Virus record (IMG/VR): IMGVR_UViG_3300029305_003176
From: a virus
Strand: one strand, 5' to 3'
Length of the DNA stretch: 64,000 nt
This document shows positions 1-64,000 of the stretch, piece by piece. The position numbers and the translations under genes were made by a program. The number at the start of each line of letters is the position of its first letter. Position 1 is the first letter of the stretch. The notes beneath the pieces are model-generated. The model saw only the letters and a list, made by a program, of their open reading frames with translations, made no database searches and was not told the origin of the DNA.

Positions 1-15
1 GATGAATACAGTGAT

Positions 16-312
16 TTGATTGTTAAAAATTATCCTAATTGTTCAACTGATGTAAGCAGTTTTCAAAAAGGAAGAAGAATATATAACAAGATTACAAGAA
101 ATTTTAAGATGTTAGGGATTGATCAATGGATGAAACCAAATTCTTTAGCAGAAAGTGGCAAGATTGATTTTGTTAAAACCAGAGCTAAAGAGCTGGGCAT
201 AACTCCATATAATTATCTTTATAGTTACCATGTAAATGAACTTATAGAAAAATATGATTGTAGTATAAATATACTTTTTTATAAAAAATATAAAGACATC
301 TTAGAAAAATAA
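16..312 (+). CDS. hypothetical protein (98 aa)
   Basis: ORF from the supplied track; no motif recognised. Confidence 0.3.
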   Translation: MIVKNYPNCSTDVSSFQKGRRIYNKITRNFKMLGIDQWMKPNSLAESGKIDFVKTRAKELGITPYNYLYSYHVNELIEKYDCSINILFYKKYKDILEK

Positions 313-383
313 AAATAATAGCAGAATCCGGGAATGGATTTTGTTAAAAGCATAACTAATTAAAATTATTTTATTTTTGGATA

Positions 384-410
384 TTGACAGTTTTTTGAAA
401 CTGTTATAAT
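384..410 (+). promoter_or_regulatory. sigma70-like promoter (TTGACA, 15-nt spacer, TGnTATAAT extended -10)
   Basis: TTGACA at 384-389 and TG-T-TATAAT at 402-410. A strong RBS (AGGAGGT) precedes the ORF at 452. Confidence 0.5.
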
Positions 411-451
411 ATAAAGTAATTAATTTACAAAGAAATAGGAGGTATCCTTTA

Positions 452-718
452 ATGGAAAAAACAATTGAAAATTTTATGAACTTTATGCAGGATTGTGTAG
501 ACAATGAAGAAAGAATAATAATAAGTGTAATATGTGGTAATTCGCATTTTACAGATTCATTTATACCAGAGAATAATAAGATAAAGAAACAAGAAATTTA
601 TATCACAGGAGATTGGGCTATATTAAACATTGAAGGAGACTATAATATTTCATATGACGAAATAGATAAATTGTATATTATTAGTCAGGGAGAGGTGAAA
701 TATCTCATAGGCAACTAA
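452..718 (+). CDS. hypothetical protein (88 aa)
   Basis: ORF with a strong upstream RBS (aggaggtatcctttaATG). Confidence 0.4.
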   Translation: MEKTIENFMNFMQDCVDNEERIIISVICGNSHFTDSFIPENNKIKKQEIYITGDWAILNIEGDYNISYDEIDKLYIISQGEVKYLIGN

Positions 719-745
719 TTAAAATTAAATGAAAGGAAATTAAAT

Positions 746-1873
746 ATGTTACATAGTTATCAAAAACCTTTAAATGGAGATGTAGGTGTGGTATTCGGCT
801 CATTCGCACCATTACATCAAGGTCATTTAGATTTAATAATGAGAGCCAAAAAAGAAAATTCTGGTGGTGTCATTGTAATTGTATGTGGTTACGATGGAGA
901 TAAAGGAGAGCCAGCTATGCCACATGCAAAGAGATATAGATATGTAAGAGAATTCTTTGCAGATGATGATTTAGTTGCAGTATACGCTATCAATGACACC
1001 GAGCTTGGTCTTGATAAATACCCAAACGGTTGGATTGGCTGGATGAAAGAATTTGAAAAGATTTATCGTACTGCAATTAGTCGTTCTTGTTATGAATGGT
1101 GTCAAAGGACTTGGTACGTAGGAGATGAAGTTTACTACAACGACCTTGTTAATATGTGGAATGAAAAGGCTGTTTTAGTAGATAGGTTAGCAGATAATCC
1201 AATTTCGGCAACAATGATTAGGCAGAATCCAATTAAGTATTGGGATAAGATTGCTCTTCCTTTTAAGAGAGTTTTTAGCACAAACATTCTTATTACAGGA
1301 ACGGCAAGCGAAGGTAAATCAACTATGGTTACTGACCTTGGAAAGTATTTCAATGCGCCACATAGTCATGAATGGGCAAGAGATTATATACAAGAAAGTT
1401 GCGTAAGCGATTGGGAACTTGATTGTGCAGACTTCCTTGCATTCCTTGAAGGTCAATATAATCATAACAAACAATTAATTAATTCGCCTGGCAATCATGG
1501 CATTTTCTTTGCAGACACAGATAGTTTAGTTACCAATATGTACTCTCAATATTATTCAAAAGATTCAAGCTGTGTATTAACAGAAGAAGAGTACGAAACA
1601 AAAATTAAGCCTGTGGCATATGAATATGCAAAGAAAAGTAGATGGGATAAAATTTTCTGTGTTGTACCTCACGGAACATTTGTTGATGATCACGAAAGAT
1701 TTATGGCTCATTCAGGAATGAAAGAGAGACAAGAGTTGTTTGAGATTTTAAAGCAAAGTCTTATAGATGTTGGCGATTGGGACAAGGTAATAATTCTAGA
1801 TGGCAATTATTATGAGAACTTTATGACAGTTGTAAATTATGTAAAGGAGATAGAGAAGAATGGAAAGAATTAA
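746..1873 (+). CDS. nadR: NadR-like bifunctional NMN adenylyltransferase / ribosylnicotinamide kinase (no HTH domain)
   Basis: N-terminal cytidylyltransferase motif VVFGSFAPLHQGHLDLIMRA. NMNAT-type segment ISATMIRQNPIKYWDKI. C-terminal P-loop kinase ITGTASEGKSTMVTDL plus WARDYI and FADTDSLVT. These are colinear with the two catalytic domains of E. coli and Haemophilus NadR. Confidence 0.85.
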   Translation: MLHSYQKPLNGDVGVVFGSFAPLHQGHLDLIMRAKKENSGGVIVIVCGYDGDKGEPAMPHAKRYRYVREFFADDDLVAVYAINDTELGLDKYPNGWIGWMKEFEKIYRTAISRSCYEWCQRTWYVGDEVYYNDLVNMWNEKAVLVDRLADNPISATMIRQNPIKYWDKIALPFKRVFSTNILITGTASEGKSTMVTDLGKYFNAPHSHEWARDYIQESCVSDWELDCADFLAFLEGQYNHNKQLINSPGNHGIFFADTDSLVTNMYSQYYSKDSSCVLTEEEYETKIKPVAYEYAKKSRWDKIFCVVPHGTFVDDHERFMAHSGMKERQELFEILKQSLIDVGDWDKVIILDGNYYENFMTVVNYVKEIEKNGKN

Positions 1874-2543
1874 AGATATTTTAACAAAGGAGTTTATGAG
1901 AGGATATTCAGCTTTTGATAAGTTTTTTATGGTATTAATGTTAGCGGTGCAGATTATTGTGTTTATTATTGCACCAGATTCATTGTTGGGAATTATCGCT
2001 GGCATTAGTGGAGTTATTTCGGTTGTGTTGTGCGCCAAAGGAAAGATTTCATTCTACTTCATTGGTTTTGTGCAGACTATCAGTTATTTATTTTTGGCTT
2101 GGCAAAATTGTTTTTATGGTGAAGTAATTGAAAACATTTTTTATTTAGTAACAATGATTATTGGAATTTTCATATGGAAAAGAAACTCAACAGTAGATGA
2201 CAATGGGTCTGCACATGTTGAAGCATTAAAGTTTACTCCTCTAATGTGGATATTATCAATTATTGGAACTGTAATTAGCACAATAGGAGTTGGTTATTGG
2301 TTAACTACAATTGGAAGTCATCAGGCATATACAGATGCAGCAACTAATGTTCTTGCTATATTTGCTCAGATATTAATGATTAAAAGATATAAAGAACAGT
2401 GGATTTGGTGGTTAATAATTGATGTATTGTGTATTAAGTTATGGTTTGTTGCCGGAAATTGGTCTATGGTAGCTATGTATGTTGCATGGACAATTAATTG
2501 TATATATGGTTGGTATAACTGGTCAAAATTAAATAAAGCTTAA
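1860..2543 (+). CDS. pnuC: PnuC-family nicotinamide riboside transporter
   Basis: 227-aa polytopic membrane protein. C-terminal ILMIKRYKEQWIWWLIIDVLCIKLWF...YGWYNW matches the PnuC signature ILMTRKYVENWLLWVIINV...YGWYAW. Overlaps and follows nadR. Confidence 0.8.
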   Translation: MERIKDILTKEFMRGYSAFDKFFMVLMLAVQIIVFIIAPDSLLGIIAGISGVISVVLCAKGKISFYFIGFVQTISYLFLAWQNCFYGEVIENIFYLVTMIIGIFIWKRNSTVDDNGSAHVEALKFTPLMWILSIIGTVISTIGVGYWLTTIGSHQAYTDAATNVLAIFAQILMIKRYKEQWIWWLIIDVLCIKLWFVAGNWSMVAMYVAWTINCIYGWYNWSKLNKA

Positions 2544-2556
2544 AGGGGTAAGTGAA

Positions 2557-2757
2557 ATGAGTAAAGCAAAAACAAAACGGTATTTAGTGTACAGGATAAC
2601 CACTTTTGACAATAAAGCTGCTTGTATTATTAATGTTGCACCACAACAAAAATGGACTTATCTAATATATGGAAATACAGCATATTTACATAGGAAAGGA
2701 ATTGGTTTGAATATTCCTAAAGAAGATTTTGAGAAGAATTGGAGCGTGATTGAATGA
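2557..2757 (+). CDS. hypothetical protein (66 aa)
   Basis: ORF only. Confidence 0.3.
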   Translation: MSKAKTKRYLVYRITTFDNKAACIINVAPQQKWTYLIYGNTAYLHRKGIGLNIPKEDFEKNWSVIE

Positions 2758-3053
2758 AAGAATTTATAGAAAAGCTGATTGGTAAATTGGAAGAAGCAAA
2801 AGGCAGAGCAAATCGTCATTATAATTATGGTGATGAAACAGCCTACCGTCACTCAATCGAAATCGTCAACGAACTTGCAGAGGGACACAATAATGATTTT
2901 TGTGAGTGGCGTAAAGGAAAAGGTCTCTATTTACATAGAGCATCTTGTGGAGAACAAGATTCTTATGACGACAGTTATAGATATTGTCCTTACTGTGGTA
3001 AAAAGATAAAGATTGTTGAGTTAGGAAAGGGGGGATTGATATTTTATGAGTGA
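2754..3053 (+). CDS. hypothetical zinc-ribbon protein (CxxC...CPYCGKK)
   Basis: ORF with paired Cys motifs. Confidence 0.35.
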   Translation: MKEFIEKLIGKLEEAKGRANRHYNYGDETAYRHSIEIVNELAEGHNNDFCEWRKGKGLYLHRASCGEQDSYDDSYRYCPYCGKKIKIVELGKGGLIFYE

Positions 3054-3471
3054 TTTTATAGAAAAGCTAATGGATGAATTAGAAAAAGCAAAGCGTATAG
3101 CTTACGAATATGAATGTTCTTCGCAGTATGAAGCAACTCAAAAAGTTGTAGTGGATTACGAAGACGTAGTTGAAATCATCAATAGGTACGCAGAGGAATA
3201 TAAACAAGATTTAAACAAAAATAAACAAGATTGGATCGCTTGTAGCGAAAGAATACCTGAACTTCACGAAGAAGTTTTAGTAACGCAGTTTTTTGATGAC
3301 AGTGAACATTATAATGTCACAAATGCTTCACTAATATCTACGCTTGATGGTAGTGGACGTGTCAGATGGTGCAGTTATGATCATTTTATTGATTATGTTA
3401 TAGCTTGGCAGCCATTACCACAACCATACAAGGAGGTGCAGGATGACAGAGTTTATGAGCGATTTAATTAA
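3046..3471 (+). CDS. hypothetical protein, DUF551-like C-terminus (WQPLPQPYK)
   Basis: The C-terminal motif resembles phage DUF551 proteins. Weak. Confidence 0.3.
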   Translation: MSDFIEKLMDELEKAKRIAYEYECSSQYEATQKVVVDYEDVVEIINRYAEEYKQDLNKNKQDWIACSERIPELHEEVLVTQFFDDSEHYNVTNASLISTLDGSGRVRWCSYDHFIDYVIAWQPLPQPYKEVQDDRVYERFN

Positions 3472-3631
3472 ATGGCTTAAGGAACAACAAGAATCGGAAA
3501 AGGAGAGAGCAGACAGATATTCTTGCTTTGATGATATTAATAGAAGTGATGCCTATATTTATTGTTCGGATTGTTATAAGTACACACTCAATAAAATTGA
3601 AGAATTGAAAAAGAAATACAATATTAAATAG
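3443..3631 (+). CDS. hypothetical protein (62 aa, Cys-rich)
   Basis: ORF only. Confidence 0.25.
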   Translation: MTEFMSDLIKWLKEQQESEKERADRYSCFDDINRSDAYIYCSDCYKYTLNKIEELKKKYNIK

Positions 3632-3818
3632 TGAGGTTTTGTATAAATGTTAGATTGTAGAAGATGTAAAGAAGATGATTGTGGTTTCAAAAAAGACATA
3701 TTAAAAGCATTAGGAACCATTAGAGGTTATATTCCTAGTGGTGCAATTGAGCAGATAGAGGATATTATTCAAAGTAGCGCTGGCGATTGCGAAGACTATA
3801 AAGAAATGGAGAATTAAT

Positions 3819-4052
3819 ATGGCAAAAACAAAGGATGTAAGCCCTATAACAGACACAATTTATTACAGAACAGTAAAGGATAACAAGTGGGTAGGGAAAA
3901 GAGAAGATATTGCAGACATTGCAATTAAAGCAGTCTTTGAATGGTTTATGCACAAATTAGATGCAGACGAAAAGAAAGTCGCATATCAAATAAAGTTCCC
4001 AAGTTTGCCTTATGTTTTAGAAATGCGAAAGGAAGAAGAGAATGACAGATAG
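3819..4052 (+). CDS. hypothetical protein (77 aa)
   Basis: ORF with an RBS-like ggagaa upstream. Confidence 0.3.
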   Translation: MAKTKDVSPITDTIYYRTVKDNKWVGKREDIADIAIKAVFEWFMHKLDADEKKVAYQIKFPSLPYVLEMRKEEENDR

Positions 4053-4254
4053 AGAACTAGATAGAAGAGAAGAAATGATTCAAAGAATTAAGTCTTGCGG
4101 CCAATATATTATGGACAATGCAGAGACGATCCTAGGTAATGAGAAGTATATAAAAGACTTGTATGTAACTTGCAGTTTCTGGGATGTAAGTGAAGCACCT
4201 TATATTAGTATCAATAAGGATGTTACGCCGGATAGCTTTGTAAAACGTATGTAA
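4042..4254 (+). CDS. hypothetical protein (70 aa)
   Basis: ORF only. Confidence 0.3.
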   Translation: MTDRELDRREEMIQRIKSCGQYIMDNAETILGNEKYIKDLYVTCSFWDVSEAPYISINKDVTPDSFVKRM

Positions 4255-4272
4255 ATAAATAAGAAACTGAGT

Positions 4273-4644
4273 TTGATTGGTAAAAAGGAGAAAAATATGA
4301 TTAAAATTATCAATAATATCATTAATGATTTTATTGTATTTCTAAATGAAAATTATAGCACAGAACAAGAAGTTTATATTCATATAATTGAAAACTGTGA
4401 TGGCATACAAGCTCCTGACGGTGGGATTGGATTTGGTGTGTTTGACAATACAACAGATAATATTTATGTAGCTTGTGATTACACATTTATGGACGACAGA
4501 AGTATTCTTACAACTATGGCCCATGAATATAAACATTTCCTACAGAAATATGATAACGGAATTTATAACGAAGAAGATGCAGATGAATTTGCTATAAAAG
4601 CTTATGAAGAATTCATAAGTAAACAAGATGAAAAGGAGACTTAA
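4273..4644 (+). CDS. hypothetical protein with HExxH motif (possible small metallopeptidase)
   Basis: MAHEYKHFLQ contains H-E-x-x-H. Weak. Confidence 0.3.
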   Translation: MIGKKEKNMIKIINNIINDFIVFLNENYSTEQEVYIHIIENCDGIQAPDGGIGFGVFDNTTDNIYVACDYTFMDDRSILTTMAHEYKHFLQKYDNGIYNEEDADEFAIKAYEEFISKQDEKET

Positions 4645-4924
4645 TAATATGGAAATTATTGATGCAAAGGATATTATGTTTTGGAATTTTAATACCGAAG
4701 CAGTGGAAAGAATACTAAGCGAAATAGACCCTAAAATTACATATGGTATGACAGAGAATGAGCAGAAAGCATATCAATTAGGTGTAAAGAACACGCTTCT
4801 TTTAATGGAACAGATGTTAGAAGATGTAGATAATACAGAGCCTCGCATTCAGTTTTATAAGAAGGGTAAGTTAGAAGAGTTTACTTTTGATGAAGTTGTA
4901 GAGCTATTGTTTAACAATAATTAA
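4628..4924 (+). CDS. hypothetical protein (98 aa)
   Basis: ORF only. Confidence 0.3.
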   Translation: MKRRLNNMEIIDAKDIMFWNFNTEAVERILSEIDPKITYGMTENEQKAYQLGVKNTLLLMEQMLEDVDNTEPRIQFYKKGKLEEFTFDEVVELLFNNN

Positions 4925-4951
4925 GTTTGAATAAATAATAGGAGGGAAAGA

Positions 4952-5203
4952 ATGGACAAGTTATTGTATGGGAAATCGTGTAGTATTGCACCTCAGATAA
5001 AGAAACAGAAAAAGAGTAGCAAGTACAGACTACTTAACTGGCTATATGAGAAGATGTATGGTTATAAATATGAATCAACTCTCCCTGAGGGAACAGATAT
5101 TATATTTGTAAACAACACATACATCTTCAGAAATCAAGAGACTTTTGATAAGGTTAAGGACTTTATAGATAAGGAGAATATAGAAAATGATAAATGCGAG
5201 TGA
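4952..5203 (+). CDS. hypothetical protein (83 aa)
   Basis: ORF with RBS aggagggaaag. Confidence 0.35.
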   Translation: MDKLLYGKSCSIAPQIKKQKKSSKYRLLNWLYEKMYGYKYESTLPEGTDIIFVNNTYIFRNQETFDKVKDFIDKENIENDKCE

Positions 5204-5495
5204 AGCAAAAAGAAAATCAATTATTAATTCTAAAGGAAAAAGGTATTTGGATAGTTTAGAATCATACATTGATCGAGCAGTTAAGGACGGATTACGCAGT
5301 GCGACAATGAGCATTGATTTAACTGAACCTGAGAATACATTTCGTGAAGAGAATTTAGAAATTAGAAATGCTATTGTAGAGGAATTAGTTGAATTGGGGT
5401 ACACGGTAGAATTTAAATATGCAAAACCTTTGCCGGCAGGATGTCCATCAGATCAATGGAATTTTAATAATGGCTATATAAAGGTGGAGTGGTAA
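5187..5495 (+). CDS. hypothetical protein (102 aa)
   Basis: ORF only. Confidence 0.3.
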   Translation: MINASEAKRKSIINSKGKRYLDSLESYIDRAVKDGLRSATMSIDLTEPENTFREENLEIRNAIVEELVELGYTVEFKYAKPLPAGCPSDQWNFNNGYIKVEW

Positions 5496-5499
5496 CGAT

Positions 5500-5763
5500 A
5501 TGGGAAATAAATTTGATGAAATATTTCATCCTGAAAAGAAACTGATAAATAAAAAACTTACATCTATGTGTCCGTGTGACACTTGTGATACATATAAAGA
5601 ATATCAAATGAAGGCTTTGTATGGAAATATTGCAGAACGACAATATGCAGAACTTCCAGAGAGTTGCAGAATTTGTATGCCAAAACTTAACTGGCAGATA
5701 GATTGCATGATTAAGCTGCGTTGGTATGAAGAAAATGATGAAAGATTGAAAAAGAAAGGATAG
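5500..5763 (+). CDS. hypothetical Cys-rich protein
   Basis: CPCDTCDT...CRIC motifs. Confidence 0.3.
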   Translation: MGNKFDEIFHPEKKLINKKLTSMCPCDTCDTYKEYQMKALYGNIAERQYAELPESCRICMPKLNWQIDCMIKLRWYEENDERLKKKG

Positions 5764-5842
5764 ATATTTTGAGATTTGAATTAAATGGATTAACCAGCTT
5801 CGGCTTTATTGATATGAGAACAGGGGAGAGTGGTGAATTTAA

Positions 5843-6322
5843 ATGTTAATACCAGCAATTATTAAAAAGAATGAGATACAGGAAGCATTCAAAAGATATT
5901 ATTATTCGGATTATATGCTATATGAAACAGGTGGTTTAAGTAATTGGCTGCCAAATATCCAAGAAGAACCAGAACAAGGAAGATATCAATATGCCATTGT
6001 AGATTCAGAAGAAAAACTGATTGGTTATCTTGACTACAATGTTGATTGGTATAATTCTTGTGCAAATAGATTTGGACTCATTTCATTCGATAGAGGTAAT
6101 CCAATTATAGGCAAGGATTTATTTAATGAGTTGAATAAACTGATTAATGATTATAAATTACATAGAATTGAGTGGAGAATGATTGGCGGTAATCCTGTAG
6201 AGAGAAGCTATGATAGGTTCTGTGAGAAATTTGGTGGGACAAAACATATTCTAAAGGATGTTATTAAGGACAAATATGGTAAATATCATGATGATATTAT
6301 CTACGAGATTATTAACAATTAG
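5843..6322 (+). CDS. hypothetical protein (159 aa), possibly GNAT-fold
   Basis: HRIEWRMIGGNPVERSYDRFCEKFGG resembles a GNAT motif A region. Weak. Confidence 0.25.
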   Translation: MLIPAIIKKNEIQEAFKRYYYSDYMLYETGGLSNWLPNIQEEPEQGRYQYAIVDSEEKLIGYLDYNVDWYNSCANRFGLISFDRGNPIIGKDLFNELNKLINDYKLHRIEWRMIGGNPVERSYDRFCEKFGGTKHILKDVIKDKYGKYHDDIIYEIINN

Positions 6323-6338
6323 TCAACCAAACTAATAT

Positions 6339-6740
6339 TTGATTAAGTCGGAGGATAGTATGAAATATAAATTAACCTTATTAAAGGATTTACCAAATAG
6401 AGAAGCAGGCACAGAAGTTTTAAATATTTCAGAAGAGGAAATGAACGGAACAATTGATTATAAATATCGTCATTATGTGCAAAAACTTAACTTCAGTGAT
6501 ATTTATGATTTAAGGAATAACCCTGAATGGGTAGAAGTTAAAATTGATAGTCGTTGTGATTGCGAAACTATGGACAACATATGCGTGCGTTCCGTAGTTA
6601 TAGGATATGGAAGAAGTATGAATGTAAATTTAAACTTCAAGAAGAAGGCTATTACAACATGGTACGATCATGCTTGTGATAGTGGTTCTTCAAAAAATCT
6701 TGATATTAAATACTGTCCTTTATGTGGTAGAAAATTATAG
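6339..6740 (+). CDS. hypothetical zinc-ribbon protein (133 aa)
   Basis: C-terminal CPLCGRKL. Confidence 0.3.
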   Translation: MIKSEDSMKYKLTLLKDLPNREAGTEVLNISEEEMNGTIDYKYRHYVQKLNFSDIYDLRNNPEWVEVKIDSRCDCETMDNICVRSVVIGYGRSMNVNLNFKKKAITTWYDHACDSGSSKNLDIKYCPLCGRKL

Positions 6741-6778
6741 CAATAAAATTAACATTTCATTTTGGAAAGGAGTAAATT

Positions 6779-7063
6779 ATGCAACTGAATATAACAGATG
6801 AAATGATAGAACAAATGATAAGAGAACAAGTAAAGGCAAGAGTTAATCAGTATTTTGGAGAATTAAAAAAAGAAAATTCTCTCTTTATGATAGGCCAAAT
6901 TAAAAATGCCATTAGAGTTTGTGCCCAAGAAGAAGTTGAAAATATTTTAAATGAAGGATATGTAAATAAGATTTGTTATGACTTAGCAAAATCAAATTTG
7001 AAAGACCAAATTGTAGAAAGTTTTGCTACGAGAATATGCAGGGCTTTTGAAGAAGATTACTAA
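6779..7063 (+). CDS. hypothetical protein (94 aa)
   Basis: ORF with RBS ggaaaggag. Confidence 0.3.
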   Translation: MQLNITDEMIEQMIREQVKARVNQYFGELKKENSLFMIGQIKNAIRVCAQEEVENILNEGYVNKICYDLAKSNLKDQIVESFATRICRAFEEDY

Positions 7064-7090
7064 ATCAAATTTTGCTTTTGTTAGGAGGAA

Positions 7091-7285
7091 ATGATGGAAG
7101 ATAGAATTTTTAAAGAAGAAGATTTTACTAAAGACGAACTTATGCTATTAAAAATGGCTTTTAGGTTAGTGGAAACTGTAGTTGATGCACAGAGAACAAG
7201 TAACTATGATGTGTATTTAATAAATGAACTATACAACCTCAAAGAGACATTAGGAATATCAAGATTGGTAAATGATTTTTATTAG
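7091..7285 (+). CDS. hypothetical protein (64 aa)
   Basis: ORF with RBS aggagg. Confidence 0.3.
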   Translation: MMEDRIFKEEDFTKDELMLLKMAFRLVETVVDAQRTSNYDVYLINELYNLKETLGISRLVNDFY

Positions 7286-7327
7286 TAAATCAAACAACTC
7301 TTTTATTGATAGATTGGAGAAAATTAT

Positions 7328-7525
7328 ATGAGATTACCAAAAACTATTTACTTAAAATCATTAGATGATTTAGAAGAATATGTCCATAACAAAGCAATAT
7401 TGGGCGATGTATTGATGTGTGTTTCAAATGAATATGGTTCAACAAGAGCATATGTGTATTACTGTACTAAAGAGAATATTGGTGAAAATGTAAAACCATA
7501 TTGGTTGGTATTAGAAAATAATTAG
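7328..7525 (+). CDS. hypothetical protein (65 aa)
   Basis: ORF only. Confidence 0.3.
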   Translation: MRLPKTIYLKSLDDLEEYVHNKAILGDVLMCVSNEYGSTRAYVYYCTKENIGENVKPYWLVLENN

Positions 7526-7733
7526 CAATAGATTTTTGCTTTTATGAAGAAATGAAAGGATGATAAGAATATGAGCAATCCAAATTTATGTGATAGTTGT
7601 AAATATAAATGGTGCTTAAAACATATTGTAGCAAAAGTTTTTCAGATAGCGCATTTATTTAAAGATACAAGATGCTATGAATGGAATGGTAAATAAAACT
7701 TTACTTTGATTGGAAGAAAGTAGGTGGTAAGGA

Positions 7734-7991
7734 ATGAGATTGATAAACGCAGATGATGCAATAAATATATTTACAAATAGATTGTTTGAGATGTTAAAAA
7801 CACACATACCTGTTGTAACAGCAGAAGAAAATCAAGTATGTTTAGATACTTGTTATAAAATCGCAAAGTATGAGATTGATAATATACCAACAGTTAAAGC
7901 TGTTAGTGGAAGAGAATACGTGAGTAAATATGGTAGTTGTCCGATGTGTATGGATTGTCCTGATGGGTGTCCGTGGGATAAACCAAACTAA
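7734..7991 (+). CDS. hypothetical Cys-rich protein (85 aa)
   Basis: CPMCMDCPDGCPW. Confidence 0.3.
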   Translation: MRLINADDAINIFTNRLFEMLKTHIPVVTAEENQVCLDTCYKIAKYEIDNIPTVKAVSGREYVSKYGSCPMCMDCPDGCPWDKPN

Positions 7992-8049
7992 TATTTGATT
8001 TGGAGAAGTGAAAAAGATGAGTAAAGAATTTTAATGGGAGTGATTTTAA

Positions 8050-8232
8050 ATGAAATTTGAAACCAGTATAAGAATAGATAAATGGATAAAAAAGCATAGA
8101 GAACAGGGGTGCATATCTCGTACAACTGCTGGAGAACAGTTTGTATTTGAGTTTTTACCAAGTGGTATTGTAGAATGCCAAACAGTAAAATGCTTATGTT
8201 GTGGAAAAGAATTTACGGATTATGTAGATTAA
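8050..8232 (+). CDS. hypothetical protein (60 aa)
   Basis: ORF only. Confidence 0.25.
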   Translation: MKFETSIRIDKWIKKHREQGCISRTTAGEQFVFEFLPSGIVECQTVKCLCCGKEFTDYVD

Positions 8233-8244
8233 GAGGTAAGAACG

Positions 8245-8565
8245 ATGAAAATAATATCAGGTAATTTAAAAGGAGAGAATATACAAGTAAATTGTGACTG
8301 CTGCAATTGTACATATGAATTAGAATCAAGAGATGATTTTACAATTCATTGGGTGTTAAAACCTGTAGGAGACTGGTATGATACAAGTGTTGAAATTCCA
8401 CAATACTCAGTTATATGCCCTCAGTGTGGTAGAGATATTCATATTGGTCTTGATGAAGAAGATTATGAAGGTGTGAATATTATACGCAATTGTTTTAATG
8501 AGGTTATTATGAGTAGACCGGATTGGAAGAGTAGATATAAAGTTGAACCTAGAAAGAGGAAATAG
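8245..8565 (+). CDS. hypothetical zinc-ribbon protein (106 aa)
   Basis: CDCCNC...CPQCGR. Confidence 0.3.
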   Translation: MKIISGNLKGENIQVNCDCCNCTYELESRDDFTIHWVLKPVGDWYDTSVEIPQYSVICPQCGRDIHIGLDEEDYEGVNIIRNCFNEVIMSRPDWKSRYKVEPRKRK

Positions 8566-8567
8566 AT

Positions 8568-9059
8568 ATGAAACTATATCATGGCAGTAACAAATACATA
8601 GAGAACGAACTCACACCACATAAGTCGTTTCATTACAAACCGTTAGTATATGCCACTTCTGATTACTATTATGCATTAGTTAGAGCAGGTAGGTTTGATA
8701 TAAATAAACTCACATTCAAAGAAGATTATGATGGTGTAACATTTACACTTATTGAACTTGTTCCAAATGCATTTGAAGAAGTATTTGATACAGATGGTTA
8801 TGTATATGAAGTAGATGATAGTCTGTTCGTATATATAAGCGATTTAATGCCAAATGAATATGTTTGTCACGATAATTGTAGAATTATCAAGACAACTCAT
8901 ATTGAGAATATTGGGCAAGAAATTAAGATGAGATTCCCACACATTAATATTATTAGATACGAAGAATCAGATGATTATTGGAAAACCATTCGTGGTGGCA
9001 GAGAGGGATATTTACAAAGAAGAAAAGAAAGGATTAAAAAGTTAAATGAAGTTAAATGA
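8568..9059 (+). CDS. hypothetical protein (163 aa)
   Basis: ORF; the N-terminal MKLYHGS was not assignable to a family. Confidence 0.3.
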   Translation: MKLYHGSNKYIENELTPHKSFHYKPLVYATSDYYYALVRAGRFDINKLTFKEDYDGVTFTLIELVPNAFEEVFDTDGYVYEVDDSLFVYISDLMPNEYVCHDNCRIIKTTHIENIGQEIKMRFPHINIIRYEESDDYWKTIRGGREGYLQRRKERIKKLNEVK

Positions 9060-9223
9060 TTTTAAAAGAAAAATGACAACTACAAATGGAAAGATGTATA
9101 TGTTTAAGGAATATATATTATGGTTTTTTCATTGTAGAAAGTGTAACAAAAATTATGATAATAGCTGTGTCTATTGTAAAGCTTGGCAGAAAATGTTTAT
9201 GAAGAAATAGAGAGGAAAAGCAT

Positions 9224-9544
9224 ATGAGAATAATATATGAAGCAGATGATGGAACTCAGTTTGATGAAGAGTGGAAATGCGAAGATTATGAATGGAAATT
9301 GGCTCATCCTAATTTAAAATATATTAAATGTTACAATAAAGAAGGAGAAGAGTTAGAAAGTCTTTTTGAAGAAGATACATATAACTATGTAAAGAAAATT
9401 GTTGTACCTACCGATCACGCTGCAAAAGATTTGCAGGACTTGGCTAATTATACAGGATATTGTTATTATGCTCATATTACTGAGAGTGGTGTTTGGGTGT
9501 ATAAAGAAAATGGTTGTGACGGGAAATTTGAAAAGGAGAAATAA
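9224..9544 (+). CDS. hypothetical protein (106 aa)
   Basis: ORF with RBS agaggaaaag. Confidence 0.3.
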   Translation: MRIIYEADDGTQFDEEWKCEDYEWKLAHPNLKYIKCYNKEGEELESLFEEDTYNYVKKIVVPTDHAAKDLQDLANYTGYCYYAHITESGVWVYKENGCDGKFEKEK

Positions 9545-14917: not shown

Positions 14918-15841
14918 ATGGTTTGGATTATTGTAAGTGCAATTTTATTTATCATTGCATTCATTGTCTTAGGTTTTAAAGACATATTATGTTTTGATGA
15001 TTGGGGCTTAAACCCTAAACAGCTTGGTGCTTTATTGACATTACTTATTATGATACCTGCTTTCGTAGCTAAGGTTCCTGCTAATTCTGTAGGTATTAAA
15101 TATAGTCCTTTTAATGGCACAAGTGAAACAACTTTAAACGAAGGATTTCATGCAAAGAATCCATTTGATAAAGTATATAAGATAAGCACAGAAGTGCAAA
15201 CGATGAAAGTGGAAAATCTCACAACTCAGACCGAAGATGCTCAATTTGTAACAACAATATTAGATGTTAAGTATAGAGTAAACCCTACAAATGCACATCT
15301 TATTTTTACGCAGTTTAGAACATTGGATAAAATGTCTGAAACATTAATTATACCCACTACCCAAAGAGTATTGGAGTTAATTACTACAAGGTATAATGTT
15401 ATGGATGTTCTTGGAGACAAGAGAAGTGTTATTTATTCAGAATTAGAATCAGAGTTAACAAAAGAGTTTGCTAAGTATGGCGTTGAGTTCTACTCGATTT
15501 CTATTACTGATATGGATGCTGGCGATGCAATTGAGAATGCAATTACGGCAGAGGCAGTAGCAAAGAAGCAAGTAGAAACTGCTGAACAAGAATTATTAAA
15601 GGCACAAACAGAGGCCAAGAAAGCGGCAGTTAGCGCACAAGCAGAACAAGATGCTGCAAAGATTAAAGCAGAAACTAAATTAATAGAAGCAGAAGCTCAA
15701 AAGAAAGCAAATGAGCTCTTACAACAATCATTAACAGAACTTATTCTTCAACAACAATGGATTAATAAGTGGAATGGCGAAATGCCTAAATTCTTTGGTG
15801 GAGATGGAGCAGGTTTAATGTTTAATATGGGAAGTGAATAA
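14918..15841 (+). CDS. SPFH/band-7 (prohibitin/HflK-C-like) membrane protein
   Basis: N-terminal transmembrane helices, an SPFH-like core, and a C-terminal Ala/Glu/Lys-rich coiled coil (AEQELLKAQTEAKKAAVSAQAEQDAAKIKAETKLIEAEAQKKA). Confidence 0.6.
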   Translation: MVWIIVSAILFIIAFIVLGFKDILCFDDWGLNPKQLGALLTLLIMIPAFVAKVPANSVGIKYSPFNGTSETTLNEGFHAKNPFDKVYKISTEVQTMKVENLTTQTEDAQFVTTILDVKYRVNPTNAHLIFTQFRTLDKMSETLIIPTTQRVLELITTRYNVMDVLGDKRSVIYSELESELTKEFAKYGVEFYSISITDMDAGDAIENAITAEAVAKKQVETAEQELLKAQTEAKKAAVSAQAEQDAAKIKAETKLIEAEAQKKANELLQQSLTELILQQQWINKWNGEMPKFFGGDGAGLMFNMGSE

Positions 15842-15843
15842 GA

Positions 15844-16149
15844 TTGAATAATTTATTTCAATTAAACTGTCCTAATTGTGCTGCACCCTTGAATAATGGT
15901 AAGTGTGACTATTGTGGAACAGAAACTGTAGGAGAGATTAGATTTGATGAATGCATAGCATTTAATTTAGTTGGCAGAGATGATGCAGGAAATAAATATG
16001 AAATACCCGTAAGTGGAAGAGTAAGTGATTTAACATTATCAACGGATCCAATGTCTGCTTTCGACTATAGTGGCAGAATACTTAAGACTTTTTTTAGAGG
16101 TTACAATGTAACATTTACATTCGAGGGTGCGATAAGAGAAAGAAATTAA
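15844..16149 (+). CDS. hypothetical zinc-ribbon protein (CPNC…CDYCG), overlaps the SPFH stop
   Basis: ORF translationally coupled to the SPFH gene. Confidence 0.35.
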   Translation: MNNLFQLNCPNCAAPLNNGKCDYCGTETVGEIRFDECIAFNLVGRDDAGNKYEIPVSGRVSDLTLSTDPMSAFDYSGRILKTFFRGYNVTFTFEGAIRERN

Positions 16150-16257
16150 TTATGAAGAAAGAGAGAAATATTTATTGAGTTCTCTTATTAAGAGAACAGT
16201 TGATGTCCGTGGGACGAAATTAAGGGATTGTGCTTACCTCGGTGAGGGGGTGAGTAT

Positions 16258-17439
16258 ATGAGTGAAAGAGCGTTAGCTCATATTGAAAGAATAGCTTGGG
16301 TTAAACCGATTGAAGGTGCAGATAATATTGAACTTATCGGTGTCTTAGGATGGGTATGTATAGCTAAGAAAGGTGAATTCAAACAAGGTGATTTCTGTAT
16401 CTATTTCGAAATTGACTCAAAGTTACCTGAAAAAGAATGGTCTGAATTTATGAGACCAAAACACTTCAAAGTAAAAACTATGAAGTTAGGAAAGTTTAAT
16501 GTTATTAGCCAGGGATTAGCTTTACCATTAAAAGCATTTAATTCAGAGGGCTGTATCTTCCCTGCATTAAATGACGGACTTCCAATTGAGGGTTCTGATG
16601 TTACAGAACTTCTTGGTGTTACATATTCTGTAGAAGAAGATAATATTCGTAAATCAAAGAATGGTGATCCGAATGCTAAGTATAAGTCTATGGCATCAAG
16701 ACATCAGAAGTTATTTAAGACTAAACCTTTTAGATGGTTAATGAAGAAAACTTGGGGAAGAAAGTTATTGTTTATTTTCTTTGGAAAGAAGAAAGATAAG
16801 CCAAAAGCATTTCCGGATTGGATTGTAAAAACTGATGAGACGAGAATTGAGAATGCTCCTTGGTATCTTGAAAGTGATAATAAATGGTTTAAGACAGAGA
16901 AATTAGATGGCACAAGTTGTACATATGCTGTGCAAAGGATAAAGAAAAATAGGTATGACTTTATTGTTTGTAGTAGAAATGTAAGACAAGCAGATAGAGA
17001 CCAGGTTTGTTATCATGATTCAAATATTTATTGGGAATTGGCAGATAAGTATAACATTAAAGAGATATTAATTAATTATGCAACAAGTAATAAATACGAT
17101 AGAGTTGTATTACAAGGAGAGGGTGTTGGTTCTGTACAAGGCAATCCATATAAATTGACAGAAAACGAACTTTTTATATTTAATCTTGTTATAAATGGTG
17201 TTCGTAAAGGAACTGATGAGATGGCAAGATTTTGCAATAAATACAAATTAAGACATGTACCTATCATTGATTCATTTTATACCTTACCTAAGACCATGGA
17301 AGAAATGAAGCTTGAAGCCGATGGCTATAGCTTAATTAATCCAAAGGTAAGAAGAGAAGGGTTCGTTTATAGAACTATTGATGGTCAACAAAGTTTTAAA
17401 AATGTATCAAGAGAATTTTTACTCAAACATAACTCCTAA
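16258..17439 (+). CDS. ATP-dependent RNA ligase (N-terminal OB-like domain + nucleotidyltransferase; Rnl5/DraRnl-like)
   Basis: Covalent nucleotidyltransferase motif I EKLDGTSCTY (KxDG) sits about 210 aa in. An N-terminal basic OB-like region precedes the NTase domain, as in Deinococcus/Naegleria-type RNA ligases. The gene flanks the tRNA array opposite the Pnk-HD gene. Confidence 0.5.
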   Translation: MSERALAHIERIAWVKPIEGADNIELIGVLGWVCIAKKGEFKQGDFCIYFEIDSKLPEKEWSEFMRPKHFKVKTMKLGKFNVISQGLALPLKAFNSEGCIFPALNDGLPIEGSDVTELLGVTYSVEEDNIRKSKNGDPNAKYKSMASRHQKLFKTKPFRWLMKKTWGRKLLFIFFGKKKDKPKAFPDWIVKTDETRIENAPWYLESDNKWFKTEKLDGTSCTYAVQRIKKNRYDFIVCSRNVRQADRDQVCYHDSNIYWELADKYNIKEILINYATSNKYDRVVLQGEGVGSVQGNPYKLTENELFIFNLVINGVRKGTDEMARFCNKYKLRHVPIIDSFYTLPKTMEEMKLEADGYSLINPKVRREGFVYRTIDGQQSFKNVSREFLLKHNS

Positions 17440-17496
17440 AATTGATTTAAATTAAATTGCAACGATAAAAACGACTTGGAAAGGAGAATTGAATGA

Positions 17497-17685
17497 GTGG
17501 AAGAACATAGCAAAAAATGTATTAAGTGTAAAGATAGCTTCATTTGGTTTGAAAAAGAAGCTTGGTGGGGCTACCAAGGAATAGAACCTGTAAAACTAAC
17601 AAGATGCCCTTATTGCGGAACTATTCAAGCACTTAAGTATGAAGAATTAATTAATCCAAATTTTGATGAAAGGTATTATAAATAA
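17497..17685 (+). CDS. hypothetical zinc-ribbon protein (62 aa)
   Basis: CIKCKD…CPYCG. Confidence 0.3.
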   Translation: MEEHSKKCIKCKDSFIWFEKEAWWGYQGIEPVKLTRCPYCGTIQALKYEELINPNFDERYYK

Positions 17686-18324
17686 ATGAAAGACTGGACT
17701 GGAAATAAAAAGACTACATTTGTTACTCTTGGTGCCAGTAATCATACAAATCATGAAAGAGCAGAACATGATTATTATGCAACAGAGCCATTAGCTGCCG
17801 ATTTAATATGTGGTGTTGAGACATTTGAAGGTGGTATATGAGAAAATTGTGCAGGTGAAGGACATCTATCAAAGAGATTTGAAGAGCTTGGCTATGAAGT
17901 AGTTAGCACAGATTTAATCGACAGAGGATATGGTAAAGGAGGAGTTAATTTCTTTGAATGTAAAGAAACATTAGCCCCTAACATTGTTACTAATCCGCCA
18001 TATGCATTTAGTAAAGAGTGGACATTACATTCTTTGGAATTATTGCCTGAAGGTGGTAAATTAGCGTTATTTTTACCTATACAGTTTTTAGAAAGCGACA
18101 GCAGAAGAGAGTTATTTAAAAACTATCCACCTAAAACTGTATATGTGTGTGTTGATCGTGTATTATGCGGCATGAATGATGATTTTACTGCAAAGGACAA
18201 GCAAGGTAATACAATTTATAAAAAAGATGGCAGTCCCAAAAGAATGTCGAGTGCAAAGTGTTATGCATGGTTTGTATGGGAAAAGGGGTATCAAGGTGAT
18301 ACAAAATTAAAATGGATAAATTAG
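17686..18324 (+). CDS. N6-adenine DNA methyltransferase interrupted by a single in-frame TGA (codon 52, nt 17839-17841)
   Basis: One reading frame translates MKDW…FEGGI-TGA-ENCAGEGHL…TNPPYAFSKEW…. Motif I (ENCAGEGHL) and motif IV (NPPY) lie on the same frame across the TGA. The track ORF 18034..18324 is the C-terminal part. Confidence 0.5.
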
Positions 18325-18360
18325 TAACTAATTAAAATTAAATAAAGGAGAAATAGAAAA

Positions 18361-19545
18361 ATGATTTTTGAAATGTTGGGTAAATTATCTATCTCAAAAG
18401 CAACAGAAAAATTTTCACCATATTCAGAAAATGTATATGATTCTGGTTGGAAAAAAACATCATTAAAATTTAATGCAGTATGTGGTGACAATAGACATAT
18501 GTTACAGATTGATGCAGGCTGTTGGGCCGATGGACACGGAGATATTTATACTTTCAGCAAAGCAACAGTTAATGAAGATGGTAGTAAAAAGAAGGGCGAG
18601 TCTTTTACAATTCCATTCAAAGATAGATTAACTTCTAAAAAATTAGCTGATGTCGCAGAGTTTAAAAAATTTGTATTTGACTTAGAAGAACCTGGTAGAA
18701 GATTTAAGTTAAAAAACATGGTTGAAGCTATTAAGGAAGGTAAAGGGGTAACAGATGAGCAACTCTCAGAGGTAAATCTTGAAAACGAATCAGATGTAGC
18801 TGAAGCATACGAAAAGAGTTTAAAGAAGCATCATGAATTTATTTATGAAGGTGATTTTATTGAATTTATCAAGAAAGTAATTGATAGTGATAAACTCAAA
18901 GATAAGAAATTCTTAATTCGTGGTAATGGTAATTATTCTTACTCAGAAAAGAATGAGAGAGTGTATGAAAGCTATGTTCCTACTCGTATTTACTTAGCTG
19001 CAGATGATGCAGAGGAATATAGCACTGCAAATATTACTTTGTTGTTCGGAGCTGAAAGTTTAGATGATATGAGTGTAGAAGAAAAGGGCAAGTATTATGT
19101 TTCCGGTTGGTCTATGGAATATGATAGTAATCGTAAAGGTAATATTCCTGTACCTATGACCATCACTTTCTCTGCCGAGAATGAGAAGTTAGCAGCCGCT
19201 CTCAAGAAGAAGTTTACAGTTGATGACGATAGCATTAAAGAGTACGGAATTGAAGTATCAATGCTCAATGGGGCACAGAAGACAGAGATTACAGAGGATA
19301 TGCTAAGTGACGAACAGAAAGAAGACTTAGAACTTGGTTTAATTACACTTGATGATATTCGTAAGGATATGGGTGGTTCTGTATATGGCGACAGAATTCA
19401 AGAGTATCAGTTCTTAAAGGTTGGTCGTGGATACACCAAGGGTAGAAATGATACAGCTTATACGGCAGATGATATGGTAATTAAATCGGTTGTTGACGAA
19501 GAAACCGACGATTTATTTGATGACGATTTGGACGATGATATTTAA
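18361..19545 (+). CDS. putative ssDNA-binding protein (acidic C-terminal tail DDLFDDDLDDDI)
   Basis: 394 aa in the replication module with an SSB-like acidic C-terminal tail. No other motif. Confidence 0.35.
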   Translation: MIFEMLGKLSISKATEKFSPYSENVYDSGWKKTSLKFNAVCGDNRHMLQIDAGCWADGHGDIYTFSKATVNEDGSKKKGESFTIPFKDRLTSKKLADVAEFKKFVFDLEEPGRRFKLKNMVEAIKEGKGVTDEQLSEVNLENESDVAEAYEKSLKKHHEFIYEGDFIEFIKKVIDSDKLKDKKFLIRGNGNYSYSEKNERVYESYVPTRIYLAADDAEEYSTANITLLFGAESLDDMSVEEKGKYYVSGWSMEYDSNRKGNIPVPMTITFSAENEKLAAALKKKFTVDDDSIKEYGIEVSMLNGAQKTEITEDMLSDEQKEDLELGLITLDDIRKDMGGSVYGDRIQEYQFLKVGRGYTKGRNDTAYTADDMVIKSVVDEETDDLFDDDLDDDI

Positions 19546-19550
19546 AATAT

Positions 19551-20303
19551 ATGAGTAATAAGAATAAACAATATAACTTCACTGATTTAATAGGACAAAA
19601 ATTTGGGAAATTAACTGTTATAAAACGTGGAGAAGATAAAGTATCACCAAGCGGACAACATAAAGTTCGCTGGTGGTGCAAATGTGATTGTAGCAATCCA
19701 GAATTGATTTTAATATTGGGATACAACCTAAAGTCGGGACATACTAAATCTTGTGGGTATTTAAATTCTCAATTAGCTAGTATTAGAAATAAAAAGTACA
19801 ACACATATAACTTGTCTGGTGAATATGGAATAGGTTACACATTAAAAGGCGAAGAGTTTTATTTCGATTTAGAAGACTATGACAAAATTAAAGATTATTG
19901 TTGGAGAATAGACACAAAAGACGGATATGTAGTAACGACTTTTAAAGAAAAAATTTTATGTTTTCATAGAATTGTTATGGATGTAGATGATAGTGGTTTT
20001 GATGTAGACCATATTAGTCATATAAAACATGATAATAGAAAAATAAATCTCAGAGTTGTTAAGAGATGTCAAAACGCATCAAATAAAACTCCTTCGGATA
20101 ATAAAGTTGTTGGTGTAACTTTTGATAAAAGAAGTAATAAATGGAAAGCCAAAATAACGAAAAATTATAAAACTATTAATTTAGGTTTATATCAGAATTA
20201 TGAAGAAGCCGTCAAAGCAAGAAAACAAGCAGAAGAAAAATATTTTGGAGAGTTTTCTTATGACAATTCTATGAAACAAGCAGAGCAATACGCTCTAAAC
20301 TAA
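19551..20303 (+). CDS. HNH homing endonuclease with AP2 DNA-binding domain
   Basis: HNH motif VDHISHIKHDNRKINLRVV. AP2-like VVGVTFDKRSNKWKAKITKNYKTINLGLYQNYEEAVKARKQAEEKYFGEF. Confidence 0.7.
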   Translation: MSNKNKQYNFTDLIGQKFGKLTVIKRGEDKVSPSGQHKVRWWCKCDCSNPELILILGYNLKSGHTKSCGYLNSQLASIRNKKYNTYNLSGEYGIGYTLKGEEFYFDLEDYDKIKDYCWRIDTKDGYVVTTFKEKILCFHRIVMDVDDSGFDVDHISHIKHDNRKINLRVVKRCQNASNKTPSDNKVVGVTFDKRSNKWKAKITKNYKTINLGLYQNYEEAVKARKQAEEKYFGEFSYDNSMKQAEQYALN

Positions 20304-20335
20304 ACAAAATTATTTAGAAAACAAGGAGAGTAAAA

Positions 20336-21451
20336 ATGGCATTTATTAAACCACAGATTAACACAATTAAAGTAGATATTAAGAATTTATCTATTTATTT
20401 AAGAAGTACTAAGAAATTTGGTAAAACAACTTTATTTAGAGATGTGATTATTGAAAAGTATGGAGATGCTTCCAGAGGTTTATTGGTTGGTTGTGGCAAC
20501 GAGACTGGTTATCGTATGCTTGACAATTTAAATACAACTCAGGTTCGTACTTATAAGGATTTAATCGAGTTAAAAGACTGGCTTATTAATGAAAAAGGTA
20601 AAGAACATAATATTGAAATTGTCGCTTTTGATACAGGTGACGAATTAGCATTAATTGCAGACAAGGAAACAATTAGACAGTCGAATATCGAAAATCCTAA
20701 TAAGAAGGTTAGATCAATTAAAGCTGCGATGGGTGGTTATACGGCTGGCGAGAAGTATTCTGCAAATGATATTATTAAGCCTTATATGACAGAATTACAG
20801 GATGCAGGATTTGGTGTTTGGGTAATTGCTCATACAAAGTTCAAGACAATTAAGGAAAAAGGTAGTCTTGATGAAGATGGTTACATGCAGCTCACTTCTA
20901 ATATGGGAGCTGACTATGAAGCAGCTTTTGGTGATATCTTTGATGTAACTCTTACTGGTGTTATTGATAGAGACATTGAAGAAAAGGGTGAAGGAGACAA
21001 GAAGAAGAAGTATGCTACTAATACAATCAGAAAGTTATATTTCCGTGAAACTACATTAATTGATGCTGGTGGTAGATTTGCATTCGGTGCAGTTCCTGAG
21101 TTTATGGTTTTTGATAAGCCGGATATGAGTGCGGAATTTGTTAGAGTTATTGAAGAAGGTATGGAGAAATCTAAAAGTACTTTAGGCAAGAAATCTGCTA
21201 CTAAGACAACTAAGAAAACAGCTCCTGCACCGGAACCTGTAGTTGAAGAAGTAGAAGAAGATATTGATAATATTGATGCGGTTGAAGAAACAACAACTGG
21301 TGTAACTGCAGACGAAATTCGTGCATTATTTAAGGCTGCAGATAAGGACACAAAGGCAAAGGTTAAGGAAATTATTGCAGAGTTCGGTGGAAAACTTGAC
21401 GATGCAGATGAAGATGGTTTATCTCGTATGTATGAGATTTTAAACTCTTAA
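20336..21451 (+). CDS. RecA-fold AAA_24/Sak4-like ATPase with an acidic low-complexity C-terminal extension
   Basis: Variant P-loop STKKFGKTTLF, Walker-B-like IVAFDTGDEL, and GVWVIAHTK. The order matches phage AAA_24 recombination ATPases. Confidence 0.45.
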   Translation: MAFIKPQINTIKVDIKNLSIYLRSTKKFGKTTLFRDVIIEKYGDASRGLLVGCGNETGYRMLDNLNTTQVRTYKDLIELKDWLINEKGKEHNIEIVAFDTGDELALIADKETIRQSNIENPNKKVRSIKAAMGGYTAGEKYSANDIIKPYMTELQDAGFGVWVIAHTKFKTIKEKGSLDEDGYMQLTSNMGADYEAAFGDIFDVTLTGVIDRDIEEKGEGDKKKKYATNTIRKLYFRETTLIDAGGRFAFGAVPEFMVFDKPDMSAEFVRVIEEGMEKSKSTLGKKSATKTTKKTAPAPEPVVEEVEEDIDNIDAVEETTTGVTADEIRALFKAADKDTKAKVKEIIAEFGGKLDDADEDGLSRMYEILNS

Positions 21452-21459
21452 TTAGTGAA

Positions 21460-21999
21460 TTGTATAGGGGACAAATTATATCGTCCCCTATATTTATAAG
21501 GTGGGTGTTTAATACGCTTGTAAAATGTAGAATATGTAATAATAAAATAGAACGTAATGATGCTTATAAGATTATTAATAACGGAAAAAATGAGTATTAT
21601 TGCAATGAAAAAGAATACAAACAGAAACAGAAGCAAATAGCTGATAAAGCAAATATTATTAACTTAATAAATGAAATATTTGGATACGAAGTTGCTAATT
21701 TAACCATACATAAGGAATTAAAAGATATTTCTGAAAAGCATTCATATGAGAAAATCAGTTCGTTTCTGTATAATAACAAAGAAATGTTAGAACGAAATAT
21801 GAAAAAATCTTTTAGTTCCGAATATGGAAAGATAAGATATTTTACAACAATTATTAGAAATAATATTGTTGATTACATTCCGATAGAAGATGAACCTTAT
21901 ATTACAAATAATGAATATGAGGTATTAGATATAAAATATAAACCAAAAAAGAAAAGACGTGCAATGTGCGACTTGGAAAGGGAGTTGTTAGATGGCTGA
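21460..21999 (+). CDS. hypothetical protein (179 aa) with an N-terminal CxxC…CN zinc finger, upstream of the helicase (possible loader/organiser)
   Basis: ORF; position only. Confidence 0.3.
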   Translation: MYRGQIISSPIFIRWVFNTLVKCRICNNKIERNDAYKIINNGKNEYYCNEKEYKQKQKQIADKANIINLINEIFGYEVANLTIHKELKDISEKHSYEKISSFLYNNKEMLERNMKKSFSSEYGKIRYFTTIIRNNIVDYIPIEDEPYITNNEYEVLDIKYKPKKKRRAMCDLERELLDG

Positions 22000-23548
22000 G
22001 TTTTTAGCAGGTGTTACAGATAAATATATTCCACAACTTCTCAAAGGAAGAATCGAGATCGAAGGTAATGTCGTAAGCTGTTTTTTCAAGGATATGCTAT
22101 TACTTGATGAAGTAAAGCTTGAACCTAAAGATTTTGTTACAGCAGATGGTCATTTTTATTATTCTTTATTAAAGAATCTTAGAAAGAAAGGTTTTTATAC
22201 ATTAGATGAAATTACTATTCTTTCAAATTGCAGTGAGGAAGTAATTCAAAAGTACGAAGAACGTGGTGGTTTTGAAACAATTCAGCACCAAATTGATATT
22301 ATTAATGTGCAGAATTTTGATGTGTATATTGATATTTTATATAGGGAAAACATTCTATGTAATATGTACTTAGATGGGTTTAATTTAATCAATCCTATTA
22401 TGATTGGCGATAAGAAAATCGCTCCTTTGAAACTATTAAGAAGAATGAATGCTGAAGAAGTAGTTGATTGGTATGAATCAAGATTGTCCGAATATGGTAC
22501 TGGATATTCAAGCAAAGTAATTGAAGAAGAAGAAATTACAGAATTTACAAATGAATTTATTAATGAGTGTGAAGAGGGAATTGAAAACGGAGTCCCATTT
22601 GATGAAGGAGATTTAGATGTTAATCTTAGTTCTATGAATTGCTTTCCATTTTTATCAAGACAAGTTGGTGGTTTGTTACCGGGTACTTTTACAATGTTAG
22701 GTGGGTTTTCAAGTACTGGTAAATCAACTTGGTTTATAACAATTGTTATGGCTTTACTCCATTATGATAGAAAAGTCTTGATTATAACTAATGAAGAAGA
22801 TGTAAAAAGATTTAAAATTAAATTCCTTGTATGGATGCTTGGAAAATATACTAGGTATTTTAAACTCACAAAAAAGAAAATGACTTCTGGACAGATTGAT
22901 ACAGAAGATAGGAAGTATTTAAAAGAAGTTCAAAACTTTTGGAAAGAAAATTATAGTAATAGAGTAAAGATTATCTCTGTTGCCGATGCAGATATGTCTA
23001 TTGTTAAAAAGAAGATTCGTGAAAATGTGCTAAGATATGGCTATGATACAGTACTATATGACACATTTAAAATGCAAGAAGATGATTTTAAGGGTACAAG
23101 ACAAGATTTGTCTCTTGTAAGAGATAGCAGAGAATTGTTTAAACTTGCTAAAAAATACAATATTATTATGTTGGCCTCAGTGCAGTTAGCAGAATACATG
23201 AAAGGAAAATTATTTCTTGATAGCTCTGTATTATCAAACTCAAAACAAATTAAAGAAGTGTTAGAAAACCTGTTTCTTATGCGTAATCTTTATGAAGAAG
23301 AAAAAGATAAGAAGAATAAATTTTACTGTAGGCCATTCAGATTAGCAAAAAATTCTTCAGGTAAGTGGACAGAAGAAAAATATGAATTAGATCCTTCAGG
23401 TGTTTATAAAGTTCTGTTTTGTGAAAAGTGCCGTGGTGGTGCTAATTCAAGTGATACCGGATGCGCTTATTTATTGAAGTTTGATGGGGATCATTGTATC
23501 TTCAGAGAAGTTGCACAATGTAAGCCTAAACATGGAATGATTACATAA
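21992..23548 (+). CDS. DnaB-like replicative DNA helicase
   Basis: C-terminal RecA-like domain with Walker A GGFSSTGKSTWFITIV and DnaB-type downstream motifs. Confidence 0.7.
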   Translation: MAEFLAGVTDKYIPQLLKGRIEIEGNVVSCFFKDMLLLDEVKLEPKDFVTADGHFYYSLLKNLRKKGFYTLDEITILSNCSEEVIQKYEERGGFETIQHQIDIINVQNFDVYIDILYRENILCNMYLDGFNLINPIMIGDKKIAPLKLLRRMNAEEVVDWYESRLSEYGTGYSSKVIEEEEITEFTNEFINECEEGIENGVPFDEGDLDVNLSSMNCFPFLSRQVGGLLPGTFTMLGGFSSTGKSTWFITIVMALLHYDRKVLIITNEEDVKRFKIKFLVWMLGKYTRYFKLTKKKMTSGQIDTEDRKYLKEVQNFWKENYSNRVKIISVADADMSIVKKKIRENVLRYGYDTVLYDTFKMQEDDFKGTRQDLSLVRDSRELFKLAKKYNIIMLASVQLAEYMKGKLFLDSSVLSNSKQIKEVLENLFLMRNLYEEEKDKKNKFYCRPFRLAKNSSGKWTEEKYELDPSGVYKVLFCEKCRGGANSSDTGCAYLLKFDGDHCIFREVAQCKPKHGMIT

Positions 23549-23567
23549 AGGAAAGTTGGTGTAAAAT

Positions 23568-24599
23568 GTGATGCTCGAAGACATTAAAAAAGAATTATTA
23601 TCAAAACCAGATAAGCTCAAAGATGTACTTGAGCATTACAATTATTGCAACATAGTTATTAGGAATACATATATGTCATTCGGTAGAGATGAACAGAGTA
23701 GTAAAAAGGCTATTGTAATTAGATTAGATAATAATAAATATCTCTACGTTACCGATTATTCTAGAAATATTAACAAAGACTTATTCTCTTATATTATGGA
23801 GCAAAGAAAAGTTACCTTTTCTGATGTGCTTAATACGGTAAAATCAGTCCTTGGTATTACTGATTACTATGATTTCTTTGACAGTAAAAGATGTGTCTTT
23901 GGTGGTTTTTACGAGAATATAAGAAAGAAAAATAATTGTAAAATTAGAACCTATGATGAATCTATATTGAAATGTTACAAACGCTGCGGCAATAAAAGAT
24001 TTATGAAAGACCATATATCATTGGCAAGTCAGAAATATTTTAACATTCGATACGATGTGGAATCTCAAAGTATCGTAATTCCTATTTATGACCAGATTGG
24101 ACAGTTAATGGGAGCTAAAGCAAGATGTAATTGGGAAGTAGAAGATGGGGAACTTAAATATTATTATTTAATGCCTTGTTTAATGAGTCAGACTTTATAT
24201 GGATATGCTCAAAATTATAATGATTTAGTTGGAAACACCATATATATTTTTGAGAGCGAGAAGTCAATTATGCAATGTTATTCATATGGTATTCGTAATT
24301 GTGTTGCTCTTGGTAGTGGTAGTATTAGTCCGAAGCAGGTTCAAATGCTCTTAGAATTAAATCCGAAAAGGATAATCTTTATGCATGATACCGGTTATAA
24401 AATGGAATACATTATGAGAAATATTGAGATGGTAAAGAATTATTCAAGATTCTCAGAAGTTGAACTTGGCTATTGGGATTGGACAAAGGGTAATTATCCG
24501 GATAAAGTTTCCCCATCAGACATGGAAAAAAAACAATTAATATATATATTAGACAACGAAATTAAAATGATAGAGGATAGCGATGAAGACGAAATATAA
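23568..24599 (+). CDS. DNA primase (TOPRIM domain, DnaG-like)
   Basis: Toprim motifs IYIFESEKS…FMHDTGYKM (E…DxD). Confidence 0.6.
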   Translation: MMLEDIKKELLSKPDKLKDVLEHYNYCNIVIRNTYMSFGRDEQSSKKAIVIRLDNNKYLYVTDYSRNINKDLFSYIMEQRKVTFSDVLNTVKSVLGITDYYDFFDSKRCVFGGFYENIRKKNNCKIRTYDESILKCYKRCGNKRFMKDHISLASQKYFNIRYDVESQSIVIPIYDQIGQLMGAKARCNWEVEDGELKYYYLMPCLMSQTLYGYAQNYNDLVGNTIYIFESEKSIMQCYSYGIRNCVALGSGSISPKQVQMLLELNPKRIIFMHDTGYKMEYIMRNIEMVKNYSRFSEVELGYWDWTKGNYPDKVSPSDMEKKQLIYILDNEIKMIEDSDEDEI

Positions 24600-26181
24600 C
24601 ATTAAAGCAGATTGTCGTGGAATGCACGAAATTGATATATTTGACACAATTATGCAACAAAGAGGGATTGAGGATATAGAGCACTTTCTTAATCCTACAG
24701 AAGAAGATTTGTTGCCACTTAATAGTTTAATAAATATAGACAAAGCGTATAGCATTTTAATGAAGCATATTGAGAATGGTAATAAAATATCAACTTTGTT
24801 CGATGTGGATGTAGATGGAATTACGGCAGGTACAATTATGACAAGATACCTTAGAAATCTTGGCGTAGAATGTCAGACATTTATTAACGAAGGTAAAGCA
24901 CATGGTTTATTAGGACAAGATTTAGATAGATTTAAAAATACCCAACTTCTTATAGTGGTGGATAGTTTAGATGCTAACGCAGATAACTATGCAAAATTAA
25001 AGGAGCAAGGTATGGATATAATTGTTCTTGACCACCACGCAGTTAATCCAGATGTATCATATGATGATTATGTTACATTAGTTACTTCTCAGATTGATTA
25101 CGACAATCCAGCATTATCAGGAGCTGGTGTTGTGTGGAAATTCTGTAAGTACTGTGATAAACAAGAACTTACTGATTACGCAGATGAACTGACTGATCTT
25201 GCGGCTTGTGGACTTGTCGCTGATATGATGGATATGACTAATATGGAAAATAGATATATCGTATCAAAAGGCTTAGAAAAGATTAATAATCTTGCATTAA
25301 AGAAGATTATTGGTAGTTACGAATTTAATAGTACTGCAATTGCATTCAGTGCTGCACCTTTGGTAAATGCGGCAAACCGTTTGAATAAAAATGAATATGC
25401 TATGAATGCATTCTTATCAGATGATAATAAAGAAGTTCTTTCATATATGAAAGTTCTTAAAAACTGTAAAGAAGAACAAAATAATTTGGTTGCAGAACTT
25501 ATGTCTGATATTACAGAACAATGCGAAAAACAGTTAAATAAAAAGATGATTGCTGTATTTATTGAAACAGAATATGGCATTGCCGGACTAATTGGTAATA
25601 AGATTCTTGAAAAATACCAAAGACCATTGCTTATTTTAAAGGATTGTGGAGACATATATTCCGGTTCAATGAGAGCTGTTGGGGTGGAAGACTTCAGACA
25701 AATGTGCGAAGATAGTGGATTAGCAGAAGCAAAAGGTCATGAATTGACAAGTGGTATTACTATTAAGAAATGTGACTTTGAACAGTTTTGTGATTATATT
25801 GAAAAAGAGTTAGCACAAGTTGATTTTAATGTAGAAGTCGATGTTGATATTAAGATAAATATAAATGATATTACAAGAAGTTTAGTAGACAAAATTAAAA
25901 TGATTGATAGGATTTCCGGCTCCGGATTCAAGCCAGTGAAGTGTTTAGTGGAAGGCATGACAGAATATGAAGTTGGTCAGATGTCAGATTATAAACACTT
26001 AGTATTAAAGCCTAATGATTATTTACAGGTTATTAAGTGGAATTTTAATGGTTCTTTTGATGATTTTGAAGATTATTCAATTATGAATGAAGAAGTTAAG
26101 GTTGTAGGTAGTCTTGACTCAGGATTTTTTGGTAGGAAATTTACACTAAAAGTTATTTGTGACGAAATTAATGTAGCGTAG
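24583..26181 (+). CDS. DHH-family phosphoesterase (RecJ-like ssDNA exonuclease)
   Basis: DVDVDGITAG (motif I), VVDSLD, IIVLDHHAV (DHH motif). Confidence 0.65.
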   Translation: MKTKYNIKADCRGMHEIDIFDTIMQQRGIEDIEHFLNPTEEDLLPLNSLINIDKAYSILMKHIENGNKISTLFDVDVDGITAGTIMTRYLRNLGVECQTFINEGKAHGLLGQDLDRFKNTQLLIVVDSLDANADNYAKLKEQGMDIIVLDHHAVNPDVSYDDYVTLVTSQIDYDNPALSGAGVVWKFCKYCDKQELTDYADELTDLAACGLVADMMDMTNMENRYIVSKGLEKINNLALKKIIGSYEFNSTAIAFSAAPLVNAANRLNKNEYAMNAFLSDDNKEVLSYMKVLKNCKEEQNNLVAELMSDITEQCEKQLNKKMIAVFIETEYGIAGLIGNKILEKYQRPLLILKDCGDIYSGSMRAVGVEDFRQMCEDSGLAEAKGHELTSGITIKKCDFEQFCDYIEKELAQVDFNVEVDVDIKININDITRSLVDKIKMIDRISGSGFKPVKCLVEGMTEYEVGQMSDYKHLVLKPNDYLQVIKWNFNGSFDDFEDYSIMNEEVKVVGSLDSGFFGRKFTLKVICDEINVA

Positions 26182-26189
26182 GAGACAGG

Positions 26190-29100
26190 ATGAAAAAACT
26201 TATTGAAAAGATTATTCCAAATTTAAAATTTAATTTCCCATATTCAGTAGAAGATTATGCTGAAAATTTATATCTTGAGAATTATCATTGTCATAAAGAT
26301 TTCAGTAATACATCTACTCCTGACTGTGGGGAATCATTAAAGGAATATGTGAAAAGAATTAAAGAGTTTGGCAGCAAGTGTTTGTTTTCTGCAGAACATG
26401 GAACGCAGGGTAATCAGTTTGAAGTTTATACATTAGCAGAAAAAGAAAAGCTCCGTTATAGACACTCAACTGAAGCCTATTGGGTTAAAGATAGACACGA
26501 AAATGATAGAACTAATTGTCACATATATTTATGTGCAACAAATGCAGAAGGCAGAAGAGATATTAACTTTGCATTATCAAGAGCCAATGAAGATGGTTAC
26601 TACTATAAACCACGTCTAGATATTGAATTATTATTTGATATTCCTAAAGACAATGTAATAATTACATCTGCCTGCATCGCAGGTTGGAACTATGATGATG
26701 CAGAGGATATTTGGCTGAAGATTTGGAAACATTTTGGAGATAATTTTTTCTTAGAGGTTCAAGCCAACAATACAGAGCCACAGAAAAAACTTAACAAGAA
26801 AATACTTGAAATGTCAAAGAAATATGGTATTCAGATTATTGCCGGACTGGACTCTCATTATGTTGAAGATACAGGAAGAATAAAAAGAGATCAGATACTT
26901 ACATATAAAAATGTTAGTTATCCGGAAGAAGAAGGGTGGTTTATGGACTATCCTGATACCAAGACTCTTATTGAAAGATTTAGAACTCAGGGGATTTTAT
27001 CTGACGAAGAAATACTTACTGCAATTATGAATACCAATGTATTTGTAAGTGATAAAATCGAAGAGATTGTTTTAGATAGAAGTTTTAAGATTCCAAGTGT
27101 TCACAAGAATAAATCTTATAAAGAAAAATGTGATATTTATAAGAAAGAATTAAACAAAGCATATGCAAAAGAGAAGCATAAATCAAAGGAAAAAGCTGAT
27201 GGTATAAGATATGAAGCAAAGCAAGTTATGGATTCAGGAGTTGTTGATTACTTCTTGACAAGTAAAAAAATTATTGATGATGCAGTTAATAATGAAGGTG
27301 GTATTCTTACAACAACATCAAGAGGTTCTGCAGCTTCGTTTATTACCAACAAAGCACTAGGGCTTACTACTGTTGATAGATTTAACGCAGATATTCCTAT
27401 TTATGCAGAGCGTTTTCTTACTAAAGAACGTGTAGATGCAGGCATGATGCCTGATATTGATCTTAATATAGCAGAGCAAGAACCTTTTGTTAGAGCAACA
27501 AAGAAGTTATTAGGAGAACATGGTTGCTATCCTTTAATGGCAGTTGAAAAGCTTAAAGAAAAAGCTGCTTGGCAGTTATATGCTGGTGCAAATAATGTTG
27601 AACCTTCTGTTGTTAATCAAATATCTAAATATCTTGATGAATATAACAAAGTAATGAAATATGCAGATGAAGATGAAAAAGAAGATATTCATGTAGAAGA
27701 TTTTATCCCTGAAGAATATATAGAACTTTTTAAACAAAGTAATGATTATCAAGGAATTACAATTAATCTTAAGTGTCATGCTTGTGGTCACTTCATTTTT
27801 GATGGCGACATTAGAAGAGAAGTTGGTTTAATAAGTGCTATTTCTGAATCAACCGGAAAGAGAACATTATGTGCTGCGATTGAAGGAAAATATCTTGATG
27901 ACTTTGGATATGTCAAAGAAGACTTCCTTATTGTAGATTCAGTTCATCTCACTTATAAATTCTTTCAAAGTATAGGACAGAAAGTTCCTTCTTTTGAAGA
28001 ACTTCGTGAGATGATTGATGGAGATAAGAAGACTTGGGATATATATGAAAAAGGCATAACTTGTTGTGTTAATCAATGTGAAAAGGAATCCACATCAAAT
28101 AAAGGACGTAGATATAAACCACAAAATATTGCAGAGCTTGCTAGTTTTATAGCAGGAATACGCCCAGGCTTTTCTTCATTATTAAATACTTTTCTTAATC
28201 GAGAAGAATATACTACAGGTGAACCAAAGATTGATGAGTTATTAACGGATACTTCTCATTTTATGATATATCAAGAATCAATTATGAAAGTATTGTCTTT
28301 CTTGGGATTACCGATGGGAGAAACTTATGCCGTAATCAAAAATATTTCAAAGAAAAAGTATTTACAACATCCGGAAATGTTAAAAGAGCTAAAGGAACGT
28401 CTCATTAAAGGATGGAAAGAAAAGATTGGAGATACAAAGAATTTTGAAAAGGTATGGAAAGTTATAGAATCAAGTGGAGCATATGCTTTCAACTCTCCGC
28501 ATGCTTGGTCAATGGCAGGGGATTCTGTTTACCAAGCTTGGTTTAAAGCACATCATACAAAGAAGTTTTATGAGGTAGCAATTAACCATTATCAAGAAAA
28601 GGGCAAGAAAGATAAAATTGATGCTCTTGTAAAAGAAGCAATTACTCATTTTGGATATTCTCTTGGTGATTACAGATTTGGAGCAGACAATAGAACTGTA
28701 AATATTGATGAAGAAAAACATTTGATTTATCCTAATCTTTCTAGCATTAAAGGGTTTGGAGATGGAATTGCTATTACTTTATATCAGTTAGGTCAAGGGC
28801 ATTATAATTCTTTTGTCGATGTTTTAAAGGTATTATATTCTAATTCAATTAATAAAACGGTGGTTGATAAACTAATCAGAATTGATTACTTTGAACAGTT
28901 TGGCGATGTAAATACATTATTAGAAATTACAAAGTATTATGAACTGTTAAAAGGTGAAGAGACAAAAGAAATTTCTAAAGACAAAGCAGAGAAGAATGGT
29001 TTGCCTTTTGAATTATTAAGCAAACACGGACATGAAACTGCTAAACAATTCAATAAAATAGATTCTGTAAGCTTGTTAAACGAATTAGTAAGTAATATTC

Positions 29101-29480
29101 CATATCGTGAATTAACTTTGAAAGAAAAATTAGATAATCAAAGTGATGTGTTAGGCATTATTACATACAGTAATCCTGATGTAGATAAGCACTTATTCTA
29201 TGTAAGTGAGTTAGATATTAAGAAAACCATTATTAACATCAAGTTATACGAAATCTGCACAGGGAAAACAAGAGAAGTAAAGATGTGGGCAAGAGGATTT
29301 AACTCAGACCCATTCAATCAAAACGACATTTTATTTATCTCTTCTATTAAAAAAGATAACAAAAAAGAACCTACTGGTGAGATAAATCCAGAAACCGGTA
29401 AGAAAATTTATAAGTCTGTACCTGACAAATATGAATATTGGTTGCAGAAATATATTATAAAGGATGGTGCAGATTTATGA
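26190..29480 (+). CDS. DNA polymerase III alpha subunit (PHP domain + polymerase core; DnaE/PolC family)
   Basis: 1096 aa. N-terminal PHP motif NYHCHKDFSNTS…AEHGT. Size and position in the replication module. Confidence 0.65.
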   Translation: MKKLIEKIIPNLKFNFPYSVEDYAENLYLENYHCHKDFSNTSTPDCGESLKEYVKRIKEFGSKCLFSAEHGTQGNQFEVYTLAEKEKLRYRHSTEAYWVKDRHENDRTNCHIYLCATNAEGRRDINFALSRANEDGYYYKPRLDIELLFDIPKDNVIITSACIAGWNYDDAEDIWLKIWKHFGDNFFLEVQANNTEPQKKLNKKILEMSKKYGIQIIAGLDSHYVEDTGRIKRDQILTYKNVSYPEEEGWFMDYPDTKTLIERFRTQGILSDEEILTAIMNTNVFVSDKIEEIVLDRSFKIPSVHKNKSYKEKCDIYKKELNKAYAKEKHKSKEKADGIRYEAKQVMDSGVVDYFLTSKKIIDDAVNNEGGILTTTSRGSAASFITNKALGLTTVDRFNADIPIYAERFLTKERVDAGMMPDIDLNIAEQEPFVRATKKLLGEHGCYPLMAVEKLKEKAAWQLYAGANNVEPSVVNQISKYLDEYNKVMKYADEDEKEDIHVEDFIPEEYIELFKQSNDYQGITINLKCHACGHFIFDGDIRREVGLISAISESTGKRTLCAAIEGKYLDDFGYVKEDFLIVDSVHLTYKFFQSIGQKVPSFEELREMIDGDKKTWDIYEKGITCCVNQCEKESTSNKGRRYKPQNIAELASFIAGIRPGFSSLLNTFLNREEYTTGEPKIDELLTDTSHFMIYQESIMKVLSFLGLPMGETYAVIKNISKKKYLQHPEMLKELKERLIKGWKEKIGDTKNFEKVWKVIESSGAYAFNSPHAWSMAGDSVYQAWFKAHHTKKFYEVAINHYQEKGKKDKIDALVKEAITHFGYSLGDYRFGADNRTVNIDEEKHLIYPNLSSIKGFGDGIAITLYQLGQGHYNSFVDVLKVLYSNSINKTVVDKLIRIDYFEQFGDVNTLLEITKYYELLKGEETKEISKDKAEKNGLPFELLSKHGHETAKQFNKIDSVSLLNELVSNIPYRELTLKEKLDNQSDVLGIITYSNPDVDKHLFYVSELDIKKTIINIKLYEICTGKTREVKMWARGFNSDPFNQNDILFISSIKKDNKKEPTGEINPETGKKIYKSVPDKYEYWLQKYIIKDGADL

Positions 29481-30007
29481 TAGAAGTTTACAAATATACA
29501 GACAAGGAGATGGAGGAATTAATTTCCTCCATGACCATCCTTGTTGATACACGTGAAAAGCAGAATTCTCATATACTTGAATACTTTGATAAAAAAGGAA
29601 TTGCATATAAAACTAAAGCTCTTGACCGTGGTGATTACAGTTTTATGATACCGCAGAATGAGAAGCTTGGTATACCAAGAGATCTATATTTTATGAATAA
29701 AGTTATCATAGAGAGAAAAGGTAGCTTAGAAGAATTAAGTGGGAACTTGACACAAGAGAGAGATCGCTTTGAGAAAGAATTGTGTTTGGCACCAAAAGAT
29801 AAAGTATTGCTAGTTGAGAATGCTAACTATTCTGATATTGCCACGGGCAATTATAATACTAAGTATAATAAGAAATCTTATTGGGGTGCAATCCATAGTT
29901 TCTGGTTTAAATATAATATTCCGGTATTTTTTATGCCAGACAAACAGTATTCGGGATTATTTATAAGAGGATATTTTGAATATTTCTTAAAGAATTATAT
30001 TAGATAG
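29438..30007 (+). CDS. ERCC4-type (XPF/Mus81/Hef-like) nuclease, probable branched-DNA/Holliday-junction resolvase
   Basis: ERCC4 signature VDTREKQ…LDRGDYSF…IERKGSLEEL (GDxn-ERK). The true start is probably the ATG near 29478 (MIEVYKY…), because 29438 overlaps the polymerase gene. Confidence 0.55.
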   Translation: MVAEIYYKGWCRFMIEVYKYTDKEMEELISSMTILVDTREKQNSHILEYFDKKGIAYKTKALDRGDYSFMIPQNEKLGIPRDLYFMNKVIIERKGSLEELSGNLTQERDRFEKELCLAPKDKVLLVENANYSDIATGNYNTKYNKKSYWGAIHSFWFKYNIPVFFMPDKQYSGLFIRGYFEYFLKNYIR

Positions 30008-30017
30008 GGATAAGTCT

Positions 30018-30281
30018 ATGCTAGAAAAAGGTCAAACAATATATTATGCTCGTATACTTGAAAAGGTATATATGTATGAGGTATATGAGCTTAAAGTAAG
30101 AACTATAGCAGACACATGGTTTTCTGCTACTGATAAAAATACAAAACAAGCATTTCTATTTAGTAAGAACGATATAGGAATTTCAATATTTCTAAATAGA
30201 AAGGAAGCGTTAAATAAAGTTAAGGCTGCTGAAAAGAATAAGAAAGTAGTAAGTAGCGAAGTGTATTATGAAGAGTATTAG
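30018..30281 (+). CDS. hypothetical protein (87 aa)
   Basis: ORF with RBS agggataag. Confidence 0.3.
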   Translation: MLEKGQTIYYARILEKVYMYEVYELKVRTIADTWFSATDKNTKQAFLFSKNDIGISIFLNRKEALNKVKAAEKNKKVVSSEVYYEEY

Positions 30282-30560
30282 GGAGTGATATAGTAACAGC
30301 AAAAGAACGTATTGAAAATGCAGGATATGAAGATGTAATTACCTTTAAAAATCCAGACTATGACGATGCTTTTATTGGTGTTACAACTAAAAATATAGCA
30401 GTATATGATTTTAATAAAATGGTTGAATGGTTAGTTAATAAAGAAGGAATGGATTACGAAGAAGCTATTGAATTTATTGATCGGAACGATAGTTTTTATT
30501 ATGGAGAAGGATATCCTCTTATAATCTATTCAATTAACTAAATAAAATTATTTTTATGTA

Positions 30561-30591
30561 TTGACAAAACGCAGAAAGATGTTATTATAAG
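30561..30591 (+). promoter_or_regulatory. sigma70-like promoter (TTGACA-17-ATTATAAG) ahead of the methyltransferase genes
   Basis: Direct read. It is preceded by the recurring AACTAAATAAAATTATTTT motif. Confidence 0.45.
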
Positions 30592-30675
30592 ACTCGTAAT
30601 TTAACTAATTAAAATTATCAGAAAGGAAAAAGTTAGGTAGCTACTAAGGACATGTCCCTTTCTAAAAAAAACAAA

Positions 30676-30732
30676 ATGCAAGGATTTAATAATATTTATA
30701 ATGAAGATTGTATCACATTTATGGGGGGTTAG
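30676..30732 (+). pseudogene. N-terminal 18 codons (MQGFNNIYNEDCITFMGG) of the methyltransferase at 30708..31328, out of frame because of a G6 homopolymer tract (30723-30728)
   Basis: ATG at 30676 with RBS-compatible spacing. The canonical MTase N-terminus NxIYxxDCxxxM runs into a stop right after GGGGGG. One extra G would fuse it in frame to …GLDDNSVDLTLTDIPY…. Confidence 0.55.
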
Positions 30733-31328
30733 ACGATAACTCAGTAGATCTCACATTAACGGATATCCCATATGGAGAAGTTAATAGAGATAGTAATGGA
30801 TTAAGAACATTAGATAAAGAAGAAGCTGATACAATGACATTTGATTTACAAGATTTTCTACCAGAGGTTTATCGTGTGACTAAAGGTACAATTATTATTT
30901 TTTGTGGCAAAGAACAATTATCAGAAATACATAAATTCTTTTCAGATAAGCAAAAGAAAAATAAAGGAACTGTAAGACAATTAATTTGGAAGAAAACAAA
31001 TCCAAGTCCAATGAACGGAGACTATATTTACCTGTCAGGAATTGAAAATGCCATATGGTTTAAAAAACGTGGCAGCACATTTAATGCTCATTGCAAAAAT
31101 ACAGTATTTGAATATCCCTGCGGAAGAAGTAAATTACATCCAACAGAAAAGAATCATGGCTTGTTAAAGGAATTGATTTTGGATAATTCTAATGCAGGAG
31201 ATATTGTGTTCGATCCGTGCGCAGGAAGTGGTTCGCATTTACTTGTTGCAAGAGACAACGGCAGAAAATGGATTGGAACTGAAAAAACTAAAAAATATTT
31301 TGATATAGCGAGTGAAAGACTTGGATAA
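30708..31328 (+). CDS. beta-class N4/N6 DNA methyltransferase (motif IV DIPY before motif I FDPCAGSGS), 5' end frameshifted at a poly-G tract
   Basis: LTLTDIPYGE (DPPY-type) and VFDPCAGSGSHLLVA (FxGxG SAM motif). The track start is a TTG inside the frameshifted N-terminus. Confidence 0.6.
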   Translation: MYHIYGGLDDNSVDLTLTDIPYGEVNRDSNGLRTLDKEEADTMTFDLQDFLPEVYRVTKGTIIIFCGKEQLSEIHKFFSDKQKKNKGTVRQLIWKKTNPSPMNGDYIYLSGIENAIWFKKRGSTFNAHCKNTVFEYPCGRSKLHPTEKNHGLLKELILDNSNAGDIVFDPCAGSGSHLLVARDNGRKWIGTEKTKKYFDIASERLG

Positions 31329-31365
31329 AAATACAAACTAAATAAAATTATTTAAGGATGTTAAA

Positions 31366-31896
31366 ATGAAGAAAATGATAAACAGTAGAGAAGTGTTATA
31401 TTCGCCAGGTGCGAATGATGAATGTATAACTTTAGACTATGCAGTAAAACCCATTTTAAAATATATACCTAAAGATTGGGTAGTATGGTGCCCGTTTGAT
31501 AAAGAAGATAGTGAATTTGTTAAACAAATTAAAGCTAATGGTAACAAGATAATTTACTCACATATAGATTATGGACAAGATTTTTATACATATGAACCAG
31601 AAGAACATTGGGATTGTATTATCAGCAATCCTCCATTTACAAACAAACGTAAAATTTTTGAACGTGTATTGAGTTTTGGGAAGCTATTTGCTTTGATAGC
31701 ACCAAATACATGGTGGAATGATGCAGCACCTTATTATTTGTTTAAGGATAAAGATTTACAAATATTATCTTTTAATAAAAGAATGAAATTTTTTAATAAA
31801 GGTGTTGTTCAAAATAAAATCACTTTTATGAGTGCTTATTGGTGCTACAATTTCTTACCTAAACAAATTATATTTGAAGAATTAAAAATAGACTAA
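31366..31896 (+). CDS. small phage Dam-like N6-adenine DNA methyltransferase (NPPF motif)
   Basis: DCIISNPPFTNKRK is motif IV of N6-adenine MTases. At 176 aa, the size fits the compact phage Dam family. Confidence 0.5.
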   Translation: MKKMINSREVLYSPGANDECITLDYAVKPILKYIPKDWVVWCPFDKEDSEFVKQIKANGNKIIYSHIDYGQDFYTYEPEEHWDCIISNPPFTNKRKIFERVLSFGKLFALIAPNTWWNDAAPYYLFKDKDLQILSFNKRMKFFNKGVVQNKITFMSAYWCYNFLPKQIIFEELKID

Positions 31897-31918
31897 TCAA
31901 AATTATATGAGGTAAAAT

Positions 31919-32503
31919 ATGAAAAGAATAATAGCAATATTTATTTTAATAACATTTGTTTTTCTTCCCTGGGTTTGTATTCAGGGAGAAGATTCAAAAA
32001 AATGCGAAACTGAAGAAACAACAACAATACAACAAGAAATTACTTTACAACCGATTGCACCACCAGTTGTAGGAAAACCAAAAGTAGAAGAAACAGAAGA
32101 AACCACTGAAAAACCTACTGAAGAACCTGCAACTGAAAATAGTACACCTAAGTTATACGAAGTATTCACATTAGAAGAAATATACCTTATTCAAAGATGT
32201 GTTGAGACAGAATGCTATACAGCAGATGTTAAATCTAAAACCAATGTAGCTTGCGTAATATTTAATAGATTTAAAGACAGAAGATTTGGTAGTAGTATCA
32301 CAGAAATAATAACAAAACCTAATCAGTTCAGTTATTTTAGAACTGAAATTAGCAATACAACAATTCAAGCAGTAGAAGAGGCATGGGAACAAGATATTAC
32401 TCAAGGTGCTTTGTACTTCCATAGTAGCAATTATAATGGCAACTTTGATAGATTTGCTACATTCTTGTTTAAAGATGATATAGGACATCATTTTTATAAA
32501 TAA
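31919..32503 (+). CDS. secreted SleB/CwlJ-family cell-wall hydrolase
   Basis: N-terminal signal/TM (MKRIIAIFILITFVFLPWVC), a Thr/Glu/Pro-rich linker, then a Hydrolase_2-like core LIQRCVETECY…VACVIFNRFKDRRFGSSITEIITKPNQFS. Confidence 0.5.
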   Translation: MKRIIAIFILITFVFLPWVCIQGEDSKKCETEETTTIQQEITLQPIAPPVVGKPKVEETEETTEKPTEEPATENSTPKLYEVFTLEEIYLIQRCVETECYTADVKSKTNVACVIFNRFKDRRFGSSITEIITKPNQFSYFRTEISNTTIQAVEEAWEQDITQGALYFHSSNYNGNFDRFATFLFKDDIGHHFYK

Positions 32504-32522
32504 ATATTTTTAGGAGGAAGAA

Positions 32523-33203
32523 ATGGGAAAGGTAATAATTCAAGATTATACATACAAATACCCAATACAAATGATAGGGACAGAAGCTGGAATGTGTTAT
32601 GGAAGTGATATCACTGACAAAGAAAAGAACTATAAACGTGGAATTGATTGTTTAGAAAATAACCATGGTCGTACATGGGAATTCCCTGATGTTTATATGA
32701 TTTTAGATGGATATTCTGCAAGAGTTTTTAGGGAGTGGTATACACATATAGGTGGAATGCCAACTCGTTTACAAGCTTCAACGAGATATATTAATTATCA
32801 AGATGGATTTGATTATTTTACACCACCTTCTATTGAAAACAATAGTTTGGCAAAATTCAAGTACGACACAATGATGAGAAATATTTCTAATACCCTTAAA
32901 GAATTAGAAGATATGGGCATTCCAAGAGAAGATTCTGCAAACGGCTTACCATTAGGAATGGAGTCAAAAGTTGTTTGCAAACATAACTTTAGAAATCTTG
33001 CAGATATGTCAAATCAAAGAGAATGTACAAGAGCGTATCACGAATATAGAAAGTTGTTTAAGGATATTTGTGTTGCCCTATCTGAGTATTCTGATGAGTG
33101 GAAATATCTTGTAGAAAATTATTTTATGCCTAAATGTGATAGATATGGCTATTGCACTGAAAAGAAATCGTGTGGCAGAAAACCTAAAAAGGAGGCGATT
33201 TAA
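32523..33203 (+). CDS. ThyX-like flavin-dependent thymidylate synthase (divergent: RHR motif replaced by THI)
   Basis: HGRTWEFPDVYMILDGYSARVFREWYTHIGGMPTRLQASTRY aligns to the ThyX core gHgSpfEH…isRa…RHR…SqRY. The S-x-RY part is conserved, but the RHR triad reads THI. Confidence 0.45.
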   Translation: MGKVIIQDYTYKYPIQMIGTEAGMCYGSDITDKEKNYKRGIDCLENNHGRTWEFPDVYMILDGYSARVFREWYTHIGGMPTRLQASTRYINYQDGFDYFTPPSIENNSLAKFKYDTMMRNISNTLKELEDMGIPREDSANGLPLGMESKVVCKHNFRNLADMSNQRECTRAYHEYRKLFKDICVALSEYSDEWKYLVENYFMPKCDRYGYCTEKKSCGRKPKKEAI

Positions 33204-33748
33204 TGATAGTACTCTGTGGAATGACATCATCTGGCAAGGACACCATTCAAAAAGAATTAATCAAATTAGGAATGAAATCTGTAGTGTCATATACTACAAG
33301 ACCAATGAGAAAAGGCGAAACAGAAGGCGTAGAATACCACTTTATTACAAAAGAAGATTTTTTAAAGAAAGAATCTGAGAACTTTTTTGCAGAAACAACT
33401 TCTTATAATGTGGCCACTAAAGAAACTTGGTACTATGGCACTGCTAAAGAAGATTTAACAGATGACAAAGTGGTTATATTAAATCCCGATGGTATTAGAC
33501 AGATTAAAAAATGCGAAGGGATTAATCCAATAATATTCTACATTCATTCTGAACTTGACACTATTAAAAAAAGATTGCTTCAAAGAGGAGACAACCCCGA
33601 AGAAGCAAATAGAAGAATACAAGCTGATATAGAAGATTTCAAAGATATTATGGATTATGCGCATTGTGTTATAACAAATGAAAACGTAGAGCCTTATATT
33701 TTAGGAGAGACAATTAGAGGATTATACAACAAACACAAAGGAGAATGA
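33203..33748 (+). CDS. guanylate-kinase-like (d)NMP kinase
   Basis: P-loop CGMTSSGKDT and the guanylate kinase signature YTTRPMRKGETEGVEYHF. Confidence 0.55.
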   Translation: MIVLCGMTSSGKDTIQKELIKLGMKSVVSYTTRPMRKGETEGVEYHFITKEDFLKKESENFFAETTSYNVATKETWYYGTAKEDLTDDKVVILNPDGIRQIKKCEGINPIIFYIHSELDTIKKRLLQRGDNPEEANRRIQADIEDFKDIMDYAHCVITNENVEPYILGETIRGLYNKHKGE

Positions 33749-33851
33749 TTATGGATTTGATTGCAGGACTAATAATAGGTTTTATTGTAGGTTTATTTAT
33801 GGGCATAGGGTTAATGGCACTTTGTCAAATTCAAAAAATGGATAGATAGGA

Positions 33852-34421
33852 GTGGTATTTATTAAGAAGAAAATTTTTATTGATTATGATGGTGTTATTG
33901 TAAACACCATAAAAGCCATCGTATCTCTCTATGAGGACGATTTTTGTGCTTACAAAAAGTACGAGCCTATTGATTGGGAAAATATCAATACATGGAATTT
34001 TGAAGAATTAAAAGCAGCTACGCCAGATTACATTAACACATATTTCAACCAGCCGAGATTTTTCAGAACTGTACAATTTATGAAAGATGCTAAGTATTAC
34101 ATTGGAAGGTTATCTGAAGAATATGATATAACAGTTGTCTCTGCCGGTTATAGTCCTAATCTGGTTTTAAAAGAAAAATGGATTAAAGAACATTTACCAT
34201 ACTGTAAGTTTGTAGGAGTAAATTATAAAGAATACTCTGACAAGTCACATATTGATATGAGTGATGGTGTGTTTATTGATGATAGTGCAAGCAATCTAAT
34301 CACATCAAATGCTAAGACAAGAATTTGTTTTGGTAAACAATATCCTTGGAATGAAAAATGGCAAGGCATTAGATGTAACGATTGGTTTGAAATATATAAT
34401 ATTTTAGGAGGTGAAAAATGA
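33852..34421 (+). CDS. HAD-superfamily 5'(3')-deoxyribonucleotidase-like protein
   Basis: N-terminal IDYDGVIVNT (DxDGV nucleophile motif of NT5C-type HAD phosphatases). Confidence 0.45.
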   Translation: MVFIKKKIFIDYDGVIVNTIKAIVSLYEDDFCAYKKYEPIDWENINTWNFEELKAATPDYINTYFNQPRFFRTVQFMKDAKYYIGRLSEEYDITVVSAGYSPNLVLKEKWIKEHLPYCKFVGVNYKEYSDKSHIDMSDGVFIDDSASNLITSNAKTRICFGKQYPWNEKWQGIRCNDWFEIYNILGGEK

Positions 34422-34645
34422 AAGTTAAATTTACAACAATGGAAGAGATTAAGTTATTTATACAGTATACTTCTAATTTAAACTCAAGAGTAACTATATA
34501 CTCTGGTAAGTATGTTGTTGATGGTAAAAGTATAATGGGTGTTTTGTCATTAGACTTAGCAAACACATTGATTGTTGTTGTAGAAGATGTGGCAGACGAA
34601 GAAAGATTAGCTCACAAACTTAAAGAATTAGGTGTGTTAGTTTAA
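34418..34645 (+). CDS. HPr-like small protein lacking the phospho-His motif
   Basis: GKYVVDGKSIMGVLSLDLANTLIVVVEDVADEERLAHKLKEL parallels HPr [43 protein letters not shown]. The GIHARPA His15 region is absent. Confidence 0.35.
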   Translation: MKVKFTTMEEIKLFIQYTSNLNSRVTIYSGKYVVDGKSIMGVLSLDLANTLIVVVEDVADEERLAHKLKELGVLV

Positions 34646-34681
34646 AACTTAAATAAACTATAAATGTAAAGGAGATACTCA

Positions 34682-35917
34682 ATGAAGGTTATAAAAAGAG
34701 ACGGAAGAAAAGTCAAATTTGACAAAGATAAGATCAAAATAGCCGTTCTTAAATCTTTTATAGATGTAGATGGAGAAGAAAGTACCTATGCAAAAGATAA
34801 AGCCAGAGAGATTGCTAATTATATTGAAAGTCTAGACAAAAATATGAGTGTTGAAGAAATACAAAATATAGTAGAAACGAAATTAATGGCAAGTAATCGT
34901 AAAGATGTTGCAAGAGCTTATATTATTTATCGCAATGACAGAAGCAGAATTAGAGAACAAAATAGTAAACTTATGATAGATATAGGAGAAAAACTTACAG
35001 CATCCAATGTTCAAAATCAAAATGCTAATATTGATGAAAAGTCTTTTGGTGGAAGAGTCGGAGAAGCAAGTGATACTGTCCTAAAAAAGTATGCTTTAGA
35101 CAACTGTATGTCTGATATGGCTCGTGAAAATCATCTCAATAATATGATTTATATTCATGATTTAAATAGTTATGCAGTAGGAATGCATAATTGTTTAAGT
35201 ATTCCATTTGATAAATTACTTGCAAATGGATTTAATACTAGACAAACAGATGTAAGACCTGCTAATAGTATTAACACTGCTTTTCAGTTGATAGCTGTTA
35301 TCTTTCAGTTACAAAGCTTACAACAATTCGGTGGCGTTTCTGCGACTCACTTAGATTGGACAATGGTTCCTTATGTAAGAAAAAGTTTTATTAAACATTA
35401 TCAAGATGGTATGAAGTATATTTGCAATGCAAATGCAGAGTTAGATATGACAAAAGATTGGTCAAAGGTTTCTATTGAAAATGATTTTTATAAAAATACT
35501 TATCCAAAAGCATATCAATATGCAATGGATATGACAATTAAGGAAACACAACAAGCAGTTGAGGGTATGTATCATAACCTCAATACATTACAATCGAGAA
35601 GTGGAAATCAGTTACCATTTACAAGTATTAATTATGGCACTTGTACATTACCTGAAGGACGTATGGTAATAAAAGCATTATTAGAAGGTTCTATTAAAGG
35701 TGTTGGTAAATTTCATAAAACATCAATATTTCCTTGTGGAATCTTTCAATGTATGAAAGGGGTAAATCGTAAGCCAGGAGAACCAAACTACGATTTGTTT
35801 AAATTGGCATTACAATCTACTGCACAAAGGTTATATCCTAATTATGCTAATGTGGATTGGAGTGGTAATGAAGGATACGATATTGATGATCCTAAGACAT
35901 ATTTTAGTACCATGGGT
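34682..35917 (+). CDS. nrdD: anaerobic ribonucleoside-triphosphate reductase NrdD, exon 1 (ATP-cone + N-terminal catalytic region)
   Basis: ATP-cone MKVIKRDGRKVKFDKDKI. Exon 1 ends …YFSTMG|; the track stop at 35918-35920 is the first intron codon. Confidence 0.65.
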
Positions 35918-36748
35918 TAAGAATACACCACAGCTCATATAAAACTCGGTGAACTCAGAAAACTGAGGTGTACATTACACGAACAAGGAATTACAGGAAA
36001 TGGTAATTAGGTAATGTGCTAACAGGGGAACGCAAGAATCCTGTGCGAAATTAATTGTTAATCTTACTCAAAAGGAGTAGGAATGGTAATACAAGGAAAA
36101 AGAATAAAAGAAAATATTGTTTATAGAAAAATATATGGAATATGGAAAAATATGAATGACAGATGCTATAAATCAAATTGTGACTGTTATTCGAATTATG
36201 GATCAGTTGGAATAACTGTTTGTGAAAGATGGAGAAACTTAGATAATTTCATAGAAGATGTTGACAAAATTGACGGTTTTGATTTGGAACTAATATTACA
36301 AGGAAAATTATCATTAGATAAAGATAAAAAACTTCATAATAATACAATGTATTGTTTAGAAAATTGTACATTTATATCTAAAAAAGAAAATAATAAATAT
36401 AAACCGCATCAACAAAAAGAAATAATAGGTATCTCTCCAGAAGACAAAATCTATGAATTTAATAATCAGAGTGAGTTTGCTAGATTACATAAATTAAGAC
36501 AAAGTAGTATTGGTGATTGTTTAAGTGGAAAATGCAAAACTCACAAAGGATGGAGATTTTATTATAAACAAGATTAACAATTATAATCGTTAAGAGACTA
36601 TCGAAAACATAGCATAAGAGAAATACTTATGTGAAGAAGCGAGTAGAGTACATTTAAGGTGAAATTCCTTATTTGGAAGTGCCGAGCATTTGTTATTTGG
36701 TAAAAGAATAATAAATGAAGATATAGTCCGGTAGGCAAAGGCCTATTG
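35918..36748 (+). mobile_element. group-I-type intron in nrdD (831 nt) carrying a homing-endonuclease ORF
   Basis: Splicing …ATG GGT|…|TGT AGA ACC restores the class III RNR motif MG-CRT in frame. The last exon-1 base is U and the last intron base is G (omegaG). T4 nrdD (sunY) carries a group I intron at a comparable position, which is known from the literature. Confidence 0.6.
36083..36577 (+). CDS. intron-encoded putative homing endonuclease (Cys-rich IYGIWKNMNDRCY…GITVCERW DNA-binding motif)
   Basis: Free-standing 164-aa ORF with its own RBS (aaggagtagg) inside the intron. The N-terminal motif is typical of phage HNH/AP2-associated endonucleases. Confidence 0.45.
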   Translation: MVIQGKRIKENIVYRKIYGIWKNMNDRCYKSNCDCYSNYGSVGITVCERWRNLDNFIEDVDKIDGFDLELILQGKLSLDKDKKLHNNTMYCLENCTFISKKENNKYKPHQQKEIIGISPEDKIYEFNNQSEFARLHKLRQSSIGDCLSGKCKTHKGWRFYYKQD

Positions 36749-37744
36749 TGTAGAACCGCAAATGGATATGATATTAATGGCTTTGGTCAGTTAAAAGATG
36801 GTCGAGGTAATATTTGTCCGGTAACAATTATTATGCCAACATTAGCTATGAAGGCTAGAGAATTAGAAGTAGATGCAATAATGGAATCCAACAATGGGGA
36901 ACCAGAAGCAGATATTGATGTTGTTGAAACATTTATAAATATACTAGATGACAAAATTCATGAAGCAAAAGATATGCTACTTGAAAGGTTTGAATGGATT
37001 TGTAGTCAATCATCAGATTCGGCAAAGTTTATGTATGAAAATGGTGTTATGGAAGGATACGATGGTAAAGATATTCATTCTGCATTAAAACATGGAACAC
37101 TTGCAATTGGTCAATTAGGACTTGCAGAAACCCTTCAAATTCTTATTGGTTGTGACCATACAGAAGAAAAAGGAATGGAGCTTGCAAAGAAAATAGAGCA
37201 ATTATTCAAAGATAGATGTGTAGAGTTTAAAGAGGAATATAAATTGAATTTTGGAGTGTATTTCACGCCAGCCGAGAATTTATGTTTTACAGCTATGAAG
37301 AAGTTCAAGGAAGAGTATGGAGAGATATTAAATGTATCTGATAAGAAATTCTTTACCAATTCAATGCATGTACCCGTATGGAAGAATATGTCGCCATTTG
37401 AAAAGATTGATATTGAATCTCAATTAACAGGCTATAGTTCAGCAGGTTGTATTACTTATGTAGAATTACAGTCTTCAGTTAAGAATAATATTGAGGCTTT
37501 GGAGACAATTGTAAATTATGCAATGGATAAAGATATACCATATTTTGCAATTAACGTTCCTAATGATATGTGCATGAGTTGTGGTTACTGTGATGATATA
37601 AATAACGCTTGTCCTATGTGTGGTGGACAAGAAATAAGAAGACTAAGAAGAGTTACGGGATATCTCACAGGAGACTATACAACTGCATTTAATGAAGGAA
37701 AACAACAAGAAGTTGAATTAAGAGTAAAACATTTAAAGGAGTAG
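36749..37744 (+). CDS. nrdD: NrdD exon 2 (C-terminal zinc ribbon CMSCGYC…CPMCGG and glycyl-radical motif RRVTGYLTG)
   Basis: Glycyl radical site RVTGY and a Cys4 zinc ribbon, both characteristic of NrdD C-termini. The track ORF 36746..37744 starts at a TTG within the intron 3' end. Confidence 0.65.
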   Translation, partial: CRTANGYDINGFGQLKDGRGNICPVTIIMPTLAMKARELEVDAIMESNNGEPEADIDVVETFINILDDKIHEAKDMLLERFEWICSQSSDSAKFMYENGVMEGYDGKDIHSALKHGTLAIGQLGLAETLQILIGCDHTEEKGMELAKKIEQLFKDRCVEFKEEYKLNFGVYFTPAENLCFTAMKKFKEEYGEILNVSDKKFFTNSMHVPVWKNMSPFEKIDIESQLTGYSSAGCITYVELQSSVKNNIEALETIVNYAMDKDIPYFAINVPNDMCMSCGYCDDINNACPMCGGQEIRRLRRVTGYLTGDYTTAFNEGKQQEVELRVKHLKE

Positions 37745-37748
37745 TTTT

Positions 37749-38090
37749 ATGGTGTTAGCGACTAACAAATTTAAAATGAAAGATGCAACAAAGCAGAAAT
37801 TATTTCAAGCTGGGTTTCGCTTTCACTCGTTTAATAAAGACAGTAAAAACAATATATATGTATATACTTTTCCAATACATAAATACTTAAAAAGTACTAT
37901 GGTTGAATGTGAAATTATAACAGAATGTTGCACCGGAGATACTGTTTTAAATTTCTATGATAAAGTTGCTAAATCAATTTATCGTCCTTTCTATGGTATC
38001 AACACTCAACAATATTCAAAGAAATTTTTAAATTCAATGGACAGAAAAGTGAAAAGAAAATTGAAAGGACTTGGTATAGAATGGTCATAA
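37749..38090 (+). CDS. hypothetical protein (113 aa); not NrdG (no CxxxCxxC)
   Basis: ORF only. Confidence 0.3.
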   Translation: MVLATNKFKMKDATKQKLFQAGFRFHSFNKDSKNNIYVYTFPIHKYLKSTMVECEIITECCTGDTVLNFYDKVAKSIYRPFYGINTQQYSKKFLNSMDRKVKRKLKGLGIEWS

Positions 38091-38238
38091 CTACAGATAA
38101 ATGTGAACAGTGTGTATATGGACAAATTGAGGAAGTGTCTAAAGCAAAAATATATATTTGTTGCCAACAAAGAGATAAGAAATATTTTTATGGACAATGT
38201 ATTTCGTGCGAAGATTTTAAGAAGAAAGGATAATTAAG

Positions 38239-38676
38239 ATGAAAATAAACATTAAAAAATTAAACAACAACGCTGCTATACCAACAAGAGGAAGTAAGTA
38301 TGCGGCTGGTTATGATTTATATGCTTGCATAGATAAGCCTATAACTATTGCTGCACATTGTACTGAAAAGATTGGCACAGGATTAGCAGTTGAAATTCCA
38401 GAAGGATATTTTGGCGCCATCTTTGCAAGAAGTGGTTTAGCAACTAAGCAAGGGTTAAGACCAGCTAATTGTGTGGGTGTGTGTGATAGTGATTATAGAG
38501 GAGAATACATAGTTGCATTATACAATGATAGTAACGAAGCTAAATTGATTATGCCTGGAGAACGTATTGCCCAATTATCTGTTATACCATTTTTAGAAGT
38601 GGAGTTTAATGAAGTAGAAGAGTTGAATGAGACGGAGCGTGGTGAAGGTGGATTCGGTTCAACAGGTATAAATTAA
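38239..38676 (+). CDS. dut: dUTP diphosphatase
   Basis: dUTPase motifs AGYDLYA, GTGLAVEIPEGYFGAIFARSGLA, GERIAQL, and a C-terminal Gly-rich motif ERGEGGFGSTG. Confidence 0.85.
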   Translation: MKINIKKLNNNAAIPTRGSKYAAGYDLYACIDKPITIAAHCTEKIGTGLAVEIPEGYFGAIFARSGLATKQGLRPANCVGVCDSDYRGEYIVALYNDSNEAKLIMPGERIAQLSVIPFLEVEFNEVEELNETERGEGGFGSTGIN

Positions 38677-38688
38677 GGTGTGATATAA

Positions 38689-38886
38689 ATGATAGAGATA
38701 CCAATTAATTTAAAATTAAACCTTACGATAGAGGAAGCTGTTGCCTATTCTAATATAGGGGAAAATACTTTGCGTGAAGAAATAGTAAAGCCACATTGTC
38801 CATTTGTTTTAAAAATCGGCAATCGTAAATTAATCAAGCGTAAAGAATTTGAAGAATGGAACAGTAAACAATATAAATTAAAATAG
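38689..38886 (+). CDS. xis: excisionase-family DNA-binding protein
   Basis: 65-aa HTH protein (LTIEEAVAYSNIGENTLRE) immediately upstream of the integrase. Confidence 0.5.
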   Translation: MIEIPINLKLNLTIEEAVAYSNIGENTLREEIVKPHCPFVLKIGNRKLIKRKEFEEWNSKQYKLK

Positions 38887-38889
38887 TTT

Positions 38890-38945
38890 GCAAAAAAGGA
38901 TCTCAAGTGATATAATTGAAGCATGAATGAGATCCTTTTTTATTT
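38890..38945 (+). terminator. rho-independent terminator (10-bp stem AAGGATCTCA/TGAGATCCTT + T-run)
   Basis: Direct read. Confidence 0.7.
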
Positions 38946-38965
38946 TTTAAAAGGAGGAATAACTC

Positions 38966-40255
38966 TTGGGAAAAGATTTAAAAGGAAAAGAATTGGGAGA
39001 TGGTATTTCACAAAGGGCCGATGGAAGTTATATGGCTCGTTTTACAGACAGGTTTGGCAAAAGAAAAAGTTTTTATTCTGTTAACTTAAAAGAAGTGAAG
39101 GCTAAATTAGCCGATGCTATTTATGAGAACAAAAATAGAATGAATTTATCTGATGACACAATCATTTTAGATGACTGGTTTGAAAAATGGCTTAACATTC
39201 ACAAGTTTAATACAATCAGATTAAACACAAAACGTCACTACATACACGTATATAAAAAACATATTTCACCTAAATTAGGCAAGAGAAAGTTATGTGACAT
39301 TAATCAATTAATGATAAGAGAAGTGATTAAAGACTTAGTTGAAAATGGGTATCAATTTGAAACTCAGAACAAAGTTAAAATCTTATTAGTTGATATGTTT
39401 GACAAAGCAATCATTGATGATTTTGCTCGCAAGAATCCTGCTCGTGGTATTAAGCTTATTAGAGACGAGAGTGAAATAAAAAATATTCGTGTACTAACTG
39501 TAGAAGAACAACAAGAGTTTTTTGATTGTTGTAAGGGAACATTTTATGATAATTTGTTTACAGTCGCAATCAACACAGGGTTACGCCCCGGAGAAGTGTG
39601 CGCACTAAAATGGGAAGACATTGATTTTGATAAGATGGAGATTTCAGTAGAAAGAACCCTACTATATCAAAAGCTAGAAGGAGATGAACAAAAAACATTT
39701 CACTTTGAATTTCCTAAAACAAAACAAAGTAAGCGTAAAGTTCCTATGAATAAAACTTGTGCCATTGCCTTAAAAAAACAAAAATTGCAATCCAATATAG
39801 TTAAAGCTAAATCTGTGAAATTCTCATCTGTATCCGATGAATTTAAAGAATTATTATTTACAACAAAGTTTGGAACGCCAATTAATTCAGTTGTATTAAA
39901 TGATGCAATAAGAAGAATTGTCGATGAAATCAATCTGATTAAAGACCCAATTGAAGCGTTTGAAGAATTTTCTGCACATTGCTTTAGACATACTTTTGCA
40001 ACAAGATGTTTCGAAAGTGGTATTCAACCAAAGACGGTACAATCCTATTTAGGACACGCTTCTTTGAAAATGACAATGGATTTATACACTCATGTTCTTG
40101 ATATTAAAAAGCAAGAAGAAATGGATAAATTAGCAGAAACTATGGATAAAATATCAAATGTATCTGAGGATGAATTAGAAGATTTAGTAGATAAAAGATT
40201 TAAAGAAGTTGCAGATAAAAATAGCAATATCATTCCATTATTCGGAGTGGTCTAA
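38966..40255 (+). CDS. int: tyrosine site-specific integrase
   Basis: C-terminal catalytic motifs HCFRHTFATR…LGHASLKMTMDLYTHV (R-H-R-Y). N-terminal arm-binding-type domain. Confidence 0.85.
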   Translation: MGKDLKGKELGDGISQRADGSYMARFTDRFGKRKSFYSVNLKEVKAKLADAIYENKNRMNLSDDTIILDDWFEKWLNIHKFNTIRLNTKRHYIHVYKKHISPKLGKRKLCDINQLMIREVIKDLVENGYQFETQNKVKILLVDMFDKAIIDDFARKNPARGIKLIRDESEIKNIRVLTVEEQQEFFDCCKGTFYDNLFTVAINTGLRPGEVCALKWEDIDFDKMEISVERTLLYQKLEGDEQKTFHFEFPKTKQSKRKVPMNKTCAIALKKQKLQSNIVKAKSVKFSSVSDEFKELLFTTKFGTPINSVVLNDAIRRIVDEINLIKDPIEAFEEFSAHCFRHTFATRCFESGIQPKTVQSYLGHASLKMTMDLYTHVLDIKKQEEMDKLAETMDKISNVSEDELEDLVDKRFKEVADKNSNIIPLFGVV

Positions 40256-40600
40256 AATGCTGGTGTATGGCTGGTGTGGTTGAAAAATAATTGGTGTAGT
40301 AAAACTCTCAAACCCCTATAAATACTGAGTTTTTTAAATTGAAAAGTGCAGTAATTTATATTCTTATTATGTATATCAGGTAACACCTTACGAATTGTAA
40401 GGTGGATGTTCAAAAAAGCCTTTAAACATAAGGAAAATCAAGGGTTGCAAGACTTCAGTAATGATTACTGATTTGATGTAAATTCTTATAAATTCTTACA
40501 CTTTTTTATGAAATTGGTGTGGAATTGGTGTGGTTCACAAAAGTTGCTGGTGTGGTTAAAAAGGATCTCATTCATATGCATTTAAAATATAAAGTATAAC
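40256..40600. promoter_or_regulatory. attP-like region: 6–7 direct arm-type repeats (Y)TGGTGT(G/A)G(TT) in two clusters flanking a perfect IR CACCTTAC-GAATT-GTAAGGTG (40384-40404)
   Basis: Repeats at 40259-40300 and 40509-40556. Central palindrome. Location immediately 3' of int. Confidence 0.5.
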
Positions 40601-40618
40601 CTAAAGGAGAAATTATTT

Positions 40619-40843
40619 ATGGCTAGAAAACAGAAGAGTGTATATGAAAGAATTGAAGAAACAAAGAATGAAATTAATTTAGCAGAGGAGCGTTTAGCTC
40701 AATTCAAATCTCGTTTGGTAGAACTTGAAAATGAGAAAGACGATTTAGAAATGAGACAAACATGGGCCACTATCAAAAGCAATGGTTTAACCGTTGAAGA
40801 TATTCAAAAACTACTTTTAAAAAATAATAAGCAAACTAAATAG
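40619..40843 (+). CDS. hypothetical coiled-coil protein (74 aa)
   Basis: ORF with RBS aaaggagaaa. Confidence 0.35.
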   Translation: MARKQKSVYERIEETKNEINLAEERLAQFKSRLVELENEKDDLEMRQTWATIKSNGLTVEDIQKLLLKNNKQTK

Positions 40844-40845
40844 AA

Positions 40846-40880
40846 GTAAAAAAGGGGACTACTCAAAAGAGTAATCCCCT
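40846..40880. terminator. bidirectional hairpin terminator between convergent genes (AAGGGGACTACTC-AAAA-GAGTAATCCCCTT)
   Basis: Direct read. Confidence 0.55.
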
Positions 40881-40885
40881 TAATT

Positions 40886-41968
40886 TTACACTAATTCTAA
40901 ATCAGTTTTTTTCATTGTTGCGATTGGTATGCCTAAGAAAGTGATGCCTACTTTATCTCCACTTATGTTACTAACTTTGTAAGTCCTTCCGTAACAGAAT
41001 GATAATAATGATTTACCATCGTATGTTTTAGCTTTACCAATAATTTTAACGCTATCGCCAACCTTTATTTCTTTAATAACAGGTTTAACAGGTGTAGATT
41101 GAGTATTTGCATCCACAACAACAATAACACCATCAAAACCTTTAGCTCTTAATTTTGCTAACATATTATCAGCGTTTTCTTTAATTGAAAAAGCACCAGC
41201 TTGTACTTTATACCAACCATCTACTTTAGTAATAAATGCATCGAAGCCAGCAGCTTGGACATTCTTTAGCAATCTTTCGGCATTCTCTTTAACTGAAAAT
41301 GCACCAAGTTGAACTTTATATATTTTTTGACTTTCGGGTTTTACAACAACTTCTGGTGTATTTAATTTGTCTAATTCTGCCTTGATTTCTTTTCTAAATC
41401 CATCCATTGTTAATCCGTGTACTTTCCATAAATGCTCAACATCAGCGTGGTTAGAAGCTACGCCCCTTTTATATCCTTCAGAGTGGGAGATAATAACTCC
41501 ATCTGCAAGAGGGTTTAAATCATATTGCTTACATAAATATGCAAATAATTCAACAGCAGACTTATAGGTTCTCATGACAGTTTCTCTAGTAATAACACCA
41601 TCACCAAGTTCTGTCCAAGTTGCACCACCAACATATTTTATTGACGATGGTTCGCACATTTCTACGCCAATATGTGTATTATTAGCTTGTCCACCCGCAT
41701 GCCAACCTCTATGATTCCAAGGTAGTGTTTGATACACATCACCTGTATAACCATCAATGAAGGCGTGTACACAAGCAGAATTGAAGTTTGGGTCATTCCA
41801 ATATGAAACAAAAGCCTTAGCATTTGGTTGTGGACAGCCTACACTGTGAATCATTAAACCTTTTACTTCAATCTTTCTACCTTGTTGATAACAAGGGTTT
41901 TTTGTTAAAAAACTTTCAATAATATTCATTTTATCATCTCCTTTTAAACAACAAAAAAGACACTCCAT
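40886..41968 (-). CDS. endolysin: N-acetylmuramoyl-L-alanine amidase (amidase_2/PGRP) + two SPOR repeats + C-terminal binding domain
   Basis: NHRGWHAGG…HIGVEM amidase_2 core. Duplicated YKVQLGAFSVKENAERLL / YKVQAGAFSIKENADNML SPOR repeats. The true start is probably the internal MNIIESF. Confidence 0.7.
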   Translation of the reverse strand: MECLFCCLKGDDKMNIIESFLTKNPCYQQGRKIEVKGLMIHSVGCPQPNAKAFVSYWNDPNFNSACVHAFIDGYTGDVYQTLPWNHRGWHAGGQANNTHIGVEMCEPSSIKYVGGATWTELGDGVITRETVMRTYKSAVELFAYLCKQYDLNPLADGVIISHSEGYKRGVASNHADVEHLWKVHGLTMDGFRKEIKAELDKLNTPEVVVKPESQKIYKVQLGAFSVKENAERLLKNVQAAGFDAFITKVDGWYKVQAGAFSIKENADNMLAKLRAKGFDGVIVVVDANTQSTPVKPVIKEIKVGDSVKIIGKAKTYDGKSLLSFCYGRTYKVSNISGDKVGITFLGIPIATMKKTDLELV

Positions 41969-41991
41969 AGAGTGCCTTTTTATTAATAATG

Positions 41992-42642
41992 CTATAATTT
42001 TTGTTGATTGTATTGCAAATCAACTTCAGTTTGAATAGTTTCGTTTATGAAATTATACTCAATTGTTATACCTTCTTTATACATTTCTTCGGTGTAATTA
42101 TTGGTAATCCAATTGCACAACACCTGCGTATATATTTGATTGTATAATTTACTATTCAGTAATGTTTTATATATAATGCATATATCTTCATAAGAATATA
42201 GCTCATTCAATTCTCCAGATGCGTGATAAGAAATAAAATCACCACTTTTATAATTCGTTACAAGTCCTGATAAATTTATCTGATCTTCCAACTTATATGT
42301 AAATTTCTTCACATCTCCAGAGGTTAGAATGACTTCCTTTGCCATCGTGATAGCTACGCCACAAGCCTTTTTGATGTTCTTGATTATTTTATTTTTAATA
42401 GAATCTATTTTGATTGTCTCTTCTGTCAATTTGAAATAATCAATGCTGTTAATTACAGTATGACAATCTACTATTTTATCTGTATCTATCAAGATATTAG
42501 GATAATGCTTAACAATGTACTTTCGCATTTCTTCTGTGATTATGCAATGCCTATTATCTGCTAACAATTCTTCTGTTACTTCACTATAATCACCTAATAT
42601 CTTTCCTTCTTGTGTGAATAATATATATGTGTTCATTTGCAT
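41992..42642 (-). CDS. hypothetical protein (216 aa) between the tail fibre and the endolysin
   Basis: ORF; no TM segments, so probably not the holin. Confidence 0.3.
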   Translation of the reverse strand: MQMNTYILFTQEGKILGDYSEVTEELLADNRHCIITEEMRKYIVKHYPNILIDTDKIVDCHTVINSIDYFKLTEETIKIDSIKNKIIKNIKKACGVAITMAKEVILTSGDVKKFTYKLEDQINLSGLVTNYKSGDFISYHASGELNELYSYEDICIIYKTLLNSKLYNQIYTQVLCNWITNNYTEEMYKEGITIEYNFINETIQTEVDLQYNQQKL

Positions 42643-42647
42643 CCTTT

Positions 42648-44972
42648 CTAATTAACATAGTTATATGTGATTACTGCTGAAAATTCATTGGTTAAATCGT
42701 GCCAATCGTGCAATCCTAACCTACCATTGGTGCCAATGTACCCCGAAGCTGATTGTGTATAATCTTCTGATATAATAAAATCAATATAATAGGCTGGTTT
42801 TGGTAAGTTCGTTACCATAAGTCCACTATTTTCACCGAATGTGACGCAATCTATATACACTACTGCAAGCTTCAAAGTAGGATGATAATAACATACAACT
42901 TCACCACTGCCTGAACTAAGGCTACTTGAATAGGTTAATACCTTTGTGAACCACCCATTAGGTAAGCTATGTTCTGTTGCCAATATAACGTCACCTGATG
43001 TTGTAGATACACATATATTACCACTCTCTTCTAATAAGCCTGTTATAATGCCATCTGATGTTGCATACCCATCATGTGTATGACTACTTGTTGCAGCACC
43101 TATGTTAGCAGGTGTACAGTAGCTTGTATAATTGCTTGAATCAAGTATTGAATATGTTGTCTGTTGGTCTGCTGTGGCTCGTAATAACCCACCATTAGGT
43201 GCACCACCCATATATATGTGACCAAGGACACCATTTGAATTCTTGAAAGACATACCTGCACCATAGGCACTTCCTGCTCTTTCAATAGTTAAAGCACCGA
43301 AAGATTCAGTTGATACTGTGCCACCACTTGTTGACAATTTGTCATTCAATGCTGCATTTATAACCTTGTTCTGTACAGGATTTGTACTTGTGTCAGACAA
43401 TGCACTATCAATAGTAACACCACCTGTGCCAATTAGTTCTTTAAGTTCTAAAAGGCTTGTTTCATCATCTGTGCCATATCCTGCAATTACATCAAGTTCA
43501 CTCTTTACATCCTTCTTAAAATCTGTATCCATGTGACACACAAATCCTGAGCCAGTAGCAGTACTTCCTAAAGTAAAACCAGTATCCTCATAATACGACA
43601 ACAATACACCTGTAGATGTTAAATCTAAATATAATGGTGTCGAATTACCAAAGAAGTCAGTTGCAATTAGTTTAACTACATAGTTACTATCTGTTAATAT
43701 CTTGTCTGTCCAACAAGTCTTAGCAACTCCACTAACCAATGCTTCTTCATCACCACAATTTGTTTTAGATGTTCCATAAGTGGCTTGTAAGGTACATGCA
43801 TTCTTACCATTACAAGAACTATAAATAGCAGTGGCTTGAACCAATGCACTTGTACCTTCATCACTAACTGCCCCAGATGAATTGCATCTTAGAACACTTG
43901 CATTAGATACAGATGGTACATTATAAGCATATAGGGTAATTGGAACAATCTCTTCGGCTAGATTCCCTCTACTATCAGTAACCTTAACAGTAAAGTTGAT
44001 AGTTTCACTTTCTGAAGATGTTGTTTTATACAAAACACCCGTTGTTAAAGTGTTTGTATTAGAAGAGTATCCTGCGCCAGATATATAATAGGTACTTATA
44101 GAACTTCCATATGTTCCTGTAGCACTAGCAGATATTTTAATCTTAGATTTACCATTAACATAAATACCCCACGAACTAGGCACAACAGAATCTGCTTGAG
44201 ATATACTTGTGTGTACTGTTGGTTTAACAGTTTTAGGGACTGTTAAGGTTATAGTACAAGATTTTGTATCTCCTATTTTTGTACCTGAACTATTATAAGT
44301 TTCGCAAGAAATAGTACATATAGCAGATGAGACATTAGGTATCATAGGAGCAAATGTTTCAACTTTTGGAGTCCAAGGATGCTCGGCACCAACATTTGTA
44401 GCAATAGTATCACTATGTCCATTAAAACTATATTTAAGTGTATGAGTGTATGTGTTATTTGTTCTATTGGTATTAATTGTCACTGACGAACCCATTTCTA
44501 AAGTGCTTGTTGAAACTGTTGGAATAGAAGGGTTATTTGCAACAACTGTAATTTTATCTAATGTTACTGTATTATATACCGAAAATGCATTTACGGTATG
44601 AGTAGTTGTAGTACCCTCATCATCGTCAGATGTAAATGTGAATCCAGCCATATAAAAACTTATTGTCCCAGATTTTGTACCATCTGAATTATGGTATACA
44701 CGATATGTTCGACTAGCTAATGTATATACACCGCCACTAGCAGATGCATAATTTGTAGTTCCATGATAAGTCGAAGCCGAATCAATACATAAAAGAGAGT
44801 ATGCCTTACTTCTAAGATTATGAGCATATGTAACTGTCGGAACTGTTACGCTTACTGTAACATCAGAATAATTATTAGTAGTATTGGCTACACTACTCCA
44901 ATTAACAGTTATTGTACCTAAAGACAAACCCGAAGTGCTATAAACAGCACTACTAAAACTTCCATTAGCCAT
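42648..44972 (-). CDS. tail fibre / receptor-binding protein (Ser/Thr-rich)
   Basis: 774 aa of low-complexity S/T/N/G-rich repeats. Position after Tal. Confidence 0.5.
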   Translation of the reverse strand: MANGSFSSAVYSTSGLSLGTITVNWSSVANTTNNYSDVTVSVTVPTVTYAHNLRSKAYSLLCIDSASTYHGTTNYASASGGVYTLASRTYRVYHNSDGTKSGTISFYMAGFTFTSDDDEGTTTTHTVNAFSVYNTVTLDKITVVANNPSIPTVSTSTLEMGSSVTINTNRTNNTYTHTLKYSFNGHSDTIATNVGAEHPWTPKVETFAPMIPNVSSAICTISCETYNSSGTKIGDTKSCTITLTVPKTVKPTVHTSISQADSVVPSSWGIYVNGKSKIKISASATGTYGSSISTYYISGAGYSSNTNTLTTGVLYKTTSSESETINFTVKVTDSRGNLAEEIVPITLYAYNVPSVSNASVLRCNSSGAVSDEGTSALVQATAIYSSCNGKNACTLQATYGTSKTNCGDEEALVSGVAKTCWTDKILTDSNYVVKLIATDFFGNSTPLYLDLTSTGVLLSYYEDTGFTLGSTATGSGFVCHMDTDFKKDVKSELDVIAGYGTDDETSLLELKELIGTGGVTIDSALSDTSTNPVQNKVINAALNDKLSTSGGTVSTESFGALTIERAGSAYGAGMSFKNSNGVLGHIYMGGAPNGGLLRATADQQTTYSILDSSNYTSYCTPANIGAATSSHTHDGYATSDGIITGLLEESGNICVSTTSGDVILATEHSLPNGWFTKVLTYSSSLSSGSGEVVCYYHPTLKLAVVYIDCVTFGENSGLMVTNLPKPAYYIDFIISEDYTQSASGYIGTNGRLGLHDWHDLTNEFSAVITYNYVN

Positions 44973-44975
44973 ATG

Positions 44976-47900
44976 TTATACACCTCCCCTTATATATTTT
45001 ACATTTAATCCATTTGCTGTTTTTTCATATAAATAATTTCCGAGTATAAATCTATCTTCCACTTGTGCACTTGTAATATTCATAGTTTTATTACTTATGT
45101 AAGCAACCTTATCATCACCATCTAAAAATGCTAATTCTGTTTCTGTTAATTGCGTTTTAAACGAACTTTCACTATTTCCCAATATAAGTCCATCTTCAGT
45201 AAATTGCATATGTTTATTTATATTTGTCGAAAGTCCATCAACATCGGTTTGAACTGTAGTTATATCGACTTTAAAACCACTTACATCGCCCTCTAATTTT
45301 CCAACACGTTGTATAACACTTTCTGTCTGTTCAGAAATAATATTATCAACATCATCTTTGGTTGTATAATTCTTACTCCAAATTTGATTGATTCCGTCAG
45401 CATTTAAAGAAATCGCCGCTTGTTGAGTTTCGATTGCCTTATTAAGAGAAGTATTAACATCATCAATATTCTTTTTTAATTCATCGTAGTTAGTAGTAAC
45501 AGTTTCACCAACTTCAATTTTAAAACCATCTACCGTTTGTTCTAAATCACTATATTTTTTAAGTAAAGCTTCGGTATTTTGATTATTATTAGCGTTAGCA
45601 TTAGCCAATGCTTGTCCGTCTGTTGTATTCCTATAATACTCAACATACATAAGAGCATTATCTGTGGCAGACACGACAGTAGTAGGGTTGTAAGTTTGTA
45701 ATGCTCTGTATTGAGCCATTTCATCTTCGGTTAGTGGAATTTCAATCGGTGTGGCAAGTTCGTAAATTAAATACACATCACTCATAGCAGATTTAAAAGA
45801 CGTAGCGTCCGTATAATCTTTATCCACTATATGAATAACTCCGTTTTGATTGATTGATATTCTTTTATCATTAACCTCACTCCAAGTATTTTGTGCATAG
45901 TCTACTCTGTAATGTGTACAAAGTAAATTAGCCAAACTCCACGCACTATCAGTATGCTTTGCATTTAATGGGTTTGCTTGAAATCTTGAGCCTGATACAC
46001 TCCAATTCAAAGTACCTAAATCAATAACGCCAACTCTCTGTATCAACACACCTCTGGCTAAGTCTACTTCATCCTTAACATCGCCTACACTGTTTAAGCC
46101 ATTTTGAATTTTAAATAAGGCTTGTGTTTCTCCGTATTTATCTTGTGGGGAATAACTAATAACAATGTTTTGGTAATTAACTACGGACTTATCAAGATTC
46201 GCTCTTATATAGTAACAATTGCTTGGCGTTGTCACATCAAAGTAGTTTGTACCTAAATAAGTCGATATATATTTCTTGTCTTTATCATAGTAGAACAATC
46301 TTACATTTCTTGTAGTAGAAATGTCGAAACCATACACATATAATTTACTATTAGGAGTGACTTTCATATAGTTTGTTCTATACAAGGTGTCACTCGGCAT
46401 ATCTGTTCCATCCGTAGTGTAAGCTCCACCCATTTCTACATATCTAACAAGATTTACTGTACTGTTAACCAATATTTTATATTTTCCGCTTGTTTCATCA
46501 TATGTTCCAACACTCTCAATTTCACTTGAAAATTCTGGACTGGGGCTTACTCCATATTGTTCATATTCAGTAGAAGCAGAACCTTCTTCTATTTGAATAT
46601 CAATATTACTAAATAAATTTGTAAATCTTTCATCATTTCCGTATAAAGCGGCTAAATAAATCTTTCCACTTTCTCCAGTTGTGAAAGTTAGTGTTTTTTT
46701 ATTCAATATTGGTTCGTTATAGCCATTATTAACATAAAACAATGTATTAGTAGTATCTTCATATAAATAAAATTGTAAATTAAATGCTCTATTTGCAGAT
46801 ATATTATTAGCAAATCTGGTTATTGTATATTCTGTATTTGGTAGTAAATCTATTGTTGTAGTGTACCAATTTACTCCTATATTGCTATTAGATGTATAAT
46901 TAGAACCTTTTTTTGCTCTTTCTTCATCAAACTTGTTCTTACCACTTCTTGTTTTTTGTGTACTTCTACCATAAATATTCATACCAATATAACCACCATC
47001 AGCACTATCGGTAAGGACTATAGGAGAAGAAGCAGTAGTAGAATTAGTATTATTTTCAACCTCTAACCCCTCAATAGCTTTTTCAACTTCTTCTTGAATT
47101 TGTTCACTAAAAGAAGCATCAATACCATCCTTAGTAATTCTAAAACTACCGTTTTCATTGGTGATTTCCATATTTTCACCAATAATCCATTTACCAAGTA
47201 AGTATTCTGCATTAATACCATAACCAATAGTTCCATCAGGTAATATTAATCTACCAATGGCAGTTTTAATGTCTTCCCAATTATTATCTGTAAACACAAT
47301 ATTATTAGATGTAATCCATATCTGTTCAGGGTCAACTTTGTTAGTATCAGGATTAATTCTTCTTCCCTTAAGACCAGATTCTGTTATTTCCATAGATTGT
47401 CCATCACTTGCTTTGACTGCATTGAGTGTTAAGTCTAAACTAGATTGCATGAAAGAATTCATTCTATCAAGGCTACCACTATTAACTGCTTTGCCATATT
47501 TACTTCTTTCATAGGTAAGCGTAGAAGCAGCATTAGATACATTTGCTTGCCAATCTTTAAACAAAGCTTGTGCATCGGAAGTTCTATATTTATTGCCCAA
47601 TGTAAGAGCAACAGTCTTATCTTCATAATTAACATCAATTTTAAGCAATACATAGGTAACAATATTATCATCATCCAATGCGATATCAATTAAACAACCT
47701 GTCTCTAACTGTTCTGTATAATCGGCAAATTCCTTTTGGAATATAAAGTTGTTAGTATCAATTGTTAGTTCTTCGGCAGGATATCCTAAATTTTCGGATA
47801 CCTCTTTACCCTTGTCATATAATTGCTTAATAATATCGTATTCTTCAGCATAAGTCATGTTCTCAGTAATGTTAAGATTGTCTTCGACATAACTTGATTC

Positions 47901-49067
47901 ATATATATATGCATCTAATTCTTTAATCTCATCTACAGTAAAGTTCGTTTCAAAACTACAATCTGCATAGATAGTATTAAATCTTTCCTGTAGAGTATTA
48001 ATCTCAGCTTCTTTATTATTTTTATTTGTATTATATTGCTCCAACAAACTTCTTTGCTCTGTTATAAGAGTATTTAAAGAAACTATAGATTCTTCATTAA
48101 TACTGTCTACGCCCATTTGTTTCTCGTAAAGAGTAATCTTTTCGTTAGCAGTATTAATATCTGTTTGGATACTTTGTAACTCTGTCATAAGAGTAGCGAG
48201 AGAGTTACGATTAGTTTCCATCTCTGGTTCATAAGTCTTTATCTTATTTTCCCATATAGTAAGCTTATTTCTTAAACTTTCGCTCATCCAAGGCTTGTAA
48301 TATGAGAAATTATATAAAGTAGCAGTACCGAGTGGATTTAATGAATTTATAGTAATATCATCTTCACCATAAATAGAGATAGCAGTATATATATTTTCAA
48401 CCTTTGTGTTGGTCTTTATACTTGATATAACGTCTTCTCTACTTAGGCAGATTGTTGTTTTCTTAATGTAATTATTCTTATCATATACATAAATCTCTTT
48501 AGTCTTAATATCAAATTCAAAGATGCATTCATAAGACTCTTCGCAATCTTCCATTAAGAAAGCGTATAAGGTAGTGTCTGGCTCATCAAAAGTACGCCAT
48601 CTCTCTGCTACAGCATCATCAATGTGTGCAATACTCCAGCGTGGAAGAGATTGCATAATCTCGTCCATAAGACCTCTTTTTTCATTACCTTCTTCGTCTG
48701 TAAAAGTTCCGTAAAATTTATATGTACCCTTGAAATAATTAAGTTTTTTATAACTTAATTCGTGTTCGCAAGATAGAAGAGTAAGAGATTTATATTCACC
48801 TTCATCATCCTTGTAATCTTCGCAAGCAGTAATAATAAAATAACCTCTATCTTCGACATATAACTGTCTTTTTACTTCAACAGCATCATATGTTTCGGTG
48901 AGGTTATCTATTTTATATATTGTACAAGACATTTCAGACACGGCATTAAACTCAGGAGATATATTAATATCTCTAACTTCAACAAAGTCTATAAATTCAT
49001 CGGATGGTTGTCTTAAAGACACTACTAAATCATCATAATTGTTATAAGTGTCAAATTTAGCTATCAT
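44976..49067 (-). CDS. tail-associated protein (Tal / 'phage minor structural protein, N-terminal region' / prophage tail endopeptidase family)
   Basis: 1363 aa. The N-terminal 400 aa show Siphoviridae Tal-type organisation. Position downstream of Dit. Confidence 0.55.
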   Translation of the reverse strand: MIAKFDTYNNYDDLVVSLRQPSDEFIDFVEVRDINISPEFNAVSEMSCTIYKIDNLTETYDAVEVKRQLYVEDRGYFIITACEDYKDDEGEYKSLTLLSCEHELSYKKLNYFKGTYKFYGTFTDEEGNEKRGLMDEIMQSLPRWSIAHIDDAVAERWRTFDEPDTTLYAFLMEDCEESYECIFEFDIKTKEIYVYDKNNYIKKTTICLSREDVISSIKTNTKVENIYTAISIYGEDDITINSLNPLGTATLYNFSYYKPWMSESLRNKLTIWENKIKTYEPEMETNRNSLATLMTELQSIQTDINTANEKITLYEKQMGVDSINEESIVSLNTLITEQRSLLEQYNTNKNNKEAEINTLQERFNTIYADCSFETNFTVDEIKELDAYIYESSYVEDNLNITENMTYAEEYDIIKQLYDKGKEVSENLGYPAEELTIDTNNFIFQKEFADYTEQLETGCLIDIALDDDNIVTYVLLKIDVNYEDKTVALTLGNKYRTSDAQALFKDWQANVSNAASTLTYERSKYGKAVNSGSLDRMNSFMQSSLDLTLNAVKASDGQSMEITESGLKGRRINPDTNKVDPEQIWITSNNIVFTDNNWEDIKTAIGRLILPDGTIGYGINAEYLLGKWIIGENMEITNENGSFRITKDGIDASFSEQIQEEVEKAIEGLEVENNTNSTTASSPIVLTDSADGGYIGMNIYGRSTQKTRSGKNKFDEERAKKGSNYTSNSNIGVNWYTTTIDLLPNTEYTITRFANNISANRAFNLQFYLYEDTTNTLFYVNNGYNEPILNKKTLTFTTGESGKIYLAALYGNDERFTNLFSNIDIQIEEGSASTEYEQYGVSPSPEFSSEIESVGTYDETSGKYKILVNSTVNLVRYVEMGGAYTTDGTDMPSDTLYRTNYMKVTPNSKLYVYGFDISTTRNVRLFYYDKDKKYISTYLGTNYFDVTTPSNCYYIRANLDKSVVNYQNIVISYSPQDKYGETQALFKIQNGLNSVGDVKDEVDLARGVLIQRVGVIDLGTLNWSVSGSRFQANPLNAKHTDSAWSLANLLCTHYRVDYAQNTWSEVNDKRISINQNGVIHIVDKDYTDATSFKSAMSDVYLIYELATPIEIPLTEDEMAQYRALQTYNPTTVVSATDNALMYVEYYRNTTDGQALANANANNNQNTEALLKKYSDLEQTVDGFKIEVGETVTTNYDELKKNIDDVNTSLNKAIETQQAAISLNADGINQIWSKNYTTKDDVDNIISEQTESVIQRVGKLEGDVSGFKVDITTVQTDVDGLSTNINKHMQFTEDGLILGNSESSFKTQLTETELAFLDGDDKVAYISNKTMNITSAQVEDRFILGNYLYEKTANGLNVKYIRGGV

Positions 49068-49867
49068 TAGTTAATCACCTTTCCAATCTTATAATTAAAA
49101 GTAAGTTCAGAGATATCTCCAACAATTCCTATGTTATTTGTTCCTTGCATCAATCTAGGGAATTTTTTGTTAAATGATTCATATAAAGGCTCCCTATTTT
49201 TTAGAAGAGAGGTGATTGTTTTTGGGAAAGAAGATATAGTTATAGTGTCATTTGGTAACGCATCAGTAATAGATATAAGTCTATTATTATCTGATACATT
49301 CTGAACAACAATATCTCCACCAGTTTCTCCTGTCTTAATAATAAGAGTAGGATATGTATATTCCCTAACGTCTGTATTATTTTCTAAATTTACAGTATTA
49401 ACTAATTCATCATAGGTATATGTTGTAGAAACTTCTGACCATTTAAATACAGAATCTGCTTTTAATGTAGCTTTAATTCCATATATTCCGTATCCTTCTT
49501 CGCCAAAAAGTTGTATCTTTTCTGCATCTGTAAAAATACAATTTATGTATTCGTCTGACCAAGAGTTCAGTTTAAATTTTGCAAAATTAGATCTATTTAA
49601 AAGCCAATTACAAATTTCATTAAACTTGTCATCGAGTTTTGTATATGGCGAAAGAAATTCAACTTCATATTCAAAACTCTTTTCATATTTTATTTCTTGC
49701 ATTTTATGTTGTGGTGATTTAGCATTTCTATATGTTGTATATTCAAAACCACCACCTACTTCTTGATTGATTGTTGTATCAATAGAAGCTAAAATAAGTT
49801 CGTATTCTTCAGAAGAAACATTATTATAAGTAAAATAATCTGCGTTACAATTTATCAAAATAGTCAC
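49067..49867 (-). CDS. distal tail protein (Dit, Sipho_tail family)
   Basis: 266 aa immediately between the tape-measure-like gene and Tal. Start overlaps the Tal stop. Confidence 0.5.
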   Translation of the reverse strand: MTILINCNADYFTYNNVSSEEYELILASIDTTINQEVGGGFEYTTYRNAKSPQHKMQEIKYEKSFEYEVEFLSPYTKLDDKFNEICNWLLNRSNFAKFKLNSWSDEYINCIFTDAEKIQLFGEEGYGIYGIKATLKADSVFKWSEVSTTYTYDELVNTVNLENNTDVREYTYPTLIIKTGETGGDIVVQNVSDNNRLISITDALPNDTITISSFPKTITSLLKNREPLYESFNKKFPRLMQGTNNIGIVGDISELTFNYKIGKVIN

Positions 49868-49936
49868 CCCGTTTTCTTTTTTTTATGCAATTAAAAATGC
49901 TACATAGCCGTATTGCAGACTATGTAGCATAATATT

Positions 49937-52900
49937 TTATCTGCCAGATTTTAATCTGGATTTGTTAATTGATGTGAATACATCGTTTACTATGTCTTTT
50001 CTAAACTTATTCAGGTCAGCCATAGTTAAATCTCCCATATTACCATTTATATTAATATCTCCAATTGATATAATATTTTGTGGTTGTATACCTGCAAAAG
50101 CAGGAGTAGAGATAGGGTTAAAACTCTTTTGAACTAAGTAAGACCCCATATCTATAAGTTCCTGTAAATTAGGAAGCACATTTGCTAGTTTTGGCAATGC
50201 TTCTAAAACAGGTTGTGTTTGATGTTCATTAAGAACAAGTTCTTTTTGATGTAAGTACGCAAGACCCTCATCGTTTCCAGTATATCCACCCGTCTTAAAT
50301 GGAATAATAAGTTTTTGACCTGGAACAATAAGATTGCTATCATCAATATTATTATAATCACGAATCTTTTCCCATTCAGTTCCTTGACCATAATAATCTC
50401 TTGCAATACTCCATAAACTTTCACCCTTTTGAACAATATGCTCTTTTGGCTTTTTGTTTGAGGTATTAGAAGTAGTAGGAGTAGTGTCTTTATTGTCTGT
50501 GCCAGTACCTGAGCCAGAACCAGTAGTGTTAGAACCACTGTTGGTGCCAGTTTTACCCGGAACATTAACTATCTGATTCATAATATTAGAATCGGTAAGC
50601 TTATTATCTACTTCTGTCTCTTTAAGTCTTTCATAGAGTTCTGCAACAGTTTCAAGTTCGCCCTTGAAATTACCTAATGCAGTTTGAGCCTTTTCCCATT
50701 TGTCACGAACATCTGCATCAATAGTAGAGCCAAATTCTTTATTCCAAGAAATAAGCCTATCATATAGAGTATCGGACTCTTCCTGCATCATGCGGTTTGC
50801 TTCTTTGATTAAATATTCTTCGTTATCAAGTAACTCTTGAATCTTATCAATTTCAGCTTGTGTTTTTTCATCGTAGGCTTCGGCTTCTTTATCAAGACGC
50901 TCTATTTCCTGTTCATATTCATAGTCTGTAATATAATCAGAAAGTTCCTTTTGTGCGTCAACCAACTCTTCTTGAAGTTCTCTAAGCTTCTTTTGAGCAG
51001 CGGCAGAATTATCATATTTCAAAGCATCAATTTGTAACTGAATATCAGTAACAGCTTTATTCTTTTCATTTAATTCTTCTTCGTGGTCAGCTTCATCTTT
51101 CATTAACTCAATAATTTCTTTACGAGCTTCGATTTCCTCATTGAACTTTTCACGCTTTTCTTCAAGAGCCTCTATTTCAGCTTCCATAGTCTGCTTGATC
51201 ATATCAATGGTCATATCACGAAGATCTTTAATATCAGATATAGCGTCTGATTGTAAACCTCTTAAACCTTTATATACTTCTTCTTCATATTGACGATATT
51301 CGTCAAGATATTCTTCACGATTAGCAAAGTATTTTTGATTAAGACTATCAAGAGTAGCATAGTACTGAGCTTGAGTAATCTCATCCATTTCAAGCATGTG
51401 CTTTAATGTTGCGAAATATGTGTTAAATTCTTCTTTCCAAGAATCAGTAGAAGATGAACCTTTATCAGAAACATTTTCCCATTTAGAATCTTCTTTTTGA
51501 ATATCTGTAGGGTCATATACAAGTTTATTTAATTCTTCTATCGCCTTATTATATCTGTCGGCTTCAGCTTGAATTTTATCTAAATATTCTTTGAATGCTA
51601 ATTCTAAACCTTCTGCATCATCTGCATCATTAGTAAATGAACCACCATCAAAAACGCTAGTATCAATTTTGTATAAACCAGTTGTTTCGTCCTTAATAAG
51701 TTTTGCATATCTATCTAAATCAATACCATACTTATTTAATAAATTATTCTTTTGACTGAATACTGCGTTTTGTTCGTCTTCTAAAAGTTTAAGGAAAGTT
51801 GTTTGTAATTCGGTTTTTGCTTGGGTAAGATTTTTCCAACTCTTAAAATCATCGCTATAAAGAGTTTTTAATTTATCAAAGACTTCTGGATACTTATCTT
51901 TCATTGAATTCCAATAAATATCATCTGCCTCAGTCTTTGCTTTAAGTTCCGCTAAATACTCATCTCTGTCTGAGTTATAAGCACTTTCTAATTCAGCAAA
52001 TAATTCTTCTTCAGAAATTAAACCTAATCTGTATCTATAAGCTGCTTCATTAAGTTCTGGATATAACTCTACCATCTTCGTTAAAGTATCAAGAGATACC
52101 TTACCATTAGATTCTATTTCTTCATTTGCAGAGAATACTATATCGGCACCATCTTTCAGCTTTGAATAAGCTTTATTGATTTCTTCAAATAAAGATGAAT
52201 AATTCTTTTTAGACTTAGACGTTCCCTCTTTAATTTGTCTCTTGAGCCATTCGTGGAATTCTTCTTCTGAATAACTAAGTGCCTCAATTAATGAATTTAC
52301 ATCAATGCCTTTATTTGCTACAAATTCTTTAAAGAGTTCAAGATATTCATTAGCAACTTCTTCATTGCCTGTATCTGTGGCTTCTGAATAAGCTTTATAA
52401 TACTCACGTAACTGAGATTCTTGTTCTATGTCCCCACCTGTTAAAGAATTTATCCAATCATTTTTATCTTTTGATTTCTGATTGAATTGACGAATGCGTT
52501 TTTGCATCTCAGAATCTTTTAAGATATAACCTTTTTCTTCGTCTGAATACTTATCCCAATACTCTTTTGGAATTTGTTCAAGAACTGTTTGTTGTTCTTC
52601 TGTGAACACTTTTCCAATATCATTTAAATAAGATAACAGAGAATCAATATTACCTTGGAAATATTGATTAGCTATAGCTTGTAGATTGCTAAGAGCTTGT
52701 TTTTTATCGAAAGTCTCTGTATTATAATCAAAACTCTTTAAATCTTCAATACTATATTCTTGTAACGTTTGTAAATCTTTAGATAATGCATCATTAATTC
52801 CTACAGAATATTGTCCGACCAACCCTTTTCTATTTATACTTGAATTAATCTTTAAGGCATTTTCAAAATCAAAAACATTTAATTCATTAGTTAATTTAGG

Positions 52901-54223
52901 GTACATCTGTTCAAAATAATCCTGAACTGAACTAGAAGTATTTTTTATTGCTGTGCTGATTGATGTAAGCAAATCGTTTTTAGCATCTTCAATTGTTTTA
53001 CGATCTCCGCCCTCTATAGCAGTGTCATAAGCAACTTTCTTAAATTCTATATCATCATAATAAGCCTTATAAGTTTCATTAGGTTCGATTTGCTCATAAT
53101 AAACGGTCTGATTATGAAGTTCGCCATATGCATCTATATAAGCATCAATATTCGATTTTGCATCTTCTAATGATTTAGTAAATCCTTTGCTTAATGACAT
53201 CTTAGAAGATAATGATTTAATATTTTCAAGAGCGCTTTGTACATCGTACATCGTACCAGATAATACCACACCCTCATCTGTAACTTTTACCATTTCAGGA
53301 TAAAGAGAAGCTATCACACTATCCTCTATAGACCCTTCTAATGTTACAGAATAATTTTCCATAGTATTCTGCAAATCTTCTAAAGGAGTTGTTTGAGAAT
53401 AACTAAAGGCTCCACTGCTTCCGCTTATAATATATTGCATAGCTTTGCCTATAACAGGTATATCTTTAGTTGAGTTAATTATATTATTTTCAATAGATAC
53501 CATTCCATCACCAATACCAATGATAGATTGTTCTATATTTTTCATAAGCGACGATGTAGAACTACCTAAACCTAATGATGTTAAGATATTATTTATTCCC
53601 CTGCCAGATCTATCCATTAAGCCTTCATCATTATATTCATATTTGAGTTGGTCATATTTCTTCTTTGTTAGTTCATCTAACGCATCTACTTGCCCTTTAA
53701 TGGCATCGGTAGTAGCATTAATTACATCCATTTCTGAGCCAAACTTCTCAATGATTTCATCTTGAACATTCATTAAATCAACACGAGCTTGTCCGATTTC
53801 CTCGAAAGTAGAAGATTCATCATTAATTACCTTATTAAGTTCTGTAATTTTTTCTTTATAGCTCTCAATATCTTCTTTAGTCTCTTTAAAAGTTTTTCCA
53901 AGTTCTTGTGCCTTTTCTTTTAAACGTTCCGTGACAGTTGCAATCTCTGTTATTCCCTCTATAACTTTAGAAACTGCAAAAGCAATAGCCATTGAAGCAA
54001 GGGCAGAAACTAACATCTTACCTGCTTTTTTCGCTGCCGACCCTAGACCACCCAACACCTTTTGACCTGTTGTTACGGTCTTGTTTTGATTTCTAAGACT
54101 ATCTGCAAATTCATCTGCTGATTTACCAGTATTCTTTGCATCTTTTGCATAGTTAACTACTTTATTACTCATACCACCAATATGCTCGGCTGCAACCTCA
54201 GCCCTTTCTTTGGTATCTTCCAT
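49937..54223 (-). CDS. giant coiled-coil tail protein with N-terminal hydrophobic segment and C-terminal LysM domain (tape-measure-like)
   Basis: 1428 aa. LysM HIVQKGESLWSIARDYYGQGTEWEKIRDYNNIDDSNLIVPGQKLIIP near the C-terminus. Extensive coiled coil. Confidence 0.5.
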   Translation of the reverse strand: MEDTKERAEVAAEHIGGMSNKVVNYAKDAKNTGKSADEFADSLRNQNKTVTTGQKVLGGLGSAAKKAGKMLVSALASMAIAFAVSKVIEGITEIATVTERLKEKAQELGKTFKETKEDIESYKEKITELNKVINDESSTFEEIGQARVDLMNVQDEIIEKFGSEMDVINATTDAIKGQVDALDELTKKKYDQLKYEYNDEGLMDRSGRGINNILTSLGLGSSTSSLMKNIEQSIIGIGDGMVSIENNIINSTKDIPVIGKAMQYIISGSSGAFSYSQTTPLEDLQNTMENYSVTLEGSIEDSVIASLYPEMVKVTDEGVVLSGTMYDVQSALENIKSLSSKMSLSKGFTKSLEDAKSNIDAYIDAYGELHNQTVYYEQIEPNETYKAYYDDIEFKKVAYDTAIEGGDRKTIEDAKNDLLTSISTAIKNTSSSVQDYFEQMYPKLTNELNVFDFENALKINSSINRKGLVGQYSVGINDALSKDLQTLQEYSIEDLKSFDYNTETFDKKQALSNLQAIANQYFQGNIDSLLSYLNDIGKVFTEEQQTVLEQIPKEYWDKYSDEEKGYILKDSEMQKRIRQFNQKSKDKNDWINSLTGGDIEQESQLREYYKAYSEATDTGNEEVANEYLELFKEFVANKGIDVNSLIEALSYSEEEFHEWLKRQIKEGTSKSKKNYSSLFEEINKAYSKLKDGADIVFSANEEIESNGKVSLDTLTKMVELYPELNEAAYRYRLGLISEEELFAELESAYNSDRDEYLAELKAKTEADDIYWNSMKDKYPEVFDKLKTLYSDDFKSWKNLTQAKTELQTTFLKLLEDEQNAVFSQKNNLLNKYGIDLDRYAKLIKDETTGLYKIDTSVFDGGSFTNDADDAEGLELAFKEYLDKIQAEADRYNKAIEELNKLVYDPTDIQKEDSKWENVSDKGSSSTDSWKEEFNTYFATLKHMLEMDEITQAQYYATLDSLNQKYFANREEYLDEYRQYEEEVYKGLRGLQSDAISDIKDLRDMTIDMIKQTMEAEIEALEEKREKFNEEIEARKEIIELMKDEADHEEELNEKNKAVTDIQLQIDALKYDNSAAAQKKLRELQEELVDAQKELSDYITDYEYEQEIERLDKEAEAYDEKTQAEIDKIQELLDNEEYLIKEANRMMQEESDTLYDRLISWNKEFGSTIDADVRDKWEKAQTALGNFKGELETVAELYERLKETEVDNKLTDSNIMNQIVNVPGKTGTNSGSNTTGSGSGTGTDNKDTTPTTSNTSNKKPKEHIVQKGESLWSIARDYYGQGTEWEKIRDYNNIDDSNLIVPGQKLIIPFKTGGYTGNDEGLAYLHQKELVLNEHQTQPVLEALPKLANVLPNLQELIDMGSYLVQKSFNPISTPAFAGIQPQNIISIGDININGNMGDLTMADLNKFRKDIVNDVFTSINKSRLKSGR

Positions 54224-54337
54224 GCGACTAGTTAGCTGAATATATTGTTGTTTTAATTCTTGGATTTTTGTATCTTCATATTTAGGTATTTTATTTATAG
54301 TAAAGAAATTTTTAAGATCTTTAAATATCTAGACTAT

Positions 54338-54366
54338 TTGACATTATTTGTGGATTATAATATAAT
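54338..54366 (+). promoter_or_regulatory. sigma70-like promoter (TTGACA-17-TATAAT) driving plus-strand moron genes inside the minus-strand tail module
   Basis: Direct read of consensus hexamers. Confidence 0.55.
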
Positions 54367-54388
54367 ATCTTAAAGGAGTTGATACAAA

Positions 54389-54847
54389 ATGGAAGTAGAA
54401 ATGGGTTTAAAATTTTGTAAAAAATGTGGACATATCGGTACGCAAGCACTGGATGTTGCTTGGTGCCCTCATTGTTTTGTTGGTGATAACCTTATGGTAC
54501 TTAATGAAACCAATGTTCCGAATTATGCCCAATTTGAATTAATGCCTAAAGAAGAACAATATAAATATATGCTCAAATTAGGTTACTATATTGATCCAGA
54601 TGAACATAAAAGATATTTAGCGCATATGAAGCAAAAAGAGCAATGGAATGCTGAATATAAAGCATATCAAGCAAGGCTTGCAAAACAAGCAGCTAACAAA
54701 GTTGTCGTCACTTGCCCTTATTGTAAGTCAACCGACACTAAGAAAATCTCAGGCGCATCTCGTTGGTTATCTACAGGATTGTTTGGATTGGGTAGTGGTA
54801 AAGCTGGCAAACAATGGCACTGTAGAAAGTGTAATTCGGATTTTTAG
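54389..54847 (+). CDS. moron: double zinc-ribbon protein (152 aa)
   Basis: CKKCGH…CPHC and CPYCKS…CRKCNS. Own promoter and RBS (aaaggagttg). Opposite orientation to the flanking tail genes. Confidence 0.5.
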   Translation: MEVEMGLKFCKKCGHIGTQALDVAWCPHCFVGDNLMVLNETNVPNYAQFELMPKEEQYKYMLKLGYYIDPDEHKRYLAHMKQKEQWNAEYKAYQARLAKQAANKVVVTCPYCKSTDTKKISGASRWLSTGLFGLGSGKAGKQWHCRKCNSDF

Positions 54848-54856
54848 AGGTTTTAT

Positions 54857-55039
54857 ATGCTAAGGATTTTTTGTTGTCCCAAATGTAAAATGATCGCCCA
54901 TCTCCACAGTAGAAGAGAGGTAATCTGCAATAAATGTAATCTACCCATGATAAAATTATATATGAATAGAGATGAATATTTATCTTTAAACGAATTAGAA
55001 AGAAAAACTCAAATTGATAATTTTTTAAAATCTAATTAA
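54857..55039 (+). CDS. moron: small zinc-ribbon protein (60 aa)
   Basis: CCPKCK…CNKCN. Follows the first moron ORF. Confidence 0.4.
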   Translation: MLRIFCCPKCKMIAHLHSRREVICNKCNLPMIKLYMNRDEYLSLNELERKTQIDNFLKSN

Positions 55040-55524
55040 TCCACAATGTGTTAGGTTATCATAGGTATGATTTTGAGTTTCCTACGATTTTATCTAATAT
55101 ATATAAATTCTTTTTATCTATTTGGTTAGGCATCATCTATGTTCTAACTTACTGATGCTATAAGCCCTAACTGAATAGAAGAGTATGAACATAAATACTC
55201 TATTAATTAAGTGCTATTCTCACTTTAGTCCGTGACTATACTTTTATGAACTTTCATCCATATCACGATGATAGTCGATGAGGTTTCTTCTCATAGAGAA
55301 GCTTCGCCTGCGGATTGGCAAACTCAGTTTCCTGATTATATTGACGTTGTTACCATACCTCATGCTTTCACATTCGCCACTTATAATGTCACCATTATAG
55401 TTTGGTATTCAATATTTTAATTTGCTTCATAACTATTTCTAGTTACTTTTCTTCCCCGTTCTATAATTAATAATAGAAAAGTGTTTTCACTCCATTTAAC
55501 GTGATTTAACTATAGGAGTCCTTA
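55040..55524. other. ~480-nt non-coding stretch of locally higher GC with internal inverted repeats, between the moron genes and the upstream tape-measure gene
   Basis: No ORF of 60 aa or more on either strand. Composition differs from the surroundings. Contains CGTGA…TCACG and AGAGTAT…ATACTCT hairpins. Confidence 0.3.
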
Positions 55525-58500
55525 TTATGCTATACATAACTCGTACACGTCACCGTTAAACTCCTCGAAGGCATATTTAATAAGGGTAAACTTTTTAACC
55601 CTACCTTCGCCTTTTACAGCACCAAATAATCCGGCTGCTGTCATTGCAATACTATTAAATGCACCAAAATTATTTGCTGCATCTAAAATACTTTTTGCCA
55701 AATCTAAAAAGAACGTTATCGTCTCTCTATTATTTTCACTAACAAAAAGATTATCCCATGAATTTTTAAGTTGAGCCATATGTCCTTCAATAGATTCAAG
55801 ATAAGCTTCATTTTCTTTTAAAGCCGAGCCTTCTGAATCAAGAGCATACGCATATGCTTCTTCAAGAACATCTGGAGACTGCAATACTGACGCCAGGATG
55901 TTACTGCGGTTTTTGCCAGACATCATTTCAAGTAATGCATTTTGTCTGTTCTCGCCAGTTACTAAATCTTCCTCTGCAATTTTATCCCATACCTTTGCAA
56001 TGTCAAGCAATACTTCATATGTACTACGATAATTGCCATTCATATCAAGAAGTGATACGCCAAAATTACCTTGAGTTTTAGTAAGGTCTTTAATTTGTTG
56101 ATCAAGCTTAGAAGTAGTAGTAACAACAAAGTCGTCTACATCTTCTCCAAGTGCGGCAAGTTCTTCTCTAGCCGCTTCTGTACCTGTTAATCTTAAAGCT
56201 ATGGTTCTTAAACCTGTTCCTACTTTTGACGGGTCTTGAACTACAGTGTTAGCAGCAGTAGCAAGTGCTGCGGCTTCGTAAAAATCATTCTTTGCTGTTT
56301 TTAAAGAACTTGCTGAATTTTGTAAAGCTGTAGCTAAACCATCTGTAGATATTGCAAAATTGTTACCAAGATTATTTACTACATCAATGATTTCTCCTTT
56401 TTCAAGATCTTTAAATGCTTGGCTCATAGAAACCAAAGAACTAGTCGCTTCATCTATAGATTCGAATTCAGACACATTGAATAAAATATTTGCATCTTGT
56501 GCTGATTGTTTTGCTTCCTCTAAGCTTTCGCCTAATCTCATCCAATCGGCAGTACTATTTTGAATTTGTTGAGCAGTAGTACCTATCTCATTAGCCAATT
56601 CAAAACTTTCGGTTTGAAACTCTTTTAAAATACGAATACTCTCATCTGACACCTTATTCATTTCAGTAAGAGCTTTATCGTATTCTCTAATAGTTTCAAT
56701 AGCCTGTCGTCCATATCTAAGAATATCTTGAAAACTAAAGTACTGAGCTATAAACTTGCTATTCATATCTCCTAGTCGTTGTGCGGCTTGAGAGAATAGT
56801 GTTTTACCAGTTTTTCCGCTACTTTTTAATTCTGCATCTAATCGGGCAACTCTTTTTATTAAATTATCCAATTCTTTGTCTGTGATTTGAATTTTTCCAT
56901 CTGTATCAAATGCTTGTCTTAAACTGTCTCTTAGTTGCTCGTATTTTATGCGCAAACTATAGGCCATTCTATCATTTTTACGCATCTGATCTTCTATATG
57001 TTCTAAGGTGCTATAAGCTTTTGTTTCATCGGCTATTACTACATCTACTCTTCCAATAGATTCTTTTAATTTTTCAAAATCAGAAATAATTTCATTTATG
57101 GTATTTCCAAGTACTTTAAAATTATCATCTGAAAGAAATTCAACATTACTTTCTTTAATGCTTCCAATCTTAGTATGAAGTTCGCTTAATTTTTTATTAT
57201 ACTCATTGACATACTTTAAGTCTTTTGGATTTATTTGGCTTCTATTTACCTTTAATTCATATTTTTCGGCAAATTCATTAAGATATGTTTTAAGTCCTCC
57301 AGGCAACACTTTTTTAAACGTATTTTGCATCTCTGCTAAATCATTTTTAGCTTTTTCTGTCGCAAACGGAGAATTAGCAAACTTATCTTTGGCCTCTATC
57401 GCATCATTTATATTTTTCTCCAATTCTTTTAAAAGAAGTTGCTCTTTTGGGTATAATTTGTCTTCTCTAAGTTTTAAATCATAATAAGTCTTGAGTTTGT
57501 TAATTAATTTTTCATAACTCTTAATTGCCTGATTATTGGCATCGTCTGATAATTTATTTGTATCTTTTTCTTCAATATTGCCTTGAGTAACACCCACAGC
57601 TTCTTTTGTCTGTTTTATCTTTTGAGAAGTAGCGGTTATAATAGTTGCTAAATTCTTCAAGTTATCAGAATGACTAATCAATTCTTTGATATCAGAAAGA
57701 AATTGCTGGCCTTGACCACCTATATTATTTAAATTACTCTTTAATGTCAAGATTGCATTTGCAAGCTTTTGTAAATTATCAACATTTGATTTTGATATTT
57801 TAAATCCTTCTAATATATTTCCAATATTACCTAATGAAGATGTGTCTATATTATTAAGAGATTCAGTTATATCTTTTAAAACCTTTTGAGTATTTTCATC
57901 GAGATTAGTAGTGTCAAAAGATAAGTTGATAGTAACTTTAGAAATTTGTTCTAATAACTCTCTAATAGTAATAAGTTCGCCTTCGAGAGCTTCAAGTTTA
58001 GCAATCTCTGTAGGAATTATTAAATCAACTGCAGCTTTTTCATTATGAAAAGCCTGAGTCTTTCTATCAATTTCTTCGATTACTAAAGATACTGCTTTTT
58101 CTAATTCCTTTAACTTGGCCTTTTCTGCATCAATTGAACTGGTATTAGGAATTGAGTTATCAATGCTTAACGCTTTCTCTTTAGCTTCTTCAGATGCTAT
58201 AGCCTCTTTATTGGAAGCAATTATCTTTTCGTTGGCTTGTTTAACTTCTATAGCAGTTTCTTTGGTAATTTCATCTGCTTTACTGTCTGATGAAAGAGGA
58301 GTTTGATTGACTTTTGGTTTATAATCCAAAACTGCTTGCAAATCAGCTCTATAACCTTCGGCTAATGGTTTTAACTGGTTGTATAATTCAGTATGCTTTG
58401 CCAAAGATTTGGCAGTGCCATTAGCCCTTGAGGCATATTCTTCGTAAAAGGCAATAAACTTTACAGCCCATTGATATTGATGCTCCCAATCCCATTGATT

Positions 58501-59937
58501 ATTAATAGAAAGATCATAAGCTTCATGAGCGTTCTTTAAATCAGTTAATACTTGACGAGTACTAGACATACTCGTAGCTTCATCTGAATTTAGAGTTCTA
58601 TTAATACTTGCTTTATCCCATGAATCATGCGAACTTTCTCTTCTTTCATATGCTTCTTTAATTGCATCTGCTGTAACCCTGGCTTGATTTTCTGTTTCTT
58701 TAAGTTTGTTCTGAATCTTTTCTTGTCCTTCAATAACAGGCTGTACGTCATCAGTACCCGATAAAACCTCTGTTTGATTCCATGAACCATCAACTAAAGA
58801 ATAGCCTCTGCTTTCTAAAGAACTACCAGCACTAGCAATGACGTTATTATGAAAATCAATAGTTTCTTGTTTCTTAGAAGTTTTTAACGCCTTTTCTGAT
58901 TTTTTATATGTAGCTATCAATTCCTCAACACTAGCTTTTTCATAATCAATTTGTTTTCGAGTTTCTTTAATAGCTTTTTGCTTTTTTTCTTCTACTTTTA
59001 CAACATCTTCTACAGTTTCAGAACTTTTATCCGAAGAAGGTTTTCCTTTTTCGACTTTTTTAGGTTTGTTAGACTTATCAACAATTTCTTGTGTTGTTTC
59101 AATTTCTGATTTTGCCTCTTTTAATATAGGCACGAGCCTTTTGGCGGTGTCATAAAGAGTATTATAAAATTCTATTCTATTTTTTATTCCAACGTCTTTA
59201 TCATATCCAGTATTGGTAAGTTCCGCTTTTACAAGATCTTCATAATCTTTATTTTTATTTCCGCCTAGTTCTTGATGAGCGGCATATAAAGACAAAAATC
59301 GTTTTATACCGTTGGTACTATAAAGGTTGTCGCTATCGAATATTTTTTTTAATTTCTTCTCTATTGAGCTAATATCTAAACCGGTGTTATCTAATTCTCC
59401 AATTAAATCAAAATTTCCCCATTTTTTTACATACTTTGATTTAGCTTGTTCTACGATTTTTTCAGCATTTTCTAATTGCTTTTTTACTGAAATTTCAATA
59501 TTTTTTTTCGCCTTAGTGTTTACGGCTTCTTCAATTGCCGGGCCAACTTCAACTTTGGCTTTAACTTTGTGTTTTTTAGTATCTTTATTAACTTCATCCT
59601 GAACTTCGTCAATTTGTTCATCGACTATCTTTTTTGTTTTTTTCTTAGATTCTTCATTAGAACTTTTTTCAATCATTAACTCAGTTTCGGCCATAACCTC
59701 TATCTTTTGTTTATTAGTCTCTTTATTGATTTCCGATGAAATTTCTTTTGCTTGTTCTTTTGCTGATTTTTTAACCCTTTCCTTGGCCTTTCTACTTCTT
59801 TCTTTTAAGATTTTTTCTCCACGGTCAAAACCTTCATCTGTCGCTTCAGAAAAAGCATCGGTAATTACTGAGGTGATATCTTCTTTTAGTCCATCTTTTA
59901 AAAAACCTAAATCATATTTTTTTTTCAATATAATCAC
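55525..59937 (-). CDS. tail tape measure protein (TP901-family-like core region)
   Basis: 1470 aa and coiled-coil-rich. The C-terminal third (…ANILFNVSEFESIDEATSSLVSMSQAF…VVQDPSKVGTGLRTIALRL…) resembles the conserved TMP core. Confidence 0.55.
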   Translation of the reverse strand: MIILKKKYDLGFLKDGLKEDITSVITDAFSEATDEGFDRGEKILKERSRKAKERVKKSAKEQAKEISSEINKETNKQKIEVMAETELMIEKSSNEESKKKTKKIVDEQIDEVQDEVNKDTKKHKVKAKVEVGPAIEEAVNTKAKKNIEISVKKQLENAEKIVEQAKSKYVKKWGNFDLIGELDNTGLDISSIEKKLKKIFDSDNLYSTNGIKRFLSLYAAHQELGGNKNKDYEDLVKAELTNTGYDKDVGIKNRIEFYNTLYDTAKRLVPILKEAKSEIETTQEIVDKSNKPKKVEKGKPSSDKSSETVEDVVKVEEKKQKAIKETRKQIDYEKASVEELIATYKKSEKALKTSKKQETIDFHNNVIASAGSSLESRGYSLVDGSWNQTEVLSGTDDVQPVIEGQEKIQNKLKETENQARVTADAIKEAYERRESSHDSWDKASINRTLNSDEATSMSSTRQVLTDLKNAHEAYDLSINNQWDWEHQYQWAVKFIAFYEEYASRANGTAKSLAKHTELYNQLKPLAEGYRADLQAVLDYKPKVNQTPLSSDSKADEITKETAIEVKQANEKIIASNKEAIASEEAKEKALSIDNSIPNTSSIDAEKAKLKELEKAVSLVIEEIDRKTQAFHNEKAAVDLIIPTEIAKLEALEGELITIRELLEQISKVTINLSFDTTNLDENTQKVLKDITESLNNIDTSSLGNIGNILEGFKISKSNVDNLQKLANAILTLKSNLNNIGGQGQQFLSDIKELISHSDNLKNLATIITATSQKIKQTKEAVGVTQGNIEEKDTNKLSDDANNQAIKSYEKLINKLKTYYDLKLREDKLYPKEQLLLKELEKNINDAIEAKDKFANSPFATEKAKNDLAEMQNTFKKVLPGGLKTYLNEFAEKYELKVNRSQINPKDLKYVNEYNKKLSELHTKIGSIKESNVEFLSDDNFKVLGNTINEIISDFEKLKESIGRVDVVIADETKAYSTLEHIEDQMRKNDRMAYSLRIKYEQLRDSLRQAFDTDGKIQITDKELDNLIKRVARLDAELKSSGKTGKTLFSQAAQRLGDMNSKFIAQYFSFQDILRYGRQAIETIREYDKALTEMNKVSDESIRILKEFQTESFELANEIGTTAQQIQNSTADWMRLGESLEEAKQSAQDANILFNVSEFESIDEATSSLVSMSQAFKDLEKGEIIDVVNNLGNNFAISTDGLATALQNSASSLKTAKNDFYEAAALATAANTVVQDPSKVGTGLRTIALRLTGTEAAREELAALGEDVDDFVVTTTSKLDQQIKDLTKTQGNFGVSLLDMNGNYRSTYEVLLDIAKVWDKIAEEDLVTGENRQNALLEMMSGKNRSNILASVLQSPDVLEEAYAYALDSEGSALKENEAYLESIEGHMAQLKNSWDNLFVSENNRETITFFLDLAKSILDAANNFGAFNSIAMTAAGLFGAVKGEGRVKKFTLIKYAFEEFNGDVYELCIA

Positions 59938-60543
59938 CTACCTTATATTAATTTTTCTAAAAGCATCTCTCCTATACTTATTGTTTACTGTAAATGCAAT
60001 CTCTTTAAAATGCGAATCAAATATATCAAAAATTTGATTTGGAGTTCCGCTTAATGTACCAAAATATTTTGTCTTAACCGTTGCAGACCAATGGTTATCA
60101 TATGATGCAAAACCATTTTTTATATATTCATCCTCTAATCCACGAATACCTTTCATTACGTTGTCTAATACATATTTAGCACTAACCAATTTTCGCCTAC
60201 CCTCACCGTTTTTATAAGATTTGTAAGGGGCCATATTATCAGCGTTTATTTCTATATAAAAACTAGTCAATTCTCCTCCTTTGTAATTTAAGTGTATTTG
60301 ATTTGCACGATATAAATTTATACCTGTCCCCGTGCCTTTACCAACTTCATGTCGGCGGTAACTTTTTGTTTGGTATAAATAAAATTGGTCAATACAACTA
60401 TCAAAAATATTAGAAGCTTCTTTACATAATTCTTTAACTGTTCGTTCTATAGAATTAACCGCAGCATCATAAAATTTTTCCACATATCTATCAATAAGAA
60501 TTTGTCTTCTTTTTGCATATTCCGTTTCTATTTTACGTGGCAT
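59938..60543 (-). CDS. hypothetical protein (201 aa) immediately upstream of the tape-measure gene
   Basis: ORF; position only. Confidence 0.3.
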   Translation of the reverse strand: MPRKIETEYAKRRQILIDRYVEKFYDAAVNSIERTVKELCKEASNIFDSCIDQFYLYQTKSYRRHEVGKGTGTGINLYRANQIHLNYKGGELTSFYIEINADNMAPYKSYKNGEGRRKLVSAKYVLDNVMKGIRGLEDEYIKNGFASYDNHWSATVKTKYFGTLSGTPNQIFDIFDSHFKEIAFTVNNKYRRDAFRKINIR

Positions 60544-60606
60544 AGATAACCTCCTTTATATAATAATAGCCCTTATATATTTAAATATAAGGGCTTATAT
60601 TTTTAC

Positions 60607-61185
60607 TTAACCTTTCTTTAACGCCTTTTCAAATAAAGGCACAATCTTTTTCATTTTAGTTTCATCTTCAAGAACTTCAACCAACTTCTCAATACTAATA
60701 TTAGCAAGTCCACCAAATATTCCAGCAAATCTATTTACTTGCTTTGCAATAAACGCCTCGGTAGAGCAATTAGCATTATGCCAAGTATCTAAAACGGTAG
60801 CTTGTACATTCATAAGTTCTTCAAGATCAGAACCAATAGCATCATATATGTATGAAATTGCACCAGAAGTTCTTAATAAATCATATGAATTTAATGTTAA
60901 AGATTTACCGTCTTTATCTTTGTCTGGTGTAATATCTGTATATAATACAAGAATACCCATTATAAAATTAATCCTTGAAATAGTTAAATCAATGTAATCT
61001 ATATCTGCCTTTTTAACAGACTTCTCATTCATTAAATTTAATATTGAAATTTTTTGGGCAATAGGAGCATAAGTAGTAGTGATGTGCTCATTTACATATT
61101 TAGCTTTTAACTCTTCGGTCTTTAATCTATTAAACCCTTCTACGAATTTAGATACTGCAATTCTTTCTTTTTTATTCATAATCAT
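60607..61185 (-). CDS. hypothetical protein (192 aa), possible tail assembly chaperone by position
   Basis: ORF; position only. Confidence 0.3.
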   Translation of the reverse strand: MIMNKKERIAVSKFVEGFNRLKTEELKAKYVNEHITTTYAPIAQKISILNLMNEKSVKKADIDYIDLTISRINFIMGILVLYTDITPDKDKDGKSLTLNSYDLLRTSGAISYIYDAIGSDLEELMNVQATVLDTWHNANCSTEAFIAKQVNRFAGIFGGLANISIEKLVEVLEDETKMKKIVPLFEKALKKG

Positions 61186-61193
61186 TTCTCCTT

Positions 61194-61385
61194 TTAATCT
61201 TTATATACTTTAAACATCCAACTCCAACCATCTTTTGTTTCTATAACGTGATTATTCGACCCGCTATCATATCCTATAAAAGATATTTGAGGACTTTTCC
61301 TTGTATCAGAAATCTCAACATAAATAGAGGATGGAAGAGTATAATTATGTTCGTCCAAAATTTTGTGTATCTCCCACGAATACAT
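61194..61385 (-). CDS. hypothetical protein (63 aa)
   Basis: ORF only. Confidence 0.25.
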   Translation of the reverse strand: MYSWEIHKILDEHNYTLPSSIYVEISDTRKSPQISFIGYDSGSNNHVIETKDGWSWMFKVYKD

Positions 61386-61399
61386 TAAAAAAAATCTCC

Positions 61400-61876
61400 T
61401 TAACTAAATTTATTTGAATAAGCTCTCCCAAGTAAAATAGCATCAGAAACATCATCATTAGATTCTATGTTATAAAAATCACTCACAAGTTCCATAGACC
61501 ATTCTTTATAATTTTCTCTCTTGCGACCTTTGGGCTTTTTGTCTGTATCAATTAAACTTCTCCATTCGGTTGGTCTAAATGAATGGTACCAGATACCGTT
61601 TTCTATACATTTACCGTATATTGCACCCAATATCATAGTTAAGTTCCTTTGCGCTTGAGCATTACGAGTAACAACTGTTAATTCAGTTACAATAATATCT
61701 GGCTTTTCGGTACCAATTACTGTATAAATTTGTTTGATCATTTCTGTTATACGTTCATCTGTATTTTTTATTTTCTTCAAATCAATTAAAAAATGACGAG
61801 AAAGAGTCCCGTCAATAAAAATTGCTACACCGGTAGAATTACTAGATGTATCCAAACTTATTAATTTGCATTTCAT
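61400..61876 (-). CDS. RuvC-like Holliday junction resolvase (RNase H fold)
   Basis: Catalytic acidic residues in ISLDTSSNSTGVA, VTELT and DVSDAILLGRAY, matching phage RuvC/YqgF-type resolvases. Confidence 0.55.
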   Translation of the reverse strand: MKCKLISLDTSSNSTGVAIFIDGTLSRHFLIDLKKIKNTDERITEMIKQIYTVIGTEKPDIIVTELTVVTRNAQAQRNLTMILGAIYGKCIENGIWYHSFRPTEWRSLIDTDKKPKGRKRENYKEWSMELVSDFYNIESNDDVSDAILLGRAYSNKFS

Positions 61877-62325
61877 TTATCCTTTTTCTCCAATATCTTT
61901 CTATATTTCTTATATTCTCTACTTAAAGCCTGTGTCATAGCGAATAGTAATTGTTCATGTGTAAATTTTCTTTCTTGTTTTTTAGGCTTCTTTACACAGG
62001 ACATACTTTTATCTTTATATACCAACCAGATACCAATTCCGTTTGGTATATCATCTTTAACCTTTTCATATATATCTGCATTAAGAATGTAATAATTGTA
62101 ATCACCCCAAAAAGAAAGAGAAGCGGAAGAGTAGAAGTCGCTAACTGAGTTTTTGATTTCGAAACATTTCCATGCACCTGGTAATTCAAAGCACAACAAA
62201 TCAACTCTTTCTCTATGCTTAGTTTGTCTCTTTTTTATTTTTGGAGCAGCACATTCAAAGACCATATAAGTTCCTTTTTTCCATAGATACTTATATGCTA
62301 TATGTTCAATTTCTTTAGTTGTCAT
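61873..62325 (-). CDS. hypothetical protein with a PD-(D/E)xK-like motif (VDLLCFE…FEIK)
   Basis: D…E.K spacing is compatible with a restriction-endonuclease-fold nuclease. Weak. Confidence 0.3.
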   Translation of the reverse strand: MTTKEIEHIAYKYLWKKGTYMVFECAAPKIKKRQTKHRERVDLLCFELPGAWKCFEIKNSVSDFYSSASLSFWGDYNYYILNADIYEKVKDDIPNGIGIWLVYKDKSMSCVKKPKKQERKFTHEQLLFAMTQALSREYKKYRKILEKKDK

Positions 62326-62340
62326 TCCATTTTCTCCATA

Positions 62341-62372
62341 AAAAAAGACAAGTAGGTTTGACCCTACTTGTC
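62341..62372 (-). terminator. rho-independent terminator on the minus strand (GACAAGTAGGGTCAAACCTACTTGTC + U-run)
   Basis: Perfect 11-bp stem followed by TTTTTT on the minus strand. Confidence 0.55.
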
Positions 62373-62542
62373 CTTAGCAATTTTATTTTTCATCCAACTC
62401 CAGTCCAGTACTTGTTCGCATCTAGGACACATTTTATGTTCTGGTACTAAATCGAAATACCCACAAATAGGGCAATACGCATACCAACCGTCACAACTTA
62501 TTTCGGGATGAATAGGTATGTCTTTGTTTATTTTTTTATCCA

Positions 62543-63079
62543 CTAATCAATCTCCCTTAATTCACGCATTACTGGTTCAATAGTACTATGAACATATCCA
62601 TTGCCACCTCGTTTTTCATATTCTTCGAATAAATCCCAAAAGGCATCTTTTTCCAGTTTAGTCCATTCACCAATAAGTCTATATTTATTATAATAATTTA
62701 TAAGACTATCTTTTAATTCTTTCATCTTAGTTTCATCGTTCTTCTTTTGCATATCATCGAGTTTGGTACTAATAGCATCAACTGCTACTGTAAGTTTTTG
62801 TAAGTCCTGTCTAATTATTTCATCATGTCTAATGGATTGTCTCGTATCTTCTTTGTGTTTATTGTGTAGTTCAGATAAATCTTGTACTGTTTTAAGCAAT
62901 AATTCATGATCACTATTTCTATTTTTTAACCATTTAACTGGTCTGTTTATAATAACAGAGAACTTTTCAATAATATTAACTATGGCGACAAGACCAAACA
63001 TAACGATAAATATGCCTAGAATTAATGACGGTATATCTTGGTTAAATAATTCTATAATTGCATCCATATCGTATAACAC
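62543..63079 (-). CDS. hypothetical membrane-anchored coiled-coil protein (178 aa)
   Basis: N-terminal TM LILGIFIVMFGLVAIVNII. Confidence 0.3.
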   Translation of the reverse strand: MLYDMDAIIELFNQDIPSLILGIFIVMFGLVAIVNIIEKFSVIINRPVKWLKNRNSDHELLLKTVQDLSELHNKHKEDTRQSIRHDEIIRQDLQKLTVAVDAISTKLDDMQKKNDETKMKELKDSLINYYNKYRLIGEWTKLEKDAFWDLFEEYEKRGGNGYVHSTIEPVMRELREID

Positions 63080-63088
63080 CTCGTTTGA

Positions 63089-63469
63089 CTATTTCTTTAA
63101 ATCATAAAGTTTTGCTTCGATGAGTGTTTCAATATATTCTTCAAGGTCTTGATTTGCCACCTTTAAAGCTTTATATGCTGAATCAGTTAAAGCATAAATA
63201 GCTTTGTCTTTTGCTAACTTTAAAGCCTCTGCTTTAGTTTCTTCTGTCCAAGCCTCTGTGCCTTTAATTTGTTCAACATAAGTAGATTGAACATCTTTAA
63301 CTGCTTCAAGAACATTGTCTTTAAGGATATTTGTGTATTTATCTATCTTCTTTGATTTCGCCCAGGCATTTAACTCTTTTCCTACATATGTAAGAATAGG
63401 AAGTATTATAACTGTCCAAACAACTGAAATAAGTTCTTGGTAATCTAAGTTTGTAATTAATTCTTTCAT
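63089..63469 (-). CDS. hypothetical protein with a single N-terminal TM helix (126 aa; holin-like topology)
   Basis: ISVVWTVIILPILTYV, then an amphipathic charged tail. Family not assignable. Confidence 0.3.
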   Translation of the reverse strand: MKELITNLDYQELISVVWTVIILPILTYVGKELNAWAKSKKIDKYTNILKDNVLEAVKDVQSTYVEQIKGTEAWTEETKAEALKLAKDKAIYALTDSAYKALKVANQDLEEYIETLIEAKLYDLKK

Positions 63470-63472
63470 AAG

Positions 63473-63751
63473 TTATTCCTCCTCAATGATTTTGTATGTA
63501 ATTTTAATTGGCACAACTACTAACTCTGTATCTACACCAGTATCATAATAAAAATACCTAAGTATTTGCTTCATCACGTTTTTACTTACTGTTTTTGTAG
63601 CCTGTTCTATATCTTCTACAAAACAGTATTCATTCTTTGCTGGTGTCTTTCTAAGGTATAAAGTAGGGTTTCCCAATGTAGCTATTACATATTTCTTTGT
63701 TTCTTTTTCAATATAATCCATATTTATTACTCCAATTCGTGTGCCAACCAA
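63473..63751 (-). CDS. hypothetical protein (92 aa)
   Basis: ORF only. Confidence 0.3.
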   Translation of the reverse strand: MVGTRIGVINMDYIEKETKKYVIATLGNPTLYLRKTPAKNEYCFVEDIEQATKTVSKNVMKQILRYFYYDTGVDTELVVVPIKITYKIIEEE

Positions 63752-63948
63752 GCTTGGTATAGTTCTTTAGTGTCTTCCCTTAAAAAGATATATACAATGA
63801 TGTCATTGCCTTTTTCATCAATACTAGGATAAATATCAATAGGAAAAACCCTATTTTTAATATATAGACGAACTTGTTTTGGATTAATGATACGGCATAC
63901 TTCGGTTTCTGTATAATTTACAGGTTTTAAATTAGTTTCAATAATCAT
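63727..63948 (-). CDS. hypothetical protein (73 aa)
   Basis: ORF only. Confidence 0.3.
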   Translation of the reverse strand: MIIETNLKPVNYTETEVCRIINPKQVRLYIKNRVFPIDIYPSIDEKGNDIIVYIFLREDTKELYQAWLAHELE

Positions 63949-64000
63949 CCTTTTTCTCCTTTTATAAATAAAAAAAAGGGGTACAACCCAATAGTGAGTT

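Follow-up and report, generated by a model that had tools for sequence, protein, structure and literature searches.

A phage-borne nadR-pnuC pair of the NARP3 type, predicted to salvage nicotinamide riboside, in a large uncultivated gut phage

With a nadR-like gene followed directly by pnuC, the locus described here raises the question of what a bacteriophage may gain from carrying a predicted route from nicotinamide riboside (NR) to NAD+. The window, i.e., the whole stretch of 64,000 nucleotides that was analyzed, belongs to the 137-kb metagenome contig Ga0224414_10001126, to which contigs of 150-217 kb are related, and encodes siphovirus tail, tape-measure and Dit proteins, an amidase endolysin, a holin, a DNA polymerase and a replication module. 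These genes, together with a uniform base composition that nadR and pnuC share with the other phage genes in the window, confirm the preliminary description in which the pair had been regarded as phage-encoded. Host DNA or misassembly as its source was ruled out by composition, by the flanking phage genes and by an identical context in six independent contigs. The phage is large, uncultivated and stems from the gut; its host is probably an anaerobic gut bacterium of the class Clostridia.

Table 1. Positions of nadR, pnuC and associated sequence features in the 64-kb window
Feature	Position	Strand	Details
Candidate sigma-70/sigma-A promoter	384..410	+	TTGACA, 15 nt, TGtTATAAT (perfect extended -10)
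88-aa ORF	452..718	+	First gene after the candidate promoter; directly upstream of nadR
Leader box copy	714..731	+	ACTAATTAAAATTAAATG, 3 mismatches; 15 nt before nadR ATG; followed by RBS-like aaaggaaa
nadR-like gene	746-1873	+	375 aa
NMNAT (cytidylyltransferase-like) domain	791..1225	+	aa 16-160; PF01467; H24xG26H27 and I153SATMIR159
Ribosylnicotinamide kinase (P-loop, AAA_28) domain	1286..1774	+	aa 181-343; PF13521
nadR/pnuC junction	1844..1873	+	Shine-Dalgarno AAGGAG 1844-1849 within the end of nadR; pnuC ATG 1860
pnuC gene	1860-2543	+	227 aa

Both open reading frames lie exactly where they had been placed before (Table 1). With regard to the first product, the NMN adenylyltransferase (NMNAT) core with its HxGH motif and the C-terminal P-loop ribosylnicotinamide kinase (RNK) domain noted earlier were borne out by Pfam (CTP_transf_like, E 5.7e-9; AAA_28, E 2.9e-19), by full-length matches to proteins of solved structure (PDB 6GYE, NadR from Lactococcus lactis, aa 10-353, E 1.5e-59; 9x6f, the sequence of crystallized Bas30_86, E 7.7e-22) and by motifs read off the sequence. 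In the NMNAT domain these are G18-S-F-A-P-L-H24-Q-G26-H27 and the ISxTxxR motif I153-S-A-T-M-I-R159; in the kinase domain, Walker A (G185-TASEG-K191-S-T), Walker B (D257-T-D259) and the lid (V313-D-D-H-E-R318) were assigned following the definitions given for L. lactis NadR (PMC7221760). At least 98% of 139 relatives conserve H24, G26, H27 and R159, and the same holds true for the key positions of Walker A, Walker B and lid; variation in either catalytic site is absent or nearly so in this set. The protein also matches phrog_3462 (E 4.7e-67) and TIGR01526 (nadR_NMN_Atrans; 202.9 bits, E 7.5e-60, profile positions 3-320 of 325, equivalog cut-off 341.15). It is probably a divergent member of the TIGR01526 NadR NMNAT/RNK enzymes, with predicted activities as bifunctional NMN adenylyltransferase and ribosylnicotinamide kinase. 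A helix-turn-helix (HTH) domain is missing: the N-terminus extends just 12 residues ahead of the NMNAT motif, and the alignment to NF005988 begins at profile position 64, leaving positions 1-63 unmatched.

The pnuC product is a Pnu-family facilitator with NR as the predicted substrate. It passes the curated cut-off of PF04973 (E 8.5e-44, 150 bits vs. 27.3) as well as that of the TIGR01528 PnuC equivalog (145.3 vs. 42.45 bits) and matches phrog_1880 (E 7.5e-48) and N. mucosa PnuC (PDB 4QTN, E 4.8e-36, aa 10-226). Judged by their E-values, the family matches of both genes lie far beyond chance. Of the two signatures originally ascribed to PnuC, YGWYxW is indeed present (Y216-G-W-Y-N-W221), while WxWxxN is not; the actual sequence, W181-I-W-W184-L-I-I-D188, represents the ligand-binding family motif WxxW(x)3D/N in TM6 (PMC5749112). 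The Trp/Tyr gate residues W106, W221 and Y216 were found, and the protein carries an extra N-terminal TM helix.

An overlap of 14 nt joins the two genes, and a separate Shine-Dalgarno sequence for pnuC lies within the end of nadR, an arrangement typical of translational coupling. Locus coordinates indicate that overlapping or abutting nadR/pnuC junctions are also present in relatives. Domain content, motif conservation, adjacency and predicted translational coupling all fit the initial reading, according to which PnuC would import NR and NadR would convert it to NAD+ in two steps.

The pair sits in a long co-directional array of small ORFs running into the replication genes, and no terminator that would set it apart from the surrounding array was found. 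The candidate promoter listed in Table 1 is located in a 139-nt gap 5' of the 88-aa ORF that precedes nadR; this ORF matches no Pfam or PHROG family and was found in the near-identical contigs L001-L006 only, not in more distant relatives. The full 27-mer of the candidate promoter occurs once, and promoter-like matches in the AT-rich DNA of the window are not commoner than in shuffled sequences. Upstream of it, at 355-372, lies the box ACTAATTAAAATTATTTT, which is common to promoter-like repeats at 11114-11320 and 30537. Promoter function of the element at 384..410 is a prediction from its sequence. Its spacer contains a palindrome, ACAGTTT-tttg-AAACTGT, that likewise occurs once in the window. 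Its reading as a site for a known NAD regulator was rejected as unsupported: the palindrome matches none of the NiaR type I core (TGT-N4-ACA), the type II core (ACA-N5-TGT) and the NadR box (TGTTTA-N6-TAAACA). The leader box ACTAATTAAAATTAAATG in front of nadR is present in 12 window copies vs. 1.9 expected, several of them just 5' of the ribosome-binding sites of other phage genes, which suggests that nadR uses the phage's own expression signals. The timing of nadR-pnuC expression can be guessed from position and the consensus promoter only.

Osterman et al. (2024) predicted an operon of nadR and pnuC in phages and put it forward as one more pathway of NAD+ reconstitution; the name NARP3 was given to it by Yan et al. 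(Sci Adv, 12 Aug 2026, PMC13464706), who reported 124 operons. Experiments on the pair Bas30_86/Bas30_87 from Escherichia phage TrudiRoth (T5-like Demerecviridae) established NR binding, conversion of NR to NMN and NAD+, and restoration of NAD+ and of phage plating against Sir2-HerA and DSR1; rescue needs both genes, and all tests were done outside the module's native phage (PMC13464706). The 'distinct third route' put forward in the preliminary description consequently stands as biochemistry but not as a novelty: the pair studied here is a further example of the already published NARP3 system and reveals no new mechanism. It shares with Bas30_86/Bas30_87 the order nadR then pnuC, a NadR that lacks an HTH domain and combines NMNAT and RNK domains, an 8-TM PnuC resembling the N. 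mucosa protein, and the same predicted chemistry from NR via NMN to NAD+.

Unlike this likeness in architecture, sequence identity to the tested pair is just 28% for NadR and 27% for PnuC, so that the function for the phage studied here is deduced by homology at about 28% identity. Bas30_86 has TxGH in place of HxGH, and the hosts of the tested T5-like branch are Enterobacteriaceae, while the host here is probably a Gram-positive gut anaerobe. Mutagenesis had identified K10/F11, S37, E80/P84/G89, F110, E230 and D275 in Bas30_86 and N45, Q94 and N180 in Bas30_87 as needed. Only F11 (F20 here), G89 (G95) and D275 (D301) are kept, E80 and F110 are conservatively replaced (D84, Y124), and the remaining differences include K10 to S19, S37 to G48 and E230 to N241 in NadR as well as N45 to G51, Q94 to M99 and N180 to D188 in PnuC. 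Most residues highlighted by docking in the NARP3 paper differ as well. Most of the key residues of Bas30_86/87 are likewise replaced in the NadR of L. lactis and the PnuC of N. mucosa, and therefore mark the T5-like branch and not the pathway.

In sequence, the pair is closer to L. lactis NadR and to the nadR-pnuC pair of the Lak megaphages than to Bas30_86/87. L. lactis NadR (PDB 6GYE/6GYF/6GZO) is the best match of solved structure, with about 36% identity over aa 10-353; it too is devoid of an HTH domain, its Walker A, Walker B and lid align with those found here, and its conversion of NR to NAD+ has been proven biochemically (PMC7221760), although it is a cellular housekeeping enzyme and not phage-borne. 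The closest deposited phage homologues stem from Lak megaphages (MK250015-29), phages with genomes of 540-550 kb and, according to the records, a Prevotella sp. host, in which the unannotated genes are adjacent, in the same order and about 40-42% identical for both proteins. The enterobacterial trifunctional NadR contains homologous NMNAT and RNK domains (8x7f, E 4.2e-22), while its N-terminal HTH repressor domain, which binds TGTTTA-N6-TAAACA, is missing here; pnuC is not linked to nadR in E. coli. NARP1 (Adps and Namat) and NARP2 (Nampt and Nmnat) likewise rebuild NAD+ for phages facing NAD+-depleting defence (Osterman et al., 2024), but start from ADPR and nicotinamide or from nicotinamide and PRPP, have no transporter and employ enzyme families unrelated to NadR-PnuC. 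Neither pathway has genes among those identified in the window.

Megablast and blastn of the region vs. deposited phages returned no nucleotide relatives. Nucleotide similarity with related phages does not reach beyond the two genes. Of 18 related loci with identities of 33-72%, 15 retain nadR and pnuC side by side in this order, as do Lak megaphages and T5-like phages. Since the flanking genes vary among relatives, the module behaves as an accessory cassette and not as a core replication gene. Two loci, L015 and L016, combine a NadR of 66-70% identity with a PnuC of just 34-37% identity. In relatives whose NadR is 79-89% identical, a Macro-domain gene directly follows pnuC and a gene for Tad3, the Type I Thoeris inhibitor (PF25185, E 2e-33), is located 5 kb downstream, both within the same co-directional array. 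In a close relative with an 89% identical NadR, the gene for an NAD-dependent DNA ligase lies about 8 kb upstream of nadR; the T5-like phage that harbors the archetypal NARP3 sequence has genes for subunits A and B of an NAD-dependent ligase as well as for a Sir2-like protein. When the relatives' proteins were used as queries, Tad3, Macro domain and NAD-dependent ligase were absent from the window plus 10 kb upstream, and the same region contained neither an NADase-defence context nor another anti-defence gene. Scans with neighboring genes yielded 282 pattern matches in metagenome contigs for the upstream MrpR-like recombinase and 64 for the downstream DUF551 protein, none of them confirmed by tblastn, and seven loci in viral contigs for the PNK/HD protein (33-45% identity, too distant to interpret), none with nadR or pnuC within 10 kb.

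We consider it probable that nadR-pnuC constitutes a phage-borne NR salvage module of the NARP3 type that sustains NAD+ against NADase defences. The identity of the genes, their intact motifs, their coupled arrangement, their conservation as a pair and their phage context are observed. Substrate, both enzyme activities, expression timing and counter-defence effect are what we infer from homologues. Residing in the host membrane, PnuC would allow external NR to diffuse into the cell, facilitated diffusion with metabolic trapping being established for the Pnu family (PMC5749112). The C-terminal kinase domain of NadR would phosphorylate NR to NMN, trapping it in the cell and pulling uptake, and the N-terminal adenylyltransferase domain would join NMN to the AMP of ATP, yielding NAD+. 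Transcription of both genes would be shared with the early or middle genes around them, their translation would be coupled, and because NadR lacks an HTH domain, NAD+ supply would be independent of host regulation. The NAD+ pool sustained in this way during infection would enable the phage to replicate despite the drain imposed by Sir2, TIR/Thoeris or DSR.

Rather unlikely is a general auxiliary metabolic module, akin to the simple NAD+ boost that the preliminary description had named as an alternative, in which NR-derived NAD+ was selected for the NAD(P) demand of infection or a poor NAD+ supply of the host and not for NADase defences. Possible consumers would be a phage NAD-dependent DNA ligase, ThyX or the central metabolism of a niacin-auxotrophic anaerobic host. 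ThyX needs NAD(P)H, and the window encodes this enzyme (32523-33203) along with a large nucleotide-metabolism block. The NAD-dependent ligases of the close relative and of the T5-like NARP3 phage point in the same direction, as does wide retention in the phage clade, with at least 120 protein clusters at 78% identity or above; moreover, this interpretation has already been given for gut jumbo phages that carry pnuC and nadR (PMC11662467). However, the 64-kb window and the 10 kb upstream of it yielded neither an NAD-dependent ligase nor another direct NAD+ consumer, the variable flanks among relatives speak for an accessory cassette, and the phenotype of the tested homologue is defence-specific. 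Auxiliary supply and counter-defence are compatible with each other.

It is improbable that the pair serves lysogenic conversion, i.e., that a temperate phage expresses it in the lysogen from its own host-type promoter and so provides an NAD-auxotrophic host with NR salvage. A Tn916-type tyrosine integrase (38966-40255), two further tyrosine recombinases just upstream of nadR and the strong consensus promoter with its operator-like palindrome would agree with such a role, and PHROGs places both families in the class 'moron, auxiliary metabolic gene and host takeover'; in addition, the closest characterized NadR belongs to L. lactis, a bacterium in which this housekeeping enzyme makes up the cellular NR route together with PnuC. 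Yet the pair is not isolated by a terminator from the array leading into the replication genes, nadR shares its leader box with other phage genes, no integrated copy with bacterial flanks was seen, and relatives in MAG bins resemble phage contigs. A different specificity, with PnuC carrying another pyridine or B-vitamin nucleoside (nicotinic acid riboside, thiamine) or with only one NadR domain active, is very improbable: D188 at the end of the PnuC motif as in the thiamine transporter PnuT (N in N. mucosa PnuC), M99 in place of N. mucosa Q99 and the TIGR01526 score below cut-off are outweighed by a TIGR01528 cut-off passed three-fold, by the strong conservation of both NadR active sites and by the rule that Pnu specificity follows the adjacent kinase (PMC5749112), here an RNK domain and not a thiamine kinase.

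Returning to NR salvage of the NARP3 type, a wider reading is possible, if doubtful: instead of being peculiar to phages of Enterobacteriaceae, such modules could form a mobile cassette of two genes that has spread among enterobacterial, Vibrio and Bacillus phages and also among those infecting gut anaerobes of the Firmicutes and Bacteroidota, with a transporter half that is exchangeable within the clade, and could move together with Tad3 and Macro-domain genes as part of NAD/ADP-ribose conflict islands. In a stronger version, the unique promoter palindrome may be an operator tying expression to a host or phage regulator.

With this pair, the reach of NARP3 widens from T5-like phages of enterobacteria to uncultivated phages of the herbivore gut that form a large and abundant clade and probably infect Clostridia. 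Among 50,697 deposited phage records, NadR-like genes occur in 427-792 and PnuC genes in 736, and are far commoner than the 124 operons reported for NARP3. This bears on the generality of NAD+-centred conflict in anaerobic gut communities, where the availability of NR could shape the outcome of infection.

The ORFs of nadR (746-1873, 375 aa) and pnuC (1860-2543, 227 aa) lie on the plus strand exactly where the preliminary description had placed them, and its reading of the nadR product as an NMN adenylyltransferase core with a C-terminal P-loop kinase agrees with the two domains listed in the table. PHROG 3462 ('nicotinamide-nucleotide adenylyltransferase', E 4.7e-67) and NCBIfam nadR_NMN_Atrans (E 7.5e-60, 202.9 bits; strict equivalog cut-off 341 bits) both match this protein. 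As the trifunctional NadR model aligns only from profile position 64 on, the HTH domain is lacking. The top match among solved structures is the bifunctional, biochemically characterised NadR of Lactococcus lactis (6GYE, E 1.5e-59, aa 10-353), followed in this order by enterobacterial-type NadR (8x7f), phage Bas30_86 (9x6f, E 7.7e-22) and H. influenzae NadR (1LW7). With the motif definitions available for L. lactis NadR (PMC7221760), the HxGH motif reported previously is found as H24-Q-G-H27, the second nucleotidyltransferase motif as I153-S-A-T-M-I-R159, and the kinase motifs as Walker A (G185-T-A-S-E-G-K191-S-T), Walker B (D257-T-D259) and lid (V313-D-D-H-E-R318). Across an alignment of 139 NadR sequences (120 metagenome protein clusters with 78-91% identity, 18 genome-bin loci with 36-71%, and the window), H24, G26, H27, R159, G185, G190, K191, D257, D259, D314, D315 and R318 are each at least 98% conserved, so that both active sites are, judged by this conservation, under purifying selection.

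PnuC clears the PnuC equivalog model three-fold (145 vs. 42 bits), is matched by PF04973 (E 8.5e-44) and PHROG 1880, and aligns over nearly its whole length with N. mucosa PnuC (4QTN, E 4.8e-36). Of two sequence strings previously ascribed to it, YGWYxW is present (YGWYNW, 216-221) while 'WxWxxN' is not; the actual W181-I-W-W184-L-I-I-D188 fits WxxW(x)3D/N, the ligand-binding motif of the family (PMC5749112).

The pnuC start lies 14 nt before the nadR stop codon, with AAGGAG 10 nt upstream of pnuC. Since no terminator was found after pnuC, the next ORF begins 14 nt later and the nearest credible promoter precedes an 88-aa ORF ahead of nadR, the pair belongs to an extended run of small same-strand ORFs ahead of the replication genes, a position that would suit early or middle expression. 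The candidate promoter holds a palindrome, unique in the window, that matches no published operator of NiaR or NadR. A leader box, ACTAAtTAAAATTAttt, stands before nadR and likewise before several other phage genes. The recurrent intergenic box ACTAAtTAAAATTATTT (12 copies in the window vs. 1.9 expected) directly precedes TATTGACA -35 boxes or lies 5-15 nt ahead of ribosome-binding sites, and may be an UP-like or a leader/processing element of the phage. Tandem 62-nt promoter-like repeats (11135-11196 and 11227-11288; TTGACA-17-TGaTAcAAT and TGaTAaGAT), each with a short hairpin downstream (GTTCTTGAGAGAGAAC and GTTCCTGAAAAGGAAC), occupy an apparently non-coding gap 3' of the PNK/HD gene.

Features of the window and of related loci (near-identical contig L001; related phages L015, L016, L035 and L036; Salmonella phage bastian, L039)
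Feature	Location	Strand	Remark
Cytidylyltransferase-like domain	nadR aa 16-160	+	domain search
P-loop AAA_28 domain	nadR aa 181-343	+	domain search
Candidate promoter, TTGACA-15-TGtTATAAT	384-410	+	gap before 88-aa ORF preceding nadR
ACTAAtTAAAATTATTT boxes	355-372, 714-731, 11114-11131, 11213-11230, 11303-11320, 18327-18344, 20299-20316, 30537-30554, 30604-30621, 31337-31354, 31892-31909	+	
ACTAAtTAAAATTATTT box	7269-7286	-	
PNK/HD protein	10202-11113	+	RNA-repair-like cluster 10202-17439
Ro/TROVE-like RNA-binding protein	12218-13723	+	DUF2828 + DUF7788, phrog_850
Five tRNA genes	13789-14854	+	one with aberrant two-base anticodon call
SPFH/Band-7 protein	14918-15841		RNA-repair-like cluster
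RNA ligase	16258-17439	+	RNA-repair-like cluster
HNH_3 + AP2-domain ORF	19551-20303		homing-endonuclease type; between replication genes
NrdD (anaerobic ribonucleotide reductase), part 1	34682-35920	+	profile positions 4-381
164-aa ORF, I-HmuI NUMOD-like endonuclease domain	36083-36577		inside ~825-bp NrdD insert
NrdD, part 2	36746-37744	+	profile positions 406-714
Tn916-type tyrosine integrase	38966-40255	+	at strand-switch point
Tape-measure-like proteins, 1428 and 1470 aa	49937-54223 and 55525-59937	-	tape-measure family matches
Pol III-alpha-type DNA polymerase, DnaB-like helicase, Toprim protein	window	+	
Guanylate kinase, NT5C nucleotidase, dUTPase, ThyX, split NrdD	window	+	
Amidase endolysin, holin, Dit, other tail proteins	window	-	
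Phage_integrase gene and MrpR-like recombinase flanking DndB-like gene	L001 6355-9567		upstream of window start
Divergent PnuC genes	L015 5103-5792; L016 4480-5145		
NAD-dependent DNA ligase, YqeY, metallophosphatase, Macro-domain and Tad3 genes	L035 1-715, 6937-7967, 9879-10334; L036 14256-14927		
NAD-dependent DNA ligase subunits A + B, putative Sir2-like protein	L039 1294-3403 and 11082-11933		

The gene content on both strands (replication, tail, tape-measure, Dit, holin and endolysin genes) identifies the source as a large siphovirus-like phage. An identical NadR occurs on 15 contigs (six retrieved) of the assembly collection; the longest (137,242 bp, JGI) contains the window from ~72.4 kb on. 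GC and GC3 of nadR and pnuC resemble those of other phage genes. The presence of two tape-measure-like genes within one tail module is unusual, and the first additionally has a LysM/endolysin-like segment. Features that favour a Firmicutes host are the amidase, LysM, a SleB-like hydrolase and the Tn916-type integrase. Among species-representative genomes, the closest relatives (57-71% identity) sit on contigs binned in MAGs of Clostridia, Eubacteriales, Lachnospiraceae and Christensenellaceae; the MAGs come from faecal samples, goat and rabbit among them, and the binning hints weakly at the host. Besides the integrase, two more tyrosine recombinases are encoded just upstream of nadR, where window 16-312 is the C-terminal end of the last gene of that group; the three together suggest that the phage is temperate or plasmid-like, or that an invertible or mobile cassette is present. 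The NrdD insert is probably a mobile intron. In T5-like phages, tRNAs and SPFH genes adjoin NadR-PnuC.

Order and adjacency of nadR and pnuC are kept in 15 of the 18 genome-bin loci (33-72% identity), in the Lak megaphages, which are the closest deposited phages (~40-42% identity for both proteins), and in T5-like phages. Nucleotide similarity to relatives is limited to the nadR-pnuC block, except for L035, where two more downstream ORFs align, and relatives with 79-89% identical NadR have differing flanking genes. For L015 and L016, NadR is 66-70% identical, PnuC only 34-37%, and nucleotide similarity breaks off at the nadR/pnuC junction, a pattern suggesting that the transporter gene was replaced or exchanged. 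By tblastn, 427-792 deposited phage records contain NadR-like genes and 736 contain PnuC, including phages of Vibrio, Bacillus, Lactobacillus and Prevotella (Lak); Enterococcus phages rank among the leading genera for NadR but not for PnuC. The paper describing the phage NAD+ reconstitution pathway NARP3 (PMC13464706), in contrast, counts 124 operons, mostly from Enterobacteriaceae phages.

Phage NadR genes were noted usually to share an operon with PnuC and were proposed as a possible further NAD+ reconstitution pathway (Osterman et al., 2024 preprint), and gut jumbo phages have pnuC and nadR clusters (2024 Microbiome paper, PMC11662467). According to Yan et al. (Sci Adv, 12 Aug 2026; PMC13464706), the pair Bas30_86/87, named NARP3, consists of an NR-binding transporter (NR, nicotinamide riboside) and an enzyme catalysing NR->NMN->NAD+; crystal structures were solved, and co-expression of both genes, each alone being insufficient, restored NAD+/NADH and plating of T7 and lambda against Sir2-HerA and DSR1. 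The observation of a NadR-PnuC pair is thus confirmed and its interpretation as a 'distinct third route' to NAD+ supported by the biochemistry of Bas30_86/87, yet it is no longer novel, having been proposed in 2024 and published as NARP3 in 2026. The window combines an HTH-less NMNAT + RNK enzyme with an adjacent, co-oriented PnuC in a phage genome, i.e., the complete NARP3 architecture. Most of the positions mutated in Bas30_86 and Bas30_87 are not conserved in this pair; as L. lactis NadR and N. mucosa PnuC lack most of these residues too, they mark the T5-like branch rather than the pathway. By homology, nadR-pnuC is a distant member of the NARP3 kind.

A counter-defence function is suggested by the defence-specific phenotype of the NARP3 homologue and by genes of relatives, one encoding a Tad3-family Type I Thoeris inhibitor (PF25185, E 2e-33) 5 kb downstream and another a Macro-domain protein directly after pnuC. 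Macro-domain genes have recently been sought in operons of NARP1 (Adps + Namat) as candidates for a phosphatase extending that pathway. NadR of these relatives (L035, L036) is 79-89% identical to that of the window. A role in general NAD+ supply would be in line with the ThyX encoded in the window and with an NAD-dependent DNA ligase near the module in a close relative, where YqeY and metallophosphatase genes lie directly upstream. Furthermore, both NAD-dependent ligase subunits, A and B, along with a putative Sir2-like protein, are encoded by the T5-like Salmonella phage bastian, whose NadR and the solved NARP3 enzyme share one sequence (100% identity), indicating that NARP3-bearing phages consume NAD+ themselves, a point that the consulted sections of the NARP3 paper (PMC13464706) do not discuss. 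The ligase, like Macro and Tad3 genes, was not found in the window or 10 kb upstream. Given the integrase in the window, nadR-pnuC may alternatively, though with low probability, serve lysogenic conversion. We consider it probable that the pair is a NARP3-type module that would convert NR to NAD+ and sustain NAD+ during infection, NADase attack included; most of the remaining probability falls to a non-defence metabolic role of the same chemistry.
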